A stretch of DNA of 64,000 nucleotides from a virus, in IMG/VR virus record IMGVR_UViG_3300047388_000107, positions 1-64,000 of that record. One strand, written 5' to 3'. The notes beneath the pieces are model-generated. The model was not told where the DNA came from, ran no database searches, and saw only the letters and a program-made list of their open reading frames with translations. Made by a program: the position numbers and the translations under genes. Positions 1-64,000 of this stretch are shown in pieces; position 1 is the stretch's first letter; each line of letters opens with the position of its first letter.

Positions 1-121
1 GCATCCGGCCAAGCGGGATTACGTCAACCACCATCCGTATTGCCTGCACCTCTGGCGGCCGCTCGAAGGCGTCATCCCGTTGCCGCCGTCGGAGTTTGTC
101 GGGCCGAAGGAAACGGCATGA
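1..121 (+). CDS. 3' end of conserved phage hypothetical protein (full copy at 52018-52389), partial
   Basis: HPAKRDYVNHHPYCLHLWRP...KETA* reading; stop overlaps next ATG. Confidence 0.8.
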   Translation, partial: HPAKRDYVNHHPYCLHLWRPLEGVIPLPPSEFVGPKETA

Positions 122-127
122 GCCTGC
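1..127 (+). repeat. Exact 127-bp direct repeat, copy 1
   Basis: GCATCCGGCC...ATGAGCCTGC identical to 52269-52395; diverges at base 128 (C vs A). Confidence 0.97.
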
Positions 128-351
128 CGCCACACAGGAAAATGAAACATCCGCTCGTTAGGCGCACATCGCCGAAAGGCCAGCCATTTCTTGGGACGTG
201 CGCCACCTGCGGCAAGACCGACATTCCGTTTGAGGCCGTATCGGTGGAAGAATGCAAAAACCCCACCATGACATATGAGCAGGCCATTCTTACCGCGCTC
301 TCTGCGACAGAATTTGAAAATTCTGGCCGAGATCAGGACGCCAACGAATGA
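118..351 (+). CDS. Hypothetical protein with CxxC motif
   Basis: ATGA-coupled start after AAGGA; MSLPPHRK...CATCG. Confidence 0.7.
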   Translation: MSLPPHRKMKHPLVRRTSPKGQPFLGTCATCGKTDIPFEAVSVEECKNPTMTYEQAILTALSATEFENSGRDQDANE

Positions 352-593
352 ATGATCCGCAACAACGCATGCTGACGGACTTCGGCAACCTGTTCATCGA
401 ACGGCTGCACCGGCTGATGGACGACTGTGCCGATACCTGCCATCGCGGCGGCATCGACTATCCCAACACGGTCGCGGTGTTGATGACCATGCTGCTGCAC
501 GAAGCCGCCAGCGGCGCTCACGTCAACAAGCTGACAAGCACGCAATTCAGAACAGTATGCGAGGAAGCCTACCGGTTGCAGTCGGAACGCTGA
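348..593 (+). CDS. Small helical early protein, paralogue family member 1
   Basis: ATGA coupling; D..DTC...F...C..AY pattern shared with 50902-51180 and 51482-51769. Confidence 0.8.
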   Translation: MNDPQQRMLTDFGNLFIERLHRLMDDCADTCHRGGIDYPNTVAVLMTMLLHEAASGAHVNKLTSTQFRTVCEEAYRLQSER

Positions 594-612
594 ACATGGT
601 ACCGTAACGCTC

Positions 613-813
613 ATGAAACTCCATCCTGACACCCCGGTGATGGTCGAATGGTGGGTACACACGCGCATTCCGAGCGTCCATTATGCCGTGGTCTGTCCGT
701 ATGCGCAGGCGCTGGCGTGGCACAACCGGGGCCTTCCGATCAGCTGCTTCACCATCGATGCCGATCTGTTCGAGGAGCTGTTTCATGAGCGCAACTCCAA
801 GACCGCAGGATGA
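613..813 (+). CDS. Hypothetical protein
   Basis: 66-aa ORF in operon. Confidence 0.55.
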   Translation: MKLHPDTPVMVEWWVHTRIPSVHYAVVCPYAQALAWHNRGLPISCFTIDADLFEELFHERNSKTAG

Positions 814-955
814 CGAAGCCATCGCCGCGATGTGCCGGTGGCTGCAAGCGCACAAGATGGTCGCGCTGGGCACCCGCAGCGGCAAGCTGATCCTGCTGCC
901 AGCGGAACAGGTTTACGGCCCCGAATGGACACTCAAGCAGCAAAATGATATCTAG
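785..955 (+). CDS. Hypothetical protein
   Basis: GAGGAG upstream of ATG 785. Confidence 0.55.
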   Translation: MSATPRPQDDEAIAAMCRWLQAHKMVALGTRSGKLILLPAEQVYGPEWTLKQQNDI

Positions 956-988
956 CTACCCGGTTTTACCGGGTACCAAGGAAATATC

Positions 989-3900
989 ATGGACCTCGAT
1001 CCGGTCGGTGCCGATCTCAGCGGCGAGAACCAGCTTACGCTGGATCCCTCCAGCGGTCTCGATCCTTCCCGTCAGGTCAAATATATCGGCACGGCGGCCA
1101 CCGCCGTCACCCCCAACGTTTCAGCTCCGCTCTATACCGACGTTTCGACCGGAGCAACCATTATGCCGCGCGCGCCGCAGGCGCTGGCAGGCGTGCCGGT
1201 GGTCGGTGAGACCACCCAAACCGGTCCGGTGCAGCTGCAGCCGCCCAATCCGCTGAATTTGTCGCTGCAGGCGCGCTCTCTGGTGATGAGCGCGGATCCC
1301 AATGCGGCCAGCACGCAGCCGACCATCCAAATGACGCAACGACCAACGCAAGTCGCGCAGCAGGGACCGATCACGCTGGGCGGACCACAAGGCCCGGTGC
1401 CGGTCAATCCTCAAGTTCAACTTCGTCCGCAGCCACAACCGGTACCGCAGCGGCCAGCGGCAGCGACCCAATCTGCCGATCCCAACTTGCTGAAAGCTAA
1501 AGAAGATTTGCAGAAAGGCATCGACTGGGCGGAAAAGGAAGGCAACAATTCCTTCAACGAGCTTTGGTTCGGCGCCGATGCAACTCGCAAGTTGCGGGAC
1601 GAAGCAGCCGACAAGCGTCTCAAGATTAAGCAGATCGATGACGCCATCCAGCAGCAGCAGGACATTCAGGCCAAAGGAAGGAATGCGGGTTACAGTTTAA
1701 GTCCTAGCGCGACCGACAACACCGTCACCAACGCTCTGGTGAAGGACATGCTGAGCGGCAGGGCGGACGTGGCCGAAAGAGCTTCGCAAATTCTGACCGC
1801 CTTCGGTCATGGCGACATGGCCAAGGGTCTCGAAAGTCAGATGGTGGCTGGCATCGAAGGCAGGTTCAAGACCAATCAGGACATCCTGACCCAACTGAAT
1901 AACGTCAAGACCAACAGCGAGTATGTTGCGCTTAAAGACAAACTGCAAAAACAGGCGGATGCCAACGATCTGACGCTTCCCAGTGTCAATGACAACTGGC
2001 GGCCCAAGATCGAGCAGATGGTGGAAGCCGGTCGTCAAGCCATGGTAAAAGTCCAGCGCTATCGTACCGTAGTGGCGCAGCAAAACGACTACACGCCGCA
2101 CACTGACGAGAAAAAAGCAGCACAGCTGGTCAGCAATCAGAAAATGGCGAACGGCACTGAAGTGATGCCGGGTCTTACGGGAGTGCAAAATCTTGGCAAC
2201 GGCGTCGAGGGCACCGCCGATGTTTACGGTTCGAACAATTTGCGATTGTACGGCGCGCCCAAGAACAAGGAAGGTTCGTACAACGTCTATGGACCGGAGC
2301 AGCGCAAGGTAACCGATGCGATACTGAAAGAAGCGATGCCGCCAGACCAGCGCGGCAAGCTTGCCGGACTTTACCGCATGTACGAAGGTGCCACCCATGA
2401 CAGCAAGGGCAAGCCGCTGCCACCTCACGAAATCAACACCAATTCAAACATGCTGCAGCTTATTTCCGAAGTTCTGACGGCGGAATTTCGCGAAAGTCCG
2501 AATGCCGGTGCCAATGCATCGATGATGGCTCTTGAATTTAAAAATCGCGGCTGGGCGCAGAACAAAGTTGACGATCTGGTAAAATTTTACGCCGGTATCA
2601 AGGGTACACTTACTGGCCAAGAGTATAAATACCTGTCCAAGCTGACTGAAACGCAGAAGCGCGACGTTCTGGATTTCGTAAAGCGGTACGCTGACAGGGA
2701 AGTAGGCACCAAATTCAAGGGGTTTGCGCATCAGGTCGGCACTTATGGCGGTCATCTGGAAGATACCGGACTGGAAGACGAACTGGTAAACAATCCTGCG
2801 CTCAAACGCGCCCGCGATCTGGGCCGCGACGAAGAAGTACTCTACAAATCGCAGCAACCGGCCGTGGTCCGCGAGCATGACCGGGTGTATCCGACCGGAC
2901 GCGGCAGCAACGTGATGCAAGTGCCGGGGATCAGCGTCAATCCGGTCCCGGCTACCGCGCTTCCGGCGCTGTATCCGGAATTGCAAACGCTCGAGCCAAC
3001 AGAGCCAGCAAAGCCAGCACAGCCTGCAGCAACTGTTGCCGTCCCTCCTGCTGCTACGCCAATCCCACCCGCAGCAACGGGGGCTACCAGAACTGTTCCT
3101 GTCCCCTATAACCCGCGTGCGGGGCAGTATGGCGGCACCAGAGAAGCGCCTGCTGCGCCACAGCCCGCAGCACCCAGCTCTGATGATTTCTGGAAAAGCC
3201 GCAAGGGTAGCAGTCTGGAAGACACTTCCATCGGCACCAAGGTGGGAAGCGCCTTGCAAGGTGCGCTGGGTATCTCTTCGGCGCAGGCAGCGGAAGCGCC
3301 GCCACCACCTTCTCCGCATTACGAGCAAGCCAACAAGGATTTGAAACTAACTCCGCAAGAACAAAATCTCTACGAATATCATCTGCACAATCTTAACGGT
3401 CCGGGTGGTGTCGATAATCCAAACGGTTCTCGCTCGACGTTGTATCAGAGCAGCATTACGCATGGCGACAAGACTTATAACATTCCAACTGTCTATGATG
3501 GCCAGATACTCTCGGTAGATCAGGCTGCATCACGCGCAGCTAAAATAGGCTGGGACAAATTTCCGTCTTACAAAACTCCAGAAGAAGCGGAAGCGCGTTA
3601 TCAAAAAATGCACGCCTATATGGAGAGGGATACTGGAGATTATTTTGCCAGACGAGCACAACAGCCACAGCAATCGCAGCAGCCGCAACAGCCAACTAAG
3701 CAAACTCCCGGTGGTCCCGGTACGGGTGCCAAGCCTCCTCCTGCGGTCGCCGCTCCGCAAGGTACGAAGGCAGGTGGTACGTTCGAGAATGGCGTGCCCA
3801 GTAACGGCTTTCCAGTCCGGATCAGCAGCAATCCGGTGGCGCGAACCGTCTATGGCGTAGCCGGTCAGACCGCACAGAATGTTACCAAGGGCCAGCCAAA

Positions 3901-6100
3901 TTCAGCGGCGATTACCAACAATTCAGCCATTGTCGCCACCAGTTCGGCAGCTTCCGAGAGCGGTTTCAGACAGAATGAAATCCACGATGGCGGTCGCGGT
4001 TACGGTCTGTTCGGACATAACGGAGACCGGCTGGCAGCGATGCATGCGTGGAATGGCAGTAAACCGGGAGAACCTATTCCGCCAAATGTCCAAGTTGCGT
4101 TCTACACCCGAGAAATGTCGCGACTGGCGGATGCCGATCCGTTCGTTGCGCGAACGCTTGCCAATCCGAATGCCAGCGCAGAAGACTTGACGCGGGTTCA
4201 GGTTCGGCTGGAACAGCCGCAAGGTTACAAGGGACCGAGCACCGAAGAGCGGGCATCCGGCTGGGCGAACCGGCTGGCTTCTACCAGAGAACTGATGGGC
4301 GGTGCTGGTGTACAAGGTACCACGCAAACGGCTGGAGCTACCGTTCCTGCTGCTGCTGCGCAACTTGCTACGATACCCTACCCCAATCCGAAGTCGCCGC
4401 AGGAAGCCTTGGCAAACTACAAGGCCGGTGTGCGCCTGTCACCGGAGGAAGCTGCGCAGTCAGCACAGCTACGTCAGCAGAGGCTGGATCAGGCGACGGC
4501 ATCAGCGGCACATAAAGCCCCTGAGTTACTGGGCGCAGCTGGTGGCTTGATTGGGTCAGCGGGTGGTCCTGTTGGTACTGTTGGCGGCGGCGCGATTGGC
4601 GGCGCGCTTGGCGGACAGATTGAAAACTATTTCACGGGTGCACCAGAAAAACAAAATATTCCCGGTTACACCGAAGCAGGCGTCTGGGGTGGACTGAAAG
4701 GCGCAGTCACTAACATGGGAGGTCCCGGTGTTGGCGGCAGCGTGCTTCGCATTGCAGGCAGCACAGCGGTCCCGGCTGCCAAGGCATGGTACGAAACTGG
4801 CGATGTCGGAGAGACCTACGACGCGGCTTTGAGAGGTATGGCGGAAGGTACATTTGGCGAAGCCTTTGGCCGTGGTCTCGGTCTGGCGCATCAAGGATGG
4901 AATTATCTTCACACGGCCGGAAAAGCCGAGTTGATTGCTGCTGGCAAGGTGTTGTCGGAGCAGGAAGCGAGGATTATGGGACCGAGCGGCAAGATGGTTG
5001 ACAATCCGGTCTATCAGCAGGCTGCGGAAACCGCCAAGAAGCTGCATCAGGATCCAGATGTGCTGGCTTACAATTACAAGGAAACGCTAGCAGCCCAAGC
5101 CGCAGGAAAAATACCGAAGACGACGGGCGAAGTGCTGACGCAGCGTCCGGGCGCGGTTGCAGAAGCCAAGATTAGCCGCGAGCAGTACAATCCGGGTAAG
5201 GAGCAGATTGCCGAAGCTGGCACTGCGGCAACGGTAGGCAAGAATGTTCCACCGGGCACGCAGTTTGCGCCAAAGATCGCTCACGATCCGGTCGCGGCTG
5301 TTGGCAAGAACCCAAGTGAGATACCGGACATCCCGAGATATCAGCAAGCCGCAAAAATTGCGCGAGACGAGATGGACCAGAAAGCTGGCAGCTGGAAAGA
5401 AATCTGGCAGAACCAGATCAATGCGCGTTCCAACTTGCTGGACAAGGCGCGTAGAGCAGAAGAGGCGCATCCGTATGCTGACCAGAAACAGGACATGAAA
5501 GCTTACCGCGCCATGGCCGATGAAGTTCGCAAACAACAAGAGCACATCGCTAAGACGTTGTTGCCACCGGATCGAGCGCAACAAGTAATGAAGGGTCTTA
5601 ATGAAGCGGATGAAGCGTGGCGTCAGGCAAAAGTGGCTGGCGGCACGGATATCGTCAAAACAATTGCTGGCGGTGGCGACAAGGGACGCGAAGCGCTGGC
5701 TGCATTCAACAAGTTAACCGGCAACGATCCTGCTGCAAAGGGAATGCTGGATGCACTGGTTAAGCTTCATAACAAGACAGCGTTCAGCACAACTGGCGGA
5801 CGTATCACAACGACGGGAGTAGTCACGGGCGCAGCTGCGTTGGCTCATTTCATACCGGGAGTGGGCACGATGGCTGGTCTGGGTATCACTGCTCTTAAAG
5901 GACTTCATATGCTACAGCAGCACATGCTGGAGAGAGCATCAGGCAAAACCGCCAATTTCGATGAACTGATCAGACGCCAGTTGTCGAATAAAGCTAAAGC
6001 GAGATATCAGCGCGCAGGAGTTTCGGCGGTTGGGCCTGTAGTTGGCGAGGGTGTGAAACAGTATATGCAGAGCGGGCAGAATGAGGAAGCTTCGCCATAA
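989..6100 (+). CDS. Large internal virion/DNA-ejection protein with phage-tail-lysozyme-like domain
   Basis: 1703 aa, AAGGA RBS; ESGF...DGGRGYGLFGHNGDR motif at ~3950-4290; Gly/Ala hydrophobic segments typical of ejection proteins. Confidence 0.75.
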   Translation: MDLDPVGADLSGENQLTLDPSSGLDPSRQVKYIGTAATAVTPNVSAPLYTDVSTGATIMPRAPQALAGVPVVGETTQTGPVQLQPPNPLNLSLQARSLVMSADPNAASTQPTIQMTQRPTQVAQQGPITLGGPQGPVPVNPQVQLRPQPQPVPQRPAAATQSADPNLLKAKEDLQKGIDWAEKEGNNSFNELWFGADATRKLRDEAADKRLKIKQIDDAIQQQQDIQAKGRNAGYSLSPSATDNTVTNALVKDMLSGRADVAERASQILTAFGHGDMAKGLESQMVAGIEGRFKTNQDILTQLNNVKTNSEYVALKDKLQKQADANDLTLPSVNDNWRPKIEQMVEAGRQAMVKVQRYRTVVAQQNDYTPHTDEKKAAQLVSNQKMANGTEVMPGLTGVQNLGNGVEGTADVYGSNNLRLYGAPKNKEGSYNVYGPEQRKVTDAILKEAMPPDQRGKLAGLYRMYEGATHDSKGKPLPPHEINTNSNMLQLISEVLTAEFRESPNAGANASMMALEFKNRGWAQNKVDDLVKFYAGIKGTLTGQEYKYLSKLTETQKRDVLDFVKRYADREVGTKFKGFAHQVGTYGGHLEDTGLEDELVNNPALKRARDLGRDEEVLYKSQQPAVVREHDRVYPTGRGSNVMQVPGISVNPVPATALPALYPELQTLEPTEPAKPAQPAATVAVPPAATPIPPAATGATRTVPVPYNPRAGQYGGTREAPAAPQPAAPSSDDFWKSRKGSSLEDTSIGTKVGSALQGALGISSAQAAEAPPPPSPHYEQANKDLKLTPQEQNLYEYHLHNLNGPGGVDNPNGSRSTLYQSSITHGDKTYNIPTVYDGQILSVDQAASRAAKIGWDKFPSYKTPEEAEARYQKMHAYMERDTGDYFARRAQQPQQSQQPQQPTKQTPGGPGTGAKPPPAVAAPQGTKAGGTFENGVPSNGFPVRISSNPVARTVYGVAGQTAQNVTKGQPNSAAITNNSAIVATSSAASESGFRQNEIHDGGRGYGLFGHNGDRLAAMHAWNGSKPGEPIPPNVQVAFYTREMSRLADADPFVARTLANPNASAEDLTRVQVRLEQPQGYKGPSTEERASGWANRLASTRELMGGAGVQGTTQTAGATVPAAAAQLATIPYPNPKSPQEALANYKAGVRLSPEEAAQSAQLRQQRLDQATASAAHKAPELLGAAGGLIGSAGGPVGTVGGGAIGGALGGQIENYFTGAPEKQNIPGYTEAGVWGGLKGAVTNMGGPGVGGSVLRIAGSTAVPAAKAWYETGDVGETYDAALRGMAEGTFGEAFGRGLGLAHQGWNYLHTAGKAELIAAGKVLSEQEARIMGPSGKMVDNPVYQQAAETAKKLHQDPDVLAYNYKETLAAQAAGKIPKTTGEVLTQRPGAVAEAKISREQYNPGKEQIAEAGTAATVGKNVPPGTQFAPKIAHDPVAAVGKNPSEIPDIPRYQQAAKIARDEMDQKAGSWKEIWQNQINARSNLLDKARRAEEAHPYADQKQDMKAYRAMADEVRKQQEHIAKTLLPPDRAQQVMKGLNEADEAWRQAKVAGGTDIVKTIAGGGDKGREALAAFNKLTGNDPAAKGMLDALVKLHNKTAFSTTGGRITTTGVVTGAAALAHFIPGVGTMAGLGITALKGLHMLQQHMLERASGKTANFDELIRRQLSNKAKARYQRAGVSAVGPVVGEGVKQYMQSGQNEEASP

Positions 6101-6165
6101 CATACACGGCGCATACGCAAATGACGGCCATGGACAGCATCTCTACAAAAAGAACGCGATAGGGC

Positions 6166-6483
6166 ATGATCTATAATCCTTTTCAGCAACCGGAAAAGTT
6201 TCCAAGTGACAAATTTCTAGACGCGATTGCTGCTGGTCACACCGACAAGGCAGCAGCGGGACTGGCAGGTTGGACCATTCTGGAAGCTGAAACATTTACC
6301 AAGGCTAACGAGCGCGAGTACGAAGTAGCCGACAATAAACGGCAACATACCTACGAAGAATACCTGATGGCGACCGGACGCGGTGTCGACGTGGCGCGCG
6401 TCGCGCTGCGACAGGAAACCCGGTCGTGGGTGCAGAAGGCGGAACCGCTGCCAGTCAAGATCATTGAAGATTACATCGACTGA
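6166..6483 (+). CDS. Putative terminase small subunit-like HTH protein
   Basis: KFLDAIAAGHTDKAAAGLAG resembles TerS N-terminal HTH pattern. Confidence 0.45.
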   Translation: MIYNPFQQPEKFPSDKFLDAIAAGHTDKAAAGLAGWTILEAETFTKANEREYEVADNKRQHTYEEYLMATGRGVDVARVALRQETRSWVQKAEPLPVKIIEDYID

Positions 6484-6493
6484 GGAGGATACC

Positions 6494-6928
6494 ATGACAG
6501 ATACCGCTACTACTACTCCTGCTACTCCCACTACGCCTCCTGTTGACAAGGCTGTGCTCAAGGAAAAAATGCAGGTAAAAGTCAACGAAATGTTCAGTGA
6601 CGAAAAAACCGATCCGGTTATTGTCGAGCGCGTGAACCAGATCGTCAATGACGCTATCGCCGGGATGCCCGAAAAGTTGATACAGCTTTCTACGGAAAAA
6701 CCTGAAGAAGCGATGATGAAAAAGTTGAAAAAAGATGTCGAGCGGATGACTGCCAGCATCCAGCCACCGGAATTGGCGGATAAGATCAAGGGCATTCCTT
6801 CGGCCATCGAAGCTGCGATTGCCGAAGGTGATAAGCCTGTAATTCCTGCAGCTCCCGGTCCTGCTAATACTGTTCCGACAGCACCACCAGCTCCGGAGCA
6901 TCAGTTGCAGCCGTATTCTGCAGCCTAG
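6494..6928 (+). CDS. Hypothetical protein
   Basis: GAGGAGG RBS before ATG 6494. Confidence 0.8.
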   Translation: MTDTATTTPATPTTPPVDKAVLKEKMQVKVNEMFSDEKTDPVIVERVNQIVNDAIAGMPEKLIQLSTEKPEEAMMKKLKKDVERMTASIQPPELADKIKGIPSAIEAAIAEGDKPVIPAAPGPANTVPTAPPAPEHQLQPYSAA

Positions 6929-7530
6929 GCTTCTTCCATTTCCAAATTGCAATCACGGCAATTCAATTTTGCCGTGATTTTCGCCCATGCGTTCTGGCCG
7001 CATTCCGGGCAGACGAACTTGAATTTCGAAGTCTTGCCTTTTTCTTTCTTGCTGGCTGTGATGATGTCGCCAAACAATTTCATATCGTAGTTTTCCTGAA
7101 ATTTTTCGTAAGCGACATCGAAGCGACCGCCTCTGACGATCTTGTGGCTGACATAGCGCCCGGTTTCGTTGCCTTCGCCGTCATCGGGCTGCAATCCGAT
7201 TTGCTTCATCATCGCTGCCCATTGCTTGTTGTGGTAGGCATTTTTCGGCGGTTTGCCGTGTTCCTGCTGCAACTGGTGCACCATTTCATGGACCAGCGTG
7301 CCGAAGGTGTCCTTGGGTTTGCGCTCGCGGATATGCGACGGGTTCAGCGCGATTTCGTGTACGGTGGTCTTGCTGCCATTGGCGGCGAACCGGTCTGCAC
7401 AGAAATAGCCGTAAGCGCTGCGATGACGATGCAGCAGGATCAGGCTGTCGGACAGTTTGCTATCAAACAACTCTTTGTTAAAAAATGTAAAAGCGTCGTG
7501 CAATACGACATAGGTCTCCATCGGTTTCAT
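6925..7530 (-). CDS. SprT-like zinc metalloprotease
   Basis: TLVHEMVH zincin motif, YHNKQW, C-terminal CPECG...CRDC zinc ribbon. Confidence 0.88.
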   Translation of the reverse strand: MKPMETYVVLHDAFTFFNKELFDSKLSDSLILLHRHRSAYGYFCADRFAANGSKTTVHEIALNPSHIRERKPKDTFGTLVHEMVHQLQQEHGKPPKNAYHNKQWAAMMKQIGLQPDDGEGNETGRYVSHKIVRGGRFDVAYEKFQENYDMKLFGDIITASKKEKGKTSKFKFVCPECGQNAWAKITAKLNCRDCNLEMEEA

Positions 7531-7590
7531 TCGAATGCTCCTGATTTCGGTATCGTTATCGTATACAATTTCACGGTACCGTCAAGAGCT

Positions 7591-7613
7591 TAAAATAGTA
7601 CTTTTGTATACAC
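7591..7613 (+). promoter_or_regulatory. Conserved motif TAAAATAGTACTT-TTGTATACAC upstream of structural module
   Basis: Second copy on the minus strand at 25680-25706 upstream of portal. Confidence 0.6.
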
Positions 7614-7663
7614 AATGACGTGATAACGTCCCTTGCATCGTCCATCCAAGCGAGGGAACTGAA

Positions 7664-8398
7664 ATGGTCAACATCGTCAACGCAACGGCCCTTGGCGGTG
7701 GTTTCCGCCATTATTCTGGTCTGGTGCCCATGGTTCTGGGAGCGGGCGATCCGCACCATGCGTCGGTCCGGATTTATCACGTTCCAGCTGCCAATCCTGC
7801 TGCGATCTTCCGTGGCGATATTGTCGTGATGGCTAGTTCGGCAATCGGCATTCAAGGCGGCGCAGATATGCCGTACAATATCAGCGCTCCCAGCGCTTCT
7901 GTGCTGATCGGCGGCGGTGGCGGCACCGGACTTGGCAACCAGTCCATGACGCCAAACGTCACACGATGGGTGCCGGGAGATGTTGCCGCCACCAGCATCA
8001 TTGCGGGTGTCGTTGTCGGCTTTGGTCCCATCACGCTCTATCAGGCAAAAAATGGTTTTCAGTACGTCCCGGCTTCAACCGAAGCGTGGGTGGCTGTCGA
8101 GACTGATCCGAGTGTTGAAATGTACGCGACCGTGCCGACGGTGCCGGGCACTGCGTTCAACCTCAATCTCAACAGCGGTGCGGACGTCAAGGCTAATGCC
8201 GGTCAACAGTCGGCGCGCTTTGGCATTTCTGGCCTTTCGCTCGATCCGGCCTTCGCCAATACGGCCACGTTGCCATTGCGTATTCTCTCAAGCGGTGATG
8301 AGATCGGCAATGATCCGACAGCGCCCGGTTTCATTGCTAAGGTTACTTTCAATCCTGCACGGCATTTCCGTGGTACGGGTGGGTTTGTTGCCACCTGA
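7664..8398 (+). CDS. Putative minor capsid/decoration protein
   Basis: AIFRGDIV...GVVVGF...YVPAST...V.TDP pattern of genes usually found just upstream of Mu-like major capsid genes. Confidence 0.6.
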   Translation: MVNIVNATALGGGFRHYSGLVPMVLGAGDPHHASVRIYHVPAANPAAIFRGDIVVMASSAIGIQGGADMPYNISAPSASVLIGGGGGTGLGNQSMTPNVTRWVPGDVAATSIIAGVVVGFGPITLYQAKNGFQYVPASTEAWVAVETDPSVEMYATVPTVPGTAFNLNLNSGADVKANAGQQSARFGISGLSLDPAFANTATLPLRILSSGDEIGNDPTAPGFIAKVTFNPARHFRGTGGFVAT

Positions 8399-8408
8399 GA
8401 GGTGACTT

Positions 8409-8798
8409 ATGGCTGGCATCGATCTTCTGAACCAATTTCCAAAATCGAAGATGGCCGGGGCTGCTAAACTGGGGCAATCGTATTTTCGTTCGAGTGAAAC
8501 AGTCAGCGTCACAGGACCGGCTTTGAAGTCCGGCAGTGCGACGATGGCCAGTGTGAACGGCACCACGTCAACGGCGACCCTGCTGGCGTTGTGCGGTCTC
8601 ACCACGTCGTTTTCATACATCATGTTCACCATTGTCACGTCGGCAGCCGGAGTCGCCATCGCGCAAAGCGGCAACCCGGCTGTAGTCTATCCGCAGGGTT
8701 CGACTGTGACGTTCAGCAATGTCTCGACAACGACAAATCAGCTCTCGGTCATGACGGCTTCTGCCGACGTGGTGACGGTGAATTACGAGGGAACCTAA
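8409..8798 (+). CDS. Virion structural protein; shares N-terminus with next gene
   Basis: GAGGTG RBS; Ser/Thr-rich beta protein. Confidence 0.75.
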   Translation: MAGIDLLNQFPKSKMAGAAKLGQSYFRSSETVSVTGPALKSGSATMASVNGTTSTATLLALCGLTTSFSYIMFTIVTSAAGVAIAQSGNPAVVYPQGSTVTFSNVSTTTNQLSVMTASADVVTVNYEGT

Positions 8799-10229
8799 GT
8801 GGCTGGCATTGGCGACAGCATGCTGTTTCCAAGATCGAAGATGGCTGCGGCTGCCCAGCTGGGACAGTCGCGGTTTCGTTCGAACGAAGTAATCAGCGTG
8901 CAACAAAGTGGTGGAGCACCGCCACCAATTACGCCAACGACTTTAAATCCTGCCGACAAAGATACGCATATCACGCTGTCAAACGGTAATCTGACAGCTG
9001 TCGGAACGGCGGGATGGACTGGTCTTGTTCGCAGCGTTTCTCCGCAATCGGCGGGCAAGTTTTACTGGGAAACCACGTTCAATGCCACGCAATCCCAGAG
9101 TGGCGTTGGATTAGCGATTGGCTCGCTTGCAGTAGCGACGCAGACATTCAGCAATGCGGGGACTGGCAAAAGTGGGCTTATACAATTAGGCAATGTTTTT
9201 GTTGATGGTAGCGCTACTCTCACTGTTGGTGGCGTACCCGCATCAAATGTTTCATTTGGGACCGTCCCTAGTGGCGCTGTGATCTGTGTTGCGGTAGATT
9301 TGACTGCGCAATTGATTTGGTGGCGGCTTGGAGCGGGCGGTAACTGGAATAACAGTGCGGGCCGCGATCCGGTGGCAGGTACTGGCGGTGTCAGCATTCC
9401 GAATGTGGGAACGGCATATCCGACCGATTGTTTCGGTGGCGCGGATACGCTGATTTCTAATTTCGGCGCTAGCGCCTTTGTTGGCGCAGTGCCTTCTGGA
9501 TTTACAGCAGGATGGCCTGCTGGTGCTGCACCGATATTTCCTTCGGGCGTTACTGGCGTAATTGGCTGGTGGGACGCCAGTATAGCGGCGAGCCTGACAT
9601 TATCCGGTTCGGATATCCTCGCCATTGCTGATCAAAGTGGCGGCGGCAACAATTTGAGTTGGATCGGTTTAGCTAAACCACAGTACAACGCGACAGGTTT
9701 CAATTCCAAACCGGCGTTTGTATTTGGTGGTACGGCTGTTGCCAACGCATTCACAAATGCAGCATTCCCGATGGGCACCGGCAATGCGCTTACGATCTGG
9801 TACGCCGGAAATTTCAACAGCGCCTCTGGCGGTGCCAATTGCGGCATCATTTCCTATACCGGTCAGGGTCAGGTTAGCGATGCCAACAACGCGGCTTCGT
9901 TTGTACTCTATGCTAATTCTGCTGCGGCGATAGCAATCGTAAGAAACAGCGTTACCTTGTTCGTAAATTGCACCGGTAACGCAAATCATCGAGTGATTTT
10001 AACAATTGATCCAACTGGCGTGATGACGCCCTATGTCGATGGTGTTTCTCAGGCTCCGAGTACATCGGCGGGCAGTTGGAGCACGCCCGGCACCGTTAAC
10101 ATCGGCCGCAGCAAAGGGCTTAGTTACTGGGCAGGACCGATGGGCGAGGCCGGTATCGCCACTGGCTATAGCAACGCCGCCACGGTGGCGCAGCTCGATG
10201 CGTACCTCAAGAGCAAGTGGGGATTGTGA
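8799..10229 (+). CDS. SPRY + LamG/ConA-like domain virion protein
   Basis: TLNPADK...LSNGNLTA...GKFYWE (SPRY-like); GWWDAS...DQSGGGN...YLKSKWG (LamG-like). Confidence 0.75.
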   Translation: MAGIGDSMLFPRSKMAAAAQLGQSRFRSNEVISVQQSGGAPPPITPTTLNPADKDTHITLSNGNLTAVGTAGWTGLVRSVSPQSAGKFYWETTFNATQSQSGVGLAIGSLAVATQTFSNAGTGKSGLIQLGNVFVDGSATLTVGGVPASNVSFGTVPSGAVICVAVDLTAQLIWWRLGAGGNWNNSAGRDPVAGTGGVSIPNVGTAYPTDCFGGADTLISNFGASAFVGAVPSGFTAGWPAGAAPIFPSGVTGVIGWWDASIAASLTLSGSDILAIADQSGGGNNLSWIGLAKPQYNATGFNSKPAFVFGGTAVANAFTNAAFPMGTGNALTIWYAGNFNSASGGANCGIISYTGQGQVSDANNAASFVLYANSAAAIAIVRNSVTLFVNCTGNANHRVILTIDPTGVMTPYVDGVSQAPSTSAGSWSTPGTVNIGRSKGLSYWAGPMGEAGIATGYSNAATVAQLDAYLKSKWGL

Positions 10230-10231
10230 GC

Positions 10232-10600
10232 ATGATGCCCGGCAGCACCAATCTCAACATCTATCGCGGCGACACTGGACGCTGGCAATTCAAACTGTGG
10301 ATCGACACGGCGCGGATCCAACCGGCTGATCTGACCGGCGTGACCGTCAGCGCCACGATACGGGACAAGGCGCTTGGTGGTAGTGCTGAAACAGCGCTGG
10401 CCTGTACGATCACATCGCCAAACATCGTCAACATGTCGCTGACGCCGGATCAAAGCCGTAATCTGCCAGCGGTAGGGGTCTGGGATTTGCAGCTGGCTTA
10501 TCCCAGCGGCGATATTTTCACCGTACTGAAAGGCAGTGCTATCGTCACGCAGGATGTTACCCGTCCGAATGTCGCAGTCCCATTGGCGCGTGTGCGATGA
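10232..10600 (+). CDS. BppU-like fibre-anchoring protein
   Basis: NLNIYRGDT...DLTG...WDLQL...TVLKG...VTQDVTR; precedes collagen fibre. Confidence 0.65.
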
Positions 10601-13179
10601 ACCAGATTACCACCATCGATGTTCATTTTGATCCTTCGACGGTGGAGGTTGTTGAAATTTCCGGTCTGTCGCTGGTCGAATTTGTCGAGACGGCCGGGGT
10701 GGTCGGACCAAAGGGTGATCCCGGTCCGAAAGGCGCCGACAGCACTGTGCCGGGACCACCGGGTGCGACAGGCGCAACAGGCGCGCGCGGTCCGGTAGGT
10801 CCGACTGGACCGGCTTCGACGGTACCGGGACCACCGGGTACGACGGGTGGAATGGGTCCGCAAGGCATGCCCGGTCCTCCCGGCATAGCTGGCACAGCCG
10901 GTCCTCCCGGTGCGACCGGACCAAAAGGTCAAGTCGTCAATACTGGTATCCTGCTGCCTTACTATCTGTTCTTGGGCGGCAGCCCTTATTCGGATGCCAA
11001 CGTCCAGCGGCTGCTCGACGTGATGAAGTCTAATCACGACGTGCCGGTGCTGGTGATCATCAATACGCCGACGAGCGGGCCGGGGACCGTCGCTGATCCG
11101 AATTACGCGGCGCTGATTGAATTGGTGCAGGGCGCGGGCGGCAAAGCGCTTGGCTATGTCGATACCGCTAACGGCACCCGGCCCGAAGCGGATGTCAAGA
11201 ACGACATCAATCTTTGGCTCAGTCTTTATCCGGCACGTCCGATTGACGGAATTTTTCTGGATGAGATGCCGTACGACGCCAGTTACGTTGCTTTGTATAA
11301 GCGCTATACCGATTACTGTCATGGTCTGGGCTTAAATCCGGTCGTCGCGAACCCCGGTGCAAACCAGCAACCGGCTTGGTTCTCGACCTATACGGCCGAC
11401 GTCATCGTCGTGAATGAAAATTCGACATGGCCGACTGAAGCCGATATGGAAGGTAACTTTGAAGGCGGTCACGCCGATTATCCGCCGACACGTCGCGCAG
11501 GCTTGGTTTATAACCAGCCGACGCTCGATACCGGGTTGCTGGATACGCTACGCAAAAATGTTCAGTGGGTTTATGTCACCAACGACAACCTTCCTAACCC
11601 TTGGGACACGTTGCCAACTTATCTGGAGCAGTTGTTTGGTGCAGTCAGTCTAGCTTCAACCGTACCGGGGCCTGCCGGGCCAGCAGGGCCTGCCGGGCCG
11701 ACTGGACCAGCTTCAACCGTGCCGGGACCACCGGGTGCGACTGGTCCACAAGGGCCACAGGGCGCGACAGGTGCAACTGGCAGTCAAGGACCGCAAGGCG
11801 CCACGGGCGCAACCGGCAGTCAGGGACCAGCCGGTCAGGGCGTACCGTCGGGCGGTACAGCTGGTCAGGTGCTCTCTAAAGTCGACGCCACGAACTATAA
11901 TACGCAGTGGTCGACACCGAGTAGCGGTGGCGTCGCGGCATCCAGCGTTACATTCGCACCGGCTGGCAATATCGCGGCTACTGATGTGCAAGCGGCGTTG
12001 GTCGAATTGGACAACGAGAAGCTAGCACTGACCGGAGGTGCGGTGACGGGTGCTACGTCGTTTACGGGCGGCGTTACCATGGGGAGCGTTCTGGCGGCTT
12101 CGCCAACCGACCTGTCGAAGCATCTGGCTGTTTTCAGTACGACTTACGGCCTCAATTCCACGACATCACAGCTCAATGTCGTTGCGGGCGGGGCGCGGCT
12201 GAATTTCTTCACGGCGCAGGGTCTGCAAGGTCCGATTGGTGCAGCTACGCCGAATACCGGAGCATTCACCACGCTGTCGGCTTCCGGCGCGGTTAGCGGT
12301 ACCGGTTTTACTAATCTGCTGGCGCCTTATGCCTTGCTTGCTTCACCGACATTTACCGGTGACCCGAAAGCGCCGACACCAGCGGCGGGCGACAATGATA
12401 ATTCGATTGCAACAACGGCTTTTGTTACAGCCGCATTGGTTGCGTCCACGCGCGGTTATCTCGCGGGCCTCGGGATGTCGACGCCGGGTGCGTCGGCGAA
12501 TTTTACCGTGCAATCCGGCATGGCGATGGATAGCACCAATGCTGTGATGATGACGATGCTTTTATCAATCACCAAGAACATGGGTGCGTGGGTGGTGGGG
12601 GCCGGGGGTGCGCTCGACACCGGTACCATCGCGGCTAGTTACTACGACGTCTATCTGATCCGCCGCCCTGATACTGGCGTGGTCGATGTGCTGCTGACGA
12701 TCATGGGCAACGCGCCGACGCTGCCAGCCAACTATACGCATTATCGACGCATCGGTTCGCTTAATAACGGCCTCAACGTCAACCAGTGGAATAAATTCGT
12801 CCAGACCGGCGATGAGTTTCTGTGGGATGCGCCGATACAAGAATTTAGCGGTGCAGCTGTCGGGACAAGCGGTCTTGTTGGCGTCGCGATAGCACCACCG
12901 AACTGCGAGGCGATCCTGCAAGCAGGCATGCAATCCAACACGGCGGCCACGCTGGCGCTGATCCATTCGCTGGTGGCTAATGCCGCCGCTATCGTCAACA
13001 ATCCGGTTGGAAACACTCAATTTATCTGTGCTGTGGCCAACAGCCCTGCCTACGCCACCGTCAGGGTTCGGCTTAATGCCTCGCGGCAATACCGCATCGT
13101 CTCGAATGCGACGGCGGCGACCTGCCAGTTCTATGTCACGACACTGGGTTATATTGACCGACGCGGGAGGGATGCCTGA
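10597..13179 (+). CDS. Collagen-like fibre with spherulin-4 (GH135) glycoside hydrolase domain and C-terminal fibre domain
   Basis: Gly-X-Y runs on both sides of IIN.P.SGPG, GYVDT, DGIFLDE, NPG, VNE, WVYVTND..PNPW motifs. Confidence 0.85.
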
Positions 13180-13328
13180 TGCCACCTAAATCACAAGCAC
13201 AACGCGGTGCGATGTACGCAGCAGCCGCAGGAAAATCAACGCTCGGTATCCCCAAGAAAGTTGGCAAGGAATTTGTCAAAGCCGATAAGCCGGGAAAATT
13301 GCCAAAGCGAAAGAAGAGCAAACGATGA
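13179..13328 (+). CDS. Small basic phage protein (49 aa, not in ORF track)
   Basis: [37 protein letters not shown]...; TGATG coupling. Confidence 0.8.
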
Positions 13329-13463
13329 AACCAGCACAAACCGAAAAACAGGCGCAAGTGGTTGCAACTTATTTTCTAGCCAAACAATCCGGCTTGTTCC
13401 AGCCGGGGCAGCCGCTTATACTGGCTGAGACCTTGGTACCGCGAAAATCGAAGGAAAAACCGC

Positions 13464-13715
13464 ATGACAACCTTCAAAAATCAAGTCAACGCCTTCGGAA
13501 ATAGTGCCGGTGACGACTTAGAAAAACACGTCACCAGCTGGCGCGGCGCGGGCACTTCATTCCCAAAGGGCAAGCTGAAGCGCTATCCCGGTGCTGTAGG
13601 CGATATTTCTGGCGGTAACCGCCGTCTGGCAAAAGCCCAGCATGGCGATGGTGGCGGCTCTGCTACCAGTTTCTGTGGCAAGAATGCTTTTACCAAAGGC
13701 GGGAAGGGCAAATGA
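13464..13715 (+). CDS. Hypothetical basic Gly-rich protein
   Basis: AAGGA RBS, operon context. Confidence 0.7.
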   Translation: MTTFKNQVNAFGNSAGDDLEKHVTSWRGAGTSFPKGKLKRYPGAVGDISGGNRRLAKAQHGDGGGSATSFCGKNAFTKGGKGK

Positions 13716-14132
13716 ATGTTCTACCGGCCCGGCGGCACCAGCGGCAGAATTAACGCTCAGTATGACGAGTGTTATAGCGATCAGGTCGGCGGCGCGACCG
13801 GTTTCCTGCCGATCAACAAAGGCGACTGGATCGCCGTCAACGCTTGCCGCGCGTCGATCACCTATCAGAACCCCGGATCGTCTATCGTAACGAAAGAGAC
13901 AGCTGCACCTGAGATGGAGTTGCTGCTGGAAATGAAGACCATCGGCGGTCAGAAGGATGTCGAAAGCTGGCCGATTGATCAGTGGCAAAATCTTGTTGTT
14001 GCGACGGGGATACGCGCGCACCGCGCGGGGTTCGTGCGATTGCGTATTCTCAGCATCAACAATGTCGACGGGACCGGTCTCGCCATGGCGCTGCAAGTCA
14101 CAAGAACGGGTGACATGGGAGAAACATCGTGA
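13716..14132 (+). CDS. Hypothetical virion protein
   Basis: Abuts neighbours, 138 aa. Confidence 0.7.
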   Translation: MFYRPGGTSGRINAQYDECYSDQVGGATGFLPINKGDWIAVNACRASITYQNPGSSIVTKETAAPEMELLLEMKTIGGQKDVESWPIDQWQNLVVATGIRAHRAGFVRLRILSINNVDGTGLAMALQVTRTGDMGETS

Positions 14133-14743
14133 GCGGATTTAGCACGCCCCGTTCCAACATTGACAACATATCCAAGTCATACGGCTCTATTCTGCGCGGC
14201 TACGGACCACCGGTCCCGAAAGCTGGCGTGGTCGGTGATCTCTACATGGACGTGCAAACCTTCCAGTTGTTCGAGAAGCGCAGCACGGGGTATCTCGATG
14301 ATTGGGGTCACTATCTTTTTATTTTGCCGTCGAATTACGTAAGTTCTTTGAAATGGTTCGGACCCAGCAGACCCAGCGACAGCATTGGCGTGACTGGCGA
14401 TTATTATCTGCAGTGGGGTGGTTACAACAACTATGGAATGCAGCTGACTGTCTGGGGTCCGAAGGGATGGGCTGGATGGCCGGAAAACGGCACGGGTACC
14501 TCTGTCGTCATTGTGGATGGCGCGGTCCACCAGTTTGGATTGCTGGATGAAGGTCCGAATAAGACGGACATGGCGCTTACTCAGTTGCTCGCTATCGGAC
14601 TGTTCGAGGAGTACGTTATTCCTGCGTTGGTCACAGCGGATATTAACGATAGCGTGGTGCGGCTGGGAGTGCAGACTACTGGCAAGCTGGTGACAACTCC
14701 GCTCAACAATCTCTATACGGCAGAAGACGGGCACGCAATCTGA
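14129..14743 (+). CDS. Tail-associated protein
   Basis: Repeated G.GPP...G..GD.Y motifs common in tail proteins. Confidence 0.65.
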   Translation: MSGFSTPRSNIDNISKSYGSILRGYGPPVPKAGVVGDLYMDVQTFQLFEKRSTGYLDDWGHYLFILPSNYVSSLKWFGPSRPSDSIGVTGDYYLQWGGYNNYGMQLTVWGPKGWAGWPENGTGTSVVIVDGAVHQFGLLDEGPNKTDMALTQLLAIGLFEEYVIPALVTADINDSVVRLGVQTTGKLVTTPLNNLYTAEDGHAI

Positions 14744-15498
14744 TGTCATACAATCCAGCAAATGACTTCGTAGGCTTGTGGCGCGCTCAAACCGGTGGCG
14801 CCGTCAAAGGTGAGATGCCCGGTCTCGATTTCGTGGTGGCCGCGCTTGGCCGCGCTGGCATCATCAATGTCGCGTTTTCTCCGACCGCGCCGACCTCGAA
14901 CCAAGCGGCGACCGCATGGTTCAAGACGACTTCGCCAAGCTATCAGGGCGAAGGCTCGATCTATTTCTGGGACGCCAACTCAAGCTCGTATCTTCTGGGA
15001 ACGCCAGCTACGTTTGCCAGATATTTGACGACAGTTGCGCAAACTGTCTGGCCAATGACCGGTGTGCCGAATACCGGTCCAAATAACGCTATCGGCGTCA
15101 ACGGCGATTGGGCTTTCAGGACTGACCAGAATGGCGGCATCTACGGTCCGAAAGCAGGCGGTTTCTGGCCTAACAATCCGATACCGGGTTCGTCTTACGG
15201 CCAGTTCAGCAGCTTTCTGGATGTGATGGGTCCGCAGATGGGGGCTCTTACCTATCGCGATGCGTCGGCGTGGCTACCGCTACAACCGGGCACCAGAGGT
15301 CAGGTTCTGCAAACCCAAGGCCCTGCCGCGATCCCTGTCTGGGCGTCTCTTTCAGGTGGCGCGATTGGTTCGCTTGCGCTTGGTAACGGCACGACGGCCA
15401 ATAACCCATCGGGTGCGGCTTATACCGGTACGTGGGCTTCAGTGTCGAAATTTACTGTTGGCGGGACCGACGTCTATCTGATGATCCGCACGGCTTAA
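14743..15498 (+). CDS. Tail fibre/spike-like protein, paralogue 1
   Basis: N-terminal ~90 aa strongly similar to 15511-16428. Confidence 0.75.
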   Translation: MSYNPANDFVGLWRAQTGGAVKGEMPGLDFVVAALGRAGIINVAFSPTAPTSNQAATAWFKTTSPSYQGEGSIYFWDANSSSYLLGTPATFARYLTTVAQTVWPMTGVPNTGPNNAIGVNGDWAFRTDQNGGIYGPKAGGFWPNNPIPGSSYGQFSSFLDVMGPQMGALTYRDASAWLPLQPGTRGQVLQTQGPAAIPVWASLSGGAIGSLALGNGTTANNPSGAAYTGTWASVSKFTVGGTDVYLMIRTA

Positions 15499-15510
15499 GA
15501 GGTTACAGCC

Positions 15511-16428
15511 ATGGCCTATTTGCCGGATACTGACTTTGTTGGCCTATGGCGCGCTGTTACGGGTGGCGTCCAAAAAGGTGAGATGCCGGGACTGGACTTC
15601 GTAGTGGCTGCGCTCGGTCGTGCTGGCATTATGAGGATTGTAACTTCTTCATCGCCACCGGTCGTCAACCAAAGCACGACGGCGTGGTTTCAGCCTGCCA
15701 ATCCGACGTATTCGGCGGAAGGCAAACTGTTTTTGTGGGACCCGAATTTAAACGTGTACGCGCCAGCTACGCCGGAACTGTTTTTCAGCAGCGGCAGTAA
15801 CACTGGCGGTAGTGGTGGCGATGGTGGTGGCGGTGGTGGCGGTGGTGGCGGTGGAGGAGATACGGATATGGTTATCATTTCGGGTACGGCGCCTTCCAAT
15901 CCTGCCACCGGTCAGGAATGGTGGGATGGCACAACAATGAAGCTCTGGACCGGTACTGCTTGGGTGCCGACGAGCGGCGGCGGTGCGGTCACGACAACAA
16001 CGCCGGTTTTGTCTCTGTCAGTTCCAGCTACGCTCAATGTTGCGGCAGGCGCGTGGGCAGAGGTACCGTTCGCATCTACGCCTTCGATAGACACTTATGC
16101 TGGTTTTGATCCAGTTACTTATAAATACACTCCTAAAAAAGCTGGACATTACATATTTAGTTCGCGCCTCTATCTTACAGCGTCTGGTGGGCTGCTTGGT
16201 TTGTTACTGCCTCGTAACGACAGCGGTGCGGGTATTGGTTCATCTATGGGAGTTGATTACGTCAGTGTAGCGATATCGTATTCAGCAAGCGCAATAACAG
16301 GATGGGAAGCCGCGACCGACATAGCCTATATGAATGGCGTCACCGATTATGTGCGACTGTGGTGCTGGTGCAGCGGACCGATTGTCGGGACCAGCATTCC
16401 GATATTGCGTGGATGGTTGCTGCCGTAG
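15511..16428 (+). CDS. Tail fibre/spike-like protein, paralogue 2, with C1q-like C-terminal domain
   Basis: Shared N-terminus, poly-Gly linker, FD...YKYTPKKAGHY.F...MNG.TDYV. Confidence 0.7.
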   Translation: MAYLPDTDFVGLWRAVTGGVQKGEMPGLDFVVAALGRAGIMRIVTSSSPPVVNQSTTAWFQPANPTYSAEGKLFLWDPNLNVYAPATPELFFSSGSNTGGSGGDGGGGGGGGGGGGDTDMVIISGTAPSNPATGQEWWDGTTMKLWTGTAWVPTSGGGAVTTTTPVLSLSVPATLNVAAGAWAEVPFASTPSIDTYAGFDPVTYKYTPKKAGHYIFSSRLYLTASGGLLGLLLPRNDSGAGIGSSMGVDYVSVAISYSASAITGWEAATDIAYMNGVTDYVRLWCWCSGPIVGTSIPILRGWLLP

Positions 16429-16437
16429 GAGCACCGG

Positions 16438-18429
16438 ATGGGTGGCGATGGTAGCGATGGCAGCGATGGTAGCGTAGGTGGCGGCATAGGTTCTGACGCT
16501 GCCGCGTCTGATAGCGCAGCCGCTGCGGCTGCTGGCGGCATTGGTGGCGGCATCGGTAGTGATGGCGGTGGCGGCGAAGGCAGTGCTCCGTCCGGTCCCG
16601 GCCCCGGAGACGATGCCAGCGATCCCGGCGATATCGGCAGCGAGACTGGTCCCAGCATCGGTACTGCTGCATTGGCAGCAGCGGCAGACGCCCAAGCTGC
16701 AATGGCTGCACTGGCGGGGCAGTATGGTTACGCCGCTCCCAGCATGACCGCTGCAGAAGCGCAAGCCGCTCAAACCGGCTTGGGACTATTTGGCATCGCT
16801 CCCAGCGTCAATCTTGGTCTTCAAGGTATCGATCTTGCCGGTCCTGTTACGGCAATGGAGGACCCGGAAACTGATCTTTCACAAGAAAATTTGGCAGCTC
16901 TGAATGCGAAGGCTGTTGCCCTAGGTTTGATGAACCCTGATGGCACACCCGGTCCAAACGCCGCTACTCTTTCAGAAGCGGCTAACCCGGCTCTTGCTTC
17001 GCAACAAGCTACGTTAGGAACGCCGACCGGAATTGCAATTGGTCAGCAAGCGGTAGCTGCGCAGAACCAAGCGCAAGTAAACATGGCCGACATGACGGAC
17101 GCGTTACCCGGAGTAATGGGAACTGCGATTGGCCAGCAGGCACTTGGCACACAGGCGGACGCGCAAGCTGCGATGGCTGCGTTGGCATCGCAATACGGTA
17201 TTGCACCTACTGCGCCTACCGCTCCCACATCAACTTCTGTTTTTGGTGCCGTTCCGAGTGCAGCAACTTTGCCTTCAATGACTTCGCAATCGATAGCGGC
17301 AATAACAGCTAATCCGGGTGCCGCTATTAACGGTGTAGGTGCGTTTGGCACTGCTTCACCGGGTAACCCCGGTACTGCAGCATTAGGAACTGCTGCGGGT
17401 TTGGGTGAAAGTGTATCGGGTATTCCCGGAAATCCCGGTTATGGTTTTGCACAAGCAGTAAGCCCCGGTCCAAGTCCAAATGAGCCACCGGGTTCGCCAA
17501 ACAATCCCAATGCAGTTACGTCCGTTTCTATTCCAAGCATCGCTGCGCCCGTTGCGCCCATGGCCACGGTACCGGCAGTACCTACTGCTGTTTCCGGTGT
17601 TGCTGGCTTTGGTAATAATTTTGGATATGCTCCATCAGGTAACATGGCAGGTATCCCCGGATTTGGTCCAGCTACTGCTACTGTTGGATATACTGACGAC
17701 CCTGCTTCTCAAGACCCAACAGCAAATTTTCCAACACCCAATCTTCCGGCAACTCCTACGCCGACAGTAACCAGCGCTCCCTTGCCAGCCATTGCACAGG
17801 AAGACCCGGTCGATCCGACTGAAATTCCGACACCTTTTACTTTTGCGCAGCTACCAACGCAAGTAACGACTGCTCCGTTGCCGCCGCAAGTGCCGATATC
17901 ACAGCCGACACCTATAACGGCGTATCCTACGCCACCGGTAACTATTGCTCCGTTACCACCGCAAGTGCCAGTATCGACGCCCAATTTGTCGTTGCCGCCG
18001 CCTACGCCGCCTGTACCGATGGAAAGCAAGACACCACAAGCTTTGATCGATGAAGCCAAGCAACAATTAGAAGCTCAACAAAATGTACCGCCTGTCGTAG
18101 TAGCGCCGCCGCCTGCCGTAGTAGCGCCACCGCCTGCTGCGATACCAGCCCCTGCGCCAGCACCCGCACCAGCGGCCACCGCAGCCTCGCCTGCAGCTGT
18201 TCCGGGGCAGAACCTCACCGGATTTACACCGGGTTCTAATCTAGCTGGCTTTGGCTCTTTTGGTGGGGGAGAAGGCAGGCTGTACAGCGACTACGGTGGG
18301 AATATCGCACAGATGGCTCAACCAACACAGATAGCCCAGCAGCCAGTCCTGAACCTCAAGGGGGTCAACCCGCTCACGCTCGATAAGTCGCTGTTGCCGT
18401 TGTGGTGGCAGCAGAACATAGCCGCATGA
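16438..18429 (+). CDS. Long low-complexity Gly/Ala/Pro-rich protein
   Basis: 663-aa ORF with AGGAG RBS; internal ADAQAAMAALA.QYG and TAPLPPQVP repeats. Confidence 0.7.
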   Translation: MGGDGSDGSDGSVGGGIGSDAAASDSAAAAAAGGIGGGIGSDGGGGEGSAPSGPGPGDDASDPGDIGSETGPSIGTAALAAAADAQAAMAALAGQYGYAAPSMTAAEAQAAQTGLGLFGIAPSVNLGLQGIDLAGPVTAMEDPETDLSQENLAALNAKAVALGLMNPDGTPGPNAATLSEAANPALASQQATLGTPTGIAIGQQAVAAQNQAQVNMADMTDALPGVMGTAIGQQALGTQADAQAAMAALASQYGIAPTAPTAPTSTSVFGAVPSAATLPSMTSQSIAAITANPGAAINGVGAFGTASPGNPGTAALGTAAGLGESVSGIPGNPGYGFAQAVSPGPSPNEPPGSPNNPNAVTSVSIPSIAAPVAPMATVPAVPTAVSGVAGFGNNFGYAPSGNMAGIPGFGPATATVGYTDDPASQDPTANFPTPNLPATPTPTVTSAPLPAIAQEDPVDPTEIPTPFTFAQLPTQVTTAPLPPQVPISQPTPITAYPTPPVTIAPLPPQVPVSTPNLSLPPPTPPVPMESKTPQALIDEAKQQLEAQQNVPPVVVAPPPAVVAPPPAAIPAPAPAPAPAATAASPAAVPGQNLTGFTPGSNLAGFGSFGGGEGRLYSDYGGNIAQMAQPTQIAQQPVLNLKGVNPLTLDKSLLPLWWQQNIAA

Positions 18430-19973
18430 ACTACCCTTGGGACATTCCTGACAAGCGGACCGAGATCAACCGTAAGCTCTGTGATTTTGAATGGTACCGC
18501 GAAAGGTATCTCTACATCCGTCCCCGAGAAGGTGGAGCGCGGAAGCTGTTCCACATCAACGCTGCCCAAACCGTCTTGAACAACCGGCTGAAGGCGGAAC
18601 TGAAAGAACACGGGAACCTGCGCTCGCTGGTTCCCAAAGCGCGGCGGATGGGCGTCAGCACCTATATCAGCGGACGGTTCTTCCACAAGACCATCACCCA
18701 GAGGGGCCGCAGAGCCCACGTGGTGGCCCACAGGAACGACAGTGCCTCCAACATCCACAAGGAAGTCAAAGAGTTCTATGCGGGCCTCCCAGAGCCTTTG
18801 CGGCCCTCTCTGGGAGCATCCAATGCTCGCGAACTGCTGTTCGACAAGCTGCAATCCACTTACAAGGTGTCATCTGCAGAAGGTGGCGATATCGGACGGT
18901 CCGACGACACACATCTGCTGCACATGTCGGAAGCCGCCTTCTTTGACAATTCGGAAGACTTGTCATCCGGTCTGATGAAAACCGTGCTGGATATCCCCGG
19001 CACCGAGATCATCATGGAGAGCACCGGCAACGGCGCTTCCGGCATGTTTTTTGACATGTGCGAACAGGCGCATCGCGACAAAAATAAGGGTCTCTGGCGG
19101 CTGCACTTCCTCGCGTGGCACATCATGCCGGAATACGTTCACGAACCGCCAACAGGTTGGGAATGCCCGCGCGAATTTGTTGACTACGGAAAGTTACACG
19201 GTCTGACCCTTGCCCAAATTTACTGGTATTACCGCGAGAATTATACGCTTGCTACGATGAACGGCGGCACGCCGGACAGCATTCACCGGTTAACCAAGCA
19301 GGAATTTCCGGCGAGCTATGCTGAATGCTTCATGACCGACAGCACGCTGGATTTCTTTCCAGCGTCGTTGGTGCAGCAGGCGATGTTGTCGAAGGTTGAG
19401 CCGACCGTCGGCGCGCTCAAGATTATATCGGTTGATCCGGCAGGAGATGGTAGCGATGACCCATGGGTCTGCGACAGACAAGGTTGTGTCATTGGCAAGC
19501 GCATCTGGGGGGCCATCAAATCCAAGGACCAGAACGTACAGGCCGATTGGCTGGTTAGTTCTTTTCGCCGTTTTGGCATGGATGCCATTCTTATTGATAG
19601 CGGTGGGCTTGGAAAGGGTCTGGTTGATGCTTGCAGGCTACGAATGCGTAATCAGGCCGACCGGGTTGTAGCCATCAATTTTGGCAGCGGTGCCAACAAC
19701 GCCGTGCAGTTCGGCAACAAGCGAGCTGAACTGCATTTCAAATTTCAAATGTGGTTGCAGGGTCAAGTCAGAATGCCGAATGACAAGCTGCTGCAAGAAC
19801 AGTGCGCAGCTTACAAGTGGGGGACCGGTGGTTGCCGCCGCGACGAACTGGCGCGGCTGTTCATGACACCGAAGGAAAAAATCCGGATGGAAATCGGCCG
19901 GTCCCCCGACATGCTTGATGCGATAGCAAACAGCTTCGGCATTAACGATTATGCGTTGCAGCCTACTTCTTAG
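18426..19973 (+). CDS. terL: Terminase large subunit
   Basis: KARRMGVST Walker A, LHMSEAAF Walker B, MESTGNG coupling motif, VDPA...D and SPDMLDA nuclease motifs. Confidence 0.95.
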   Translation: MNYPWDIPDKRTEINRKLCDFEWYRERYLYIRPREGGARKLFHINAAQTVLNNRLKAELKEHGNLRSLVPKARRMGVSTYISGRFFHKTITQRGRRAHVVAHRNDSASNIHKEVKEFYAGLPEPLRPSLGASNARELLFDKLQSTYKVSSAEGGDIGRSDDTHLLHMSEAAFFDNSEDLSSGLMKTVLDIPGTEIIMESTGNGASGMFFDMCEQAHRDKNKGLWRLHFLAWHIMPEYVHEPPTGWECPREFVDYGKLHGLTLAQIYWYYRENYTLATMNGGTPDSIHRLTKQEFPASYAECFMTDSTLDFFPASLVQQAMLSKVEPTVGALKIISVDPAGDGSDDPWVCDRQGCVIGKRIWGAIKSKDQNVQADWLVSSFRRFGMDAILIDSGGLGKGLVDACRLRMRNQADRVVAINFGSGANNAVQFGNKRAELHFKFQMWLQGQVRMPNDKLLQEQCAAYKWGTGGCRRDELARLFMTPKEKIRMEIGRSPDMLDAIANSFGINDYALQPTS

Positions 19974-20541
19974 ATGGCGTCGGTACTGGTGCAGACGGCA
20001 CAATCACGCCGATAGTCTGCCAGCCGTTGTCCGGCGTCCAGACCGCTTTCCACGCGACTTTGCCGGGCGCTTCTGGAGGAGCGGTGCTGTCCGGTGGGAC
20101 GGCAATCGGCGGGCGCGCGCCGGGACCACCACCCCAGATGTAGATCGGTCCCCAACCGCCTTCCGTGTCCGGTGGCAGTACGATGGGGTGCGAGGGCTGC
20201 GGCAGATCACCGGGTAGCGTGTGGTCCGGCTTCGGCGGCGTACCAGTTGGCGGCGTACTTCCTGCAGGAGGCATCGCAATCGGATGCTCCGGATGTGGCT
20301 GTTCACCGGGCAGTCCTTGATCGGGATGGACGGGTGCACCGGGTGGCAGCGGAAAGAAGATCGGATGTTCCGGATGCGGCAATTCACCGGGTAGCGTGTG
20401 ATCGGGCCTTGGCGGTTGTCCACCGGGCTGTCCACCGCTGGGTGGCGTCGGTCCCGGCGACGGACGCGGCGGCGCTGATGCTGAACTCAGCGGCATAATC
20501 AGCGCAGTGTAGACGACTGGTCCTTGGGTCTTATCGGCCAT
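19963..20541 (-). CDS. Pro/His repeat protein (PDHTLPG / HPEHPI / HPDQGLP)
   Basis: GGGAG RBS; three degenerate repeat units and a W-rich C-terminus. Confidence 0.8.
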   Translation of the reverse strand: MADKTQGPVVYTALIMPLSSASAPPRPSPGPTPPSGGQPGGQPPRPDHTLPGELPHPEHPIFFPLPPGAPVHPDQGLPGEQPHPEHPIAMPPAGSTPPTGTPPKPDHTLPGDLPQPSHPIVLPPDTEGGWGPIYIWGGGPGARPPIAVPPDSTAPPEAPGKVAWKAVWTPDNGWQTIGVIVPSAPVPTPSKK

Positions 20542-20554
20542 GCTCTTCTCCCTG

Positions 20555-20734
20555 TTAATACGGTCGGATCGTAAGTTTACTCTTACCTTTTTTTGGTGGT
20601 TCGTCCACGTCCAGCATGTCAGCTTTCACTTCATGCATCCGGCTTTTTAGGCTGTGTCTAGCAGCAAGTTTGCGATGGTCATCAGCGGTCATGCTTTTTG
20701 GTTTTGCGGTAGGTTTGACTGGTTTTTTGCTCAT
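20555..20734 (-). CDS. Small basic hypothetical protein (59 aa, not in ORF track)
   Basis: MSKKPVKPTAKPKSMTADDHRK...; ATGA coupling to upstream gene. Confidence 0.65.
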   Translation of the reverse strand: MSKKPVKPTAKPKSMTADDHRKLAARHSLKSRMHEVKADMLDVDEPPKKGKSKLTIRPY

Positions 20735-21309
20735 ACTTTTATCCTCCAGCCTGCACCTGAAAATTGACCTTTGGTAATCCCGGCGTTGTTAGTAACTTCG
20801 GTGTCTGCATACTTGGAATTGAATTGCCTGTTACGCGGGTCCAGACCAGCGTACATGTCATGCAGTCTCTGACGTTTCAGCTTGTCGTAGGCCCACGTAA
20901 TGCGAACATCGCGTTCCATCAGAATGGGCCGTCTGATTTTTCCTTCCTTGCTGACACCGGCAACCTTGCCTTCGAACAAGGCCAGCAAACGCGGATTGGT
21001 CGTTGGTTTCCAGTGATACCGCATGGCTTCTGCCAATTCTTGCACATCATCGTTGATGATGTGAAACGACAAATTTGAATATTTTTCTCGATCCGGAATG
21101 TAGAGCGGCAGAGGCCGGTCCAGCGTCAGGTTGGCAACGATATCCTTGATCTCCTGTTCGTCCGGAGTGTCTTGCAACGCAGCCATGGCGTCGCCAGCTT
21201 CTGGTGCTTCCGGAATATCTGCAGGCGGGTTCGGAACAAGGTTCTCGGGAAGGCCGGTGTTCATGCTTCCGGACGGAACGAACGGATTGAATGGCGGTGT
21301 TTCGGGCAT
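20731..21309 (-). CDS. Conserved head-module hypothetical protein
   Basis: 192 aa; FHIIND...W...ILME pattern. Confidence 0.7.
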   Translation of the reverse strand: MPETPPFNPFVPSGSMNTGLPENLVPNPPADIPEAPEAGDAMAALQDTPDEQEIKDIVANLTLDRPLPLYIPDREKYSNLSFHIINDDVQELAEAMRYHWKPTTNPRLLALFEGKVAGVSKEGKIRRPILMERDVRITWAYDKLKRQRLHDMYAGLDPRNRQFNSKYADTEVTNNAGITKGQFSGAGWRIKV

Positions 21310-21376
21310 CTAGCAACCTCGACAGATACTCGGTTTGTACGGCTCAGCTGGTGGCAACTCTTCTACTTGAGACTGC

Positions 21377-21589
21377 TTATCGAAAGGGATGTGGAACGCT
21401 TCCGCTCATGAAAGCAGTGATCGCGTAGATGATGATCAGAAGTAGGAAAATAAACCATATCCCCTGCACTAACCTCGCCGGGATCGGCGTGATGAAGGTA
21501 TTTACCCCGTAGATGATAAGCCAGATAACCCCGGCGAGGACAATTGCTCCGATCAAAAGCCAAAGTAATGCGACTGCGATTGCGGCCAT
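21377..21589 (-). CDS. Two-TM membrane protein, holin candidate
   Basis: Two hydrophobic helices immediately downstream of endolysin. Confidence 0.65.
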   Translation of the reverse strand: MAAIAVALLWLLIGAIVLAGVIWLIIYGVNTFITPIPARLVQGIWFIFLLLIIIYAITAFMSGSVPHPFR

Positions 21590-22296
21590 TATGTCACTAC
21601 CTTGCCGTTGATGCTGATGGTTACGTCACCGATGACCGTAATGTCGATTTGCGCGGGTACTGGTTTTGGCTTGGGCGGTTTGACCGATCCAGCCGGACTG
21701 ATCCACGCCAGCAGCTCGTCGTCGGTTCCGTCGAAACGATTGAGATCGACCAGACTGCCGTCGATGCCGTTGACTGTGCCGCTTTCCGAATACTGCCACA
21801 GCGCCCAATGGGAGTAGGTTTCAGTTGACCATGTTGGCGTGCCAGAGGTGTACTGTGCCAGCCACAGGTCGGTGTTTTTGGCCAGCAATTCGTCGTGGCT
21901 CGAAAGCTGTTCTTTCAGCAAATGCCCGCTATAGACCGTGATCTGCAAACCACGCGGATCGTCCAGCAGCGTTTGTACCGCTTCGTGCAAATCATCGAGG
22001 CTACAGCCATCTTCTTCGTAATCGATTACTACCCGCTCGCCCGGCACCGGGTCGATGGTTTTCAAATAAAAATCCATCTGGTTGCTTGCATTGCCGGGCT
22101 TGATCCAGTGATAGGTACAGCATTTGATCCCGGCCTTGATTGCGTTGCTGATATTTTTGGCGCGGTTCGGATCGACATAGCTCGAACCTTCGGTCGCCTT
22201 GTGGATCATGGCGATGACGCCAGCAGCACGAACTTCAGTGAAGTTGGGAAAATTTTGCCAATGACTGATATCGATGCATTTTACGACTTCACTCAT
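21589..22296 (-). CDS. GH25 muramidase endolysin
   Basis: IDISHWQ, HKATEG, IDYEE (DxE), LWLAQY, WQYS, VDLN. Confidence 0.95.
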   Translation of the reverse strand: MSEVVKCIDISHWQNFPNFTEVRAAGVIAMIHKATEGSSYVDPNRAKNISNAIKAGIKCCTYHWIKPGNASNQMDFYLKTIDPVPGERVVIDYEEDGCSLDDLHEAVQTLLDDPRGLQITVYSGHLLKEQLSSHDELLAKNTDLWLAQYTSGTPTWSTETYSHWALWQYSESGTVNGIDGSLVDLNRFDGTDDELLAWISPAGSVKPPKPKPVPAQIDITVIGDVTISINGKVVT

Positions 22297-22526
22297 TTGC
22301 CTGCATCCTCCAGTAGTTTCTGCACATCATCGCAGTGTTCAGGCACGGTGATAATTTTACCATCGGTCAGGCTGATGATGCAGCGCACGTCATCGGTGTA
22401 GAACTTGTTCGGTTGGTCGTCTTTAGCCGCTCTCAAGCTAGTGACTTGCTTTGGATTAATGACAACCTCATGCCCGTCAAGAGTGTGCAGCACGATCAGG
22501 CGCAGCACGATTTCCACAACGGTCAT
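22293..22526 (-). CDS. FlbD/SwrD-like small protein
   Basis: LHTLDGHEVVINP..V....I.LTDGK.I.V.E..DDV resembles FlbD family. Confidence 0.5.
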   Translation of the reverse strand: MTVVEIVLRLIVLHTLDGHEVVINPKQVTSLRAAKDDQPNKFYTDDVRCIISLTDGKIITVPEHCDDVQKLLEDAGK

Positions 22527-23155
22527 TTCTTGCCCTTCGTCCTTTGATCTGCTGCATAGGCCGTGCTTAACGCAGTCTCGATATACTTCTGACGTTGTTC
22601 CTTGGTAGCATTGCGCGTGAACTTGTCGGCTGAAGCCCTGATGATATCAGCAGTTTCTTTCGGTGCATCCGACAGCTTCAACCATGGTCCGCTGGATGAC
22701 CGGCGTGGGATCGCGCGTGCTGCATTGTCGGATGGCGCATCAGTCTTTTTGCGCGCAGCTTTCTTGGGTTCAGCTTCCGGATCGTCGTTTGCTTCTTCTT
22801 CTTCTTCTTCATCTTTGGGATTGAACTCGTCTTCAACGGCTTTGATAAGTTCATCCGCAAATTCTTCTGCGCTCTTGAAAGCTGTCGGTTCCATGTTCTT
22901 GCCAAACTCCACTGCTTTGGCTGACCGGCGCGGGTCTACGCCAAACCACGGTGCTTTGGTTTTCAGAACATCGCGGATATCGGTATTGGTGAATGCCGGT
23001 GTGGTTTTCTTGGCTTCTGTGATCGCCAATTCCGAAAGTTGCCGCGTAGCATTTCTGGCGGCATTGATATCGCCAACCTGCACGGCGCTGTCGAGCGCAT
23101 GAACCAAGCTGTTTCGTTGCTGTTGGCGTATCAGGATTTCAACATCGTCAGCCAT
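22523..23155 (-). CDS. Putative capsid scaffolding protein
   Basis: Helical, PWFG.D motif, acidic tract; follows portal and GroES-like genes. Confidence 0.6.
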   Translation of the reverse strand: MADDVEILIRQQQRNSLVHALDSAVQVGDINAARNATRQLSELAITEAKKTTPAFTNTDIRDVLKTKAPWFGVDPRRSAKAVEFGKNMEPTAFKSAEEFADELIKAVEDEFNPKDEEEEEEANDDPEAEPKKAARKKTDAPSDNAARAIPRRSSSGPWLKLSDAPKETADIIRASADKFTRNATKEQRQKYIETALSTAYAADQRTKGKK

Positions 23156-23157
23156 GG

Positions 23158-23643
23158 CTAGCTCCCGTATACTACTCGCTCGCGAACACCGACATCGGGC
23201 TCAAGATCAGGCTGCCTCATGTTATGAAGATCGCCGTCAACAATTCCTTCGTCGGTCCATTCCAACGTAGCTGGATCAGGCATGTCTGCTGCTGGATAGA
23301 CTTTGATTACGTCGTTGAAAGTGGAGATATAGCGCCAGCCTCCAATCGTATTCAGGATACCTTTGCCAGCTTGAAAGAAAGTACCAGCGCCCCAGCGGAT
23401 CAGCACCCAATCGCCAATCTCGGCAGTCTGATCTGTAAATCCTTCCCGGCCCTTATAGGCAAATGCCAGCGGTCCTTTTTGCCGGATGATCCCGGCTTGT
23501 ACGCTGGATGAATTAATCTCGCGCGCGATATCGGGTATCCAAATGCTTCGTACTTTGCTTGGCGGATACGGAATTTGAATGGTGATGTAGTCGCGACACG
23601 GCGTACCTTTGTCATGCGGGATATCAAAGCCATATATACTCAA
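23158..23643 (-). CDS. GroES/Cpn10-like co-chaperonin
   Basis: P..D.I.I...IWIPD...G.I...GPLAF...IGDWV.....G. Confidence 0.7.
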   Translation of the reverse strand: MSIYGFDIPHDKGTPCRDYITIQIPYPPSKVRSIWIPDIAREINSSSVQAGIIRQKGPLAFAYKGREGFTDQTAEIGDWVLIRWGAGTFFQAGKGILNTIGGWRYISTFNDVIKVYPAADMPDPATLEWTDEGIVDGDLHNMRQPDLEPDVGVRERVVYGS

Positions 23644-25661
23644 GGTTGTGCTCCTATTGGTGCTCCTTGCGAAGCTCCTCCATTAACTGGTCTGGGGGCA
23701 GGTCCAACAATTGGCATACCCACTGGTAGGCTACCGCCTTGCCCTGCTGGATTTGGTCTACCGGGCGGCCCGATAGGAACTCCCCCATTAGCCGGTCCCG
23801 GCGTTGGTCCAAAACCTGCTTGAGGCGGTGCGTTAGGGGGTGTCCCAGCCATTCCGTCGCTTGGTGCTCCAAGACTACTGGCGTCATTGTTCAACTGCTC
23901 CATCGTCATCTCAAGCTGTCTGATTTTCATCTGCATCAAGTCAACATTACCGGGAGCTTGTGCTGCTTGTGACAGTGCCAGTATTGCTTGCGAGAATTGC
24001 AATGCTGCGCTTGCATTTGCCTTGATACGGTTGGTCCGTTCTTTTTCCAAATCCAGCATCATCTGGCTCTTTTCTAGTGGCGATGCTTCCGGTTTTGGCG
24101 GGGGTGGTGCAATCAGCTTGTCTGGATTTGGAAAGCGCATGGTCTGCGCAAAGCGAAGCGCGACTTCATGCGGATTGAATACCATTGGGAATTGCAACAT
24201 GTCATGATAGGCTTGCGCCGTGATACCGCGATGCAGTTCCGTCGCCATGTTCGGATCGGCAGTAATCTCGACAGGCGACTTGCCATCAATGCCGGGTGGC
24301 AAATGATCCGTAGCGTCAGCCATGCGGGCAAACGCACGTACCTCTTCCGTCATGCTGCCAATAATACGGCGATGAACCGCGCTGTGCTGTTGCGCGCCGT
24401 TGTCGATGATACCCTTGGCCAGCGTAGCAGTCATCGAAGCTGGCGCATTCTCCAGCAAGTTCAGGGTGCCAGCCAGACGGTCACCCATCGTCATCATCTT
24501 GTCGAGCGACTGAAACATTCCCGGCGTAACTTGCTTGCTGGGAAAAAACGAAATGACGTCGTTGATGGGACGACCGTCCGTATTGATCGACGTCAGACGA
24601 TTGCCTTTCATTTCGATCTTGTCGGGCAGACCGATGCCACCGGTTGCGGCAATGCCGCCGTTCTCGGATGCCAGCTTCGCAGTATCATCAATCGACGCCA
24701 GCAACCGGTCTGCAGTGTGTTCTGTCTTGCTGAGCAGCCAACCGAAACCGCGCGGAAAGAACGTGCCTTTGGCGTCCGGGATCATCTTGTAAGCGTAGTA
24801 GCGGCGAACCGGACGAAAAACTAAAAAGTCTTTGGTACTGACAATTGTTTTCTTGGTCCAGCGTGGAAGGCATTTAACGACGCAAGGTACGTCTCTAAGA
24901 TTTACAGTGACCGTGTATGGCTCTTCGTATTTATCATCGTCCATGTCCAGCCACATATCGATTTCGTAGAAATCATGTAGCTCTTGCGGATCGACATCAT
25001 CGAAGTTGGGTTCGTAGTCGATCCAGTGGCCCATTTCGATAGAGCGTTTAATCTCGTAGGGATACTTCTGGATTTTATGAGTAATGCGCGGCACGCGATC
25101 CAGCGACTTGGCGGTGTCGCTGATGATGACTTCGTTGACGTTGAGAAACGAACTGCGAAACTCACCCTCCTGCTCGTCAAACCAGCGCTTGCGCCAGCCC
25201 AGACCGGTCACACACATATGCAGGATCAAAGGGTCTGTATCGATCACCCAATCAGGATCGACAGTGCGTAGCTGTGAGCAAATCCAGTTGGCTAGAGCTT
25301 CGCCACCGGGTTCTGATGCCTTGACTAAATCCGGTTCTGAAAGCAGTGCGCCGACGATACGGGCGGTCGCTTGAATGCACGATGAGAGTGTCAGCGCCGT
25401 GGAAGGTATCGCGCTGTCTTCGCCACTACCAACCTGTTCGTTGTTCTGAGGCATTGATTGGTTGGCATCCTTGTCGATCTCGTCAAGGTAGCCGTTGGCT
25501 TTGCCAAGCCATTCCGCCATCGAGTTTTCGTCAAGTTTTACCAGTTCGATAACGTGGTCAGCGAGCGCGTGACATTCACTATCGTCAAGCCGTTCTGCAA
25601 GGTTGCCGATGTCTTCGGGTGCCTCCAGATCAAGCTTCAATTTAGGACTGTCGAACTGCAT
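23640..25661 (-). CDS. Portal protein
   Basis: 673 aa; GNLAE.LD, G.GWRK.WFD, PRITH, GFG.LL motifs of podovirus portals. Confidence 0.9.
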   Translation of the reverse strand: MQFDSPKLKLDLEAPEDIGNLAERLDDSECHALADHVIELVKLDENSMAEWLGKANGYLDEIDKDANQSMPQNNEQVGSGEDSAIPSTALTLSSCIQATARIVGALLSEPDLVKASEPGGEALANWICSQLRTVDPDWVIDTDPLILHMCVTGLGWRKRWFDEQEGEFRSSFLNVNEVIISDTAKSLDRVPRITHKIQKYPYEIKRSIEMGHWIDYEPNFDDVDPQELHDFYEIDMWLDMDDDKYEEPYTVTVNLRDVPCVVKCLPRWTKKTIVSTKDFLVFRPVRRYYAYKMIPDAKGTFFPRGFGWLLSKTEHTADRLLASIDDTAKLASENGGIAATGGIGLPDKIEMKGNRLTSINTDGRPINDVISFFPSKQVTPGMFQSLDKMMTMGDRLAGTLNLLENAPASMTATLAKGIIDNGAQQHSAVHRRIIGSMTEEVRAFARMADATDHLPPGIDGKSPVEITADPNMATELHRGITAQAYHDMLQFPMVFNPHEVALRFAQTMRFPNPDKLIAPPPPKPEASPLEKSQMMLDLEKERTNRIKANASAALQFSQAILALSQAAQAPGNVDLMQMKIRQLEMTMEQLNNDASSLGAPSDGMAGTPPNAPPQAGFGPTPGPANGGVPIGPPGRPNPAGQGGSLPVGMPIVGPAPRPVNGGASQGAPIGAQP
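23654..23887 (-). CDS. Small gene nested in alternative frame of portal 3' end
   Basis: GGAG upstream; EWLGHPLT...G amphipathic 77-aa product. Confidence 0.6.
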   Translation of the reverse strand: MTPVVLEHQATEWLGHPLTHRLKQVLDQRRDRLMGEFLSGRPVDQIQQGKAVAYQWVCQLLDLPPDQLMEELRKEHQ

Positions 25662-25679
25662 GGCGATCCTTCTGACCTA

Positions 25680-25706
25680 GTGTATACAATGTCAAGTACT
25701 ATTTTA
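25680..25706 (-). promoter_or_regulatory. Conserved motif TAAAATAGTACTT-GACA-TTGTATACAC upstream of portal
   Basis: Matches 7591-7613 with a 4-bp insertion that creates TTGACA. Confidence 0.6.
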
Positions 25707-25775
25707 CAGAACTGCTGAAAATATGGTAGTGGTACCTTACAAGCCCGTTTGGGCTGACCCCCGGAGAACGCCCAA

Positions 25776-26702
25776 ATGCAAGTGATCGACAGGAGTTTGC
25801 AGCCCTCACAGTATTGGCCCGGCCTTCATGCCTTGTTCGGCATGGACTATGAGAGACTGGGTGCAATCTATACCAGCTTCTTCGATCAGAAAACTTCTGA
25901 AAAAGCATTCGAAGAATTCATGACGGAGCGCGCCGGTCTCGGCTTGGCAGTTCAGCAGCCAGAACTTGAACCGGTGCAATTCGATTTTCCCAACGAAGGC
26001 TATCGCACGCAGGTTACGCACGCCAGCTACGGACTTGGTGTTGCGATATCGCGCGAAGCCAAAGACGATAATCTCTATGAGGATGTTGCTTCGCGCATGA
26101 TGAAAGAGTTGGCGTACTCTGCGCGGCAGACCGAAGAGTACATCGCGCATGCCCCGCTACAAGTTGCTATTGATAACGTTAACGGCATTCGTGCTGACAA
26201 CGTACCTCTGGCTTCTGCTAGCCACCCCACCGCATCTGGTTTGCAGTCAAATCTCTTGGTTTCTGCCAACGTGTCGGAACTAGCATTTGAAAACGCAGTG
26301 ATCCAGATCGGCTACACCCGCAATGGTCGCGGCTTTCTCATTAACGTACTTCCGAAGTGCGTCATTCTTTCTCCGGAGAGCGGACCGGAAACCCGTCGCA
26401 TCTTGGGAAGCCCGCTGCAATGGAACGCGCAGACCAACAATATCAACGTGCTGCGCGCGACCGGCGCGCTGCCGGAAGTGATCGAGACGCCGTATCTGGT
26501 TTCGAAGGATGACTACTTCATCCAGACCAGCATTCAAAATCTGGATAACGGCGAGGGTTTTACGTTCTGGGAACGCTCCGGTCTCGAAACTCGCGAAGAC
26601 AGCAACTGGTCCAATCAGGCTTCGTTGATTGCGATCTGGTTCCGCTGCTCCGCGTCGATCATCGACTGGCGCTCCACCTACATGTCGCCGGGTGCTACTT
26701 GA
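25776..26702 (+). CDS. Major capsid protein (Mu gpT-like, HK97 fold)
   Basis: PGL.ALFG..Y, SEKAFEE, YGLG.AISREA.DDNLY, RQT.E, D.V.L.S.SHP, N.NVL. Confidence 0.92.
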   Translation: MQVIDRSLQPSQYWPGLHALFGMDYERLGAIYTSFFDQKTSEKAFEEFMTERAGLGLAVQQPELEPVQFDFPNEGYRTQVTHASYGLGVAISREAKDDNLYEDVASRMMKELAYSARQTEEYIAHAPLQVAIDNVNGIRADNVPLASASHPTASGLQSNLLVSANVSELAFENAVIQIGYTRNGRGFLINVLPKCVILSPESGPETRRILGSPLQWNAQTNNINVLRATGALPEVIETPYLVSKDDYFIQTSIQNLDNGEGFTFWERSGLETREDSNWSNQASLIAIWFRCSASIIDWRSTYMSPGAT

Positions 26703-26734
26703 CAGATGTGGTTCCGGTGTTTTAAAAACACCGA

Positions 26735-27397
26735 ATGAGTAGAAAACCTAAAGTTGAAATGTGCGTTGGAAATACTTTCAACGCACTGACTGCTATCCGG
26801 TTCTCGCGCATCCGTGAAAGTCGAATACTGTGGCTATTTAGCTGTGAATGTGGCCGTACTAAAGAACTAGAAGCGAGCCGAGTAGCAAACGGAATTACTA
26901 AATCATGCGGCTGTAGAACAGGTAAGCTGCCAAAACCTCCAACAGATGTTACTGGTCAAAAATGGGGTCAGCTAACTGCGTTATCATTCTCACACAGAAG
27001 TTCTAGTAAGAACGCTTTGCAATACTGGACTTTTAAGTGTGATTGTGGAGGTAAAACAACTGAACCCCTCTATAAAGTACGTAATGGCTACGTTGGTAGC
27101 TGTGGATGCGTAGGGAAACGCGGTCTTCGTGAACGTGCGCGAGACTTAAAACGAGCTTATGATCTGTCAAACAATCAGTTAGATGATTTTTTAATTCGTC
27201 TTGAAGGTAGCTGTGAAATATGTGGTAGCAAGTGTGCGCAAAGTAAACGTTTATCTGTAGATCACTGTCACCGTACCAAAACTATTCGCGGAGCTATTTG
27301 TCAAAACTGTAATCGCTTATTGGGTTTAGCAAAAGATAGCTCTTTCTTGTTACGGTCTGCTGCTACCTACTTAGAACGGTACGAACATGCATCATGA
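26735..27397 (+). CDS. Homing-type endonuclease: two CxCG...SCGC repeats plus endonuclease VII domain
   Basis: CEICG...LSVDHCH....RG.IC..CN..LG..KD; AT-rich codon usage unlike flanks. Confidence 0.88.
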   Translation: MSRKPKVEMCVGNTFNALTAIRFSRIRESRILWLFSCECGRTKELEASRVANGITKSCGCRTGKLPKPPTDVTGQKWGQLTALSFSHRSSSKNALQYWTFKCDCGGKTTEPLYKVRNGYVGSCGCVGKRGLRERARDLKRAYDLSNNQLDDFLIRLEGSCEICGSKCAQSKRLSVDHCHRTKTIRGAICQNCNRLLGLAKDSSFLLRSAATYLERYEHAS

Positions 27398-27938
27398 TAA
27401 ACCACGCTTCCCAAGATTTGAGACGTGGGGATCGTGTTCTCGTTGTGGTTGTCGTGTCCGTTATAGCACTTTGGCCAGAGAACGGCTGACCGGATTGTTG
27501 GTCTGTACTATAACAAGTGGAAGGCCAGTCAGGCCATGTCTCGATCCGTGGCCGCCAGTCTATGATTTTCAAGTCACGCCGGACCGCTCGATAGAACCCC
27601 CGCCAGAGCCATTGCCAGCCCGCTGGGGACTGGATGAAATTTTTTCGGTAGCTTTCGGGATCAAAGCGGCTATCCACGATGCAGCACGGCTGCAAGCGCT
27701 GATGATCCCGCCGAATAATAATCGCAGTAGCGCCAGCTTCGTAGATTACCAGAGGGCGCTTAATCAAAATCAGGATCGTGCTACACTGCAATTCATCCGG
27801 CCATCCGACTATGATGGTACGTTCGTTCCTTCCAACTCAGTACGCACGGTCGAGCCGCCAGATGCAAATGATCAGCTTGAAGAGATAAAGTTTGATGCCG
27901 GATGGACGCCCCCGTGGACGGTCGTTAAAGGTGTCTGA
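27387..27938 (+). CDS. Conserved Cys-motif head-module protein
   Basis: CSRCG....L..E..TGLLVC...CLDP. Confidence 0.7.
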   Translation: MHHDKPRFPRFETWGSCSRCGCRVRYSTLARERLTGLLVCTITSGRPVRPCLDPWPPVYDFQVTPDRSIEPPPEPLPARWGLDEIFSVAFGIKAAIHDAARLQALMIPPNNNRSSASFVDYQRALNQNQDRATLQFIRPSDYDGTFVPSNSVRTVEPPDANDQLEEIKFDAGWTPPWTVVKGV

Positions 27939-27956
27939 TGACATGGACCAACAGCG

Positions 27957-28139
27957 ATGCACTACACCGTCATGCCTGCCATGCCTACGACGATTTCCGC
28001 GCACTTCGGAGGAAGCTGGGTGGTGATGGTGCGCTCTGGCACAGCCTCTCGCACCATCTGCGTCACGCCGTTTTTCGCTCAAGCCATGAGGTGGACGACC
28101 GCCGGGTACGGATCAAAACTGTGCGCCGTTCCCATGTAG
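27957..28139 (+). CDS. Hypothetical protein
   Basis: Fills gap; competing frame 27938-28156 possible. Confidence 0.35.
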   Translation: MHYTVMPAMPTTISAHFGGSWVVMVRSGTASRTICVTPFFAQAMRWTTAGYGSKLCAVPM

Positions 28140-28152
28140 GGGATCAGCACAA

Positions 28153-28836
28153 ATGACCACCGCAGCCGCCGTCATCGAAAATGCATTGCACTTGTACGGC
28201 ATACTCGATCAAACCGAGCATGCAGACCCTGTGGACATCGCCAACAACGTCATCGTGCTGAATGACATGCTTCGCAGCGAACATGTTGACGGTGCTGCGC
28301 AGTATCTGATGGCACGAACCGTTGCAACGGTCCCTAACGGCAACACAGGTTCGATATATACGTTCGTGGTTGGTACTGCAAAACCTGAATATACTGTTCA
28401 AGTTGACGCGGTAGCGCTGCGAGCCATCTGGTGCAACGATATCAGCCCTACCGTCAATCGCGAAACACGGCAAGCACCAATGGCTGACGTGGTACGCACG
28501 ACACACCCCGGCATTATTACTAAGTGGCATCAAGAACGTCAGATCGACGGGTCCGTTCTCGTTACAGCATGGCAGCCACCACGTACCAGCACCCGTTGTC
28601 TGATCGAATATGGCGGACGCATCAATGCGCTTACCGCAGAAGACGGCAGCGATACCGTCAACCTGCCGCCAGAAGGCATTCATGATATAACATTGATGCT
28701 GGGCAGGCGTATCTTCGGCACTTACGGACGTGGCGCGCAAGCGATCAGCGCGATACTTGCCGACAGTGAAACAGTAGATAAACGCTGGAAAGATTGGGCT
28801 CGTGGTCAACAATGGTTGCGTTTTGTCCGGAGTTGA
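28153..28836 (+). CDS. Head-tail adaptor (P22 gp4-like)
   Basis: MTTA..VI..AL...GIL...E.......LNDML; D.V.LP; position before gp10-like gene. Confidence 0.7.
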   Translation: MTTAAAVIENALHLYGILDQTEHADPVDIANNVIVLNDMLRSEHVDGAAQYLMARTVATVPNGNTGSIYTFVVGTAKPEYTVQVDAVALRAIWCNDISPTVNRETRQAPMADVVRTTHPGIITKWHQERQIDGSVLVTAWQPPRTSTRCLIEYGGRINALTAEDGSDTVNLPPEGIHDITLMLGRRIFGTYGRGAQAISAILADSETVDKRWKDWARGQQWLRFVRS

Positions 28837-28837
28837 G

Positions 28838-30325
28838 ATGCCAGCACTCGACATATTCGGTTCTTTCGCAGACCCGCTTAAGCAAGATCAGGGTGCAGCA
28901 AAGCTGTTGAACTGCCGGGTTATCGTTCGCAGGCAAGAAGAACAGAAGCTGGCAAAGACCCGTCTTGTTGGTTCTCCCGGCTTGACACAAATCAGCCATC
29001 CGACAACATCCCCATGCATTGTATTGTGCCATGCAGTCAACACGATCTGGTCCGGTCATGAAGATGGCAGCATTTACAGCGGCGTCGAAACCAACGCTCC
29101 GGTTCACCAAGGTTCTGTAGCGGTAGGCAACCCTCCAATTATTCGAATGGCAGAAGACCGCACTTGTCTGGCGATTGCTTCAAACAGCCCTCAGACCAAC
29201 AATCGTGGCGGTTCGGGATACACGGCTAGCATTGTGGCTCGTGCTGCCGTTCCGGCCCCACCCGGTGGCTTATCTACTCCTGCTTATCCTCCCGGCGTAA
29301 GCTTTGCCGATTTTCAAACATCTATTAATTTCGATCCTTCTTCGGTCTGCGTGCTGGATAACTACACGGTGTGGGCTGGCGCGTCCAACAGCTACGCCAA
29401 TCAATCTGACAAGATGTTTTCGTCTTATGCGCTAACACCGGGTGTCGTTGACGCCAATGCGTGGGCGACAGCTGAAGCCAGAGCAGATAGCGTACTGGAT
29501 GTAGTAACACTTGGTCGCATGTTCTGGCCGTTTGGTACCCGGTCTGTCGAGATGTGGTACGACCCCGGAGGGCAGGTTGATTTCAAGTTTACCAACTTCA
29601 CCAATTCGCTGGTTGAAGTTGGACTGGCAGCGCGTCGCACGCTGGCTAGCATGCATGGCAAAGCTCTGTGGGTCGGAACGGACCGCCGTGTATGGATGGG
29701 CGCAGGACAAAGCGCCCAGCCGGTATCGCCAAGTTGGGTCGATCTGCTGCTGCAGCAAATCGATCTTACCAATCTAACCAGCTATATGTACGCGCAAGGT
29801 GGTGACGAATTTTACATGTTGACCTTGGAAGGTGAGTGGTCAATCGAGATGGCTGTATCGACAATGACATGGGTTTATCGGCAAACTTCAGGTCGCGCGG
29901 ACCATGCCAGTCGATGCGCAGTGGAGCATGATGGTGGCATCTGCTACGTCGGTCTTGATACCGGTGAAATCTGTACACTGGACATGTCCACTGCCAGCGA
30001 ACCAGCGGGACAGTTACAGAGAACCATAACAACCATGTGGGTTGGTCTTCAGGAAGCGCGGAATGTCATCAACCAGATCGACGTTACCAGCTACATGGGA
30101 CCGGATGCTGGCACATTCACATTGGATTGGTCTGAAGATCGTCAGATAACTTGGAAAGGACGTCGCGAGATCACGTGGCCTGAGCCCGGCACCCGGCGTG
30201 CGATTGCCAGAGCAATGGGCACTTCACGCCGCAGGCAAGTGAGGCTGAACTACCAAGGTTCACAAGCACCGTTCGAGATGGATGAGTTTTTCGTAGTGGT
30301 GAGCGAAGAAGGTCAGATAGCCTGA
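28838..30325 (+). CDS. Tail hub / packaged-DNA stabilisation protein (P22 gp10-like)
   Basis: PGL, ATAEA..D, FG.RS.E.W, L.WS.D...TW, W....G.SR.R. Confidence 0.85.
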   Translation: MPALDIFGSFADPLKQDQGAAKLLNCRVIVRRQEEQKLAKTRLVGSPGLTQISHPTTSPCIVLCHAVNTIWSGHEDGSIYSGVETNAPVHQGSVAVGNPPIIRMAEDRTCLAIASNSPQTNNRGGSGYTASIVARAAVPAPPGGLSTPAYPPGVSFADFQTSINFDPSSVCVLDNYTVWAGASNSYANQSDKMFSSYALTPGVVDANAWATAEARADSVLDVVTLGRMFWPFGTRSVEMWYDPGGQVDFKFTNFTNSLVEVGLAARRTLASMHGKALWVGTDRRVWMGAGQSAQPVSPSWVDLLLQQIDLTNLTSYMYAQGGDEFYMLTLEGEWSIEMAVSTMTWVYRQTSGRADHASRCAVEHDGGICYVGLDTGEICTLDMSTASEPAGQLQRTITTMWVGLQEARNVINQIDVTSYMGPDAGTFTLDWSEDRQITWKGRREITWPEPGTRRAIARAMGTSRRRQVRLNYQGSQAPFEMDEFFVVVSEEGQIA

Positions 30326-30720
30326 TGATAGTCTTTCCGCCGCCACCGCCTATTGCCGAGAACGATCCAATATTCAACCGGTGGCTTCATGACATGTTTC
30401 AGTACATTTCGGTTAATATTGGCGGCATCGCCAAGAATGCACAGGACATCGCCATCAATGCAGCGAACATCGCTGCCAATACTTCCAACATCGCAGCGAA
30501 CGCAGCTAACATCGCAACGAACACCACCAACATCGCCACCAATACGTCAGCTATCGCAACTCATAGTGGCCAAATTGCTGCGTTGTCTGCGCGCTCGCAA
30601 GTCTTTTACGGGACCGCTGCTCCTGCTGCGGGACTTGGTGTCAACGGTGACTGGTACTCCGACACAGCAGCCAAACACATCTACGTCAAGTCAGGCGGGG
30701 CGTGGACGCTAATTGTTTAA
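30325..30720 (+). CDS. Tail needle-like trimeric coiled-coil protein (P22 gp26 analogue)
   Basis: NIAANTS/NIAANAA/NIATNTT heptads right after gp10-like gene. Confidence 0.6.
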   Translation: MIVFPPPPPIAENDPIFNRWLHDMFQYISVNIGGIAKNAQDIAINAANIAANTSNIAANAANIATNTTNIATNTSAIATHSGQIAALSARSQVFYGTAAPAAGLGVNGDWYSDTAAKHIYVKSGGAWTLIV

Positions 30721-31084
30721 GCGACCACGGCCAGACATAAGTGTTAACGATGTTCTGAAATTCGATCAACGACCGGGCCACTTCATAAAAATTGCCGCAA
30801 GCTTCCCATTGCTTTTGAAAACGCTTCTGTGCATCCGACTGTCTGCCGCCTTCGTCTTTCATTTCAATGGCAATATTGCGACCGGGAGTGAACATCAGAA
30901 AGTCCGCCACGCCGGGCACGACGCCCATGCGCTTCAGCTTCATTGCGACAACAACATCGCGAGGCTCGCCGCTGGGAACGTGGAAGATCAGCAAGTCCGG
31001 ATAAGTTTTCTTTACCCATTGCCACGCTCTCATATGCACTTCCTTTTCTGAAATTTTTCGTGGTTTCTCTACTGCCACGGCCAT
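30686..31084 (-). CDS. VRR-NUC nuclease / Holliday junction resolvase
   Basis: FHVP.G...LK.MGV.PGVAD...IEMK..GGRQS..QK. Confidence 0.88.
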   Translation of the reverse strand: MAVAVEKPRKISEKEVHMRAWQWVKKTYPDLLIFHVPSGEPRDVVVAMKLKRMGVVPGVADFLMFTPGRNIAIEMKDEGGRQSDAQKRFQKQWEACGNFYEVARSLIEFQNIVNTYVWPWSLKQLASTPRLT

Positions 31085-31503
31085 GCTTTTTTTGCTAGCC
31101 CTTGGCGTGCTAGCTGGTTTGTGTGTGTGGGCCACTCGTGTTTTGCGATGTTCCACCATGTTGATACTATCTCTACATTCCCTTTAATGTATCCAAGACC
31201 GGGTGTGATTTGGTCGATGGACGGTGACCACGGATTTTTACGCAAACCTTTTGGTGGCGGTCCAAAGTCAAACGGCACGTTAGTATATGGACAACTACCT
31301 GAAAGAAACGGAGTGATATCGCTTTCATCTATTTCAAATCGTAGTTGATATCTTTTTGCTCTACTTCTAGCGCTGTACAGCATGGATTTAGCGCGCCCTT
31401 GTAGAGTACCGTAGTATGCGCGTAATCTTTCTTTGCTGTAGTGAGGGTTCCTAGCTCTCCATGCTTTTTGAGCTTCAGAGTAGTACCTACTTTGATAGTT
31501 CAT
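31069..31503 (-). CDS. HNH-like homing endonuclease
   Basis: ARSRAK...CPYT..PF...SPSIDQI.P..GY..GNV.IVS...N..K; AT-rich. Confidence 0.8.
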   Translation of the reverse strand: MNYQSRYYSEAQKAWRARNPHYSKERLRAYYGTLQGRAKSMLYSARSRAKRYQLRFEIDESDITPFLSGSCPYTNVPFDFGPPPKGLRKNPWSPSIDQITPGLGYIKGNVEIVSTWWNIAKHEWPTHTNQLARQGLAKKAWPWQ

Positions 31504-31513
31504 TAGCTTCTTC

Positions 31514-31720
31514 TCAGAAATTTGGAGGGAACAACCCTTGAGATATGGCTTCTTTCTCGCGAGCTTTGATCCACGCTTCAACGGCGTTTTTAACGCCCTC
31601 AGCACGGTCCTCAACGGCGTCGTGATTTCTTATCAACCAGTCAAATCTCGCGGCCATGATCGGACTGATCCTGCCAGAGACGACAACGGTTTGGTTGCCT
31701 CTGATCCTATGTTTGGTCAT
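31514..31720 (-). CDS. Ribbon-helix-helix-like DNA-binding protein
   Basis: VVVSGRIS...FD.L......RAE.V..AV..WI. Confidence 0.55.
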   Translation of the reverse strand: MTKHRIRGNQTVVVSGRISPIMAARFDWLIRNHDAVEDRAEGVKNAVEAWIKAREKEAISQGLFPPNF

Positions 31721-31747
31721 GGGGGATGTCTTCTGCTATGATCTTCC

Positions 31748-31776
31748 AAGATAGTGTATACAATACGGGAAGTCAA
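31748..31776 (-). promoter_or_regulatory. Sigma70-like promoter TTGACT-N17-TATCTT with TTGTATACAC in spacer
   Basis: Read directly; faces 31514-31720. Confidence 0.5.
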
Positions 31777-31778
31777 TC

Positions 31779-32471
31779 ATGGCAGACAGTATTGGCGCTG
31801 GCATCAGTACCGCAATTGGTTCTGGCCTAGGCTCGTTGTTCGGCGGGCTTTCCAGTCTTGCTTCAACACAAGCTGGCATCAGCGCTGTCGGTCAGCTGAC
31901 GGATACCGGTGCGGCTCAGATCGCGCCGTACAATTTCACCGGAGCAAATTATCTTGCACCGATAGGTTCGGAATTGTTGGGTAGCGCACCGGGCTCCAGT
32001 CAGATTGGACAGGGACGTATCGATCAAGCTGGCAATCCGCTCGACTTCGAAGACTTCGCCAAGAATTACAATACCAGTGAAGGCGCGCAGTACTTGATGA
32101 ACACCGCCGCACAGGCGCAGGACAGCACGGCTGCGGCCAAAGGCGGTCTTCTGTCAGGTGCTAATCTGCGCGCTCAAACCGGTATCACGGAAGGCATCGC
32201 CAATCAGGATTTGAATGCGCAATACGAAGCCATGCTGAAAGGTCAACAGCAAGACTTTCAGCAACGCGAGACGAGCTATCAGAACCTCTACGGACAAGAA
32301 GCAATGGGTCTGCAGGCTGGCATCGCTGAAGCAGGCACCTACGCTCAAGGTGCTCGCGCGATTGGTAGTCTGTACTCTTCTCAAGCTCAAGCTGCCGGTC
32401 AAGCTGGCACTGGATTTGGCCAAGCGCTAGGCAGTCTGTTTGGTGCTATCGGCAGTAAAATATTTGGCTAG
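31779..32471 (+). CDS. DNA transfer/ejection protein (P22 gp7-like)
   Basis: S.G.QY......A...TAAAKGGLLSGA.L.A motif; Gly-rich hydrophobic termini. Confidence 0.8.
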   Translation: MADSIGAGISTAIGSGLGSLFGGLSSLASTQAGISAVGQLTDTGAAQIAPYNFTGANYLAPIGSELLGSAPGSSQIGQGRIDQAGNPLDFEDFAKNYNTSEGAQYLMNTAAQAQDSTAAAKGGLLSGANLRAQTGITEGIANQDLNAQYEAMLKGQQQDFQQRETSYQNLYGQEAMGLQAGIAEAGTYAQGARAIGSLYSSQAQAAGQAGTGFGQALGSLFGAIGSKIFG

Positions 32472-32695
32472 ATGCGCCGTTTTTTCAATTCTTTTTCCAC
32501 TGCCAATCGCATGAAGTCACCTTGGTATTCACCTTGGTAGAGAGCTTGATTGACACGCTTCAAAAAACCTTTGGGCATACGCACAATCGTTTTGTCTGGA
32601 TACATGAGCGGACGCCCGTTGGGGCGTTTTACAACTTTTTTTCTTCTCTTGATCGACTTGGCAGGCTTGGTGTCAGTGTTAATCCAGTTTTCCAT
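32468..32695 (-). CDS. Arc/RHH-like DNA-binding protein
   Basis: GRP..Y...VR.......GE...DF.RLAV.KEL; homologue at 54250-54435. Confidence 0.65.
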   Translation of the reverse strand: MENWINTDTKPAKSIKRRKKVVKRPNGRPLMYPDKTIVRMPKGFLKRVNQALYQGEYQGDFMRLAVEKELKKRRI

Positions 32696-32706
32696 TTCTT
32701 ACTTCC

Positions 32707-34602
32707 TCATTTTCGCATTCTCTGACCTGAATATCCTTCTGCATCTAACGGCAGTCCTTCTGTCCAAGACCGTGGCCGCCGCATGATCGCGCGCATCTGT
32801 TCTTCGCGTTGCTGGGCAATCTCCACCGGAGCTAAAGCAATAATACTATCGTAAACGTCTAGCAAGAGGGTTACGTCCGGCATTTCCCGCTCGATATCGT
32901 CTTCGCAAGCGGTAATGATATCCCGCGTCATGGCTTGGCAAGAAATTTCCAGCAAGCTGCCACCAAAGACTCTCTGCGGCAGCATCGCGCCGAATTTCGC
33001 GCGCCAGAACCCCATGTTGCCTTCCGGACTGACAAAGCAGGAGTAATGTGGGATGGCGCGACCGCTTGGCAGCTGCATCCAGATGGTAGTGCCGTCTTTA
33101 ATCAGCGCAATCTTGCCAGCATGGAAAACCCGCCCTGCCGGTTCGTAGTAGCAGCTGTCAAATGCTGTCTTCAGATCGCGCCAAAGACGAACCATCAACG
33201 GGTTGGCATTGCGATAACCGTTGATGTCGTCTTGTGCTTTTTGTTCACTCATAGCCATACCTTTTAAACGCATCTGCGCCTTGTAGGTTTTCCAGCCCAA
33301 CTGGTAGTTACTACCAAGCGTTATGGTTTTTCCGTTCTGCCGTTCTCTGTCATGGGTGTCTTTGGTAGCTGCTGGAGGAAGTCCCCACATTCTGATAGCA
33401 TTGTGCATGTAAAGGTCACCACCATCGGCCAGTAGTTGTAGACGGTCACCGTCTTTTGCCTGCCACAAGGCCAGTCGCAATTCTGCATTGGACAAATCAT
33501 TATCAATAAGGACATAACCGGGCGGTGCAACGATGCACCCTCTTAGCGCATCTGTAAGCGCGAGGTTATCGTAACTATACCCGGCTTTCAGACCGGCTAT
33601 CACTTCTTCAACATCGTACTTGTTGGATGGTCGCGCGATGTTGAAGACGTTCACGCCCTCAGAAGTACCGCGCCCGGAGCGTGCGCCGTAGTAGCGCGTT
33701 GCGTCTTTGAAAAACCCGTTGACATGCCGGTCCAGCAGCGCTTGCGCTTTCATCGGAGCGTTGCCGCCATTGATCTGCAAAATTTCAAGCACGGTTCGGA
33801 CATCCGGATGAAGTTCTGGATTTTCCAGAGCTTCTGCAACTTGGTGCTTCTGAGTACCTAACAGATTAGCTGCACGGTTACCGCTGTTCGACCAATCCAG
33901 AATGCGGGCACGCTGGGAGATGGCTGTTACGATGCCACCAGTCACTTCGCGCAACTGGATGGACGCTTCTGCTTCAATCGCGGCACGGCGCATGGCAATG
34001 GCGGTCGCCAGTTCGATATCAATCGGCAATCCAACATCGTTCTTGCGCCATGACCGTTCGAATATGACACGCTCGCTGGCGTCCAGTTCTGGCAGCAGAT
34101 TGTGAACTTGCATCAGGCAGCGGACATCCTGAACGTTGTACTCAAGAAGTTCACGGAACGTTTCAATACTCTCATGGAACTTGCCATTGCGCGGTCGGCA
34201 CGTCTTCATCACCAGCGCTCGGCCCCGCTTGTCCTTGCCGGGGATGTTCAGCGTCACGCACAGCTGGTCCAGCCCGCCCGGCAGCGACAGCGACTGCGCG
34301 CGCGCCATGGTGCAGGAGACTTTTGAAACCGGGAGGTTCAGAAAAGGGTTCTGGCCTTTGAGTACGTTGACATCGAAGCCAGCGTGGTGGGCGACGATCC
34401 TGTCGCATGCAAAAAGATCAGCATAAAGTTGTGAAATTGAGTGGGCTCCAACTTCTGGATGAATGGGACAGGCTGTTTTCATGGTACCGTTAAAATACCA
34501 GACGGCGGTGGTGATCTGGGTCGTAGGATCGACAGCATATCTTCTCGCGCCGACGATACGAAGATCCGCGCGAGACCGGGTTTCCAGATCGACAAACAGC
34601 AT
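32707..34602 (-). CDS. Family A DNA polymerase with 3'-5' exonuclease
   Basis: DLET / H.AGFD / YNVQDV exo motifs; DLSNAELR (A), RQNGKTITLGSNY (B), VYDS (C); start re-assigned to MLFVD. Confidence 0.93.
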   Translation of the reverse strand: MLFVDLETRSRADLRIVGARRYAVDPTTQITTAVWYFNGTMKTACPIHPEVGAHSISQLYADLFACDRIVAHHAGFDVNVLKGQNPFLNLPVSKVSCTMARAQSLSLPGGLDQLCVTLNIPGKDKRGRALVMKTCRPRNGKFHESIETFRELLEYNVQDVRCLMQVHNLLPELDASERVIFERSWRKNDVGLPIDIELATAIAMRRAAIEAEASIQLREVTGGIVTAISQRARILDWSNSGNRAANLLGTQKHQVAEALENPELHPDVRTVLEILQINGGNAPMKAQALLDRHVNGFFKDATRYYGARSGRGTSEGVNVFNIARPSNKYDVEEVIAGLKAGYSYDNLALTDALRGCIVAPPGYVLIDNDLSNAELRLALWQAKDGDRLQLLADGGDLYMHNAIRMWGLPPAATKDTHDRERQNGKTITLGSNYQLGWKTYKAQMRLKGMAMSEQKAQDDINGYRNANPLMVRLWRDLKTAFDSCYYEPAGRVFHAGKIALIKDGTTIWMQLPSGRAIPHYSCFVSPEGNMGFWRAKFGAMLPQRVFGGSLLEISCQAMTRDIITACEDDIEREMPDVTLLLDVYDSIIALAPVEIAQQREEQMRAIMRRPRSWTEGLPLDAEGYSGQRMRK

Positions 34603-34620
34603 TTTCAACCTCGAACTCTT

Positions 34621-34657
34621 CAAAACAAACCCCGGAGTGGGATGAGCACTCCGGGGT
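34621..34657 (-). terminator. Rho-independent terminator between SSB and polymerase
   Basis: 11-bp stem ACCCCGGAGTG/CACTCCGGGGT followed by TTGTTTTG on minus strand. Confidence 0.75.
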
Positions 34658-34696
34658 CCGGCTCCTCTCACAGAGCCTTCCCTGCAACGCCAGTTC

Positions 34697-35476
34697 TCAA
34701 GAGCGCTGCGGGAAGCCGGTGGGCGGGGTAAACGCGCCCGGAGTACCAAAGCCCTGCTGAGCTGGCGGGCTCACAGGCGACGGCGCCAGCCCCTGCTGGC
34801 CCCAGTTAAGAGGAGGTGCCGTAGCCAGAATTGGCAGAGGCTCAGTGCCGAAACCATGCTGCGGTACGCCGCTGCCTCCAAAGCCGGTCACGTTCATTCC
34901 AGCGGCTCGCGCCTGCTCCATCAGTTCATTGGCGCTGGTAGCGTTGCCCATAATGATCTCTTCGCCGCTACCCATGAAGATGACCTTGTTGATGTACGTT
35001 TTGATGCCGCGCGGATCGTTTGCTTTGACAGCAATGGAAGTGGTGATGGACACGTAATCACCACTTTTGACTTCACCGCGAGCATGCGACGGCAACGATA
35101 CCGGAACGCCACCACGATTGATAAACACTTCGATAGGAGAAGTGGACGAACCGTTCAAAATCCAGCTGCCTTTGCGCCATTCAGCTGCTGCTCTGCCAAG
35201 TTCGTCAACGTCACCGTCCTTGATTGGCCAGATAACTTGCTGAAACGGAATATGCGTAAGTGCTGCGTTATAAAGTTCGGTGCAAGACTGCGCGAATTTT
35301 TCGAGAGCCGGTTCTTCGTGCCAAGCTGCACGGGTTTTCTTGATAAGGACGGTGACGAGATAATTCGGTTTGTCTATTTTCTTGCCTTGGTATTCAGTGG
35401 ATGGGTCCCAAAGATTACGCAAACCAGCAATGCGCGCATCGTAGATCGCAGACTGTTTGTAAATTCGTTGTGCCAT
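34697..35476 (-). CDS. ssDNA-binding protein (DUF2815 / gp2.5-like)
   Basis: LW.P......Y.V..LI.K, WPIKDGD, GDYV...GI..Y.N.V.F...GE; lies between exonuclease and polymerase. Confidence 0.8.
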   Translation of the reverse strand: MAQRIYKQSAIYDARIAGLRNLWDPSTEYQGKKIDKPNYLVTVLIKKTRAAWHEEPALEKFAQSCTELYNAALTHIPFQQVIWPIKDGDVDELGRAAAEWRKGSWILNGSSTSPIEVFINRGGVPVSLPSHARGEVKSGDYVSITTSIAVKANDPRGIKTYINKVIFMGSGEEIIMGNATSANELMEQARAAGMNVTGFGGSGVPQHGFGTEPLPILATAPPLNWGQQGLAPSPVSPPAQQGFGTPGAFTPPTGFPQRS

Positions 35477-35492
35477 GAAAGTTCTCCATTTG

Positions 35493-35524
35493 AGAGTTCG
35501 AGGGTTCGAGGGTTCGAAGGTTCG
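35493..35524. repeat. Four tandem 8-bp units (GTTCG core) in SSB leader
   Basis: GTTCG at 35496, 35504, 35512, 35520. Confidence 0.85.
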
Positions 35525-35534
35525 TAACGATAGC

Positions 35535-35563
35535 ATCATCGGATAGTGTAGTTCGATTGTCAA
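35535..35563 (-). promoter_or_regulatory. Sigma70-like promoter TTGACA-N17-GATGAT upstream of SSB
   Basis: Perfect -35, 17-bp spacer. Confidence 0.6.
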
Positions 35564-35620
35564 GCCTATTAGCTTTCAGTAAAATTTTTTCCTAGAAATT
35601 TTTCAGATAGCTTTCCTACA

Positions 35621-36646
35621 TCAGTATCTCGCTTTGAGTTCGCTTTCAGGTTTATGAGATGCCAATTCAGCATATTGCGCGGCTTCGTTCGATAGTTTCT
35701 TGGCAGCAGCTGGCGTGACCGGCTTGACCCCTTTGGCACCGGCCAGCTTCCACAGCGTTTCAGCGGCTTGACGATCATCGTTCCACGCGGCCCATTTTAC
35801 CGATGGCTTGAGTTCAGCACCGTCAACAACTGCGCCGTTCTTGAGGCGACTGGTCAGTTCGGTTTCCAGCAAATCCTTCATGTCGGAAACGCCTCTGATA
35901 ATTCGCAGCATTCGTACCAGTTCAGCTGGCAGCAGGATCGACGGATCGCGCGAAATCGCACCCATCAGAAAGTTGGCATCCTGCGACATCGCCGGGCATT
36001 TCGAAAACGCTGAGCACCAGCGGCAATGCGGGCCGGGAATAGGTGGTCCGCTGTAGGCAATAGCGTTCTCGACCAGACGGAGGTGGTTCTCGACTTCGGC
36101 GCGCGTATGAAGGTACTGCTTGAAACCATCCTGCTGTTCAGGATTGATCTTGTTCATCCACGAGTTGGGCTGGAAGATCACCAGCCTGAACCATTGCGCA
36201 TTCGGATGGTCTTCCAGAAATGTCGCGGCGTAGGTCAGCATCTGCTTGTTGTCTTTGGCTTCGACGTCCCAGCCGCCGTTTTTGTAATCCAGCACCGTAA
36301 TGATTTCCGGTCCGGTATGACCAACATCCAGATGGCCCCAGCAGCCTTTCATCAGCCAGACGCGCTGCTCGATCAGCACATGGCCAGCTCCCAGCTGGGC
36401 GACGAAATCGCGGATGTACTTTACGATCTCGCTGTCAGGCATGTTCTTGGGCGGCGGCAGCCACGGTGGCGGCGGCGTCGGTATTTCGCCTGTACGCAAC
36501 GCCTTCTCGACTACGGCATGAACGCGCGAACCCTCGATAGCTGCAGGGTTTGGCCGTTGCGGCAAGCCTTGCGACAGTCTGGCAGAAGGCGGACATGCCA
36601 TCCAGCGTGCGGCGGAAGACGGTGCGTAGACGGCGTGTTCAGTCAT
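35621..36646 (-). CDS. DUF2800 / Cas4-like PD-(D/E)XK exonuclease
   Basis: HA...PSSA.RW..CP.S, EG...H, EQRV, G..D, D.K.G, NKQM..YA, HCRWC....CPA. Confidence 0.9.
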   Translation of the reverse strand: MTEHAVYAPSSAARWMACPPSARLSQGLPQRPNPAAIEGSRVHAVVEKALRTGEIPTPPPPWLPPPKNMPDSEIVKYIRDFVAQLGAGHVLIEQRVWLMKGCWGHLDVGHTGPEIITVLDYKNGGWDVEAKDNKQMLTYAATFLEDHPNAQWFRLVIFQPNSWMNKINPEQQDGFKQYLHTRAEVENHLRLVENAIAYSGPPIPGPHCRWCSAFSKCPAMSQDANFLMGAISRDPSILLPAELVRMLRIIRGVSDMKDLLETELTSRLKNGAVVDGAELKPSVKWAAWNDDRQAAETLWKLAGAKGVKPVTPAAAKKLSNEAAQYAELASHKPESELKARY

Positions 36647-37041
36647 TTGACTACTTTCAACGGTGTAATTTGTGCTGCGATAAATTCCGGATGTTTGGTT
36701 TTCATGTGCCGTTCCATCTGGCTCACGGTACGATTGCAACAAGGGCAAGTGCCAGCTGCCGCGCGTTTTTTCAAACGCTTGGTTTCTTTTTGTGCTCGCA
36801 GCGCTTCACGTCGTGCTTCTGCTGTTTCTTGTTCAGCCCGTGCCAGTTGCTGACGTGCAATGTCGCGTTCGCGGCGCATTTTTTCTTCATCACTTTCGTC
36901 AGGAACATGTTGCCGGTGTCCGTTAGGGCAATAGAACGAAGCATGCGTCTTTTGTTTTCCTTTGTACCACCAATCTGGCACTGCAAAAGCGATGCCGCAG
37001 TCATCATAACAGCAAGTGATGACAATATCAGACACGATCAT
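36643..37041 (-). CDS. Zinc-finger / coiled-coil protein
   Basis: C..CG, FYCPNGH, CPCCNR......RH...KH. Confidence 0.8.
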   Translation of the reverse strand: MIVSDIVITCCYDDCGIAFAVPDWWYKGKQKTHASFYCPNGHRQHVPDESDEEKMRRERDIARQQLARAEQETAEARREALRAQKETKRLKKRAAAGTCPCCNRTVSQMERHMKTKHPEFIAAQITPLKVVK

Positions 37042-37553
37042 TGCTTTGCTTTAGCTCGTTTGGGTTTAGGCGGTGGAGCTGTGTAGTCATCTAGCTGCTG
37101 TTGCATTTTAAGTAGCAGCTTTTCAATTTCTTCAGGGGTTGTCCATGGATCGATAGGCAAGCTTGCAAAAAGCTTGACCTTAGCGAACCCATGTTGAGCA
37201 CGATTACGGCATGTCTTGCGGTCAGGAGCGCGAACCAGAATTGGAAATCTAAATCTCATCCCGTTGGATAGCTTGACTTCTCCACCCTGTACCCATGCCG
37301 GTTCCTGCTTGGTTTTCAGTGTAAAAAGGTTCAGTCCATCTTTGATATGCTGGCATTCAATAACGAGACCGTAGCCTCCTGTTTCTACTTTTTCACGCAG
37401 CTTTCGGATACACCGGTCCCACTGCAATGCAATGCGAGCCAGTTGCCAGTTGTATTTCGGGCCTTCTTCAAGAGCCTTCTTAATTTTTTTAACGTTGCTC
37501 TTTATGCGTTCGTCTTCACCGGGTGGCAGGGGACTTCTGCTCCATTCGCTCAT
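37038..37553 (-). CDS. Hypothetical protein, possible winged HTH
   Basis: GGAGG RBS; L..GP.....LA......R.I..LRE. Confidence 0.65.
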   Translation of the reverse strand: MSEWSRSPLPPGEDERIKSNVKKIKKALEEGPKYNWQLARIALQWDRCIRKLREKVETGGYGLVIECQHIKDGLNLFTLKTKQEPAWVQGGEVKLSNGMRFRFPILVRAPDRKTCRNRAQHGFAKVKLFASLPIDPWTTPEEIEKLLLKMQQQLDDYTAPPPKPKRAKAKQ

Positions 37554-37644
37554 GACAGTCCTCCAATTGGTAGCCGGGATCGGTTGCCGCCGATCCCGGC
37601 CCGCAAACAGCTGTGAAAGCATAAACAGCTATTTACGTTTTGCG

Positions 37645-38097
37645 TCATCCCAACGAGATACCCAGCTGCGGAGCGATCTGCTCCAGTTGCGCCTTGCTCA
37701 TGCGCGGAATGAAAACTTGCTTCAACTGCTCTACCGTAGCGTCTTTAGCATCCGGTCCAATCTGCTGGCGAAACCACGTTACGATGGCTTCTGCCGGTTG
37801 CCCGCTCGAAATAGCACCGTCAATACGGGCCAAGATGGCGGCAACCAGCGGATGGGCGGGAGGAGGAGTAGGTCCGTTGGCACCGGGAAAACCGGAAGCC
37901 TGCTGAGCCTGCGGAGGGGCGAAGCTCTGTGCCGGGAGCGGAGTAGCGGCAGCGATGCCAGCATTCATCTGCGCTACCTTTTCAGTAACCTCCTCCACCG
38001 TCGGTGCATCTTCTTCCTTCCTGCCGCGCGTTCGCTTGCCGCTAGTACGAAAAATTTCCATCTCTTCCCACGTGTCAAATTCAACTGTGATTTTCAT
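37645..38097 (-). CDS. Hypothetical protein
   Basis: 150 aa, TAATG coupling. Confidence 0.8.
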   Translation of the reverse strand: MKITVEFDTWEEMEIFRTSGKRTRGRKEEDAPTVEEVTEKVAQMNAGIAAATPLPAQSFAPPQAQQASGFPGANGPTPPPAHPLVAAILARIDGAISSGQPAEAIVTWFRQQIGPDAKDATVEQLKQVFIPRMSKAQLEQIAPQLGISLG

Positions 38098-38294
38098 TAT
38101 GACTGCTCCCGGCCCCTGATTAAACGTCGTACCAGCGAACGGGCCTTAAACTCGCTCCGACGATCTGATGTTGTGACACTGCAAACGATGGTAGGAAGAC
38201 CGTTTGCCTTGATCTTGAAATGCTTATTGCGTTCGATCCGGTACTCGATACCGGCGCGGTCCAGTTCTTCAGTGGTGACACTGAGGGTCGTCAT
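38097..38294 (-). CDS. HicA-like small protein
   Basis: L...G......KH.KI......IV.S.T.SD.R......VRR. Confidence 0.5.
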   Translation of the reverse strand: MTTLSVTTEELDRAGIEYRIERNKHFKIKANGLPTIVCSVTTSDRRSEFKARSLVRRLIRGREQS

Positions 38295-38365
38295 GTCTGA
38301 TGAACCTTTCTGGCTTTGTCGTACCAGCCTTTTACCATCATGCGCCCGTTCGCTGACTTGCGCAT
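38291..38365 (-). pseudogene. Diverged duplicate of helicase C-terminus (24-codon mini-ORF)
   Basis: MRKSANGRMMVKGWYDKARKVHQT vs helicase end LRKSANGRITVKGWYDADGRIHQI. Confidence 0.8.
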
Positions 38366-38437
38366 TTTACGCATCTGTTTCGACTGCGATATCGTAAAGT
38401 ATTACGACAACGCCAACACGGATCACCGTTAAATGTT

Positions 38438-40051
38438 TCAGTTGTCGATCTGATGAATACGTCCGTCTGCATCGTACCATCCTTTTACAGTGATGCGACC
38501 ATTTGCGGATTTACGTAGATAAACGCTAACTATTTTTGTTGGTAATATCTGAAACGGCCAAATCACGGTGGCATATTTGGTGGGTATTTGCCACGTGGTT
38601 CCGTAGCGAAATGGCGGTTCGCAAATTTCCTGCCACGGGTTGGCTGCGATGATTTCCGAGACGTTGACTAGCGCGTTGGTAGCTCCTCGCTCGGTCAGGT
38701 CTTTGCCGGGTTTTTGGACTGAGGTATTATCGTATCCACAATGCGGACAGACAGGGTGAAGCCACGTGGCGTAAATTCCATTGCAGGCGTTACAACTTTT
38801 AACGGAAGTTTGGCGCAAGCCACAGTGAGGGCAGACAGCACCGTGATAATGCTGGTCAAATCTTTCCGTGCAACCTTTGCATTTCGTAGCGCTCTGATGA
38901 ATTCGTCCACATTTTGGGCATGTCCGGCCATGTTCCCACGTCTCCCATTCGGTGTCGCAGCTTTCACAAACCAGCACGGCACCGGGTGCAGCTGCAATCT
39001 GATCCAGCGAACCATGACGCGAGACGTTACCGCCGAAATCTAGCACCGCGCAGTTTTGTGCGTGCGGCGTGATCCGCGCACCTCTGCCCAACGACTGGGC
39101 AAAGAACACTGGCGACTTGGTGGCGCGGCAGTACGCCAGCATGTCGACGTCCGGAACGTTGAAACCGGTATCGAACATCGCAACGCTGATCATAATGGGT
39201 AGCTCAAGCGCTCTGAACTTAGTGACCATTTTCTCGCGCTTGCCCTTGACCGACATGCTGTGAACGGCGGCGGCCTCGACGCCTAACTTGTTTAGTTTCT
39301 CTTCCAAGATGTCGGCATGCACGATGTTGCAAGCAAACACCAGCACGCATTTGCGCCGCTGCCGTTCCATGGTCTTGACGATGGCTTTGGTATGAACTGG
39401 TGACAGAGCTATCGCTCTGCTCGCTTGTTCTTCCAGATCGTAATCTTCACCGACAACCTTGAGACCATCGACATCGATCTCAGCGGCGTGATCCGAATAG
39501 GCCGGGATCAGCGGCTTGACATAGCCATCCTGTAGCGCGTCCAAGAAACTGTACTTGAAAATGATGGGACCGAAGGTCTTCTCCAGACTTCCGGTCCCAT
39601 CAGCGCGAAACGCCGTACCCGTTAATCCGCGCACTTTGGCATTAGGAATTGCTTCGAATACCTGTCGGTAGCTTGAAGTCTTGTTCACCGGAGTGCGGTG
39701 GACTTCATCAACCAAAATGAGTGTTACGTCCTGAAAATACTTGGTCCTGCGAACTACCGTCTGCACGGTCCCGACAGTGACCTTTCGATAAACATTTTTT
39801 GCAATAGAAGCAGAGCAGATGCCGGGCTGGAGGCCGACTTGCTGGCAAGCCAGAACATTCTGCAGCACCAGTTCTTTGTTGTGAGCGAGGATCAGCGTGC
39901 GGCCAGTCGTGTTGGCAGCAGCCAGCGCGCCCAAGATTAACGACTTGCCACCGGCTACCGCAACCTCCGCAACAGCCATTTTTTCAGGATACGCAAACAG
40001 CGCGTCGATGCATTCGGTCTGATGGGTGCGGAGGATGATTGGCTTGTTCAT
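38438..40051 (-). CDS. Superfamily 2 DExH helicase (RadD/ResIII-like) with six C-terminal CxxC motifs
   Basis: GGKS, DEVH, GLTGT..R, TGFN.P, Q.LGRG.R, LDFGGN..RHG. Confidence 0.92.
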   Translation of the reverse strand: MNKPIILRTHQTECIDALFAYPEKMAVAEVAVAGGKSLILGALAAANTTGRTLILAHNKELVLQNVLACQQVGLQPGICSASIAKNVYRKVTVGTVQTVVRRTKYFQDVTLILVDEVHRTPVNKTSSYRQVFEAIPNAKVRGLTGTAFRADGTGSLEKTFGPIIFKYSFLDALQDGYVKPLIPAYSDHAAEIDVDGLKVVGEDYDLEEQASRAIALSPVHTKAIVKTMERQRRKCVLVFACNIVHADILEEKLNKLGVEAAAVHSMSVKGKREKMVTKFRALELPIMISVAMFDTGFNVPDVDMLAYCRATKSPVFFAQSLGRGARITPHAQNCAVLDFGGNVSRHGSLDQIAAAPGAVLVCESCDTEWETWEHGRTCPKCGRIHQSATKCKGCTERFDQHYHGAVCPHCGLRQTSVKSCNACNGIYATWLHPVCPHCGYDNTSVQKPGKDLTERGATNALVNVSEIIAANPWQEICEPPFRYGTTWQIPTKYATVIWPFQILPTKIVSVYLRKSANGRITVKGWYDADGRIHQIDN

Positions 40052-40072
40052 GATTTACGTATACGCTATCGC

Positions 40073-40330
40073 TTACGGATTGTCAACACCGTTGAGATAT
40101 TTTTTATGCGCGTCCAGTATTTCTTGGCCGAATGTCTTGATGCGACCAGTCATAGCATTCAGCATGGTAGCGTGATCTCTGATCTGGTTCTCGATGCCTT
40201 CACTCAATGCTTTGGTGCTCGCCAACAGGTTCTGCGCCTCAAGCACGTTGTCTTCAGCCGATTTCAGCAATACCTTGATGAGCTGCTGAGCTATTTCTTC
40301 AAATTCATACGGAGGTTTTTCCACGTTCAT
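40073..40330 (-). CDS. Coiled-coil hypothetical protein
   Basis: Homologous to 53891-54250 (Y.FE.....L...L...AED...EAQ). Confidence 0.75.
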   Translation of the reverse strand: MNVEKPPYEFEEIAQQLIKVLLKSAEDNVLEAQNLLASTKALSEGIENQIRDHATMLNAMTGRIKTFGQEILDAHKKYLNGVDNP

Positions 40331-40477
40331 TCTCTCGCTCCTGCCATTCCATGCATGCTTGGACTGCTTTCTCTCTGGTTCGGATGTTGGTTTGCACGAC
40401 TTCGCATCGAGTAAACGTTGCATCTACCCTGATGATCTCCCAGATGCTGTTGTCTTCCACGGCAAAATACAAATCGT

Positions 40478-40506
40478 TTGACACTGTGATGCTCCCTGAT
40501 TAGAAC
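40478..40506 (+). promoter_or_regulatory. Sigma70-like promoter TTGACA-N17-TAGAAC for gcrA-like gene
   Basis: Read directly. Confidence 0.6.
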
Positions 40507-40538
40507 TTATCGCATACGTTATCGGAAAGGATTAGTCA

Positions 40539-40901
40539 ATGAGAATGGTTTGGACTAAGGAGATGGATATTGCATTGAAAGTTTTGATCGAAGAAGGAGT
40601 ATCCTACAAACAGATCGCAAAACAACTGAGTGCCGCATACGGTCTCGAGTTCACCAAGAATTCCTGTGTTGGAAGAGCCAACAGGCTGAGAAGGCCATCC
40701 CCACCACCGCCACAAAAAGTGACGATCTACGATCTGCGCGATGACCGCTGCAAATGGATATTGGGAGCTGTCAATGACAAGCCTCCGTATCTGTACTGCG
40801 GCAAACCCACCGGAGAACTTGGCATCTCATGGTGCCCGGTCCACGCCAGAAAAGTGTTCAACAAGACTAACGACATCGCCAAGATTTACCTCCGTGCGTG
40901 A
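40539..40901 (+). CDS. gcrA: GcrA cell-cycle regulator homologue
   Basis: WT......LK.L..EG.S..QIA..L....TKNS..G.A.RL and TI.DL....CKW..G......YCG........C..H. Confidence 0.88.
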   Translation: MRMVWTKEMDIALKVLIEEGVSYKQIAKQLSAAYGLEFTKNSCVGRANRLRRPSPPPPQKVTIYDLRDDRCKWILGAVNDKPPYLYCGKPTGELGISWCPVHARKVFNKTNDIAKIYLRA

Positions 40902-41415
40902 TCACTTTGTGCATGTCGTGCTGTTGACAGACATCTCTCACATCTAAACTAGCCAGCATCTGGCGCGTTGCACGAAACGTGCGGTTCATGAATTTTCGCC
41001 GGGCATCCCAGTTCGTATCTGCTGTTGCGTCTATAAAATTTTTCTCTTCTGGCGTAGCCACGGGGATGATGCGCTCAGTCTTGACCACTACTACCGGAGG
41101 GTTAAGACCAAAATTGAGAGAATGAGCTATCTCGGCTGGTGTTTGTTTTCCGTAAGCATCCCTGAGCGCCTTGGCTTTCTGTTCTTCAGTTGGAAACTTT
41201 GGTACTGTTGGGGCTCCAATCAGCATGGTGCCTGTTTTGTATGCGTCTTCTTTCTGCTTTTCAGGAGGCTGAATTTTAACGAGTTCTTCGTCGGTTACGA
41301 GCGGTCTTTGCAGCCCCAGCACCGTCATATTATCGGGCTTCATCCGCGTCCCCTCCAGTCTTTGTTGAGCCGATACAGCCGTTGTCATCAGCAGCAAAGC
41401 GACAAGTGTTTTCAT
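40867..41415 (-). CDS. Secreted hypothetical protein
   Basis: Signal peptide MKTLVALLLMTTAVSA; C-terminal DVC..H..HKV....SWRCR. Confidence 0.75.
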   Translation of the reverse strand: MKTLVALLLMTTAVSAQQRLEGTRMKPDNMTVLGLQRPLVTDEELVKIQPPEKQKEDAYKTGTMLIGAPTVPKFPTEEQKAKALRDAYGKQTPAEIAHSLNFGLNPPVVVVKTERIIPVATPEEKNFIDATADTNWDARRKFMNRTFRATRQMLASLDVRDVCQQHDMHKVITHGGKSWRCR

Positions 41416-43722
41416 CTAAGCCTCCCATGGCATCTTGAATGTGAATGGAGTGGATTGCATTGGCTGCCAAGTTTCACCCCAGTCACAGCCAATCAGCCAC
41501 GTCGTATCCGAATTGGTGACGACAAGACCGCGCAGCCTCAGACTGTTGAGGCAATCCTTGCCATCAACGAAGCCCGCTTCAATCTCCTTGATCGCTACTG
41601 GCGTCAGGATCATGTAGGTAACTTCCGGTGGTACGCCGTTCGGCGCATACTGCGCCTTGATCTCGTCGGTTGCTGGCGTCTTGGGACAGCGCTTCAACAG
41701 ATTAATCACGCCCGCAATGCGCTCCCGGTAAGGCAACCCGGTCGCCATGTAGAAACCACGCGATGGGCGGTTAACTTGATTGCTCTTCATCATTCGCATC
41801 AGGTAAGTCGCAACGTTCTTCTCGCTAATGCCGGTACGCACGGAGATGTCGCCTGCGGTCAGGCAGCATGCCGCAGTATGCAACGCCATTACCACTTCAC
41901 GGGTCTTGGTACCTTCGCCCGGCAGGAACAGTTCTGCCGCAGTCTGCGCCGGTTTCCACATTGGATTAGTGCCTTCCTTGATCATCTCGAAATCAAATTC
42001 CAGAATGTCGCGCATCCGGCTTTCGATCTTCACTACGTCGCCTTCCTTACCGATAATGATGGCGCCGTCCGCCGCGCCGCTGACGCCAAACGAGCCGTTG
42101 ATGCTGTCGATAGCGTCATCAACTTTACCTTTTTTAGTATGATGCACGACTAAGATCAAGACATTAAATTCCCATGCCAACCGCTGTACCGAAGCGACGA
42201 CTTTGTAATCCATCTGGTAGGCGTTGTCGGTCCGTTCTATCTTGCCACGAACCTGTTGCAGTACGTCGATCACCACCAGCCTGACACTGGGAAAGGTCTG
42301 TAAATTCGCCCTGATGTCATCCAGCAGCGTGCCGGTATCGTCGGCATTGACATAAAAAGGACCGTCCCTGCCATAACGCATCTTCATGTTTCTTCCTGCG
42401 CTGAAGCCTTTCGGCCGCAACAGCTTGATGCGTTCCTGAATGCGGCGCTCGCTGTCTTCCAGCATGTACATCAGCACTTCGCCATGCTGGCACTGTTCGC
42501 CCCAGAACAAGTTGCCTTCTGCGATGCTGAGTGCCAGTTCCAGAATGATCCAGCCTTTGCCGATTTTTGGCTTGCCTGCAAAAACGATGCAGCCAGCATC
42601 AGGAAGAAAGCGGTTCACCAGAAATTTCTGCGGCAGGAACGTCTTGTACATCAAGTCTTCAACGGTTCCGGCAGGATAACCCCGGCCGCTCGGCATCGGC
42701 AGCGGCTGCTTGGCCTTCAGCACCGCGACATTCTGGGCGAGCCCCATCGAGGCGCCGACACCACGGGCGAAGTCACGCTGGTCACCTTGACCCAGCGAAC
42801 CCGGCAGCATGCCGAAGGTTTCATCAGCCAGTTGGCCGATTTCAGCCAGTATCGGGTTGTCAATGCTCTCGTATTCTGTGATATTTTTGCAAACCTGATA
42901 CATGGCGTCGGTCAGCATCGGCGCAGTGCCGCTGGCTTTGATCAGCGCGCCATATTTCAGACCGAGACTGAACAGCTTGGTACCGCGTCCTGATCCTGCA
43001 GGCATGTTATCCACATAAAAAAGCATGCTTTTTATGTCGGCTTTGAACTCATTGAGGTTTTCCAGTGTCAGCATGGCGAGATCAGCTGCGCTCAAAGGTA
43101 CAGCTTCAATAAGCATGCTTTTCCGCAAGGCGAAACCAGCCGCAGTGACCGACGCTTCCAGTCCGGTTCGCAGTACATCAGCAAACACGAACGGCGGCAT
43201 CTGATCGAAGATGCTGGCGCCTTGATGCCAGTATTCCGTTGGATCATTCGGCAGCGGCGTTTTGTTGTGATAATTGCCCCACCAGACAACTTGCTTGCCT
43301 TCGCCCAGCAGCTGAACCGGACCGAATTTTTCCTGCTTGATGACGCCGGGCTGGGTGATGATGAGCGTGGCAGGACGGCGGCCCCAACGCCAATGGGTCG
43401 GATGAAAGAAAGTGTTGAGCGTGTTGGCAAAAGTCAGAGCTTTGGTGTTGTCGTCAATGTCGCAATCGACGCAGCGTACCTCGATAGGCCCCAACACCGG
43501 ATGGATGGTGAAACCAAGCTGGACCCCTACGCCGGTACATTCAGGCGCCAGAATATTGTTCAGCCGTATTTCAAGCGGAAATGTGTTCCATCCGGTGCCG
43601 CCCAGCGGTATCTTGCCGGTGACCGGGACCGGCAACAGTCCATGGATGGAATGCAGCTCGCGGGCTAATTTAACCAGCTCTTGCTTGTTCACGGCAACAC
43701 CCCACCACGGAGAGACGAACAC
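41416..43722 (-). CDS. Primase-helicase (Prim-Pol-like N-terminus + RepA/AAA_25 helicase + HTH)
   Basis: P..GK.P...W, VDCD, Q.V..G..H; GKPKIGKG Walker A, VVIDVL Walker B, VHHTKK, GS.G..GAAD; true start may be GTG 43692. Confidence 0.88.
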   Translation of the reverse strand: MFVSPWWGVAVNKQELVKLARELHSIHGLLPVPVTGKIPLGGTGWNTFPLEIRLNNILAPECTGVGVQLGFTIHPVLGPIEVRCVDCDIDDNTKALTFANTLNTFFHPTHWRWGRRPATLIITQPGVIKQEKFGPVQLLGEGKQVVWWGNYHNKTPLPNDPTEYWHQGASIFDQMPPFVFADVLRTGLEASVTAAGFALRKSMLIEAVPLSAADLAMLTLENLNEFKADIKSMLFYVDNMPAGSGRGTKLFSLGLKYGALIKASGTAPMLTDAMYQVCKNITEYESIDNPILAEIGQLADETFGMLPGSLGQGDQRDFARGVGASMGLAQNVAVLKAKQPLPMPSGRGYPAGTVEDLMYKTFLPQKFLVNRFLPDAGCIVFAGKPKIGKGWIILELALSIAEGNLFWGEQCQHGEVLMYMLEDSERRIQERIKLLRPKGFSAGRNMKMRYGRDGPFYVNADDTGTLLDDIRANLQTFPSVRLVVIDVLQQVRGKIERTDNAYQMDYKVVASVQRLAWEFNVLILVVHHTKKGKVDDAIDSINGSFGVSGAADGAIIIGKEGDVVKIESRMRDILEFDFEMIKEGTNPMWKPAQTAAELFLPGEGTKTREVVMALHTAACCLTAGDISVRTGISEKNVATYLMRMMKSNQVNRPSRGFYMATGLPYRERIAGVINLLKRCPKTPATDEIKAQYAPNGVPPEVTYMILTPVAIKEIEAGFVDGKDCLNSLRLRGLVVTNSDTTWLIGCDWGETWQPMQSTPFTFKMPWEA

Positions 43723-43723
43723 C

Positions 43724-43897
43724 CTACTCTTGTTCTATCGGTTCGTCACAGGCGTATCGCTCCATGATGTCGTGGCGAAACATCGCCATCTTGCGGGTGT
43801 GGCAGCGTGGGCATGTGTAGCACAGGAAGATGCCGTAGCCGTCAAACTGCGGCTCACGCTGTTCACCTGATCCGCATGGGCAGTATCTCAATTTCAT
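43724..43897 (-). CDS. Small Cys-rich protein
   Basis: GGAGG RBS; CPCGSG...DG.GIFL...C..C. Confidence 0.75.
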   Translation of the reverse strand: MKLRYCPCGSGEQREPQFDGYGIFLCYTCPRCHTRKMAMFRHDIMERYACDEPIEQE

Positions 43898-43907
43898 CCT
43901 GTCCTCC

Positions 43908-44010
43908 AATAAAAAGCATGCTTTTTTCGCGCCACCAATAAGCATGCTTTTTTCGATAGCGCAATCATAAAAGCATGCTTTTTTATCCACAGGAAAAAGC
44001 ATGCTTTTTT
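43908..44010. repeat. Four palindromic AAAAGCATGCTTTT-type units with a DnaA box (TTATCCACA 43983-43991)
   Basis: GCATGC cores at 43916, 43942, 43973, 43999 (spacing 26/31/26). Confidence 0.92.
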
Positions 44011-44094
44011 GTGTCCGGCCGGGCCGCCCCCGGCCGCGCGCCCGCTCGGTCCGCGCCGCGCGCCTGCCACAATTTCGCCGCATTCTAGCCACAA

Positions 44095-44122
44095 TTCTGG
44101 TATCTTGTATACTGTATACCAG
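44095..44122. repeat. Palindromic site CTGGTATCTTGTATAC-T-GTATACCAG, copy 1
   Basis: 27/28 match to reverse complement of 50015-50042. Confidence 0.88.
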
Positions 44123-44263
44123 CATACGCTGCGGCGCGGGAGGAATGCTGCGCCGCAGCGGGAACCGGCTGGCTAGCTCGTCTGGCTGGCTGGCTGTCAG
44201 GAGAACAGAAAATAAACCGTCAGCAGAGCAAACACAGCTGCCATGGTCAGTGCGTATTCCGCG

Positions 44264-44473
44264 TCATTCGTCATAGCCGTAGCCGCCCTCTGCCCGATCC
44301 GCGCAAGCGTCGCACTGGTAACCAAGCCGCTTGTCGGCTGGCGTGAGCCGGTTAGGTTGTCTGCAGGCAGGGCATGGCAGGTTACGGGGATTGCCGCGCC
44401 GTGCTGCCCGCAGCGCGCTGCGTCCACCGGGATCGGCAAAGTCCGGCCCATTATCGTCGTCATAGCGTCTCAT
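44264..44473 (-). CDS. Early hypothetical zinc-ribbon protein
   Basis: NPRNLPCP.C...NRLT..D...GYQCD.CAD. Confidence 0.75.
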   Translation of the reverse strand: MRRYDDDNGPDFADPGGRSALRAARRGNPRNLPCPACRQPNRLTPADKRLGYQCDACADRAEGGYGYDE

Positions 44474-44550
44474 TGTAAGCCTCGCTGGTTGGTTTGTTTT
44501 GGCTGCCCGTTATTGGGTAGCTCTCGAATGGATGGCCGCTCACTGACCTT

Positions 44551-44585
44551 CCTATTGCCTCAAGCCCGGACCGTCGAAAGACGGT
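44551..44585 (-). promoter_or_regulatory. Conserved intergenic hairpin element, copy A
   Basis: Minus strand ACCGTC-TTTC-GACGGT-CCGGGCTTGAGGCAATAGG. Confidence 0.7.
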
Positions 44586-44915
44586 TCAATCGTCGGCCGG
44601 TTCTTCCTCTTGGGGCCAGTCAAATGTTTCGGTCGCGTCGTTCCATTGCATCCCAACAGGGACTAGCCACAATGCGCCGTCTTGGTGCAAGTGATAGACT
44701 ACGCCGTCAATGTTCACGACCGCATTGTCGAGAACATATTGCCATTCGTCCCAATAGCATTCTTGATCGGGGCCGTTCTCCAGAACGGTCCAAACTTGCT
44801 CGCGAATGCCAATGACATGCGTGGCGCGGTCGGTCCAACAGTTGGCGAAGTCGCGCGGAATGTAGACGCCGCGATGATCATCAAGCCACAGCAGTACGTC
44901 AGGTTTGCCAGTCAT
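44586..44915 (-). CDS. Early hypothetical protein
   Basis: RGVYIP..FA, W..VLDNA, L.QDG.LW. Confidence 0.8.
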   Translation of the reverse strand: MTGKPDVLLWLDDHRGVYIPRDFANCWTDRATHVIGIREQVWTVLENGPDQECYWDEWQYVLDNAVVNIDGVVYHLHQDGALWLVPVGMQWNDATETFDWPQEEEPADD

Positions 44916-45199
44916 GAGTAGTAGCTCCCAATTTTGATCTGTTCACCATCCGGAGAAAGCCTGATCAGAACGCCAGAGAAATAGCTGTCGCTGGCATAGC
45001 CGTCCCAATTTTTCAGGTCGTCGCTATCGCAGGCCATGAACCCGTCCAGATGATACCAGTAACCGCGATAGCAAAAGAAACCATCCAGCACTTCTTCTGC
45101 GTTCTGGTAGCTGAATTGATCGGCTAGCACATCTGCCGGAACGTCGGAGCGGTAAACCAGATCACGCCACTTGTGATCGGTCCTGATGGTCAGGGTCAT
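44912..45199 (-). CDS. Early hypothetical protein
   Basis: FF.YRG..Y.L..F, WDG..SDS.FSG. Confidence 0.8.
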   Translation of the reverse strand: MTLTIRTDHKWRDLVYRSDVPADVLADQFSYQNAEEVLDGFFCYRGYWYHLDGFMACDSDDLKNWDGYASDSYFSGVLIRLSPDGEQIKIGSYYS

Positions 45200-45471
45200 G
45201 GCTGATGCTCCTTTTCCGCTTTCTCAATCGCGCTCTCGATCCATACGGCCAGATCAGACCGCGCGCGTTCGATATCTTTTTTGCCCTTGTACAAATGGCC
45301 CGTGTAATGGCTGGCTGCGCTTAGCGCGTGCGCCAAGCTTTTCCACGATCGGTGCGGCTTGATGCCTACGGCCATCAGCCTTAAGCCGCTCCGCAACGCG
45401 GCGGCTTGGAACGTGTGAACGTCCGAACCGATAAAGCTGACGGCGTTGCCGTTGTCGTCGTAGCCGATCAT
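45196..45471 (-). CDS. Early hypothetical protein
   Basis: AAGGA RBS, ATGA coupling. Confidence 0.7.
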   Translation of the reverse strand: MIGYDDNGNAVSFIGSDVHTFQAAALRSGLRLMAVGIKPHRSWKSLAHALSAASHYTGHLYKGKKDIERARSDLAVWIESAIEKAEKEHQP

Positions 45472-45680
45472 CGCTTGATTTCCTTCTGCGGTTTGAGAAT
45501 GTAGGCATGCTCCGCGATGTGCGGGTTGTTGTCGCGCAGGCCGCGCATGTAGCATTCGGCCAGTTCGCGCGTCGACGTGCGGTACAGCGACCGCATGTTG
45601 TGCGGCGGATCGATGACGACAGTCCATTGGGTTTCGTGAAACAGTCTGACCGGATGCCGGTCTTGGTGCCATGTGCTCAT
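45468..45680 (-). CDS. Early hypothetical protein
   Basis: GAGG RBS, coupled. Confidence 0.7.
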   Translation of the reverse strand: MSTWHQDRHPVRLFHETQWTVVIDPPHNMRSLYRTSTRELAECYMRGLRDNNPHIAEHAYILKPQKEIKR

Positions 45681-45871
45681 TGATATTTCCTCTCTCCGTG
45701 AAAAGCTTCACGGCATATCCGGTTAAATTGTCGCTCCGACATCGCGGCCAGTGCTTCGCTGTTGGGAAATTTGCCGATTGTGACAAAGCGCTGCATTCCA
45801 GAAGCTTTTTGCAGCACTGCGATTTGGTAACCGTACCAAACGACTTTCCATAGCTTGCTTTCGATATTCAT
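45677..45871 (-). CDS. Early hypothetical protein
   Basis: GGAGG RBS before MNIESK. Confidence 0.65.
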   Translation of the reverse strand: MNIESKLWKVVWYGYQIAVLQKASGMQRFVTIGKFPNSEALAAMSERQFNRICREAFHGERKYQ

Positions 45872-46134
45872 TGCCCGATCCTCCGATAGCGCCGAATGGA
45901 GCTGTTGCCCTCGCAATGCATGTTGGCGAGCTGCGGGTACTCGCCGCACTTGGCGCGGTAGGCTTCCATGAACTTCGCCATGTCGCAATCTTCTTCCAGA
46001 TAAAGCCAGTTGGCTTTCTGGTAACTGTATCTGGAGAAGTCAGCGACGCGCAATCCGACGTCGCCCGCGTCTTGATCCCGCACCGCTAACCATCCGTGAC
46101 TGCAATCGGTGTGATAGGTGAAACGTGTTCGCAT
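45868..46134 (-). CDS. Early hypothetical protein
   Basis: D..HGWL.V...S.YSY...YLEEDCD motif. Confidence 0.8.
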   Translation of the reverse strand: MRTRFTYHTDCSHGWLAVRDQDAGDVGLRVADFSRYSYQKANWLYLEEDCDMAKFMEAYRAKCGEYPQLANMHCEGNSSIRRYRRIGQ

Positions 46135-46176
46135 GTGATCTGCTCCTGTGAGAGGCCGTTCGTTCAGGGACCATTC

Positions 46177-46250
46177 CCTATTGGCTCAAGCCCGGTATGC
46201 GTCAGACCAGAATTTTAAAATTCTGTCGAAGCAGCCGGGCTTAAACCAAT
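46177..46250 (-). promoter_or_regulatory. Conserved intergenic long hairpin, copy B
   Basis: 16-bp outer stem with two G-U pairs on minus strand; inner CAGAATTTTAAAATTCTG palindrome. Confidence 0.75.
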
Positions 46251-46260
46251 GTTGGTTTGA

Positions 46261-46452
46261 TTACGTTACTCGGGTCTTTGCCGCTAACCGTTCAATGGCT
46301 TTGGCATCAACCGTCCACTCCTTTGCCAGATTGTTATCCTGCCAATTGGTCTGAACATGATCCGATTTTTCGTGACAAATCTCGGCAATGAAAAACAGCA
46401 CTTTGCTTAGTCCGAATTTGTCGATCATCATTTCCAGATCATCTTTGTTCAT
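46261..46452 (-). CDS. Early hypothetical protein
   Basis: LE.MID..GL..VL....EIC.EK..H...NWQD..LA..W. Confidence 0.75.
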   Translation of the reverse strand: MNKDDLEMMIDKFGLSKVLFFIAEICHEKSDHVQTNWQDNNLAKEWTVDAKAIERLAAKTRVT

Positions 46453-46465
46453 GTCCGTTGCTCCT

Positions 46466-46972
46466 TCAAAAAATCTTATCGATACATTCGGGACCAAAAC
46501 CTGAGGCGACCGATGACGGCACGGTCAGCTTGCGATTGCAGCGACCGCAACGGCCTTCATGCCAGATTTCCAGCTGATCCGGGATGGTGTCGCGGACAAT
46601 GGCTTTCCAAGCCCAAGCGAACGCGATTGCCGATGGCGCATCTGCGCCGATATCGCCAAGGCGAGGGTTCTTGCGGCCAAGCCAGAATACATCGCGAGAG
46701 ATACGGCCAAGATACTGGTAGTCTTGTTCGTTATTGGGACCGGACAATAGCGCCACGAAATGGCATTGGCCGTCCGGCGAGCTAGACACCCGATAGGTGA
46801 AACGAGCGCCGGTCTTTTTCGAGACCAGCGTCAAGGTTGACTTGCCAGCGAGCGCAAAGCGCTTAGCATCCAACGCGGTGACTAACCGGCCGGACATATC
46901 CGTGGTGTCCGCTGAAGATTTGATTTCGGCGCTATCCAGATCGTCATTCAAGGTGGCGAAAAAATCAGTCAT
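46466..46972 (-). CDS. DUF6011-like zinc-ribbon protein
   Basis: HEGRCGRC.RKLTVP.S...GFGPEC. Confidence 0.8.
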   Translation of the reverse strand: MTDFFATLNDDLDSAEIKSSADTTDMSGRLVTALDAKRFALAGKSTLTLVSKKTGARFTYRVSSSPDGQCHFVALLSGPNNEQDYQYLGRISRDVFWLGRKNPRLGDIGADAPSAIAFAWAWKAIVRDTIPDQLEIWHEGRCGRCNRKLTVPSSVASGFGPECIDKIF

Positions 46973-46985
46973 GACGGTTGTTCCT

Positions 46986-47165
46986 TTAGCTGGATTTAAC
47001 GAGGCGAAACTCGGCAACGACCCATTCGATGCCATCCGGCCGCATCACTTTGTAAAAAATTTCGCCGCTCGGTGTTTTGCCAAGTACGCAAATGACGTCC
47101 ATTTCAGTATCAACGGCGGGATAACCGCAAGCCCGCATCCAGTTGGCGCTAACCGTGACTTTCAT
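46986..47165 (-). CDS. Early hypothetical protein (59 aa, not in ORF track)
   Basis: GGAG RBS; MKVTVSANWMRACGYP... Confidence 0.6.
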   Translation of the reverse strand: MKVTVSANWMRACGYPAVDTEMDVICVLGKTPSGEIFYKVMRPDGIEWVVAEFRLVKSS

Positions 47166-47240
47166 CGTGGTATCTCCAGTGTGAGAGGAAAGAAAAAAAA
47201 CAGTCCGATAGCATTAGCGCTATCGGGACCGTGGATCAAG

Positions 47241-47339
47241 TCAGAAAATGATAATCATTGCGCCGTAATAGACCGTGGCTAAGAACAGGAATAGCACGGC
47301 GAACGCCAGCCAGTTGGCTACGGGATCATCGTTCCACAT
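47241..47339 (-). CDS. 32-aa single-TM peptide
   Basis: MWNDDPVANWLAFAVLFLFLATVYYGAMIIIF. Confidence 0.45.
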   Translation of the reverse strand: MWNDDPVANWLAFAVLFLFLATVYYGAMIIIF

Positions 47340-47586
47340 TGAATTTATCCAATAGCGAAGAATGATTGCACGCTTCGATAAACCGGTCAGCGTCAAAGCG
47401 ACCGTTCGAACGTTTACAGGCTGCTACGAAGCTATTGAGGACCGATTGCCATTGTGCGTGCTTGTTAGCGTCCCAATTCGCCATTGGCCTGCTTTCGGCC
47501 AGCACGGCGGCGATAAAGCAGAAATGACGATGTTGCAGTTCAGGGATTTTGTCCCTGTTGATGGTGGATCGGTCGCGTCCGTTCAT
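47326..47586 (-). CDS. Early hypothetical protein
   Basis: RHF.FIA..L ... N.RFD.DRF..AC. Confidence 0.8.
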   Translation of the reverse strand: MNGRDRSTINRDKIPELQHRHFCFIAAVLAESRPMANWDANKHAQWQSVLNSFVAACKRSNGRFDADRFIEACNHSSLLDKFNVER

Positions 47587-47631
47587 GATGTTTGCTCCGT
47601 GAGAGGATATCGGAGAGACCGGGATGGCCCT

Positions 47632-47678
47632 CCTACGGCCTCAAGCCCGGACCATCTTTCGATGGCCGGGCTATCGGC
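47632..47678 (-). promoter_or_regulatory. Conserved intergenic hairpin element, copy C
   Basis: Minus strand AGCCCGG-CCATC-GAAA-GATGG-T-CCGGGCTTGAGGCCGTAGG. Confidence 0.75.
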
Positions 47679-47692
47679 AGGTAAAGACTGGT

Positions 47693-47857
47693 TTATGGCA
47701 GTTGTCTTTCGGCCTGATAGAGCGCGAAGGCTAACAGCTTCTGGTCCGTGGTGGTCAGCATGCAAACGGCCATGGCATGCCTGCGGGCATAGGATCGCAG
47801 CTTGCGGGCATTGGTGAGGGTGGGAGCGAGCATCCATCGGTTGAGAAGTTTAAGCAT
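47693..47857 (-). CDS. Early hypothetical protein
   Basis: GGAG RBS before MLKLL. Confidence 0.6.
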   Translation of the reverse strand: MLKLLNRWMLAPTLTNARKLRSYARRHAMAVCMLTTTDQKLLAFALYQAERQLP

Positions 47858-48102
47858 GTGAGCGTCTCCATGGGTTGAAGCGTCATTGAAGCACAAACGA
47901 TAGCGTTACCGCTAATAAAAACACGTTTTCACGTCTTCACATTTGGTTACAGGCTGTAGGCTCTAGGATTGGATTAGAAGGCCATAGAGTGGGGTCTCCC
48001 CACAGAGCTACAGAGTGACCGGATTGGGAAAATAACGCATCAGTGACGTTTTCGTGTTTTGTTCTTGAGTGTATACGCTATGGAACTAGCGGGCAGGTTG
48101 TA

Positions 48103-48339
48103 TTACTTTTTTATCCGGATGAAATCATACCTGTGGCTATTGTTGATGCACCATCCGGTTCTTTTTTGTTTTTGAAAATTGACAATGATGTTGCCATATT
48201 CATTGGGCTGCCATTCGCAGTCGCGCTGTTTGGCGATTAGAGCGGCGAACTCATCATGGTTGTGTTTTTCGTATGGAACTAAGCGGCGCGAATACAGAAC
48301 AGTGCGGCCGGGTAGTCTTCTGACATAGACGTAAGTCAC
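48103..48339 (-). CDS. Hypothetical protein
   Basis: AGGAG RBS, GTG start. Confidence 0.5.
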   Translation of the reverse strand: MTYVYVRRLPGRTVLYSRRLVPYEKHNHDEFAALIAKQRDCEWQPNEYGNIIVNFQKQKRTGWCINNSHRYDFIRIKK

Positions 48340-48349
48340 GTGACGCTCC

Positions 48350-48841
48350 TATGGTTGTAGACGTTAGTAATGGGACCGGGTTTGAGGTTCACCCTACAAA
48401 GACAATTACTACAAGCGTCATCGCTATCGAGTTCCAAAATATGATTGTTTAATAATTTCAATGATTTAACTTGCCTACTGAAATTTTGTAGTTTTGGCCT
48501 GTTGGGATGTAGGTGTGTGGGAGGTTAAGTCATTGAAATCATTGTGTTATTTTTTATTTTTCTTACATTTGGGGGGGTCAAAACGCTTAAGAGGGGTAAA
48601 AAAGAATATTGAAAAAATGTTTGTTCCCGGTATGTCTAGGGACCGTTGAAATGATTATGTTATTTTGACCTACATGTGTTTGTTCTTGGTTTGTTCGTGT
48701 CTGTCACCTACAACCACGATCCGCCCACATGTAATAATACAAGCCAAAAATCAAGTTAAGTCCATGACCGGTCTACACTAATCGCTATAACCCTACCAAC
48801 CCCACAAAAATACATTAAAAGGGGGGTTTTGTTGTGGGGTG
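48350..48841. other. AT-rich non-coding control region
   Basis: No ORF >=60 aa; many CTACA/TGTAG pentamers; 18-bp inverted pair 48453-48470 / 48524-48541. Confidence 0.75.
48682..48696 (+). promoter_or_regulatory. Alphaproteobacterial LexA-box match GTTC-N7-GTTC
   Basis: GTTCTTGGTTTGTTC. Confidence 0.55.
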
Positions 48842-49303
48842 CTAAAAAGCGCTTAAAGTGGCTCTAGTCCGGTCCACTATTTTGAGTGTGGGGGAGGCTT
48901 CGGAAAGCGCAAAATAGGCAATTGGCGCTCTATCCATCGCGGTCGCAAATAGGAGGCGTGTGGGGCCGTAAAACAGGCTTTCGACTACGCCAAGTGCGCG
49001 ACCTGCTTCGATGCGGGCGGAAACTAGATCGATAGCGTCGGTCGCGGTTTCGATTGACCATTGCGCGCCCTCGTAGGCAAGGACGGCGGCGAACAAGAGG
49101 TTTAGCGCATCTAGGATCAAATCGGCTTGGATGTCGGATAAACCGAGCATTTCGCGCTTGATCGGCATCAAGGCGATACCGGCCGGTTTGAGGGCGCGAG
49201 CGCCCGCGTTAAGGATTTGTTCGAGTTCCGCGCGTGCTTCGTGAAAGACGATCTCAGAAAAACCGGTGAACAGAGCGGGAACGGTTTTATCGGTCATTTG
49301 CAT
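48842..49303 (-). CDS. Hypothetical protein
   Basis: ~153 aa, divergent from 49357. Confidence 0.6.
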   Translation of the reverse strand: MQMTDKTVPALFTGFSEIVFHEARAELEQILNAGARALKPAGIALMPIKREMLGLSDIQADLILDALNLLFAAVLAYEGAQWSIETATDAIDLVSARIEAGRALGVVESLFYGPTRLLFATAMDRAPIAYFALSEASPTLKIVDRTRATLSAF

Positions 49304-49356
49304 GGCCCTTTTACTAGTGTATACGTTAGCGTGTGGGATGATCCCACATAGGAGGA

Positions 49357-49656
49357 TTGAATATGAACATGCGAATTGAAACAATCGACTATGCCGTGAT
49401 GGTAGATGAACTGGCAGAACTCAAGGCGAGCATCGCGCCACTGCAAGAACGTGAAGCTACGTTGAAGGACCTGTTCAAAGAAGGCGGACGCGACCGCTAC
49501 GATGGAACCGGGCACACCGCTGTTGTCGTGCTGTCCGAGCGGGACAGTCTCGACACCAAGCGGCTGCGAGCGGACCTAGGCGAGGAACTGTACCTGTCCT
49601 ATTGTTCCAAGACGTCGGTCACGGCCGTTCGCCTGACCGCTCGTAAAACCCATTAG
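49357..49656 (+). CDS. Hypothetical coiled-coil protein
   Basis: AGGAGG RBS; VDELA.LKA.I..L...E..LK. Confidence 0.8.
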   Translation: MNMNMRIETIDYAVMVDELAELKASIAPLQEREATLKDLFKEGGRDRYDGTGHTAVVVLSERDSLDTKRLRADLGEELYLSYCSKTSVTAVRLTARKTH

Positions 49657-49667
49657 GACGGTCACTC

Positions 49668-49829
49668 ATGGGTCATGCAATGTTGTTCGCGGGGGTAATA
49701 GCCCTCGTCGCTCTCGCCTTTGGCAAGGACGCTGCGGTCATCCTAGCCCGTATCCTCGTGATCGGTATTCCCTTAGTGATCGCAGTCCTTCTGCTCTGCG
49801 CTAGCGCTGGCGTGTTCAAAGGTCTGTAA
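49668..49829 (+). CDS. 53-aa two-TM membrane protein (not in ORF track)
   Basis: MGHAMLFAGVIALVALAFGKDAAVILARILVIGIPLVIAVLLLCASAGVFKGL. Confidence 0.55.
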   Translation: MGHAMLFAGVIALVALAFGKDAAVILARILVIGIPLVIAVLLLCASAGVFKGL

Positions 49830-49954
49830 AGCTGACCTGACGTTTGTTGCGACGCGACGGCCCGGACGCAAGTTCGGGCCTATGCGCGTCTGCGCGCGGC
49901 TCACCCTCGAACCGTTGCCGCTCGAACCACTCGCTTTCCTTCCCGGTCTCCCTG

Positions 49955-50042
49955 CTGGTATGTGGGATGTGGCATAGCGTATACCAGTAACCACTGGTAT
50001 CTGGCATGTGGTATCTGGTATACAGTATACCAGATACCAGAA
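49955..50042. repeat. Heptamer STGGYAT array ending in a 31-bp palindrome (50009-50039), site copy 2
   Basis: TGGTATCTGGTATAC-A-GTATACCAGATACCA with perfect 15-bp arms. Confidence 0.92.
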
Positions 50043-50129
50043 GGTACCGAATGTGACAGAAAGGTGGTCGGATCGCTTTCGGGTACCGGTAACGGGCGAT
50101 GGCGGCGGCAGGCTGGCGCTAGATACCCC

Positions 50130-50283
50130 ACCCCCTAGGAATTTTTAGTATACAAGTTTACTGATAACAGTAACACGCCGTGTGATACCCTACCCCCTAG
50201 GAAATTTTAGTATACAAGTTTACGCCCGTAGGGTAAGTTTACAAATCCTCCACCCCCTAGGAAATTTTAGTATACAAGTTGAC
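50130..50283 (+). repeat. Three 32-bp direct repeats ACCCCCTAGGAAWTTTTAGTATACAAGTTKAC with 30- and 28-bp spacers
   Basis: Copies at 50130-50161, 50192-50223, 50252-50283. Confidence 0.93.
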
Positions 50284-50379
50284 AAATGCTTTAGCGGTGT
50301 TATGGAACTATGCTAAAGTCCGGTCCCTCTGGTGGAACAGAAGTAACAAACCGCCGCCAAGTGCGAGCTGGCAGGAAAG

Positions 50380-50640
50380 ATGGCAAAAATGGCAGACAAC
50401 CGGCTCGATCTCATTCGTTCCATCGTGCTGGCGGCCGATCAGGCCCGCGACAATCCCGATCTGGCGTGGCGGACCCTCAGCCAGATCAAGCGGTTGCTGG
50501 TCGAGCCTGACTTGAACCAGCGGCGTGTTAGGGCGCTGCAGTTCATCAAGGCACTCGCGGCCGATGATCTGGGCGATCCTCCGACGGTCCGATTGGCAGC
50601 AATCTGGCAAGCGGCGCATGACGCGCTGCGTGAGGTTTGA
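50380..50640 (+). CDS. Early hypothetical protein
   Basis: First ORF after repeats. Confidence 0.7.
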   Translation: MAKMADNRLDLIRSIVLAADQARDNPDLAWRTLSQIKRLLVEPDLNQRRVRALQFIKALAADDLGDPPTVRLAAIWQAAHDALREV

Positions 50641-50642
50641 AA

Positions 50643-50915
50643 ATGGCTAAACGCGAGCGCAAGCTGTCAGCCTCCACGGTGCGCGACATGGCCCGCAGGC
50701 GAGGACTGGCGATCCACAGGGCAGTAGCTGGCGGCTGGTACGTCGTGCTGATAGGCTACGTCTCCGGTCAGCCAGCCCCTACCCCGGTCCTCTATGCCAC
50801 CCACGACTGGAACAAGGCCAAGGCGTTCGTCAAAAAGCAGCCGACCATCATCAAGGTTCGGCCAGAATTTTCAAATTCTGTCGATAGGGAGAGTGACGAG
50901 GATGACAAGAGCTAA
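50643..50915 (+). CDS. Early hypothetical protein
   Basis: GAGG RBS. Confidence 0.7.
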   Translation: MAKRERKLSASTVRDMARRRGLAIHRAVAGGWYVVLIGYVSGQPAPTPVLYATHDWNKAKAFVKKQPTIIKVRPEFSNSVDRESDEDDKS

Positions 50916-51180
50916 CACCAGACCGTACAGCCAGCTGCACAACGACATGCTCAAGCATCTGACCATCCAGCTGCGCAAGGCCAACTACGACGTCGCGCAG
51001 ACTTGCGAGCTGGCCGACATCGCTCCGGAAATGATCACCCAGATCATCGTCTCGGCACTGCTGGCCGAAGCCATTCATGGCATGGCGGTCCTTGAGATGT
51101 CCGAAACCCAGTTTATCGCGCTGTGCCGCCGCGCCTACCGGCAGCTCTATCCGGAAATATCGCAAAGTATGGGCCGATGA
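50902..51180 (+). CDS. Small helical early protein, paralogue family member 2
   Basis: DVAQTC...LLAEA...MSETQF..LC..AY. Confidence 0.75.
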   Translation: MTRANTRPYSQLHNDMLKHLTIQLRKANYDVAQTCELADIAPEMITQIIVSALLAEAIHGMAVLEMSETQFIALCRRAYRQLYPEISQSMGR

Positions 51181-51217
51181 TTACGCTGCTGGCCATCACA
51201 ACTCACGAGGCCGTTCG

Positions 51218-51328
51218 ATGACGCTGACCCTGATAACCATCAGTGTACTGGTTGGGGCGGTCCTGCTGCTGCTGATCGAAGCCGCCATTCTTGCCTTGTT
51301 ATTCGCCAGCGAGTGGCGCGAAAGGTGA
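51218..51328 (+). CDS. 36-aa single-TM peptide
   Basis: GAGG RBS; MTLTLITISVLVGAVLLLLIEAAILALLF. Confidence 0.5.
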   Translation: MTLTLITISVLVGAVLLLLIEAAILALLFASEWRER

Positions 51329-51338
51329 GAGCAACAAC

Positions 51339-51485
51339 ATGAGCCGCAAAATGGTTCTGACGTTTGACGAGCACGATTATGACCAGCTGATCTTGCTGGC
51401 CAAATTGCACAAGTGCAGCGTTACCGAGCTGGTGCGCCGCATCGTCCGCGCCCATCTCGACAAGCGCGAGCTGGAGTTAAAATGA
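51339..51485 (+). CDS. CopG/RHH-like DNA-binding protein
   Basis: KMVLTFDE..Y..L..LA.....SV.ELVR..V. Confidence 0.7.
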   Translation: MSRKMVLTFDEHDYDQLILLAKLHKCSVTELVRRIVRAHLDKRELELK

Positions 51486-51769
51486 CCTATAAAGATAACG
51501 CTATTTTTAAAGATGTGGCGCAGCATTTTGCCGAACGCTTGCAGCAGCTGGTCAGAGATACCAGAGATACTTGCGCGCAGTCGAGATTGACACCGGACGA
51601 TTGCGTCATGCTGGTAACCATACATCTGTGGTACCAGCTGGCGCGCGCCGCTCACGCGGGCGAGATCAGCGAGGCCGATTTCGTCAAGGCGGCCTCCTTG
51701 GCTTATTGCGATATCAAGGGCTGGCTGGAGCAGCAGCTCAGCAAAAATTCTGGTCCTAAGAAAAATTAA
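51482..51769 (+). CDS. Small helical early protein, paralogue family member 3
   Basis: F.ERL..L..D..DTC...AH...SE..F.....AY. Confidence 0.75.
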   Translation: MTYKDNAIFKDVAQHFAERLQQLVRDTRDTCAQSRLTPDDCVMLVTIHLWYQLARAAHAGEISEADFVKAASLAYCDIKGWLEQQLSKNSGPKKN

Positions 51770-52021
51770 ATGAGTAACGACGCCAGTTTAATCGAACACC
51801 TGCGCTATCACGCCTCCGACCTTGGCGCGCATGCCGTGCCGTGCCGGGAAGCTGCCGATCAGATCGAGCGGCTTGAGGCGGCGCTGCAGTTCTATCGCGA
51901 TGGATGGATGTTCCAGACACACAAAAGTATGCCGGGACTATCATGGTCTCCAAAAGAAGAATTGCTTGATGATTGCGGCAACATCGCCCGCGCCGCACTG
52001 GGCAAGGATACAGGAAAATGA
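51770..52021 (+). CDS. Hypothetical protein
   Basis: EAADQIERLE.AL.FY...D.G.IARAAL phage pattern. Confidence 0.75.
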   Translation: MSNDASLIEHLRYHASDLGAHAVPCREAADQIERLEAALQFYRDGWMFQTHKSMPGLSWSPKEELLDDCGNIARAALGKDTGK

Positions 52022-52389
52022 AAAAGACGCTTCCTCAGCTGCTGGAAACAGCCCGCCTCCGCGCTGGCGCTTACGCCTCAAGGACCGGAGATCAGCATGG
52101 CGCGTTCAAGCTCATTGCGCCATCGCGGCGGCTGGCGGTGCTCTCCAGCGGCCCCAATGAGGGTTGGGAGCATGTCAGCGTTTCAGCCCATGACCGCACC
52201 CCGACGTGGAAGGAAATGTGCTGGATCAAGGATCTGTTCTGGGACGACGATGAAGTGGTGATGCAGTTGCATCCGGCCAAGCGGGATTACGTCAACCACC
52301 ATCCGTATTGCCTGCACCTCTGGCGGCCGCTCGAAGGCGTCATCCCGTTGCCGCCGTCGGAGTTTGTCGGGCCGAAGGAAACGGCATGA
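52018..52389 (+). CDS. Conserved phage hypothetical protein
   Basis: WEHVSVS...RTPTW.EM...KDLFW...E...Q.HP....YVN.HP.CLHLW. Confidence 0.85.
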   Translation: MKKTLPQLLETARLRAGAYASRTGDQHGAFKLIAPSRRLAVLSSGPNEGWEHVSVSAHDRTPTWKEMCWIKDLFWDDDEVVMQLHPAKRDYVNHHPYCLHLWRPLEGVIPLPPSEFVGPKETA

Positions 52390-52395
52390 GCCTGC
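52269..52395 (+). repeat. Exact 127-bp direct repeat, copy 2
   Basis: Identical to 1-127. Confidence 0.97.
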
Positions 52396-53129
52396 ATGCC
52401 GCTTGTTCGCCGTCGTCCGCCACGATGTGGTTAAATTGTGCGGCCAGCGTCACCAAAACCAAGGACATGGTTCGTCCGTCGTCAAAATATGCCCGTGAAG
52501 GCACCGCCGCGCACAAGGTGGCCGAGCTGACCCTGAAGGGGGATATCTTCCTGCCCGACAAGGTCACCGTCGAAGGCTACGAGTATATCGTTTCGCCCGG
52601 CATGTGCCGGGCCCTCAACTCATACATCACGCATATCGAAAGCCTTCGAGCCTTACCCGATGCCGTGGTGGTGCTTGAAAAACGCCTCGTCGTCCCGCAG
52701 ACCGGCGGCATGGTCTGGGGTACGCTGGACTGCGGCGTGCAGGCGACCGGCGAGTTACACGTCGTCGACCTGAAATTCGGCAAGTGGGGTGTTGTCGATC
52801 CCGATGCTCCGCAGCTCAAGCTCTACGCGCTGGCGCTGGCTGATCACGTCAAAGCGACGCGGCCAGATACTCGCGTCACGCTGACCATCTGCCAGCCGCG
52901 TGCCGGGGATACGGCGCTGCGCTCGCACGTTTCGACGCTGGGTGCGTTGAAGACGTGGCGGGCAACCTACGTCAGGCCCGCCATCCTGCGGATCAAGGCG
53001 GGTGACTTAACCGAGCACGCGGGCCCGCACTGCCGCTGGTGCGTGCGGCAAACCGAATGCAAAGCCTTTGCCCAAAAACATCAGGCGCGCGCCACGGACG
53101 TGTTCGACGATGCAGGACCGTTCGCATGA
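52386..53129 (+). CDS. DUF2800 / Cas4-like exonuclease (phage B)
   Basis: HA..SPSSA..W..C, EGTAAH, WGT.D, DLKFG, QL.LYA, HCRWC. Confidence 0.88.
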   Translation: MSLHAACSPSSATMWLNCAASVTKTKDMVRPSSKYAREGTAAHKVAELTLKGDIFLPDKVTVEGYEYIVSPGMCRALNSYITHIESLRALPDAVVVLEKRLVVPQTGGMVWGTLDCGVQATGELHVVDLKFGKWGVVDPDAPQLKLYALALADHVKATRPDTRVTLTICQPRAGDTALRSHVSTLGALKTWRATYVRPAILRIKAGDLTEHAGPHCRWCVRQTECKAFAQKHQARATDVFDDAGPFA

Positions 53130-53263
53130 AGCGCCGCAACCCGCCGAGCGACATCCCGCGGGCCCGGTCGCTGCTGATCAGGGGCATGGAGCTGAAAGAC
53201 TGGGATTACGTCTACGCGGCGCTGCTGCTGATGACCCGGGCAAAACGGCGGGTTAAACGTTAA
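53126..53263 (+). CDS. Small hypothetical protein
   Basis: ATGA coupling. Confidence 0.5.
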   Translation: MKRRNPPSDIPRARSLLIRGMELKDWDYVYAALLLMTRAKRRVKR

Positions 53264-53296
53264 CGAAAGCCGCGGTTGACAGGGCCGCGGCTTTCG
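53264..53296 (+). promoter_or_regulatory. 12-bp inverted repeat enclosing TTGACA upstream of SSB
   Basis: CGAAAGCCGCGG-TTGACAGGG-CCGCGGCTTTCG. Confidence 0.6.
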
Positions 53297-53351
53297 ACGG
53301 ACTATGTCCCTGTTACTTCGTGTCAACCCATCTCAACAGAAAGATCTCATC

Positions 53352-53891
53352 ATGGCTGCCATCAATACCCCCTATGCCACCCTCTCCTTTCAGAACCTGT
53401 TCACCCCGCGTCCCCGCGCCGAAGGCGGTGACCCGGTGTATTCCTGCGCGCTGATCTTCGATCCGGCCGCGCAGAAGTCGCCGAAGTACAAGGCGCTGCA
53501 GGACGCCTGCATCGAAGCCGCCCGCAGTGAATGGGGCGACAACGTCAACATCAAACAGGTCAAAATGCCGTTCCGGGACGCGGGCGAAAAGTCTTATGAT
53601 GGTTACCGTCCCGGCGATGTCTTCATCTCGCCGTGGTCAAAGAACAAGCCCGGCATCGTCGACACCAACCGGGAGGATATCCTGTTGTCCGAGGAAGTCT
53701 GGTCCGGGCAACTGGTGCGCGCCAACGTGGTGCCGTTCGCGTGGTCGCATACCGGCAAGCGCGGCGTCTCCTTTGGCTTGAACCATGTCCAGGTGATCCA
53801 GAGCGACGGCCGCCAGCGGCTCGACGGGCGGCCGTCGGCAGGCTCAGCATTCGACGACGGCGAAGTCAAAGGCGGCGACGGGATCTTCTGA
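53352..53891 (+). CDS. ssDNA-binding protein DUF2815 (phage B)
   Basis: LSF..LF.P, YS..LI, PFRD, KPG.VD, SG...RA.V..F......GVS.GL..VQ, acidic tail. Confidence 0.9.
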   Translation: MAAINTPYATLSFQNLFTPRPRAEGGDPVYSCALIFDPAAQKSPKYKALQDACIEAARSEWGDNVNIKQVKMPFRDAGEKSYDGYRPGDVFISPWSKNKPGIVDTNREDILLSEEVWSGQLVRANVVPFAWSHTGKRGVSFGLNHVQVIQSDGRQRLDGRPSAGSAFDDGEVKGGDGIF

Positions 53892-54250
53892 TGGCGGACG
53901 AGTTTACCAGGGAGCTGTCCGAGCTGGCCAGCACCGCCAAACGAACGAAGGCGGCGGTGCCGCCTTCGAGGTCAGCACCGATGCCGATCTACGACTTCGA
54001 GCATCTCGGCGAAACCTTGTCGGACAGTCTGGTGCAGGCGGCCGAAGATCTGTCGGCCGAAGCGCAACAGATCGCCAACCGGTTGACAGAGGATGCGCAT
54101 CAGCTGGCCAACAACGCCCGGACCCTGGCCGCCGACATCCGGCTACAGGTCTCCGAGCAAAGCAAGCTGCTCGCCGACATCAACAACCGGCTCAAGGCGT
54201 CCGGCGAACAGGTGCTGGAAGCGCAGCGCAAATTCAACGGAGGCGCCTAA
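53891..54250 (+). CDS. Coiled-coil hypothetical protein
   Basis: Homologue of 40073-40330. Confidence 0.75.
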   Translation: MADEFTRELSELASTAKRTKAAVPPSRSAPMPIYDFEHLGETLSDSLVQAAEDLSAEAQQIANRLTEDAHQLANNARTLAADIRLQVSEQSKLLADINNRLKASGEQVLEAQRKFNGGA

Positions 54251-54435
54251 TGGACGACAAGATCAGGCGGCGGCCGGGACGTCCGGTCAAATACGGTCCG
54301 ACGACGATGCACCGGCTGCAGCGCACCCTGCATCAGCAGATCCGGCAGCAGCTGTGGCCGTGGGAAACCCTGTCGGATTACATCCGGCTGGCGCTTAAGA
54401 AAGAGTTGCAGGTACGCGACCAGATCAGGTCCTGA
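54250..54435 (+). CDS. Arc/RHH-like DNA-binding protein
   Basis: Homologue of 32468-32695. Confidence 0.65.
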   Translation: MDDKIRRRPGRPVKYGPTTMHRLQRTLHQQIRQQLWPWETLSDYIRLALKKELQVRDQIRS

Positions 54436-54436
54436 C

Positions 54437-54470
54437 AAAAAACAGCCCCGCCAGAACGGCGGGGCTTTTT
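54437..54470. terminator. Bidirectional rho-independent terminator
   Basis: A6-C-AGCCCCGCC-AGAAC-GGCGGGGCT-TTTT between convergent operons. Confidence 0.88.
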
Positions 54471-54613
54471 AGTTGTCTTACCCGCCGCACCGGTACCACA
54501 GCACGGCGCCTCCGGCAATCAACAGCCACAGCGGCAGCGACAGCAGCATGCCGGTGAGGATGCCGCGGGCGACGTTCAGGCCGTTGTCGTTGTCGTTGTC
54601 ATGCTCTGGCGGG

Positions 54614-54790
54614 TCAGCGGACTGGGCTGCCGAACACCTGAAATCCGAGCAGGCCGATCAGCAGAAACAGGATGAACCAGCTGCCGAACGGCGCCCAGAT
54701 CTGCCCGGCGGGCCGCCACGGGTTCATGCCCCAGACCCCGAACACCAGCGTGAAGACCCAGATGATCCAGAACCAGATATTGGCACCCAT
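54614..54790 (-). CDS. 58-aa two-TM protein, holin candidate (not in ORF track)
   Basis: MGANIWFWIIWVFTLVFG...FILFLLIGLLGFQVFGSPVR. Confidence 0.65.
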   Translation of the reverse strand: MGANIWFWIIWVFTLVFGVWGMNPWRPAGQIWAPFGSWFILFLLIGLLGFQVFGSPVR

Positions 54791-54804
54791 GGCTCAAACC
54801 TTCC

Positions 54805-54912
54805 TCACGGCGCGACCGCGTACCACGCCACGATCGCGATGACGCCGAGGCACGCGACGATGCCGAGGATCACGATCCACGGAATTTGATTGTCCCTGCC
54901 ATCCCACCGCAT
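54805..54912 (-). CDS. 35-aa single-TM peptide
   Basis: GAGG RBS; MRWDGRDNQIPWIVILGIVACLGVIAIVAWYAVAP. Confidence 0.5.
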   Translation of the reverse strand: MRWDGRDNQIPWIVILGIVACLGVIAIVAWYAVAP

Positions 54913-55650
54913 TCAAACCTCGTCGCCGTAGATCACCTCGTTGTTGATCGCGATCGAAACCGCGACTTCGCCCGAGGTGACGATGTTGAGGTGCACGCTG
55001 GCCATTTCCGGTGCGGGCTTCGGCGGCTGCACCGACCCCGCCGGTTTGATCCACGCCAGCAGCTGATCGTCGCTGCCGTTAAAGCGGTTGAGGTCGACCA
55101 GGCTGCCGCTGACGCCGTTGATGGTGCCGCTCTCCGAATACTGCCACAACGTCCAGCCGGGATAGGTACCTTCCGGCCACGACGGGGTGCCACTGGTGTA
55201 TTGCGCCAGCCACAGGTCGGTATTCTCGGCCAGCAGCTTGTCATAGCTGCCGTCGAGCTGCTCCTTCAGCAGATGGCCAGAATAGATCGTCACCCGCAAA
55301 TCGCGCGGATCGTCCAGCAACGCTTGCACGGCTTGGTGCAGATCGTCGAGCGTGCAGCCATCTTCTTCGTAGTCGATCACCACTCGCTCGCCCACGACCG
55401 GCTGCAGCGTGTCCAAATAGAATTTCATCTGCGACGCCGGGCTGGAGCTTGGCGACAGCCAGTGATAGGTCGCCACTGCGATCCCGGCGTCGATCGCGTT
55501 CTTGCAGTTCTTGCCGCGGTTGGGGTCGACGTAGCTCGACCCTTCGGTGCATTTGTGGATCAGCGCGATGACGCCCGCGGCGCGCACCTTGCCGAAGTCG
55601 GGAAAATCCTGGTGGTGCGAGATGTCGATGCATTTGACGATTTCAGCCAT
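54913..55650 (-). CDS. GH25 muramidase endolysin (phage B)
   Basis: Close homologue of 21589-22296. Confidence 0.95.
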   Translation of the reverse strand: MAEIVKCIDISHHQDFPDFGKVRAAGVIALIHKCTEGSSYVDPNRGKNCKNAIDAGIAVATYHWLSPSSSPASQMKFYLDTLQPVVGERVVIDYEEDGCTLDDLHQAVQALLDDPRDLRVTIYSGHLLKEQLDGSYDKLLAENTDLWLAQYTSGTPSWPEGTYPGWTLWQYSESGTINGVSGSLVDLNRFNGSDDQLLAWIKPAGSVQPPKPAPEMASVHLNIVTSGEVAVSIAINNEVIYGDEV

Positions 55651-55662
55651 GGGCCAACTCCT

Positions 55663-55971
55663 TCAACATCGCGGCGGGTGCCAATTTGCCAGATTACGCT
55701 GCGCCCGGACATAGGCGTTGACGCCGAGCGACGCGCCATTGACGGCACGGGCCGGTTGCTCCGCCGGGTCCTTGATCCAGATCTCGAACAGGTGGCTGAT
55801 GTGCTCCTCGAAGGCGTGATCGAGGCTGTCGGACATCATCTTGTGCATATGGTCTTCCTGCTGCTGATCGGCGACGCAGTATTTCACGATCGCTGGCGGT
55901 TCGGTGGCCGTCGTGAGCGTCACCAGAAGCGCCAGCAACACGATCGTCGATGCGGCACCTCTGGCGGACAT
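55663..55971 (-). CDS. Secreted/periplasmic hypothetical protein
   Basis: N-terminal hydrophobic signal, two Cys. Confidence 0.65.
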   Translation of the reverse strand: MSARGAASTIVLLALLVTLTTATEPPAIVKYCVADQQQEDHMHKMMSDSLDHAFEEHISHLFEIWIKDPAEQPARAVNGASLGVNAYVRAQRNLANWHPPRC

Positions 55972-56043
55972 TATTTTGGCGTGGTGAATGGATCGAAAGG
56001 GGGCACGGTGTCTCCGGTTGCGCTGAGTTGATAGCCCATCGTA

Positions 56044-57633
56044 TTACAACCTCGCATTCAGCGAAATGTAACTGCCCGCGGCATTATAGTAATAGGCAGC
56101 ACCCGCGGCGGTAGCATTAAGCCCGAAATACGCGCTACGGACACCGGGGAATGGGTTGATGGTGGACGCATTGGTGTAGGTCCAGGTGCCGACGAAAGTG
56201 AGGGTTGGCGCAGCACGCATTTCTACACCGTAATGAATAACCGGTCCGACAACCGACATTGCCGACGGCGCGTAACCCGCGTTGACCATGGCGTCGAACA
56301 GGACAGTGCCGCCTAGTTTCTGCCAGTACCGCTTGCACAACAGCAGCTCGTTCACGTAGTCCGGCACCACGAATGGCGTTGCGATTGTCCCGATTTCCAG
56401 TTTGACCGTGCCGAGTGTACCGGCATTAAACTCGACCGACATCACCGTGCCAGCTGTCTGCCCGTTAATCAGCAGCGGACTGGCGGCATAGGCCCCGGAA
56501 GGTGTCAGTGAATTTACACCCGCACGCGCTTGTGCCGTGCCGGTCCAGGTAAGAATGTAGGAACCACCGACGACCCTCACATCCTCAATCGGTTGGATCA
56601 GCGACTTACCGGCTGCGATGGTGATTTGCGTACTGCTGGCCAGTTGCGTAAAAGAGTAATCACCTCCGCTCGCTCCGGCTTTCCATTGGTCGTGACCGTA
56701 GGCCCCGGCAGCCAGCACAGCCGCAGAAACATAGCCGCCCTGATTGATGCGGAAATCTCCGTTGATGACGCTGTTAGCATTGGGCGTGCCGGTATTGCTG
56801 CGCGCCTGCGCCTGCTGGTTGGCGGTCAGGCCCTGCGGCAGATCAAACCGCACCGCGCCCGCGGTGGTGGCCGCCGAGCCGAGCGCGGTGATACCGTATT
56901 CGGTGATGATGACGAGGCCCGCGCCGCCAGCACCCCCGGCCAGCGCCGGGCCGTTGCTGAATTGCGCGGCGCCCGCTCCGCCGCTCCCCGTCAATCCGGC
57001 GTTTCCGGTGGCGGACAGCAGACCCTGTGCCGCGCCGCCGAACACACTCGGCCCGCCGTTGCCGCCCTGGGCGACACCGCCGGTCCCGACGCCGGGGTTG
57101 CCCGCCGAGCCACTCAACCGCACGTCACCGACGCCGTTTGCGCCAATGCCCCCGGCGCCGCCAGAGATGACGTAGGACACCAGCGCCGATCCGATCGGGT
57201 TGCCGCCAGCACCGCCAACCGCGCTGCACAGCGACCCCACCGATGTGATGCCTCCGGCGCCGCCTGTATTGTTTCCGGCGAGACCGCCCGCGCCGCCTGC
57301 GCCGACGGTCACGGTTTGCGACACGCCGATCATCGCGGCGGTGGCGTACAGACGTGAATAGGCTCCGGCGCCACCACCACCGCCCACGGTGATGTTGGGC
57401 GAAGCCCCGGACGCCAGACACCCCGCGCCCCCGCCCCCGCCGCCCACCAGTTCGATGATGCATGTCACCATGTTGGGCGAAGGTGTGTAGGTTCCGCTGG
57501 CGGTGAACGCTAAAATCCGGATCACGCCGCCGGTGTTTGGTGTCGCCAGCGTGTACAGCCATTTTTCGCCGTCGTAGGTGTAGCCCTGGAAGGTCTGGCC
57601 GACCGTCGGCGTGTTGGGGAAATCAAACGCCAT
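56044..57633 (-). CDS. Glycine-rich tail fibre with C-terminal NGDF..NQ domain
   Basis: FTASGTYTP...GGGGGG poly-Gly domain; INGDFRINQ...EL..C.RY. Confidence 0.8.
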   Translation of the reverse strand: MAFDFPNTPTVGQTFQGYTYDGEKWLYTLATPNTGGVIRILAFTASGTYTPSPNMVTCIIELVGGGGGGAGCLASGASPNITVGGGGGAGAYSRLYATAAMIGVSQTVTVGAGGAGGLAGNNTGGAGGITSVGSLCSAVGGAGGNPIGSALVSYVISGGAGGIGANGVGDVRLSGSAGNPGVGTGGVAQGGNGGPSVFGGAAQGLLSATGNAGLTGSGGAGAAQFSNGPALAGGAGGAGLVIITEYGITALGSAATTAGAVRFDLPQGLTANQQAQARSNTGTPNANSVINGDFRINQGGYVSAAVLAAGAYGHDQWKAGASGGDYSFTQLASSTQITIAAGKSLIQPIEDVRVVGGSYILTWTGTAQARAGVNSLTPSGAYAASPLLINGQTAGTVMSVEFNAGTLGTVKLEIGTIATPFVVPDYVNELLLCKRYWQKLGGTVLFDAMVNAGYAPSAMSVVGPVIHYGVEMRAAPTLTFVGTWTYTNASTINPFPGVRSAYFGLNATAAGAAYYYNAAGSYISLNARL

Positions 57634-59201
57634 CAGGCATCCCTCCCGCGCCGGTCGATGTAACCGAGTGTCGCAATACTAAATTGACACGTCGCCGCCG
57701 ACGCGTTCGAAACGATGCGATACTGCCGCGATGCGTTGAGGCGAACTCTGAGGTTGGTGGCGGTTGCTGGTACATTCGCGATCGGGGTACAGAATTGATA
57801 ATTGCCAATCACGGGGTTGTTGACGATGAGGGCGGCGTTGGCCACCAACGAATGGATTGTCGCCAGCGTGATTGCCGTGTTGGACACCATGACGGCATAC
57901 AGGATCGCCTCGCAGTTCGGTGGTGCTATCGCGGTCGCGAAAAATCCCGTCGTGCCAACCGCCTGAGCGTTGAGGTCCTGGATCGGCGCGTCCCACAAAA
58001 ACTCGTCGCCAGTCTGGGTGAATTTAAGCCACTGGTTGACGTTGAGGCCGTTATTAAGCGAACCGATACGGCGAAACTGCGTGTAGTTGGCCGGTAACGT
58101 CGGCGCGTTGCCCATGATCGTCAGCAGCACATCGACCACGCCGGTATCAGGGCGGCGGATCAGATAGACGTCGTGATAGTTAGCCGCAATCGTTCCGGTA
58201 TCGAGCGCGCCGTTGCCGCTGCCGACCACCCACGCGCCCATGGTCTTGGTGATCGCCGCGGGCAGTGTCATCATCGCAATATTGGTGCTGTCTGCGGCGA
58301 CGCCGGGCTGCACCGTAAAGCTCGCCGATGCACCCGGCGTCGACAGCGTCAGCCCGGCAAGGTGACTGCGTTGTACGGGATTAACATTGCCGCCGGGCAG
58401 CGCCACCCACTGGCTGGAGTTGCCGTCATTATAGTAGAGAAAGAACAGGCCGGTGTTACTCTGCCACCACAGCATGCCTGCGGTCGGCGACGCGGGCGGC
58501 GTATCTGAAATCACGACGCCGCCGCCTCCGGGCCCCAGCGGGTGAACGTGGTCCTCGCGCGCGAACTTGACCGATGTACCCACCGCACCGGCACCGCTTT
58601 CGACCAGCGGCAGCGCGGTGGCCGGGGCCCGCACATTGTTATCGACGTACTGTTTGGTGGCGGCGCCGAGCGCGGCGCCGGGATCGGCCGCCAGCAGCAG
58701 CGCGCCGGTCAGCGTGATCCCACCATCGGACCGCTTGACCGTCAGCGGGGCGTCGATGAAACCCCCGGCATCGGTGTAGCGGTACAGCGCGAAATCGGAC
58801 CCAGCGTTGCCGCCGCTCTCGGCGGTAACGTCCCCTAAAATCATCGCCCAGCGCGGATTGGCGCCGTTGTAGGCGGCGATCTGATCGGATTGCCCCGACG
58901 CGGTCTTCTGCAGCACCAGCGCCGGATTGGTCTTGCCGATCTGCAGATTGCCCGTCATCACATCGCCCGCCTTGGCGACCTTCTCGCTGTCCAGTTCCTG
59001 CAGCGCCGCCTGCACGTTGGTCGAGGCGATATTCCCTGCCGGAGTGACCGTGATGCCGGAGGCGGCGCCGCCGCCGCCGCTGGTCACGGCGCTCCACGCG
59101 GTGTTCTTGCGGCCGTAGGTCTGACCGTCGGCCGGGGCTTCGCTGATGCCGCCCGCCGGGCCCGCCGGACCCTTGATGTTGGTTTCCGACGTCCAGCTCA
59201 T
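57633..59201 (-). CDS. Tail fibre protein; C-terminal domain shared with 10597-13179
   Basis: EAPADG..Y.R, AATKQYVD, AREDHVHP; last ~240 aa near-identical to phage A fibre. Confidence 0.85.
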   Translation of the reverse strand: MSWTSETNIKGPAGPAGGISEAPADGQTYGRKNTAWSAVTSGGGGAASGITVTPAGNIASTNVQAALQELDSEKVAKAGDVMTGNLQIGKTNPALVLQKTASGQSDQIAAYNGANPRWAMILGDVTAESGGNAGSDFALYRYTDAGGFIDAPLTVKRSDGGITLTGALLLAADPGAALGAATKQYVDNNVRAPATALPLVESGAGAVGTSVKFAREDHVHPLGPGGGGVVISDTPPASPTAGMLWWQSNTGLFFLYYNDGNSSQWVALPGGNVNPVQRSHLAGLTLSTPGASASFTVQPGVAADSTNIAMMTLPAAITKTMGAWVVGSGNGALDTGTIAANYHDVYLIRRPDTGVVDVLLTIMGNAPTLPANYTQFRRIGSLNNGLNVNQWLKFTQTGDEFLWDAPIQDLNAQAVGTTGFFATAIAPPNCEAILYAVMVSNTAITLATIHSLVANAALIVNNPVIGNYQFCTPIANVPATATNLRVRLNASRQYRIVSNASAATCQFSIATLGYIDRRGRDA

Positions 59202-59803
59202 GCAGCCGTCCCCCTGAACGCGCCCCATGTCGCGGTTGCCGCGCTCCAGCGCCAGACATCGCCGCTGGTCTCGTCCAGCCACATGTCGCCTTCGATCCTT
59301 GTATCCGGCACGGTGCCGGGGGCGCCGGGGCCCGTGTACCAGCGCGAACCCCTTAACCCCGGGTCGCCCTGCACGCCGCGCGGCCCGATCGGCCCCGCCG
59401 GACCCACCGGCCCGGTCGAATAGCTCGCGGGCGCCAACGGCCCGTAGATCGCGTAGCCGTAGCCGGTGAGATCGATGCGGCCGCAGGCCAGCATGTCTTG
59501 CGGCTGCCCTTGATCGTTGCGGGTATAGACCTCGATGCTGAAGCGGTCGTTCATCACCGAGGCCGGGATCGTGGCGATGCCCGAGGCCCCGGTGACGTCG
59601 TTGACGACGATGTCGTAGCCGGAAACGACGTTGGAGGTGAACGGCCGCAGTACCAGTTGCGGATTAAGGTTCGCAATCACCGCGTAGGGCAGGCCGTTGA
59701 GGTCCTTGAAATAAAACTGTACGTCGCCCGGCATGCCCGCGGCCTGCGCGAAACCAATCTCGTCCGGCGACGCCGGGTTGACGTAGATCGTTGCGGTGTG
59801 CAT
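59198..59803 (-). CDS. Tail-associated protein with short collagen stretch
   Basis: GPVGPAGP..., RGSRWY.G.GAP...GD.WLD. Confidence 0.75.
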   Translation of the reverse strand: MHTATIYVNPASPDEIGFAQAAGMPGDVQFYFKDLNGLPYAVIANLNPQLVLRPFTSNVVSGYDIVVNDVTGASGIATIPASVMNDRFSIEVYTRNDQGQPQDMLACGRIDLTGYGYAIYGPLAPASYSTGPVGPAGPIGPRGVQGDPGLRGSRWYTGPGAPGTVPDTRIEGDMWLDETSGDVWRWSAATATWGAFRGTAA

Positions 59804-59881
59804 CCCCGTAGTTATCCCAGGTTGTATCGTCCAAGAACGTCGCTTAACTCAGGTTCGACAAACAAAAAGGTGCTTACCCCC

Positions 59882-60262
59882 ATGAAAACCCTCATCGCTG
59901 TCGGCTTGCTGCTGGCCCTCGCTACTTCCGCGCATGGTGCTGAAGTTCGCAACACCGTCCCCGGCTGGGTGCTTAGACTGGACGCCAAACAATACGCGGC
60001 GCGCGAAGCCCGCGAAGCGGCCAAAGGCACCTGGTTTCTGCTGTTCGATACCTGGTTCTGCGACGTGCATGACTGCGGGGAAGGGAAGCCGCCGGAAGAG
60101 GATTTCGTGCACCGGGACAGCTACGCCACGCAGAAGCGGTGCCTGGCCGCCGGGCGCCGTTTGGTCGCCGACCGGACGACGGCGCCGTACGCGTTCGCTG
60201 CGGCCACCAGCAACGCCATCGGGAGAATATCCCCGCGGTGTGTGTGGCATCGCTTGGACTAG
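59882..60262 (+). CDS. Secreted hypothetical protein on opposite strand (moron-like)
   Basis: Signal peptide MKTLIAVGLLLALATSAHG; four Cys. Confidence 0.6.
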   Translation: MKTLIAVGLLLALATSAHGAEVRNTVPGWVLRLDAKQYAAREAREAAKGTWFLLFDTWFCDVHDCGEGKPPEEDFVHRDSYATQKRCLAAGRRLVADRTTAPYAFAAATSNAIGRISPRCVWHRLD

Positions 60263-60267
60263 CCGCT

Positions 60268-62913
60268 TCATGGATAATTCCCCGTGAACATGCCATGCGC
60301 TTTCTGCCAGTCTCGCTCGGACATCGGATAAGCCCCCGACGCTTCGCCGCCGGCAATCGCGCGCATGAACGGGATCGCAAACGCCGGATCGCGGATCATC
60401 TCCGGCGTAATCACCATGCTGCTGGGGTAGCCGGGAATGGTGCTTCTGAGATTTCCGCTCCATTTGGAGATGGCATCTCCCACGGTTTTGCCGACATAGT
60501 TCTGGCTCAGGTTCTCGAAATTGGCGGCGGCGCCGGCAACCGGCGTGTCAAAGGTGGCTATCTTGTACTTGCCGCCGAGCAGGTCTTGTTGCCCGGTGGC
60601 GCCGTACATGGTGGCGATGTCACCGGGATACTGCGCGCCCGGGTTGTTATTACGAACGGTGGCAAATCCCGCGCCAGCCGGGTTTAACGGCGGCTCGTCG
60701 CTGTACTGGTCATAAGGCTGTCGCGCGATTTGCTGGAACGGGCCGTAGCTGTTGGCGGGGCTCTGGAAGTTCGCCATGGCGGCGGAAGGCGCGCTCATGG
60801 AGGCCGCCAGCCGGTCTCGCATCGCCGTGTCTCCCCCGAGACGTTCGACGACGGCAGGGGGCGGGGCGGCAGCGGGCGGGGCGGCGCGGCCATTTGGCGG
60901 ACCGGGAATAGGCGCATTAGTCCAATCGAAGTTGAACGCGGGCGGCCGTGATTGCAGGATCGCCTGCACGCCCCGGCTGCCTTCATCATTCGCCCGGTTG
61001 GTGGAGATTTCGCCGTGGCCATAAAATGGCGTATTCGGATAGCGGGTGTTGGCGAACTGCGTCAGCGCAGCCAGCTGGGCGGGCGTCACATTCTTTTCGT
61101 TCTTGGCCATGATTTCCATGCCGACGATGCTGCGGTTACTCACCCCCGTTTGTTTGGTTGAGACGCCCGAGCCCGGCATTTCGAGATCCTTGGCGTGGCC
61201 GGTGCCGGTGTAGCCGTACTCGTTGGCTGTGTCGTGAATGACGCCGTTGCGGTCCATGATGTATTGCGCCCCGACACCGGGACGCTCGGTCCGCCAGCTG
61301 TTGACGATGGCCTCGGGCGAACTGCCGCCGCCGGTATGGTGCACGACGAAAAGCTCCGGCTCCTGGCCGTTGGGCGCGAGCCGCGCGGCCGGGAAGACAT
61401 CCGCCGGTGGACGCGGCGCATTCGCGCCAGGATAGACCTGGGTGGCCGGGCTCTCGGCGGCATTGGCCTCGGCGGGACGCGCGCGTGGCAGCGGGATATC
61501 CCCTGTGGCCGCGTCGCTCGTCGCCGGACCGCCCGCCTCCCTGGCGCTTTCCGCCGTTCGCCCCAGGGGCAGCGGGATGGCGCCGGGCAGCGCCGCGTAG
61601 GGATCGGCGTTTGCCTCGGCCGGGCGCGCCACCGGCAGCGGCACCCGCTCGGTCGGGGCTTCGGCAGGCGGCACCGCAGGCGGCGGAATTTTCGGCGTTT
61701 CCGCCGTGGCGGGGCCGCCGCCCTTCGCCATGACTTCGGCGAGCCGGGCCCGGGCCTGCTCGCCCAGATCGGCCGCGGTCAGGCCGCCGCCACCCTGAAT
61801 TTCGCCCCCGGAACGCGGGCTATACGGCGACGTGACGCCGAAATACGGATTATAGGCTTCGGTGACGGGCGGCCCGTTGGTTTTGAACTGGTTGGGCTCC
61901 GACGGCGGCTGATAAGTCTGGCCAGTCAGGCCGCCCCAGTCGAGCCCGCCGATCCCCCCAGCCACGCCACCGCTCTGCGGCCCGCTGGTGCCGACGATCG
62001 GAGCTGCGCCAGTATCGAACGGACTGCCGCCGATCGCATTGCCCCCGGCGCTGAAGCCTTGGCTCGGGTCATAGCCGACCAGCCGCTGCGCGTCGGGCAA
62101 GGTCGGCGCGCGGCCCCATCCGGCGTTGCCGCCGTTGAAGTCAAACGGCGGCTGCGCTTGTGACTTCGGTTGCAGGTTGGCCAACGGATCGGCACTGCTG
62201 CCGCCGACGCCCTGGCCGAACAGCGAACCGAAATTGACCGGCGGCTGCTGCGGCTGGGCCGCACGTGCGCCGCCGCTGCCGCCACCAAACAGCCCGGACC
62301 AGTCGATGGCGTTGTTGGGGCCCTGGTAGGCGCCGCCGAGGCCGCCCGCGAGGCCGCCGAACATCCCGGCGCCGAAGTCGGCCGCATGGGGCTGCTGCTG
62401 CTGCGCGGCCTGGGCGAGGCCGCCCCAGTCGATGCCGCCCGCCCCCGGAAACTGAAAACCGCGCGAACCGGTGTCGAACACGTTGGGCGTGGTCTGGTAC
62501 GGCGACGCCCCCAGGCTGCCGAGGCCGCCGCCAAAGTCGTAGATGCTGCCGCCGAACCCGCTGGAGCCGCCGCCGCCCTGGAACGGCGAAGCGCCCGTCT
62601 CCCAGACGTTAGGTGTGGTCTGATAAGGCGACGCCCCGCCACCCCTGCCATACCCCGGGTCGGTGAAGACGCCGTACGGGCTCATGCCCGCGGCACTGTA
62701 TTGCGCGCCGAGACCCGAATAATAGTTGGTCTGCTGGCCGAAGCCGCCACCGGACGAATACAGATTGTTGACGACGTTCTGGTTGCCGTAGGTCTCCGGC
62801 GCCCACGGCGCCGACACCTGTCCGGCCGACATCGTCCCCGCCCCGGTGCCGCCGCCAAGGAACGGGTTGCCGGAGAAGTTGCCCATGTAGGGAGTGCCGA
62901 AAACGTCGCTCAT
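60268..62913 (-). CDS. Large virion protein with amidase_2-like and RNNNPG domains
   Basis: VVHHTGG...YIMDR.G...GH...SIVG.E...GH.EI; C-terminal RNNNPG...F.T...G. Confidence 0.78.
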   Translation of the reverse strand: MSDVFGTPYMGNFSGNPFLGGGTGAGTMSAGQVSAPWAPETYGNQNVVNNLYSSGGGFGQQTNYYSGLGAQYSAAGMSPYGVFTDPGYGRGGGASPYQTTPNVWETGASPFQGGGGSSGFGGSIYDFGGGLGSLGASPYQTTPNVFDTGSRGFQFPGAGGIDWGGLAQAAQQQQPHAADFGAGMFGGLAGGLGGAYQGPNNAIDWSGLFGGGSGGARAAQPQQPPVNFGSLFGQGVGGSSADPLANLQPKSQAQPPFDFNGGNAGWGRAPTLPDAQRLVGYDPSQGFSAGGNAIGGSPFDTGAAPIVGTSGPQSGGVAGGIGGLDWGGLTGQTYQPPSEPNQFKTNGPPVTEAYNPYFGVTSPYSPRSGGEIQGGGGLTAADLGEQARARLAEVMAKGGGPATAETPKIPPPAVPPAEAPTERVPLPVARPAEANADPYAALPGAIPLPLGRTAESAREAGGPATSDAATGDIPLPRARPAEANAAESPATQVYPGANAPRPPADVFPAARLAPNGQEPELFVVHHTGGGSSPEAIVNSWRTERPGVGAQYIMDRNGVIHDTANEYGYTGTGHAKDLEMPGSGVSTKQTGVSNRSIVGMEIMAKNEKNVTPAQLAALTQFANTRYPNTPFYGHGEISTNRANDEGSRGVQAILQSRPPAFNFDWTNAPIPGPPNGRAAPPAAAPPPAVVERLGGDTAMRDRLAASMSAPSAAMANFQSPANSYGPFQQIARQPYDQYSDEPPLNPAGAGFATVRNNNPGAQYPGDIATMYGATGQQDLLGGKYKIATFDTPVAGAAANFENLSQNYVGKTVGDAISKWSGNLRSTIPGYPSSMVITPEMIRDPAFAIPFMRAIAGGEASGAYPMSERDWQKAHGMFTGNYP

Positions 62914-63335
62914 TTATCTACTTCCAGCCTGGCTTCGATCGCCGCAACCCGGTCAAGCAACGACGCGATGCCCGCCGGAGGCTCCAGCGGCGGCAGATCG
63001 CTGAAGGCGTCGGTGGCCGGGTCGTAGAGCTTCTGCCCGAAATCAGCCTGCGGATCGCTGCCGGTATAGTCGGTGATTTCCCGCACCAGTTGATTAGCCG
63101 GAAACAGCATGGTCACGTCGGTGACGGCGACGCTGACGACGTACCCGGCATAACTGTCATTCCACAACGCCGTGAACTTGACCGTACCGGCGCCAAAATG
63201 CGTATCGGCCCTGACGTAGTCGTACCAATCGGCGCCATCGCTCTCCCGCTGCACGAACAGCGCGCCGCTCGGCGCGCCTAGCGGGAACGTGCCCGGCACG
63301 TAGACTTGCCAATTACCGTGATCGATAAAGCTCAT
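62910..63335 (-). CDS. Tail fibre assembly/chaperone-like protein
   Basis: DG.DWY...D...LFP motif; directly downstream of fibre. Confidence 0.55.
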   Translation of the reverse strand: MSFIDHGNWQVYVPGTFPLGAPSGALFVQRESDGADWYDYVRADTHFGAGTVKFTALWNDSYAGYVVSVAVTDVTMLFPANQLVREITDYTGSDPQADFGQKLYDPATDAFSDLPPLEPPAGIASLLDRVAAIEARLEVDK

Positions 63336-64000
63336 CAGGCGTACCCCACTGTGTACCAACCGTTCGTATACATCTGCAGGTATCGCCACCGGAACATGAC
63401 CGGAACGACCCAAGCGGGCCCGGGCTCGATGATGATGTCAAACCCGGTCATGACCGCGCCCGCATACGGTTCTTTCATCGAGCCCGGCCCTCCCATGCTG
63501 CCGGTGCCGACGTCCCCTGCGTAGACCAGCCGCACATTCGAGACGAGGTTCGCCCCTGGCGCCACCGCAAAGTCGCGCGTCGTCCAGAACTTGTAGCTGG
63601 TGCTGGCGCCGTGCGACGAGCCGCCCATGTAGAAATTGCCGTCAGAGCCCAGCCCGAAATTGGCGGCAAAATATCCGGGGGCGTAGAAACCGATCGCCGC
63701 GTTGGCGCCACCCATAATCTGAAGGGTGCCAGCCAGACTGGCGGAAGCGATGTTGCCGCCAACGGCGGTCACGAGCGCGCCGGTCAGCGTGCCGCCTGCC
63801 AGCGGCAGCTTGCTGGCCGCCGCGTTGGCAGCCGTGGTGTCAACGTATTGCTTGGTGGCGACGCCGAGCGCCGCCGCCGGGTTGGCCTTGACGGTCAACA
63901 GCCCGGTGGCGCGCGAACCGGCCAGCACGTCGCCGATCAGGCTGCCATCGTCATGGTAGTTGATCAATTCGAAATCCGACCCGGCGTCGCTGCCGCCCTC
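63335..64000 (-). CDS. Tail fibre protein, 5' end outside window
   Basis: ATKQYVD, KLPLAGGTLTG, C-terminal R.LQ....GWYT. Confidence 0.8.
   Translation of the reverse strand, partial: EGGSDAGSDFELINYHDDGSLIGDVLAGSRATGLLTVKANPAAALGVATKQYVDTTAANAAASKLPLAGGTLTGALVTAVGGNIASASLAGTLQIMGGANAAIGFYAPGYFAANFGLGSDGNFYMGGSSHGASTSYKFWTTRDFAVAPGANLVSNVRLVYAGDVGTGSMGGPGSMKEPYAGAVMTGFDIIIEPGPAWVVPVMFRWRYLQMYTNGWYTVGYA

Follow-up and report, generated by a model that had tools for sequence, protein, structure and literature searches.

In phage lambda the operators OL and OR form two clusters of several dyad-symmetric sites for CI/Cro, about 2.4 kb apart. Satellite phage P4 carries ori and crr, both bound by the alpha primase-helicase, and phages T5 and SPO1 have long terminal repeats. 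Operators made of short repeated subsites are used by ribbon-helix-helix (RHH) proteins, as in the heptads of the omega repressor and the met-boxes of MetJ. The RHH antitoxin CcdA binds arrayed GTATAC palindromes in the ccd operator of the F plasmid, and more sites give a higher affinity (PMC5389731).

The locus described here belongs to an uncultured soil phage and lies in a window of 64,000 nucleotides (the 64-kb window), the whole stretch that was analysed, from contig IMGVR_UViG_3300047388_000107, where a 52,268-bp circular-mapping phage is fused to unrelated phage DNA. The host may be an alphaproteobacterium, as a GcrA homologue suggests. Two clusters of one palindrome, here called A and B, bracket a block of small early genes, and they look like arrays to which one regulatory protein binds, not like genome ends or sites of recombination.

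Palindrome clusters around an early-gene block

From left to right the region contains the following features, with the strand in brackets where there is one.

41416–43890 (−), first outward operon left of cluster A, with a zinc-ribbon gene (43724–43890) and the gene of a 768-aa primase/helicase (41416–43722)
43910–44008, four AAAAAGCATGCTTTTT palindromes, with two more inside the primase-helicase gene (43017–43032 and 43107–43122)
44098–44121, cluster A, one unit, TGGTATCTTGTATAC-T-GTATACCA, also written TGGTATC-TTGTATAC-T-GTATACCA, centre 44113
44128–44159 (−), GC-rich hairpin GCTGCGGCGC ... GCGCCGCAGC, separating cluster A from the last leftward early gene
44197–48339 (−), block of small leftward genes, conserved ones at 44586–44915, 45868–46134 and 47326–47586
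48340–48840, AT-rich non-coding region, presumed early promoter region, with repeats at 48533/48646 and an inverted pair 48451–48475 / 48519–48543
48842–49303 (−), Pd, clade-specific 153-aa helical protein, divergent from Pe
49332–49348, 17-bp palindrome TGTGGGATGATCCCACA, separate from the units and located between Pd and Pe, a probable operator for another regulator
49363–49829 (+), short operon of Pe (about 97 aa, widespread phage hypothetical) and a 53-aa membrane protein, ending before cluster B
49859–49880 (+), GC-rich hairpin GGCCCGGAC-GCAA-GTTCGGGCC, 3' of the small membrane-protein gene and before cluster B
49955–50042, cluster B, a degenerate unit (49955–49993) and a perfect unit (50009–50039)
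50043–50096, conserved spacer module, GGTACCG - 13 nt - GGTGGT - about 12 nt - GGGTACCGGTAAC
50122–50283 (+), three repeats of about 60 bp ending CCCCTAGGAAATTTTAGTATACAAGTTTAC, with 40-nt copies at 50122, 50184 and 50244, presumed to be the promoter element P_R for the operon that runs rightward with genes from 50380

The perfect unit of cluster B is a 15+1+15 palindrome, TGGTATCTGGTATAC-A-GTATACCAGATACCA, centred on 50024, and a repeat search pairs 44095–44122 with 50015–50042 over 28 nt with 96% complementarity, which confirms the palindrome and the 27/28 partner described in an earlier note on this DNA. GTATAC-N-GTATAC occurs in the 64-kb window only at 44107 and 50018, and with at most one mismatch allowed the count is two, against a shuffle mean of 0.02, with two or more matches in 0 of 100 shuffles. 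The unit consensus is TGGyATcTGGTATAC-W-GTATACCAgATrCCA, 31 bp long with GYAT every 7 bp; the GYAT/TGGYAT words of cluster B show a 7-bp period, and the unit-to-unit spacings of 24/25, 31/32, 38 and 45 bp are steps of 7. When 20 units were symmetrised to 40 half-sites and conservation was counted at positions outside the selection, T-8 was kept in 38/40, G-7 in 34/40, G-14 in 30/40 and G-13 in 29/40, the centre was unconstrained (19 A, 19 T, 1 C, 1 G), and outside ±16 the positions were near-random with at most 0.2 bit each. Three or more TGG[TC]AT hexamers within 40 bp are found only at the palindrome clusters in all five sequences examined.

Three complete relatives (G001, G002 and G003), with a primase identity of 65–67%, have the palindrome confined to two clusters with 4.5–6.5 kb between them and 1–5 units per cluster, namely 5+3, 3+3 and 1+1 units in the syntenic cluster A and in cluster B respectively. 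Relative G006 has cluster B and no cluster A, indicating that the pairing is not obligatory. The pairing is thus present in three of four related genomes, and both clusters also occur together on one more metagenome contig, so that the conservation proposed as a check in the earlier note was found. Unit number differs from 1 to 5 among relatives and also among strains, one strain variant having lost 46 bp (49978→50025) and with them one unit of cluster B. A metagenome scan for the word gave 46 loci, 21 of them from this clade and each in one of the two known contexts; 15 adjoin Pd/Pe, 8 adjoin the AAGCATGCTT array and the primase, and 2 span both.

All ORFs between the two sites are at most 196 aa, with DUF6011 as the sole Pfam match, and GC drops to 0.435 at 48–49 kb, in agreement with the earlier description of small genes and an AT-rich region. 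Gene order in the leftward block varies among relatives and the strand is constant. The presumed early promoter region has one sigma-70-like match (48533–48560); a sigma-70 scan of 43500–50700 gave 6 matches against a shuffle mean of 5.7, which is no excess. The AF2 model of Pd (pLDDT 89.8) is entirely helical and matched no PDB fold with E ≤ 0.001 (best E 0.6), and Pd, encoded beside cluster B, is by this model a helical bundle without a DNA-binding fold match. The TGTGGGATGATCCCACA palindrome occurs once each at the syntenic position in G000, G001, G002, G003 and G006.

The hairpin at 44128–44159, which has no U run, is likely the end of the leftward early transcripts. G001 has a hairpin of other sequence at the equivalent place, and the hairpins before cluster B in G001, G002 and G003 keep their position with a different sequence. 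Each cluster is found behind the hairpin closing the inner operon and before the outward operon, a position that fits protein-binding-site arrays. A different repeat array lies outside each site, as previously reported. To the left, the AAAAAGCATGCTTTTT palindromes are candidate replication-origin iterons, and G001, G002, G003 and G006 also have this word both within the primase gene and upstream of it. To the right, both GGTACC words of the spacer module, 39–40 bp apart, were found in 15 of the 19 cluster-B sequences examined, and two strain variants have 2 copies of the P_R repeat. The next GTATAC (the TTTTAGTATAC element) follows 116–132 bp beyond the centre of the last unit in 16 of the 17 cluster-B sequences that extend far enough (L202 and L207 end before it), and L214 has none.

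Possible roles of the arrays

Both sites may well be operator arrays of one phage-coded regulator that is predicted to bind them and to gate or insulate the early block. The 31-bp dyad-symmetric site would then consist of four GYAT-containing subsites, 7 bp apart, and the arrays would be read by one sequence-specific, probably oligomerising phage-coded DNA-binding protein. They would face the replication genes at the left edge of the early block and the P_R-driven genes at the right edge, behind the inner-operon hairpins and before the outward operons, so that a bound protein would gate or insulate transcription leaving the block both ways and thereby act as a temporal switch. The protein might also bridge both arrays to form a loop of about 6 kb, and the earlier idea of possible paired looping sites fits the operator arrays.

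It is unlikely that the arrays are replication elements, that is, a split origin like ori/crr of P4, bound by the primase-helicase or another initiator alongside the AAGCATGCTT palindromes. Cluster A is about 200 bp from the primase-helicase operon, the AT-rich palindrome array beside it runs into the primase gene in every relative, the N-terminal ~350 and C-terminal ~230 residues of the 768-aa helicase show no family match, and same-word clusters 4.5–6.5 kb apart resemble the P4 layout. However, G006 retains the AAGCATGCTT array and the primase without cluster A, cluster B sits within a conserved promoter-like module, and the AAGCATGCTT palindromes are the better origin candidate.

The earlier note proposed that the sites may border a long terminal repeat, as known from T5 and SPO1, or a first-transferred segment, and suggested a search for doubled coverage over 44.1–50.0 kb. 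On this reading the borders, about 6 kb apart, would be recognised by the terminase. The small early-type genes inside the block, the repeat arrays immediately outside both sites and a circular assembly compatible with a collapsed terminal repeat agree with this, and identity of the terminase to any named phage does not exceed 30%, which leaves the packaging type unreadable from it. Depth was taken from runs X2, X3 and X4, with contigs breaking near the block edges, as contig word-depth per bin, which is not copy number; it was 7.8–8.9 inside and 4.8–8.7 outside the block in X2, 11.6–15.3 and 10.5–14.2 in X3, and 11.3–11.7 (one bin 2.05) and 6.2–10.1 in X4, with inside/outside ratios typically of about 0.9–1.4 and not 2. 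Because of these ratios and the absence of cluster A from G006 the terminal repeat is disfavoured, and an array of 1–5 units is unlike a fixed cleavage signal; genome ends are therefore quite improbable here.

A very doubtful role is that of stacked host-RNA-polymerase promoters or polymerase sinks, with an extended -10-like TGGTATACT on the strand with the T centre that matches the extended -10 consensus TGnTATAAT in 8/9 positions. Lone GTATAC words, mostly AGTGTATAC, share their intergenic positions across all four complete genomes, in many cases where the flanking genes diverge. TTGAC-N17-GTATAC precedes the start codon of the helicase by 7 nt in G000, G001 and G002, and in cluster A of G001 the T is on the primase-facing strand in 5/5 units. 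Across the genomes and metagenome loci examined, however, the centre base is not consistently oriented with respect to the outward operons and may be G or C, and neither the outer TGGYAT words nor the perfect dyad has a promoter role.

RNA hairpins that terminate the early transcripts or mark their ends for RNase III-type processing are highly unlikely. The units form long perfect stems, and shuffled sequences fold less well than these regions (z −4.1 at cluster A, where 44085–44170 gives −38.5 kcal/mol, and −2.8 and −4.3 at cluster B), but the stem is invariant without covariation although the relatives' primase is only 65–67% identical, no U run follows the units, other GC-rich hairpins already separate the genes from the arrays, and Rfam gave no match with E ≤ 0.1. 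By sequence comparison, the unit is conserved in sequence rather than in structure.

That the sites form a crossover pair by which the early block is inverted or excised can practically be dismissed despite the 27/28 inverted match 5.9 kb apart and a zinc-ribbon gene that adjoins cluster A on its inner side in the window and cluster B on its outer side in G001, because no recombinase was recognised among the ORFs scanned (84 against PHROGs; 36 and 42 against Pfam), as in the earlier note, and the joints listed in four runs include none linking 44.1 to 50.0 kb and no strand switch there; the orientation of the block relative to the primase is also the same in G000, G001, G002, G003, G006 and L226. 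What stands of the view of paired special sites is the pairing itself, which is real and conserved, while the terminal-repeat and recombination readings are without support.

Candidate binding proteins

Two small genes encode candidate binders.

31514–31720 (−), RHH-1, 68-aa ribbon-helix-helix-like protein
32468–32695 (−), RHH-2, 75-aa protein, RHH-like pattern by eye only

The sites, their places and conservation and the modelled RHH-like dimer are observed here; we infer that a protein binds the arrays and acts by repression or activation, most likely the clade-conserved small RHH-like protein RHH-1 as the candidate, alternatively RHH-2; the binder could also be a host protein. Homologues of RHH-1 (n = 22) show 72–97% identity and have lengths of 37–119 aa, and JGI annotates two of them, one as 'CopG/Arc/MetJ family transcriptional regulator' and one as 'predicted DNA-binding protein'. 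In the presumptive ribbon T11 and R17 do not vary, and N9 and S15 are kept in 90% or more. The homodimer model scores 0.66 (best control 0.00); of the proteins solved as one-chain pairs 20 of 30 reach this mark, and of those solved as single chains 1 of 23. At least 96% of the contacts recur between runs, the partner pLDDT is at least 78, and the modelled contacts 15-15, 14-16, 13-17 and 12-18 correspond to an antiparallel N-terminal ribbon. This pass, with its textbook fold, may reflect likeness to solved RHH dimers. Searches of Pfam, NCBIfam and PDB sequences gave no support for RHH-1, and its monomer model (pLDDT 71) matched no RHH structure with Foldseek or VIA-align (best Z 4.4). The gene is 12 kb from cluster A, and its link to the arrays therefore rests on a lone GTATAC (31756–31761), 36 bp from the RHH-1 start, and on analogy. 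RHH-2 is 72–81% identical in G001–G003 and has no match in Pfam, PDB sequences or NCBIfam.

Comparison with known systems

Like T5 and SPO1, the phage has a small early-gene block set off by repeat-rich borders, but the contig word-depth, which gives no copy number, is not doubled and the borders are not always paired. With ori/crr of P4 it shares one binding word in two clusters a few kb apart, one of them near a primase-helicase gene; in contrast to P4 the origin-like position is occupied by another palindrome (AAGCATGCTT), cluster A is dispensable in one relative, and the helicase is of DnaB/RecA type.

The layout may also be compared with OL/OR of lambda, where there are likewise two multi-site dyad clusters kilobases apart, here presumably for one protein, that bracket a regulatory/early segment with outward operons on both sides and possible long-range bridging. 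Unlike in lambda, the phage ORFs scanned include no recognisable CI-like repressor, integrase or other lysogeny gene, the spacing is 4.5–6.5 kb instead of about 2.4 kb, subsites within the unit are phased by 7 bp, the sites are 120–220 bp before the next operon and not demonstrably over its -35/-10, and one relative has a single cluster.

The RHH operators of ccd, omega and MetJ differ in that the phage arrays are split between two distant loci, with binding here predicted; no sequence homology to CcdA or omega was found, and no toxin partner is present. The phage hexamer GTATAC is identical to that of the ccd operator (PMC5389731). The GYAT/GTATAC subsites at a sub-turn distance of 7 bp, in converging arrays of variable length, resemble RHH operators, and the phage encodes a conserved small protein modelled as an RHH-like dimer.

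The phage genome and its assembly

The record is a single contig of 79,810 bp, in which bases 1–127 are repeated exactly at 52269–52395. In the probable source run, X1, a contig with a depth of 25.5 spans 41000–52019 and from 52442 on the depth is 8.7, and in two other runs contigs pass from 52395 into window position 128, which closes the circle. By the 127-bp repeat, the depth step and the closing contigs the phage is a circular-mapping unit of 52,268 bp, and the contig consists of two entities joined via the common 127-mer, namely this phage and a different phage-like sequence. The second piece (52396–64000, and on to 79810 of the contig) has a GC content of 0.62–0.70, higher than that of the phage; it carries its own exonuclease and tail-fibre genes and shows DNA matches of 74–78% to 12476–13181 and 21668–22291. 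In runs X1 and X3, contigs of low depth link 43359 to 51635 across 9 other letters; neither position is at the palindromes, and a related phage or a short repeat may be the source of this joint.

Recognized products of the 52,268-bp unit are a family-A DNA polymerase, a Gp2.5-like ssDNA-binding protein, an exonuclease, a helicase and a 768-aa DnaB-type primase/helicase, together with terminase, capsid protein, endolysin, tail fibres and a GcrA homologue. Among the ORFs compared (84 with PHROGs; 36 + 42 with Pfam) there was no recognizable integrase, recombinase, repressor or RNA polymerase; the earlier note likewise recognized no recombinase gene. Identity to the nearest named phages is 30% at most for DNA polymerase and terminase, and the best terminase match, at 30.4%, is too distant for the packaging mode to be inferred. 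A megablast search of 43500–51000 against named phages gave no match, and Rfam (E ≤ 0.1) and tRNA scans returned nothing. The homologue of GcrA, a sigma-70 cofactor, lies at 40539–40901, is kept in all relatives and hints at a host among the alphaproteobacteria. Two HNH / endonuclease VII-type genes, one at 26735–27397 beside the capsid gene and one at 31069–31614 beside the gene of the small protein RHH-1, are found in none of the complete related genomes G001–G003, the former having a weak partial match in the related fragment G006; both may be mobile homing-endonuclease insertions.

Two palindrome clusters and the block between them

The right-hand site, 50009–50039, is the perfect palindrome TGGTATCTGGTATAC-A-GTATACCAGATACCA, and the left-hand site, 44098–44121, reads TGGTATCTTGTATAC-T-GTATACCA. 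The two pair over 28 nt with 96% complementarity, and their core, GTATAC-N-GTATAC, occurs 2 times in the 64-kb window compared to a shuffle mean of 0.02, a count of 2 being reached in 0 of 100 shuffles, so that the two-site palindrome described in the earlier note is real. A degenerate second unit at 49955–49993 lies alongside the right-hand site. The different repeat array that had been noted outside each site is also present, as AAAAAGCATGCTTTTT palindromes at 43910–44008 and as three 40-nt copies at 50122–50283. The palindrome units at the left border, on the primase side, are here called cluster A and those at the right border cluster B, and the early genes between them the block, with the following layout.

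From 43890, leftward: replication operon
Right of the replication operon: AAGCATGCTT array, then a GC-rich spacer, then cluster A
44128–44159: GC-rich hairpin, right of cluster A
44197–48339, leftward: small early genes
48340–48840: AT-rich gap
48842–49303, leftward: Pd (153 aa)
49332–49348: 17-bp palindrome TGTGGGATGATCCCACA, between the divergent Pd and Pe
49363–49829, rightward: Pe (about 97 aa) and a 53-aa membrane protein
49859–49880: hairpin, ahead of cluster B
Right of cluster B: conserved module GGTACC...GGTGGT...GGTACC
50122–50283: three promoter-like repeats ending TTTTAGTATACAAGTTTAC, 40-nt copies, right of the GGTACC module
From 50380, rightward: genes right of the promoter-like repeats

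Within the block the gene order varies among relatives and the strand is constant for all conserved genes. A repeat of 19–32 nt, CCTAyyGCCTCAAGCCCGG, is present three times between the small leftward genes (44544–44575, 46177–46195 and 47625–47656) and may be a module-boundary element. The TGTGGGATGATCCCACA palindrome has a single copy per genome, at the syntenic place in five relatives, and probably serves a second regulator as operator. The 69-aa zinc-ribbon gene at 44264–44473 is located just inside cluster A in the window and directed toward it; its G001 counterpart (30194–30391, 66% identity) comes first beyond cluster B and is directed away from that cluster, and G002 and G003 have no such gene. 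The rightward operon encodes three paralogous helical proteins of about 80–130 aa (50794–51180, 51413–51769 and 348–593), with homologues of 26–36% identity in every relative.

An alignment of 20 units on their centre, with both strands counted, gave the consensus TGGyATcTGGTATAC-W-GTATACCAgATrCCA for the 31-bp unit. Judged outside the twelve core positions, which served for selection, the half-sites are conserved at T-8 (38/40), G-7 (34/40), G-14 (30/40) and G-13 (29/40), the centre is free (19 A, 19 T, 1 C and 1 G on both strands), and the flanks beyond ±16 are near-random with at most 0.2 bit per position. It follows from the consensus that each half carries GYAT/TGGYAT subsites at 7-bp intervals, which run toward the centre from both sides in direct and inverted order. 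The spacings from unit to unit, 24/25, 31/32, 38 and 45 bp, likewise increase in steps of 7. Strain variants differ by whole units, as in a 46-bp skip from 49978 to 50025, and have 2 promoter-like repeats instead of 3.

Conservation of the clusters in related phages

A scan of viral contigs with the core word gave three contigs of about 50–52 kb with two clusters each, G001, G002 and G003, and two fragments; the primase of the relatives is 64–67% identical to that of the window. The core is restricted to two clusters per genome, with 5+3 units in G001, 3+3 in G002 and 1+1 in G003 at distances of 6.0, 6.5 and 4.5 kb respectively, and TGG[TC]AT hexamers do not cluster outside them. One cluster always adjoins the AAGCATGCTT array and the primase and the other Pd/Pe in these three genomes. 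The 40-kb fragment G006 has cluster B with 2 units, and no unit anywhere between its AAGCATGCTT array and the block, where cluster A would be. A metagenome scan with a longer word than the core gave 46 loci. Clade proteins accompany 21 of them, 15 in cluster-B and 8 in cluster-A context with two spanning both, namely L226 (4.8 kb apart) and L221, which is the G003 contig; the remaining 25 are single matches without clade proteins. Site conservation in relatives had been set beforehand as a test, and the two clusters do recur in G001, G002, G003 and the metagenome locus L226, G006 having cluster B alone. The unit word can thus serve as a metagenome marker for the clade (21 of 46 matches).

The stem sequence does not vary between genomes with primases of only about 65% identity, whereas the loop base and the flanks drift; this pattern indicates a sequence-specific recognition of the dyad and not a purely structural RNA or DNA hairpin. 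In four genomes the inner genes and cluster B are separated by GC-rich hairpins that differ in sequence and share their position, and the window and G001 also have one ahead of cluster A. On the 3' side of cluster B two GGTACC words are 39–40 bp apart in 15 of 19 sequences, and of the 17 sequences that reach far enough, 16 have a TTTTAGTATAC element 116–132 bp beyond the last unit. By the hairpins and this fixed downstream geometry each array, left and right of the block alike, would lie in control DNA, with the end of an inner operon behind it and an outward operon ahead. The arrays are intergenic; a sigma-70 scan of 43500–50700 gives no more hits than shuffles do.

Lone GTATAC words, mostly AGTGTATAC, occur in the window at 7561, 7606, 25682, 31756, 40059, 48071 and 49319, and in all four complete genomes they are at syntenic intergenic positions, often between divergent genes. 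A leaderless transcript is suggested at 40059, where the word belongs to a TTGAC-N17-GTATAC that lies 7 nt ahead of the helicase start codon.

Possible readers and roles of the arrays

Repeated dyad-symmetric sites with a fixed sequence and a free centre and flanks, as found here, are what characterizes regulator operator arrays. On the best-supported reading the two are a pair of operator-type arrays through which one regulator would gate or insulate the early block, perhaps by bridging them, and we hold the chances for and against this to be equal.

Among the small ORFs that all three complete relatives share, two have a ribbon-helix-helix (RHH) pattern.

31514–31720: RHH-1, 68 aa, 76–84% identical in the three complete relatives
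32468–32695: RHH-2, 75 aa, 72–81% identical in the three complete relatives

RHH-1 has homologues (n = 22) of 72–97% identity, two of which are named by JGI as a 'CopG/Arc/MetJ family transcriptional regulator' and a 'predicted DNA-binding protein', and its start lies 36 bp from the lone GTATAC at 31756. The homodimer model scored 0.66, a mark reached by 20 of 30 proteins solved as one-chain pairs and by 1 of 23 solved as single chains, with the best control at 0.00, at least 96% of contacts agreeing between runs and a partner pLDDT of at least 78; the score may reflect a likeness to solved RHH dimers. The modelled contacts 15-15, 14-16, 13-17 and 12-18 are those of an antiparallel N-terminal ribbon, of which residues T11 and R17 are invariant. 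RHH-1 had no match in Pfam, NCBIfam or PDB-sequence searches, and its monomer model matched no RHH structure (Foldseek best E 5.8; VIA-align wide best Z 4.4, to long-helix chains), a null result that is no evidence on the fold. For the RHH antitoxin CcdA, binding with avidity to GTATAC palindromes in arrays has been reported (PMC5389731). By analogy RHH-1, or RHH-2, is a candidate binder of the arrays; we infer the link of RHH-1 to them from the lone GTATAC words and the CcdA precedent, the searches with its sequence and monomer model having been null. A non-exhaustive literature search on GTATAC palindromes as phage operators gave, among the papers listed, nothing on this clade and only the CcdA paper as relevant.

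Three other products were considered as binders and set aside. Pd, the product of a clade-specific gene adjoining cluster B, is modelled as a confident helical bundle (pLDDT 89.8) with no PDB match at E ≤ 0.001 and no match to a DNA-binding fold; the ESM Atlas gave no usable match for it, and for Pe only unnamed viral clusters. The RHH-like ORF at 51339–51485 is absent from all relatives and is therefore an unlikely reader of a conserved site, and the zinc-ribbon ORF at 44264–44473 is present only in the window's phage and in G001.

The units might instead be bound by a host factor. In species-representative genomes the word is scattered singly, with at least 120 stretches of TGGTATACNGTATACCA; among 80 of these loci examined, 6 have two units, 1 has an outer heptad, and none matched the clade by tblastx at 1e-6.

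A split origin of the P4 ori/crr type is also possible, with which the layout is similar and the neighbouring AT-rich palindromes, extending into the primase gene, would agree. The AAGCATGCTT palindromes are however the better origin candidate. The 16-bp perfect palindrome AAAAAGCATGCTTTTT has 4 copies at 43910–44008 upstream of the primase-helicase operon and two further copies inside the primase-helicase gene (43017–43032 and 43107–43122), the word is placed likewise in G001, G002, G003 and G006, and the set is a candidate for replication-origin iterons. A DnaA-box-like word, TTATCCACA, abuts two AAGCATGCTT copies in the window and is not found in the G006 piece. In P4 both clusters are needed and are bound by the initiator helicase-primase, whereas G006 has cluster B alone; cluster A is thus dispensable there, which argues against an obligatory pair of this type.

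The arrays could also be read as promoter stacks, given the likeness of TGGTATACT to an extended -10; the centre base, however, is not consistently oriented and is sometimes G or C.

The earlier note had proposed the block as a long terminal repeat of the T5 or SPO1 type, or the sites as a pair for recombination, and neither is borne out. A terminal repeat should have both borders in relatives, but G006 lacks the cluster A border; the depth inside versus outside the block in runs X2, X3 and X4, whose contigs break near the block edges, has typical bin ratios of about 0.9–1.4, which is weak evidence against such a repeat because contig word-depth gives no copy number. For an inversion or excision module the paired sites themselves would speak, but the ORF comparisons with PHROGs and Pfam gave no recombinase gene, no joint between the sites is among those listed for four runs, and the block has the same orientation in six genomes or contigs; rare events could escape, as contigs drop rare variants. 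Hairpin promoters for a virion RNA polymerase have no support, the 1703-aa protein (989–6100) matching no PHROG (E ≤ 0.1) and no PDB sequence (E ≤ 1), with a sub-threshold tail lysozyme as its only Pfam match.

For phages dependent on the host polymerase, detailed knowledge of temporal control comes from only a few models. The clade studied here, of uncultured soil phages, is itself uncharacterized, and its control architecture is readable from sequence although its DNA polymerase and terminase have at most 30% identity to any named phage: one strongly conserved 31-bp site in arrays of variable length borders the block on both sides, adjoined by a probable origin at one border and at the other by an elaborate promoter module. 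Going beyond operator arrays as such, an RHH protein could bridge the two heptad-phased arrays, 4.5–6.5 kb apart, as a lytic-timing loop in a virulent-looking phage without lysogeny genes, which we consider improbable. The small protein would coat both arrays and bridge them, closing the whole early-gene block into a loop or nucleating silencing across it, and this one architectural event would switch the early programme off and the replication and rightward operons on. If the arrays were bridged, long-range operator looping would extend to lytic timing.

The site architecture resembles known kinds of operators. With the RHH heptad operators of the omega, CcdA and MetJ type the units share short subsites at a fixed sub-turn spacing, in direct and inverted order. 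The paired arrays may work like the paired operator clusters OL and OR of lambda, but a lysogeny module as in lambda, with a CI-type repressor and integrase, is absent from the same 84 and 36 + 42 ORFs, and the arrays are therefore not a lambdoid immunity region; a long-range loop would here serve lytic timing, whereas in lambda the OL-OR loop serves immunity.
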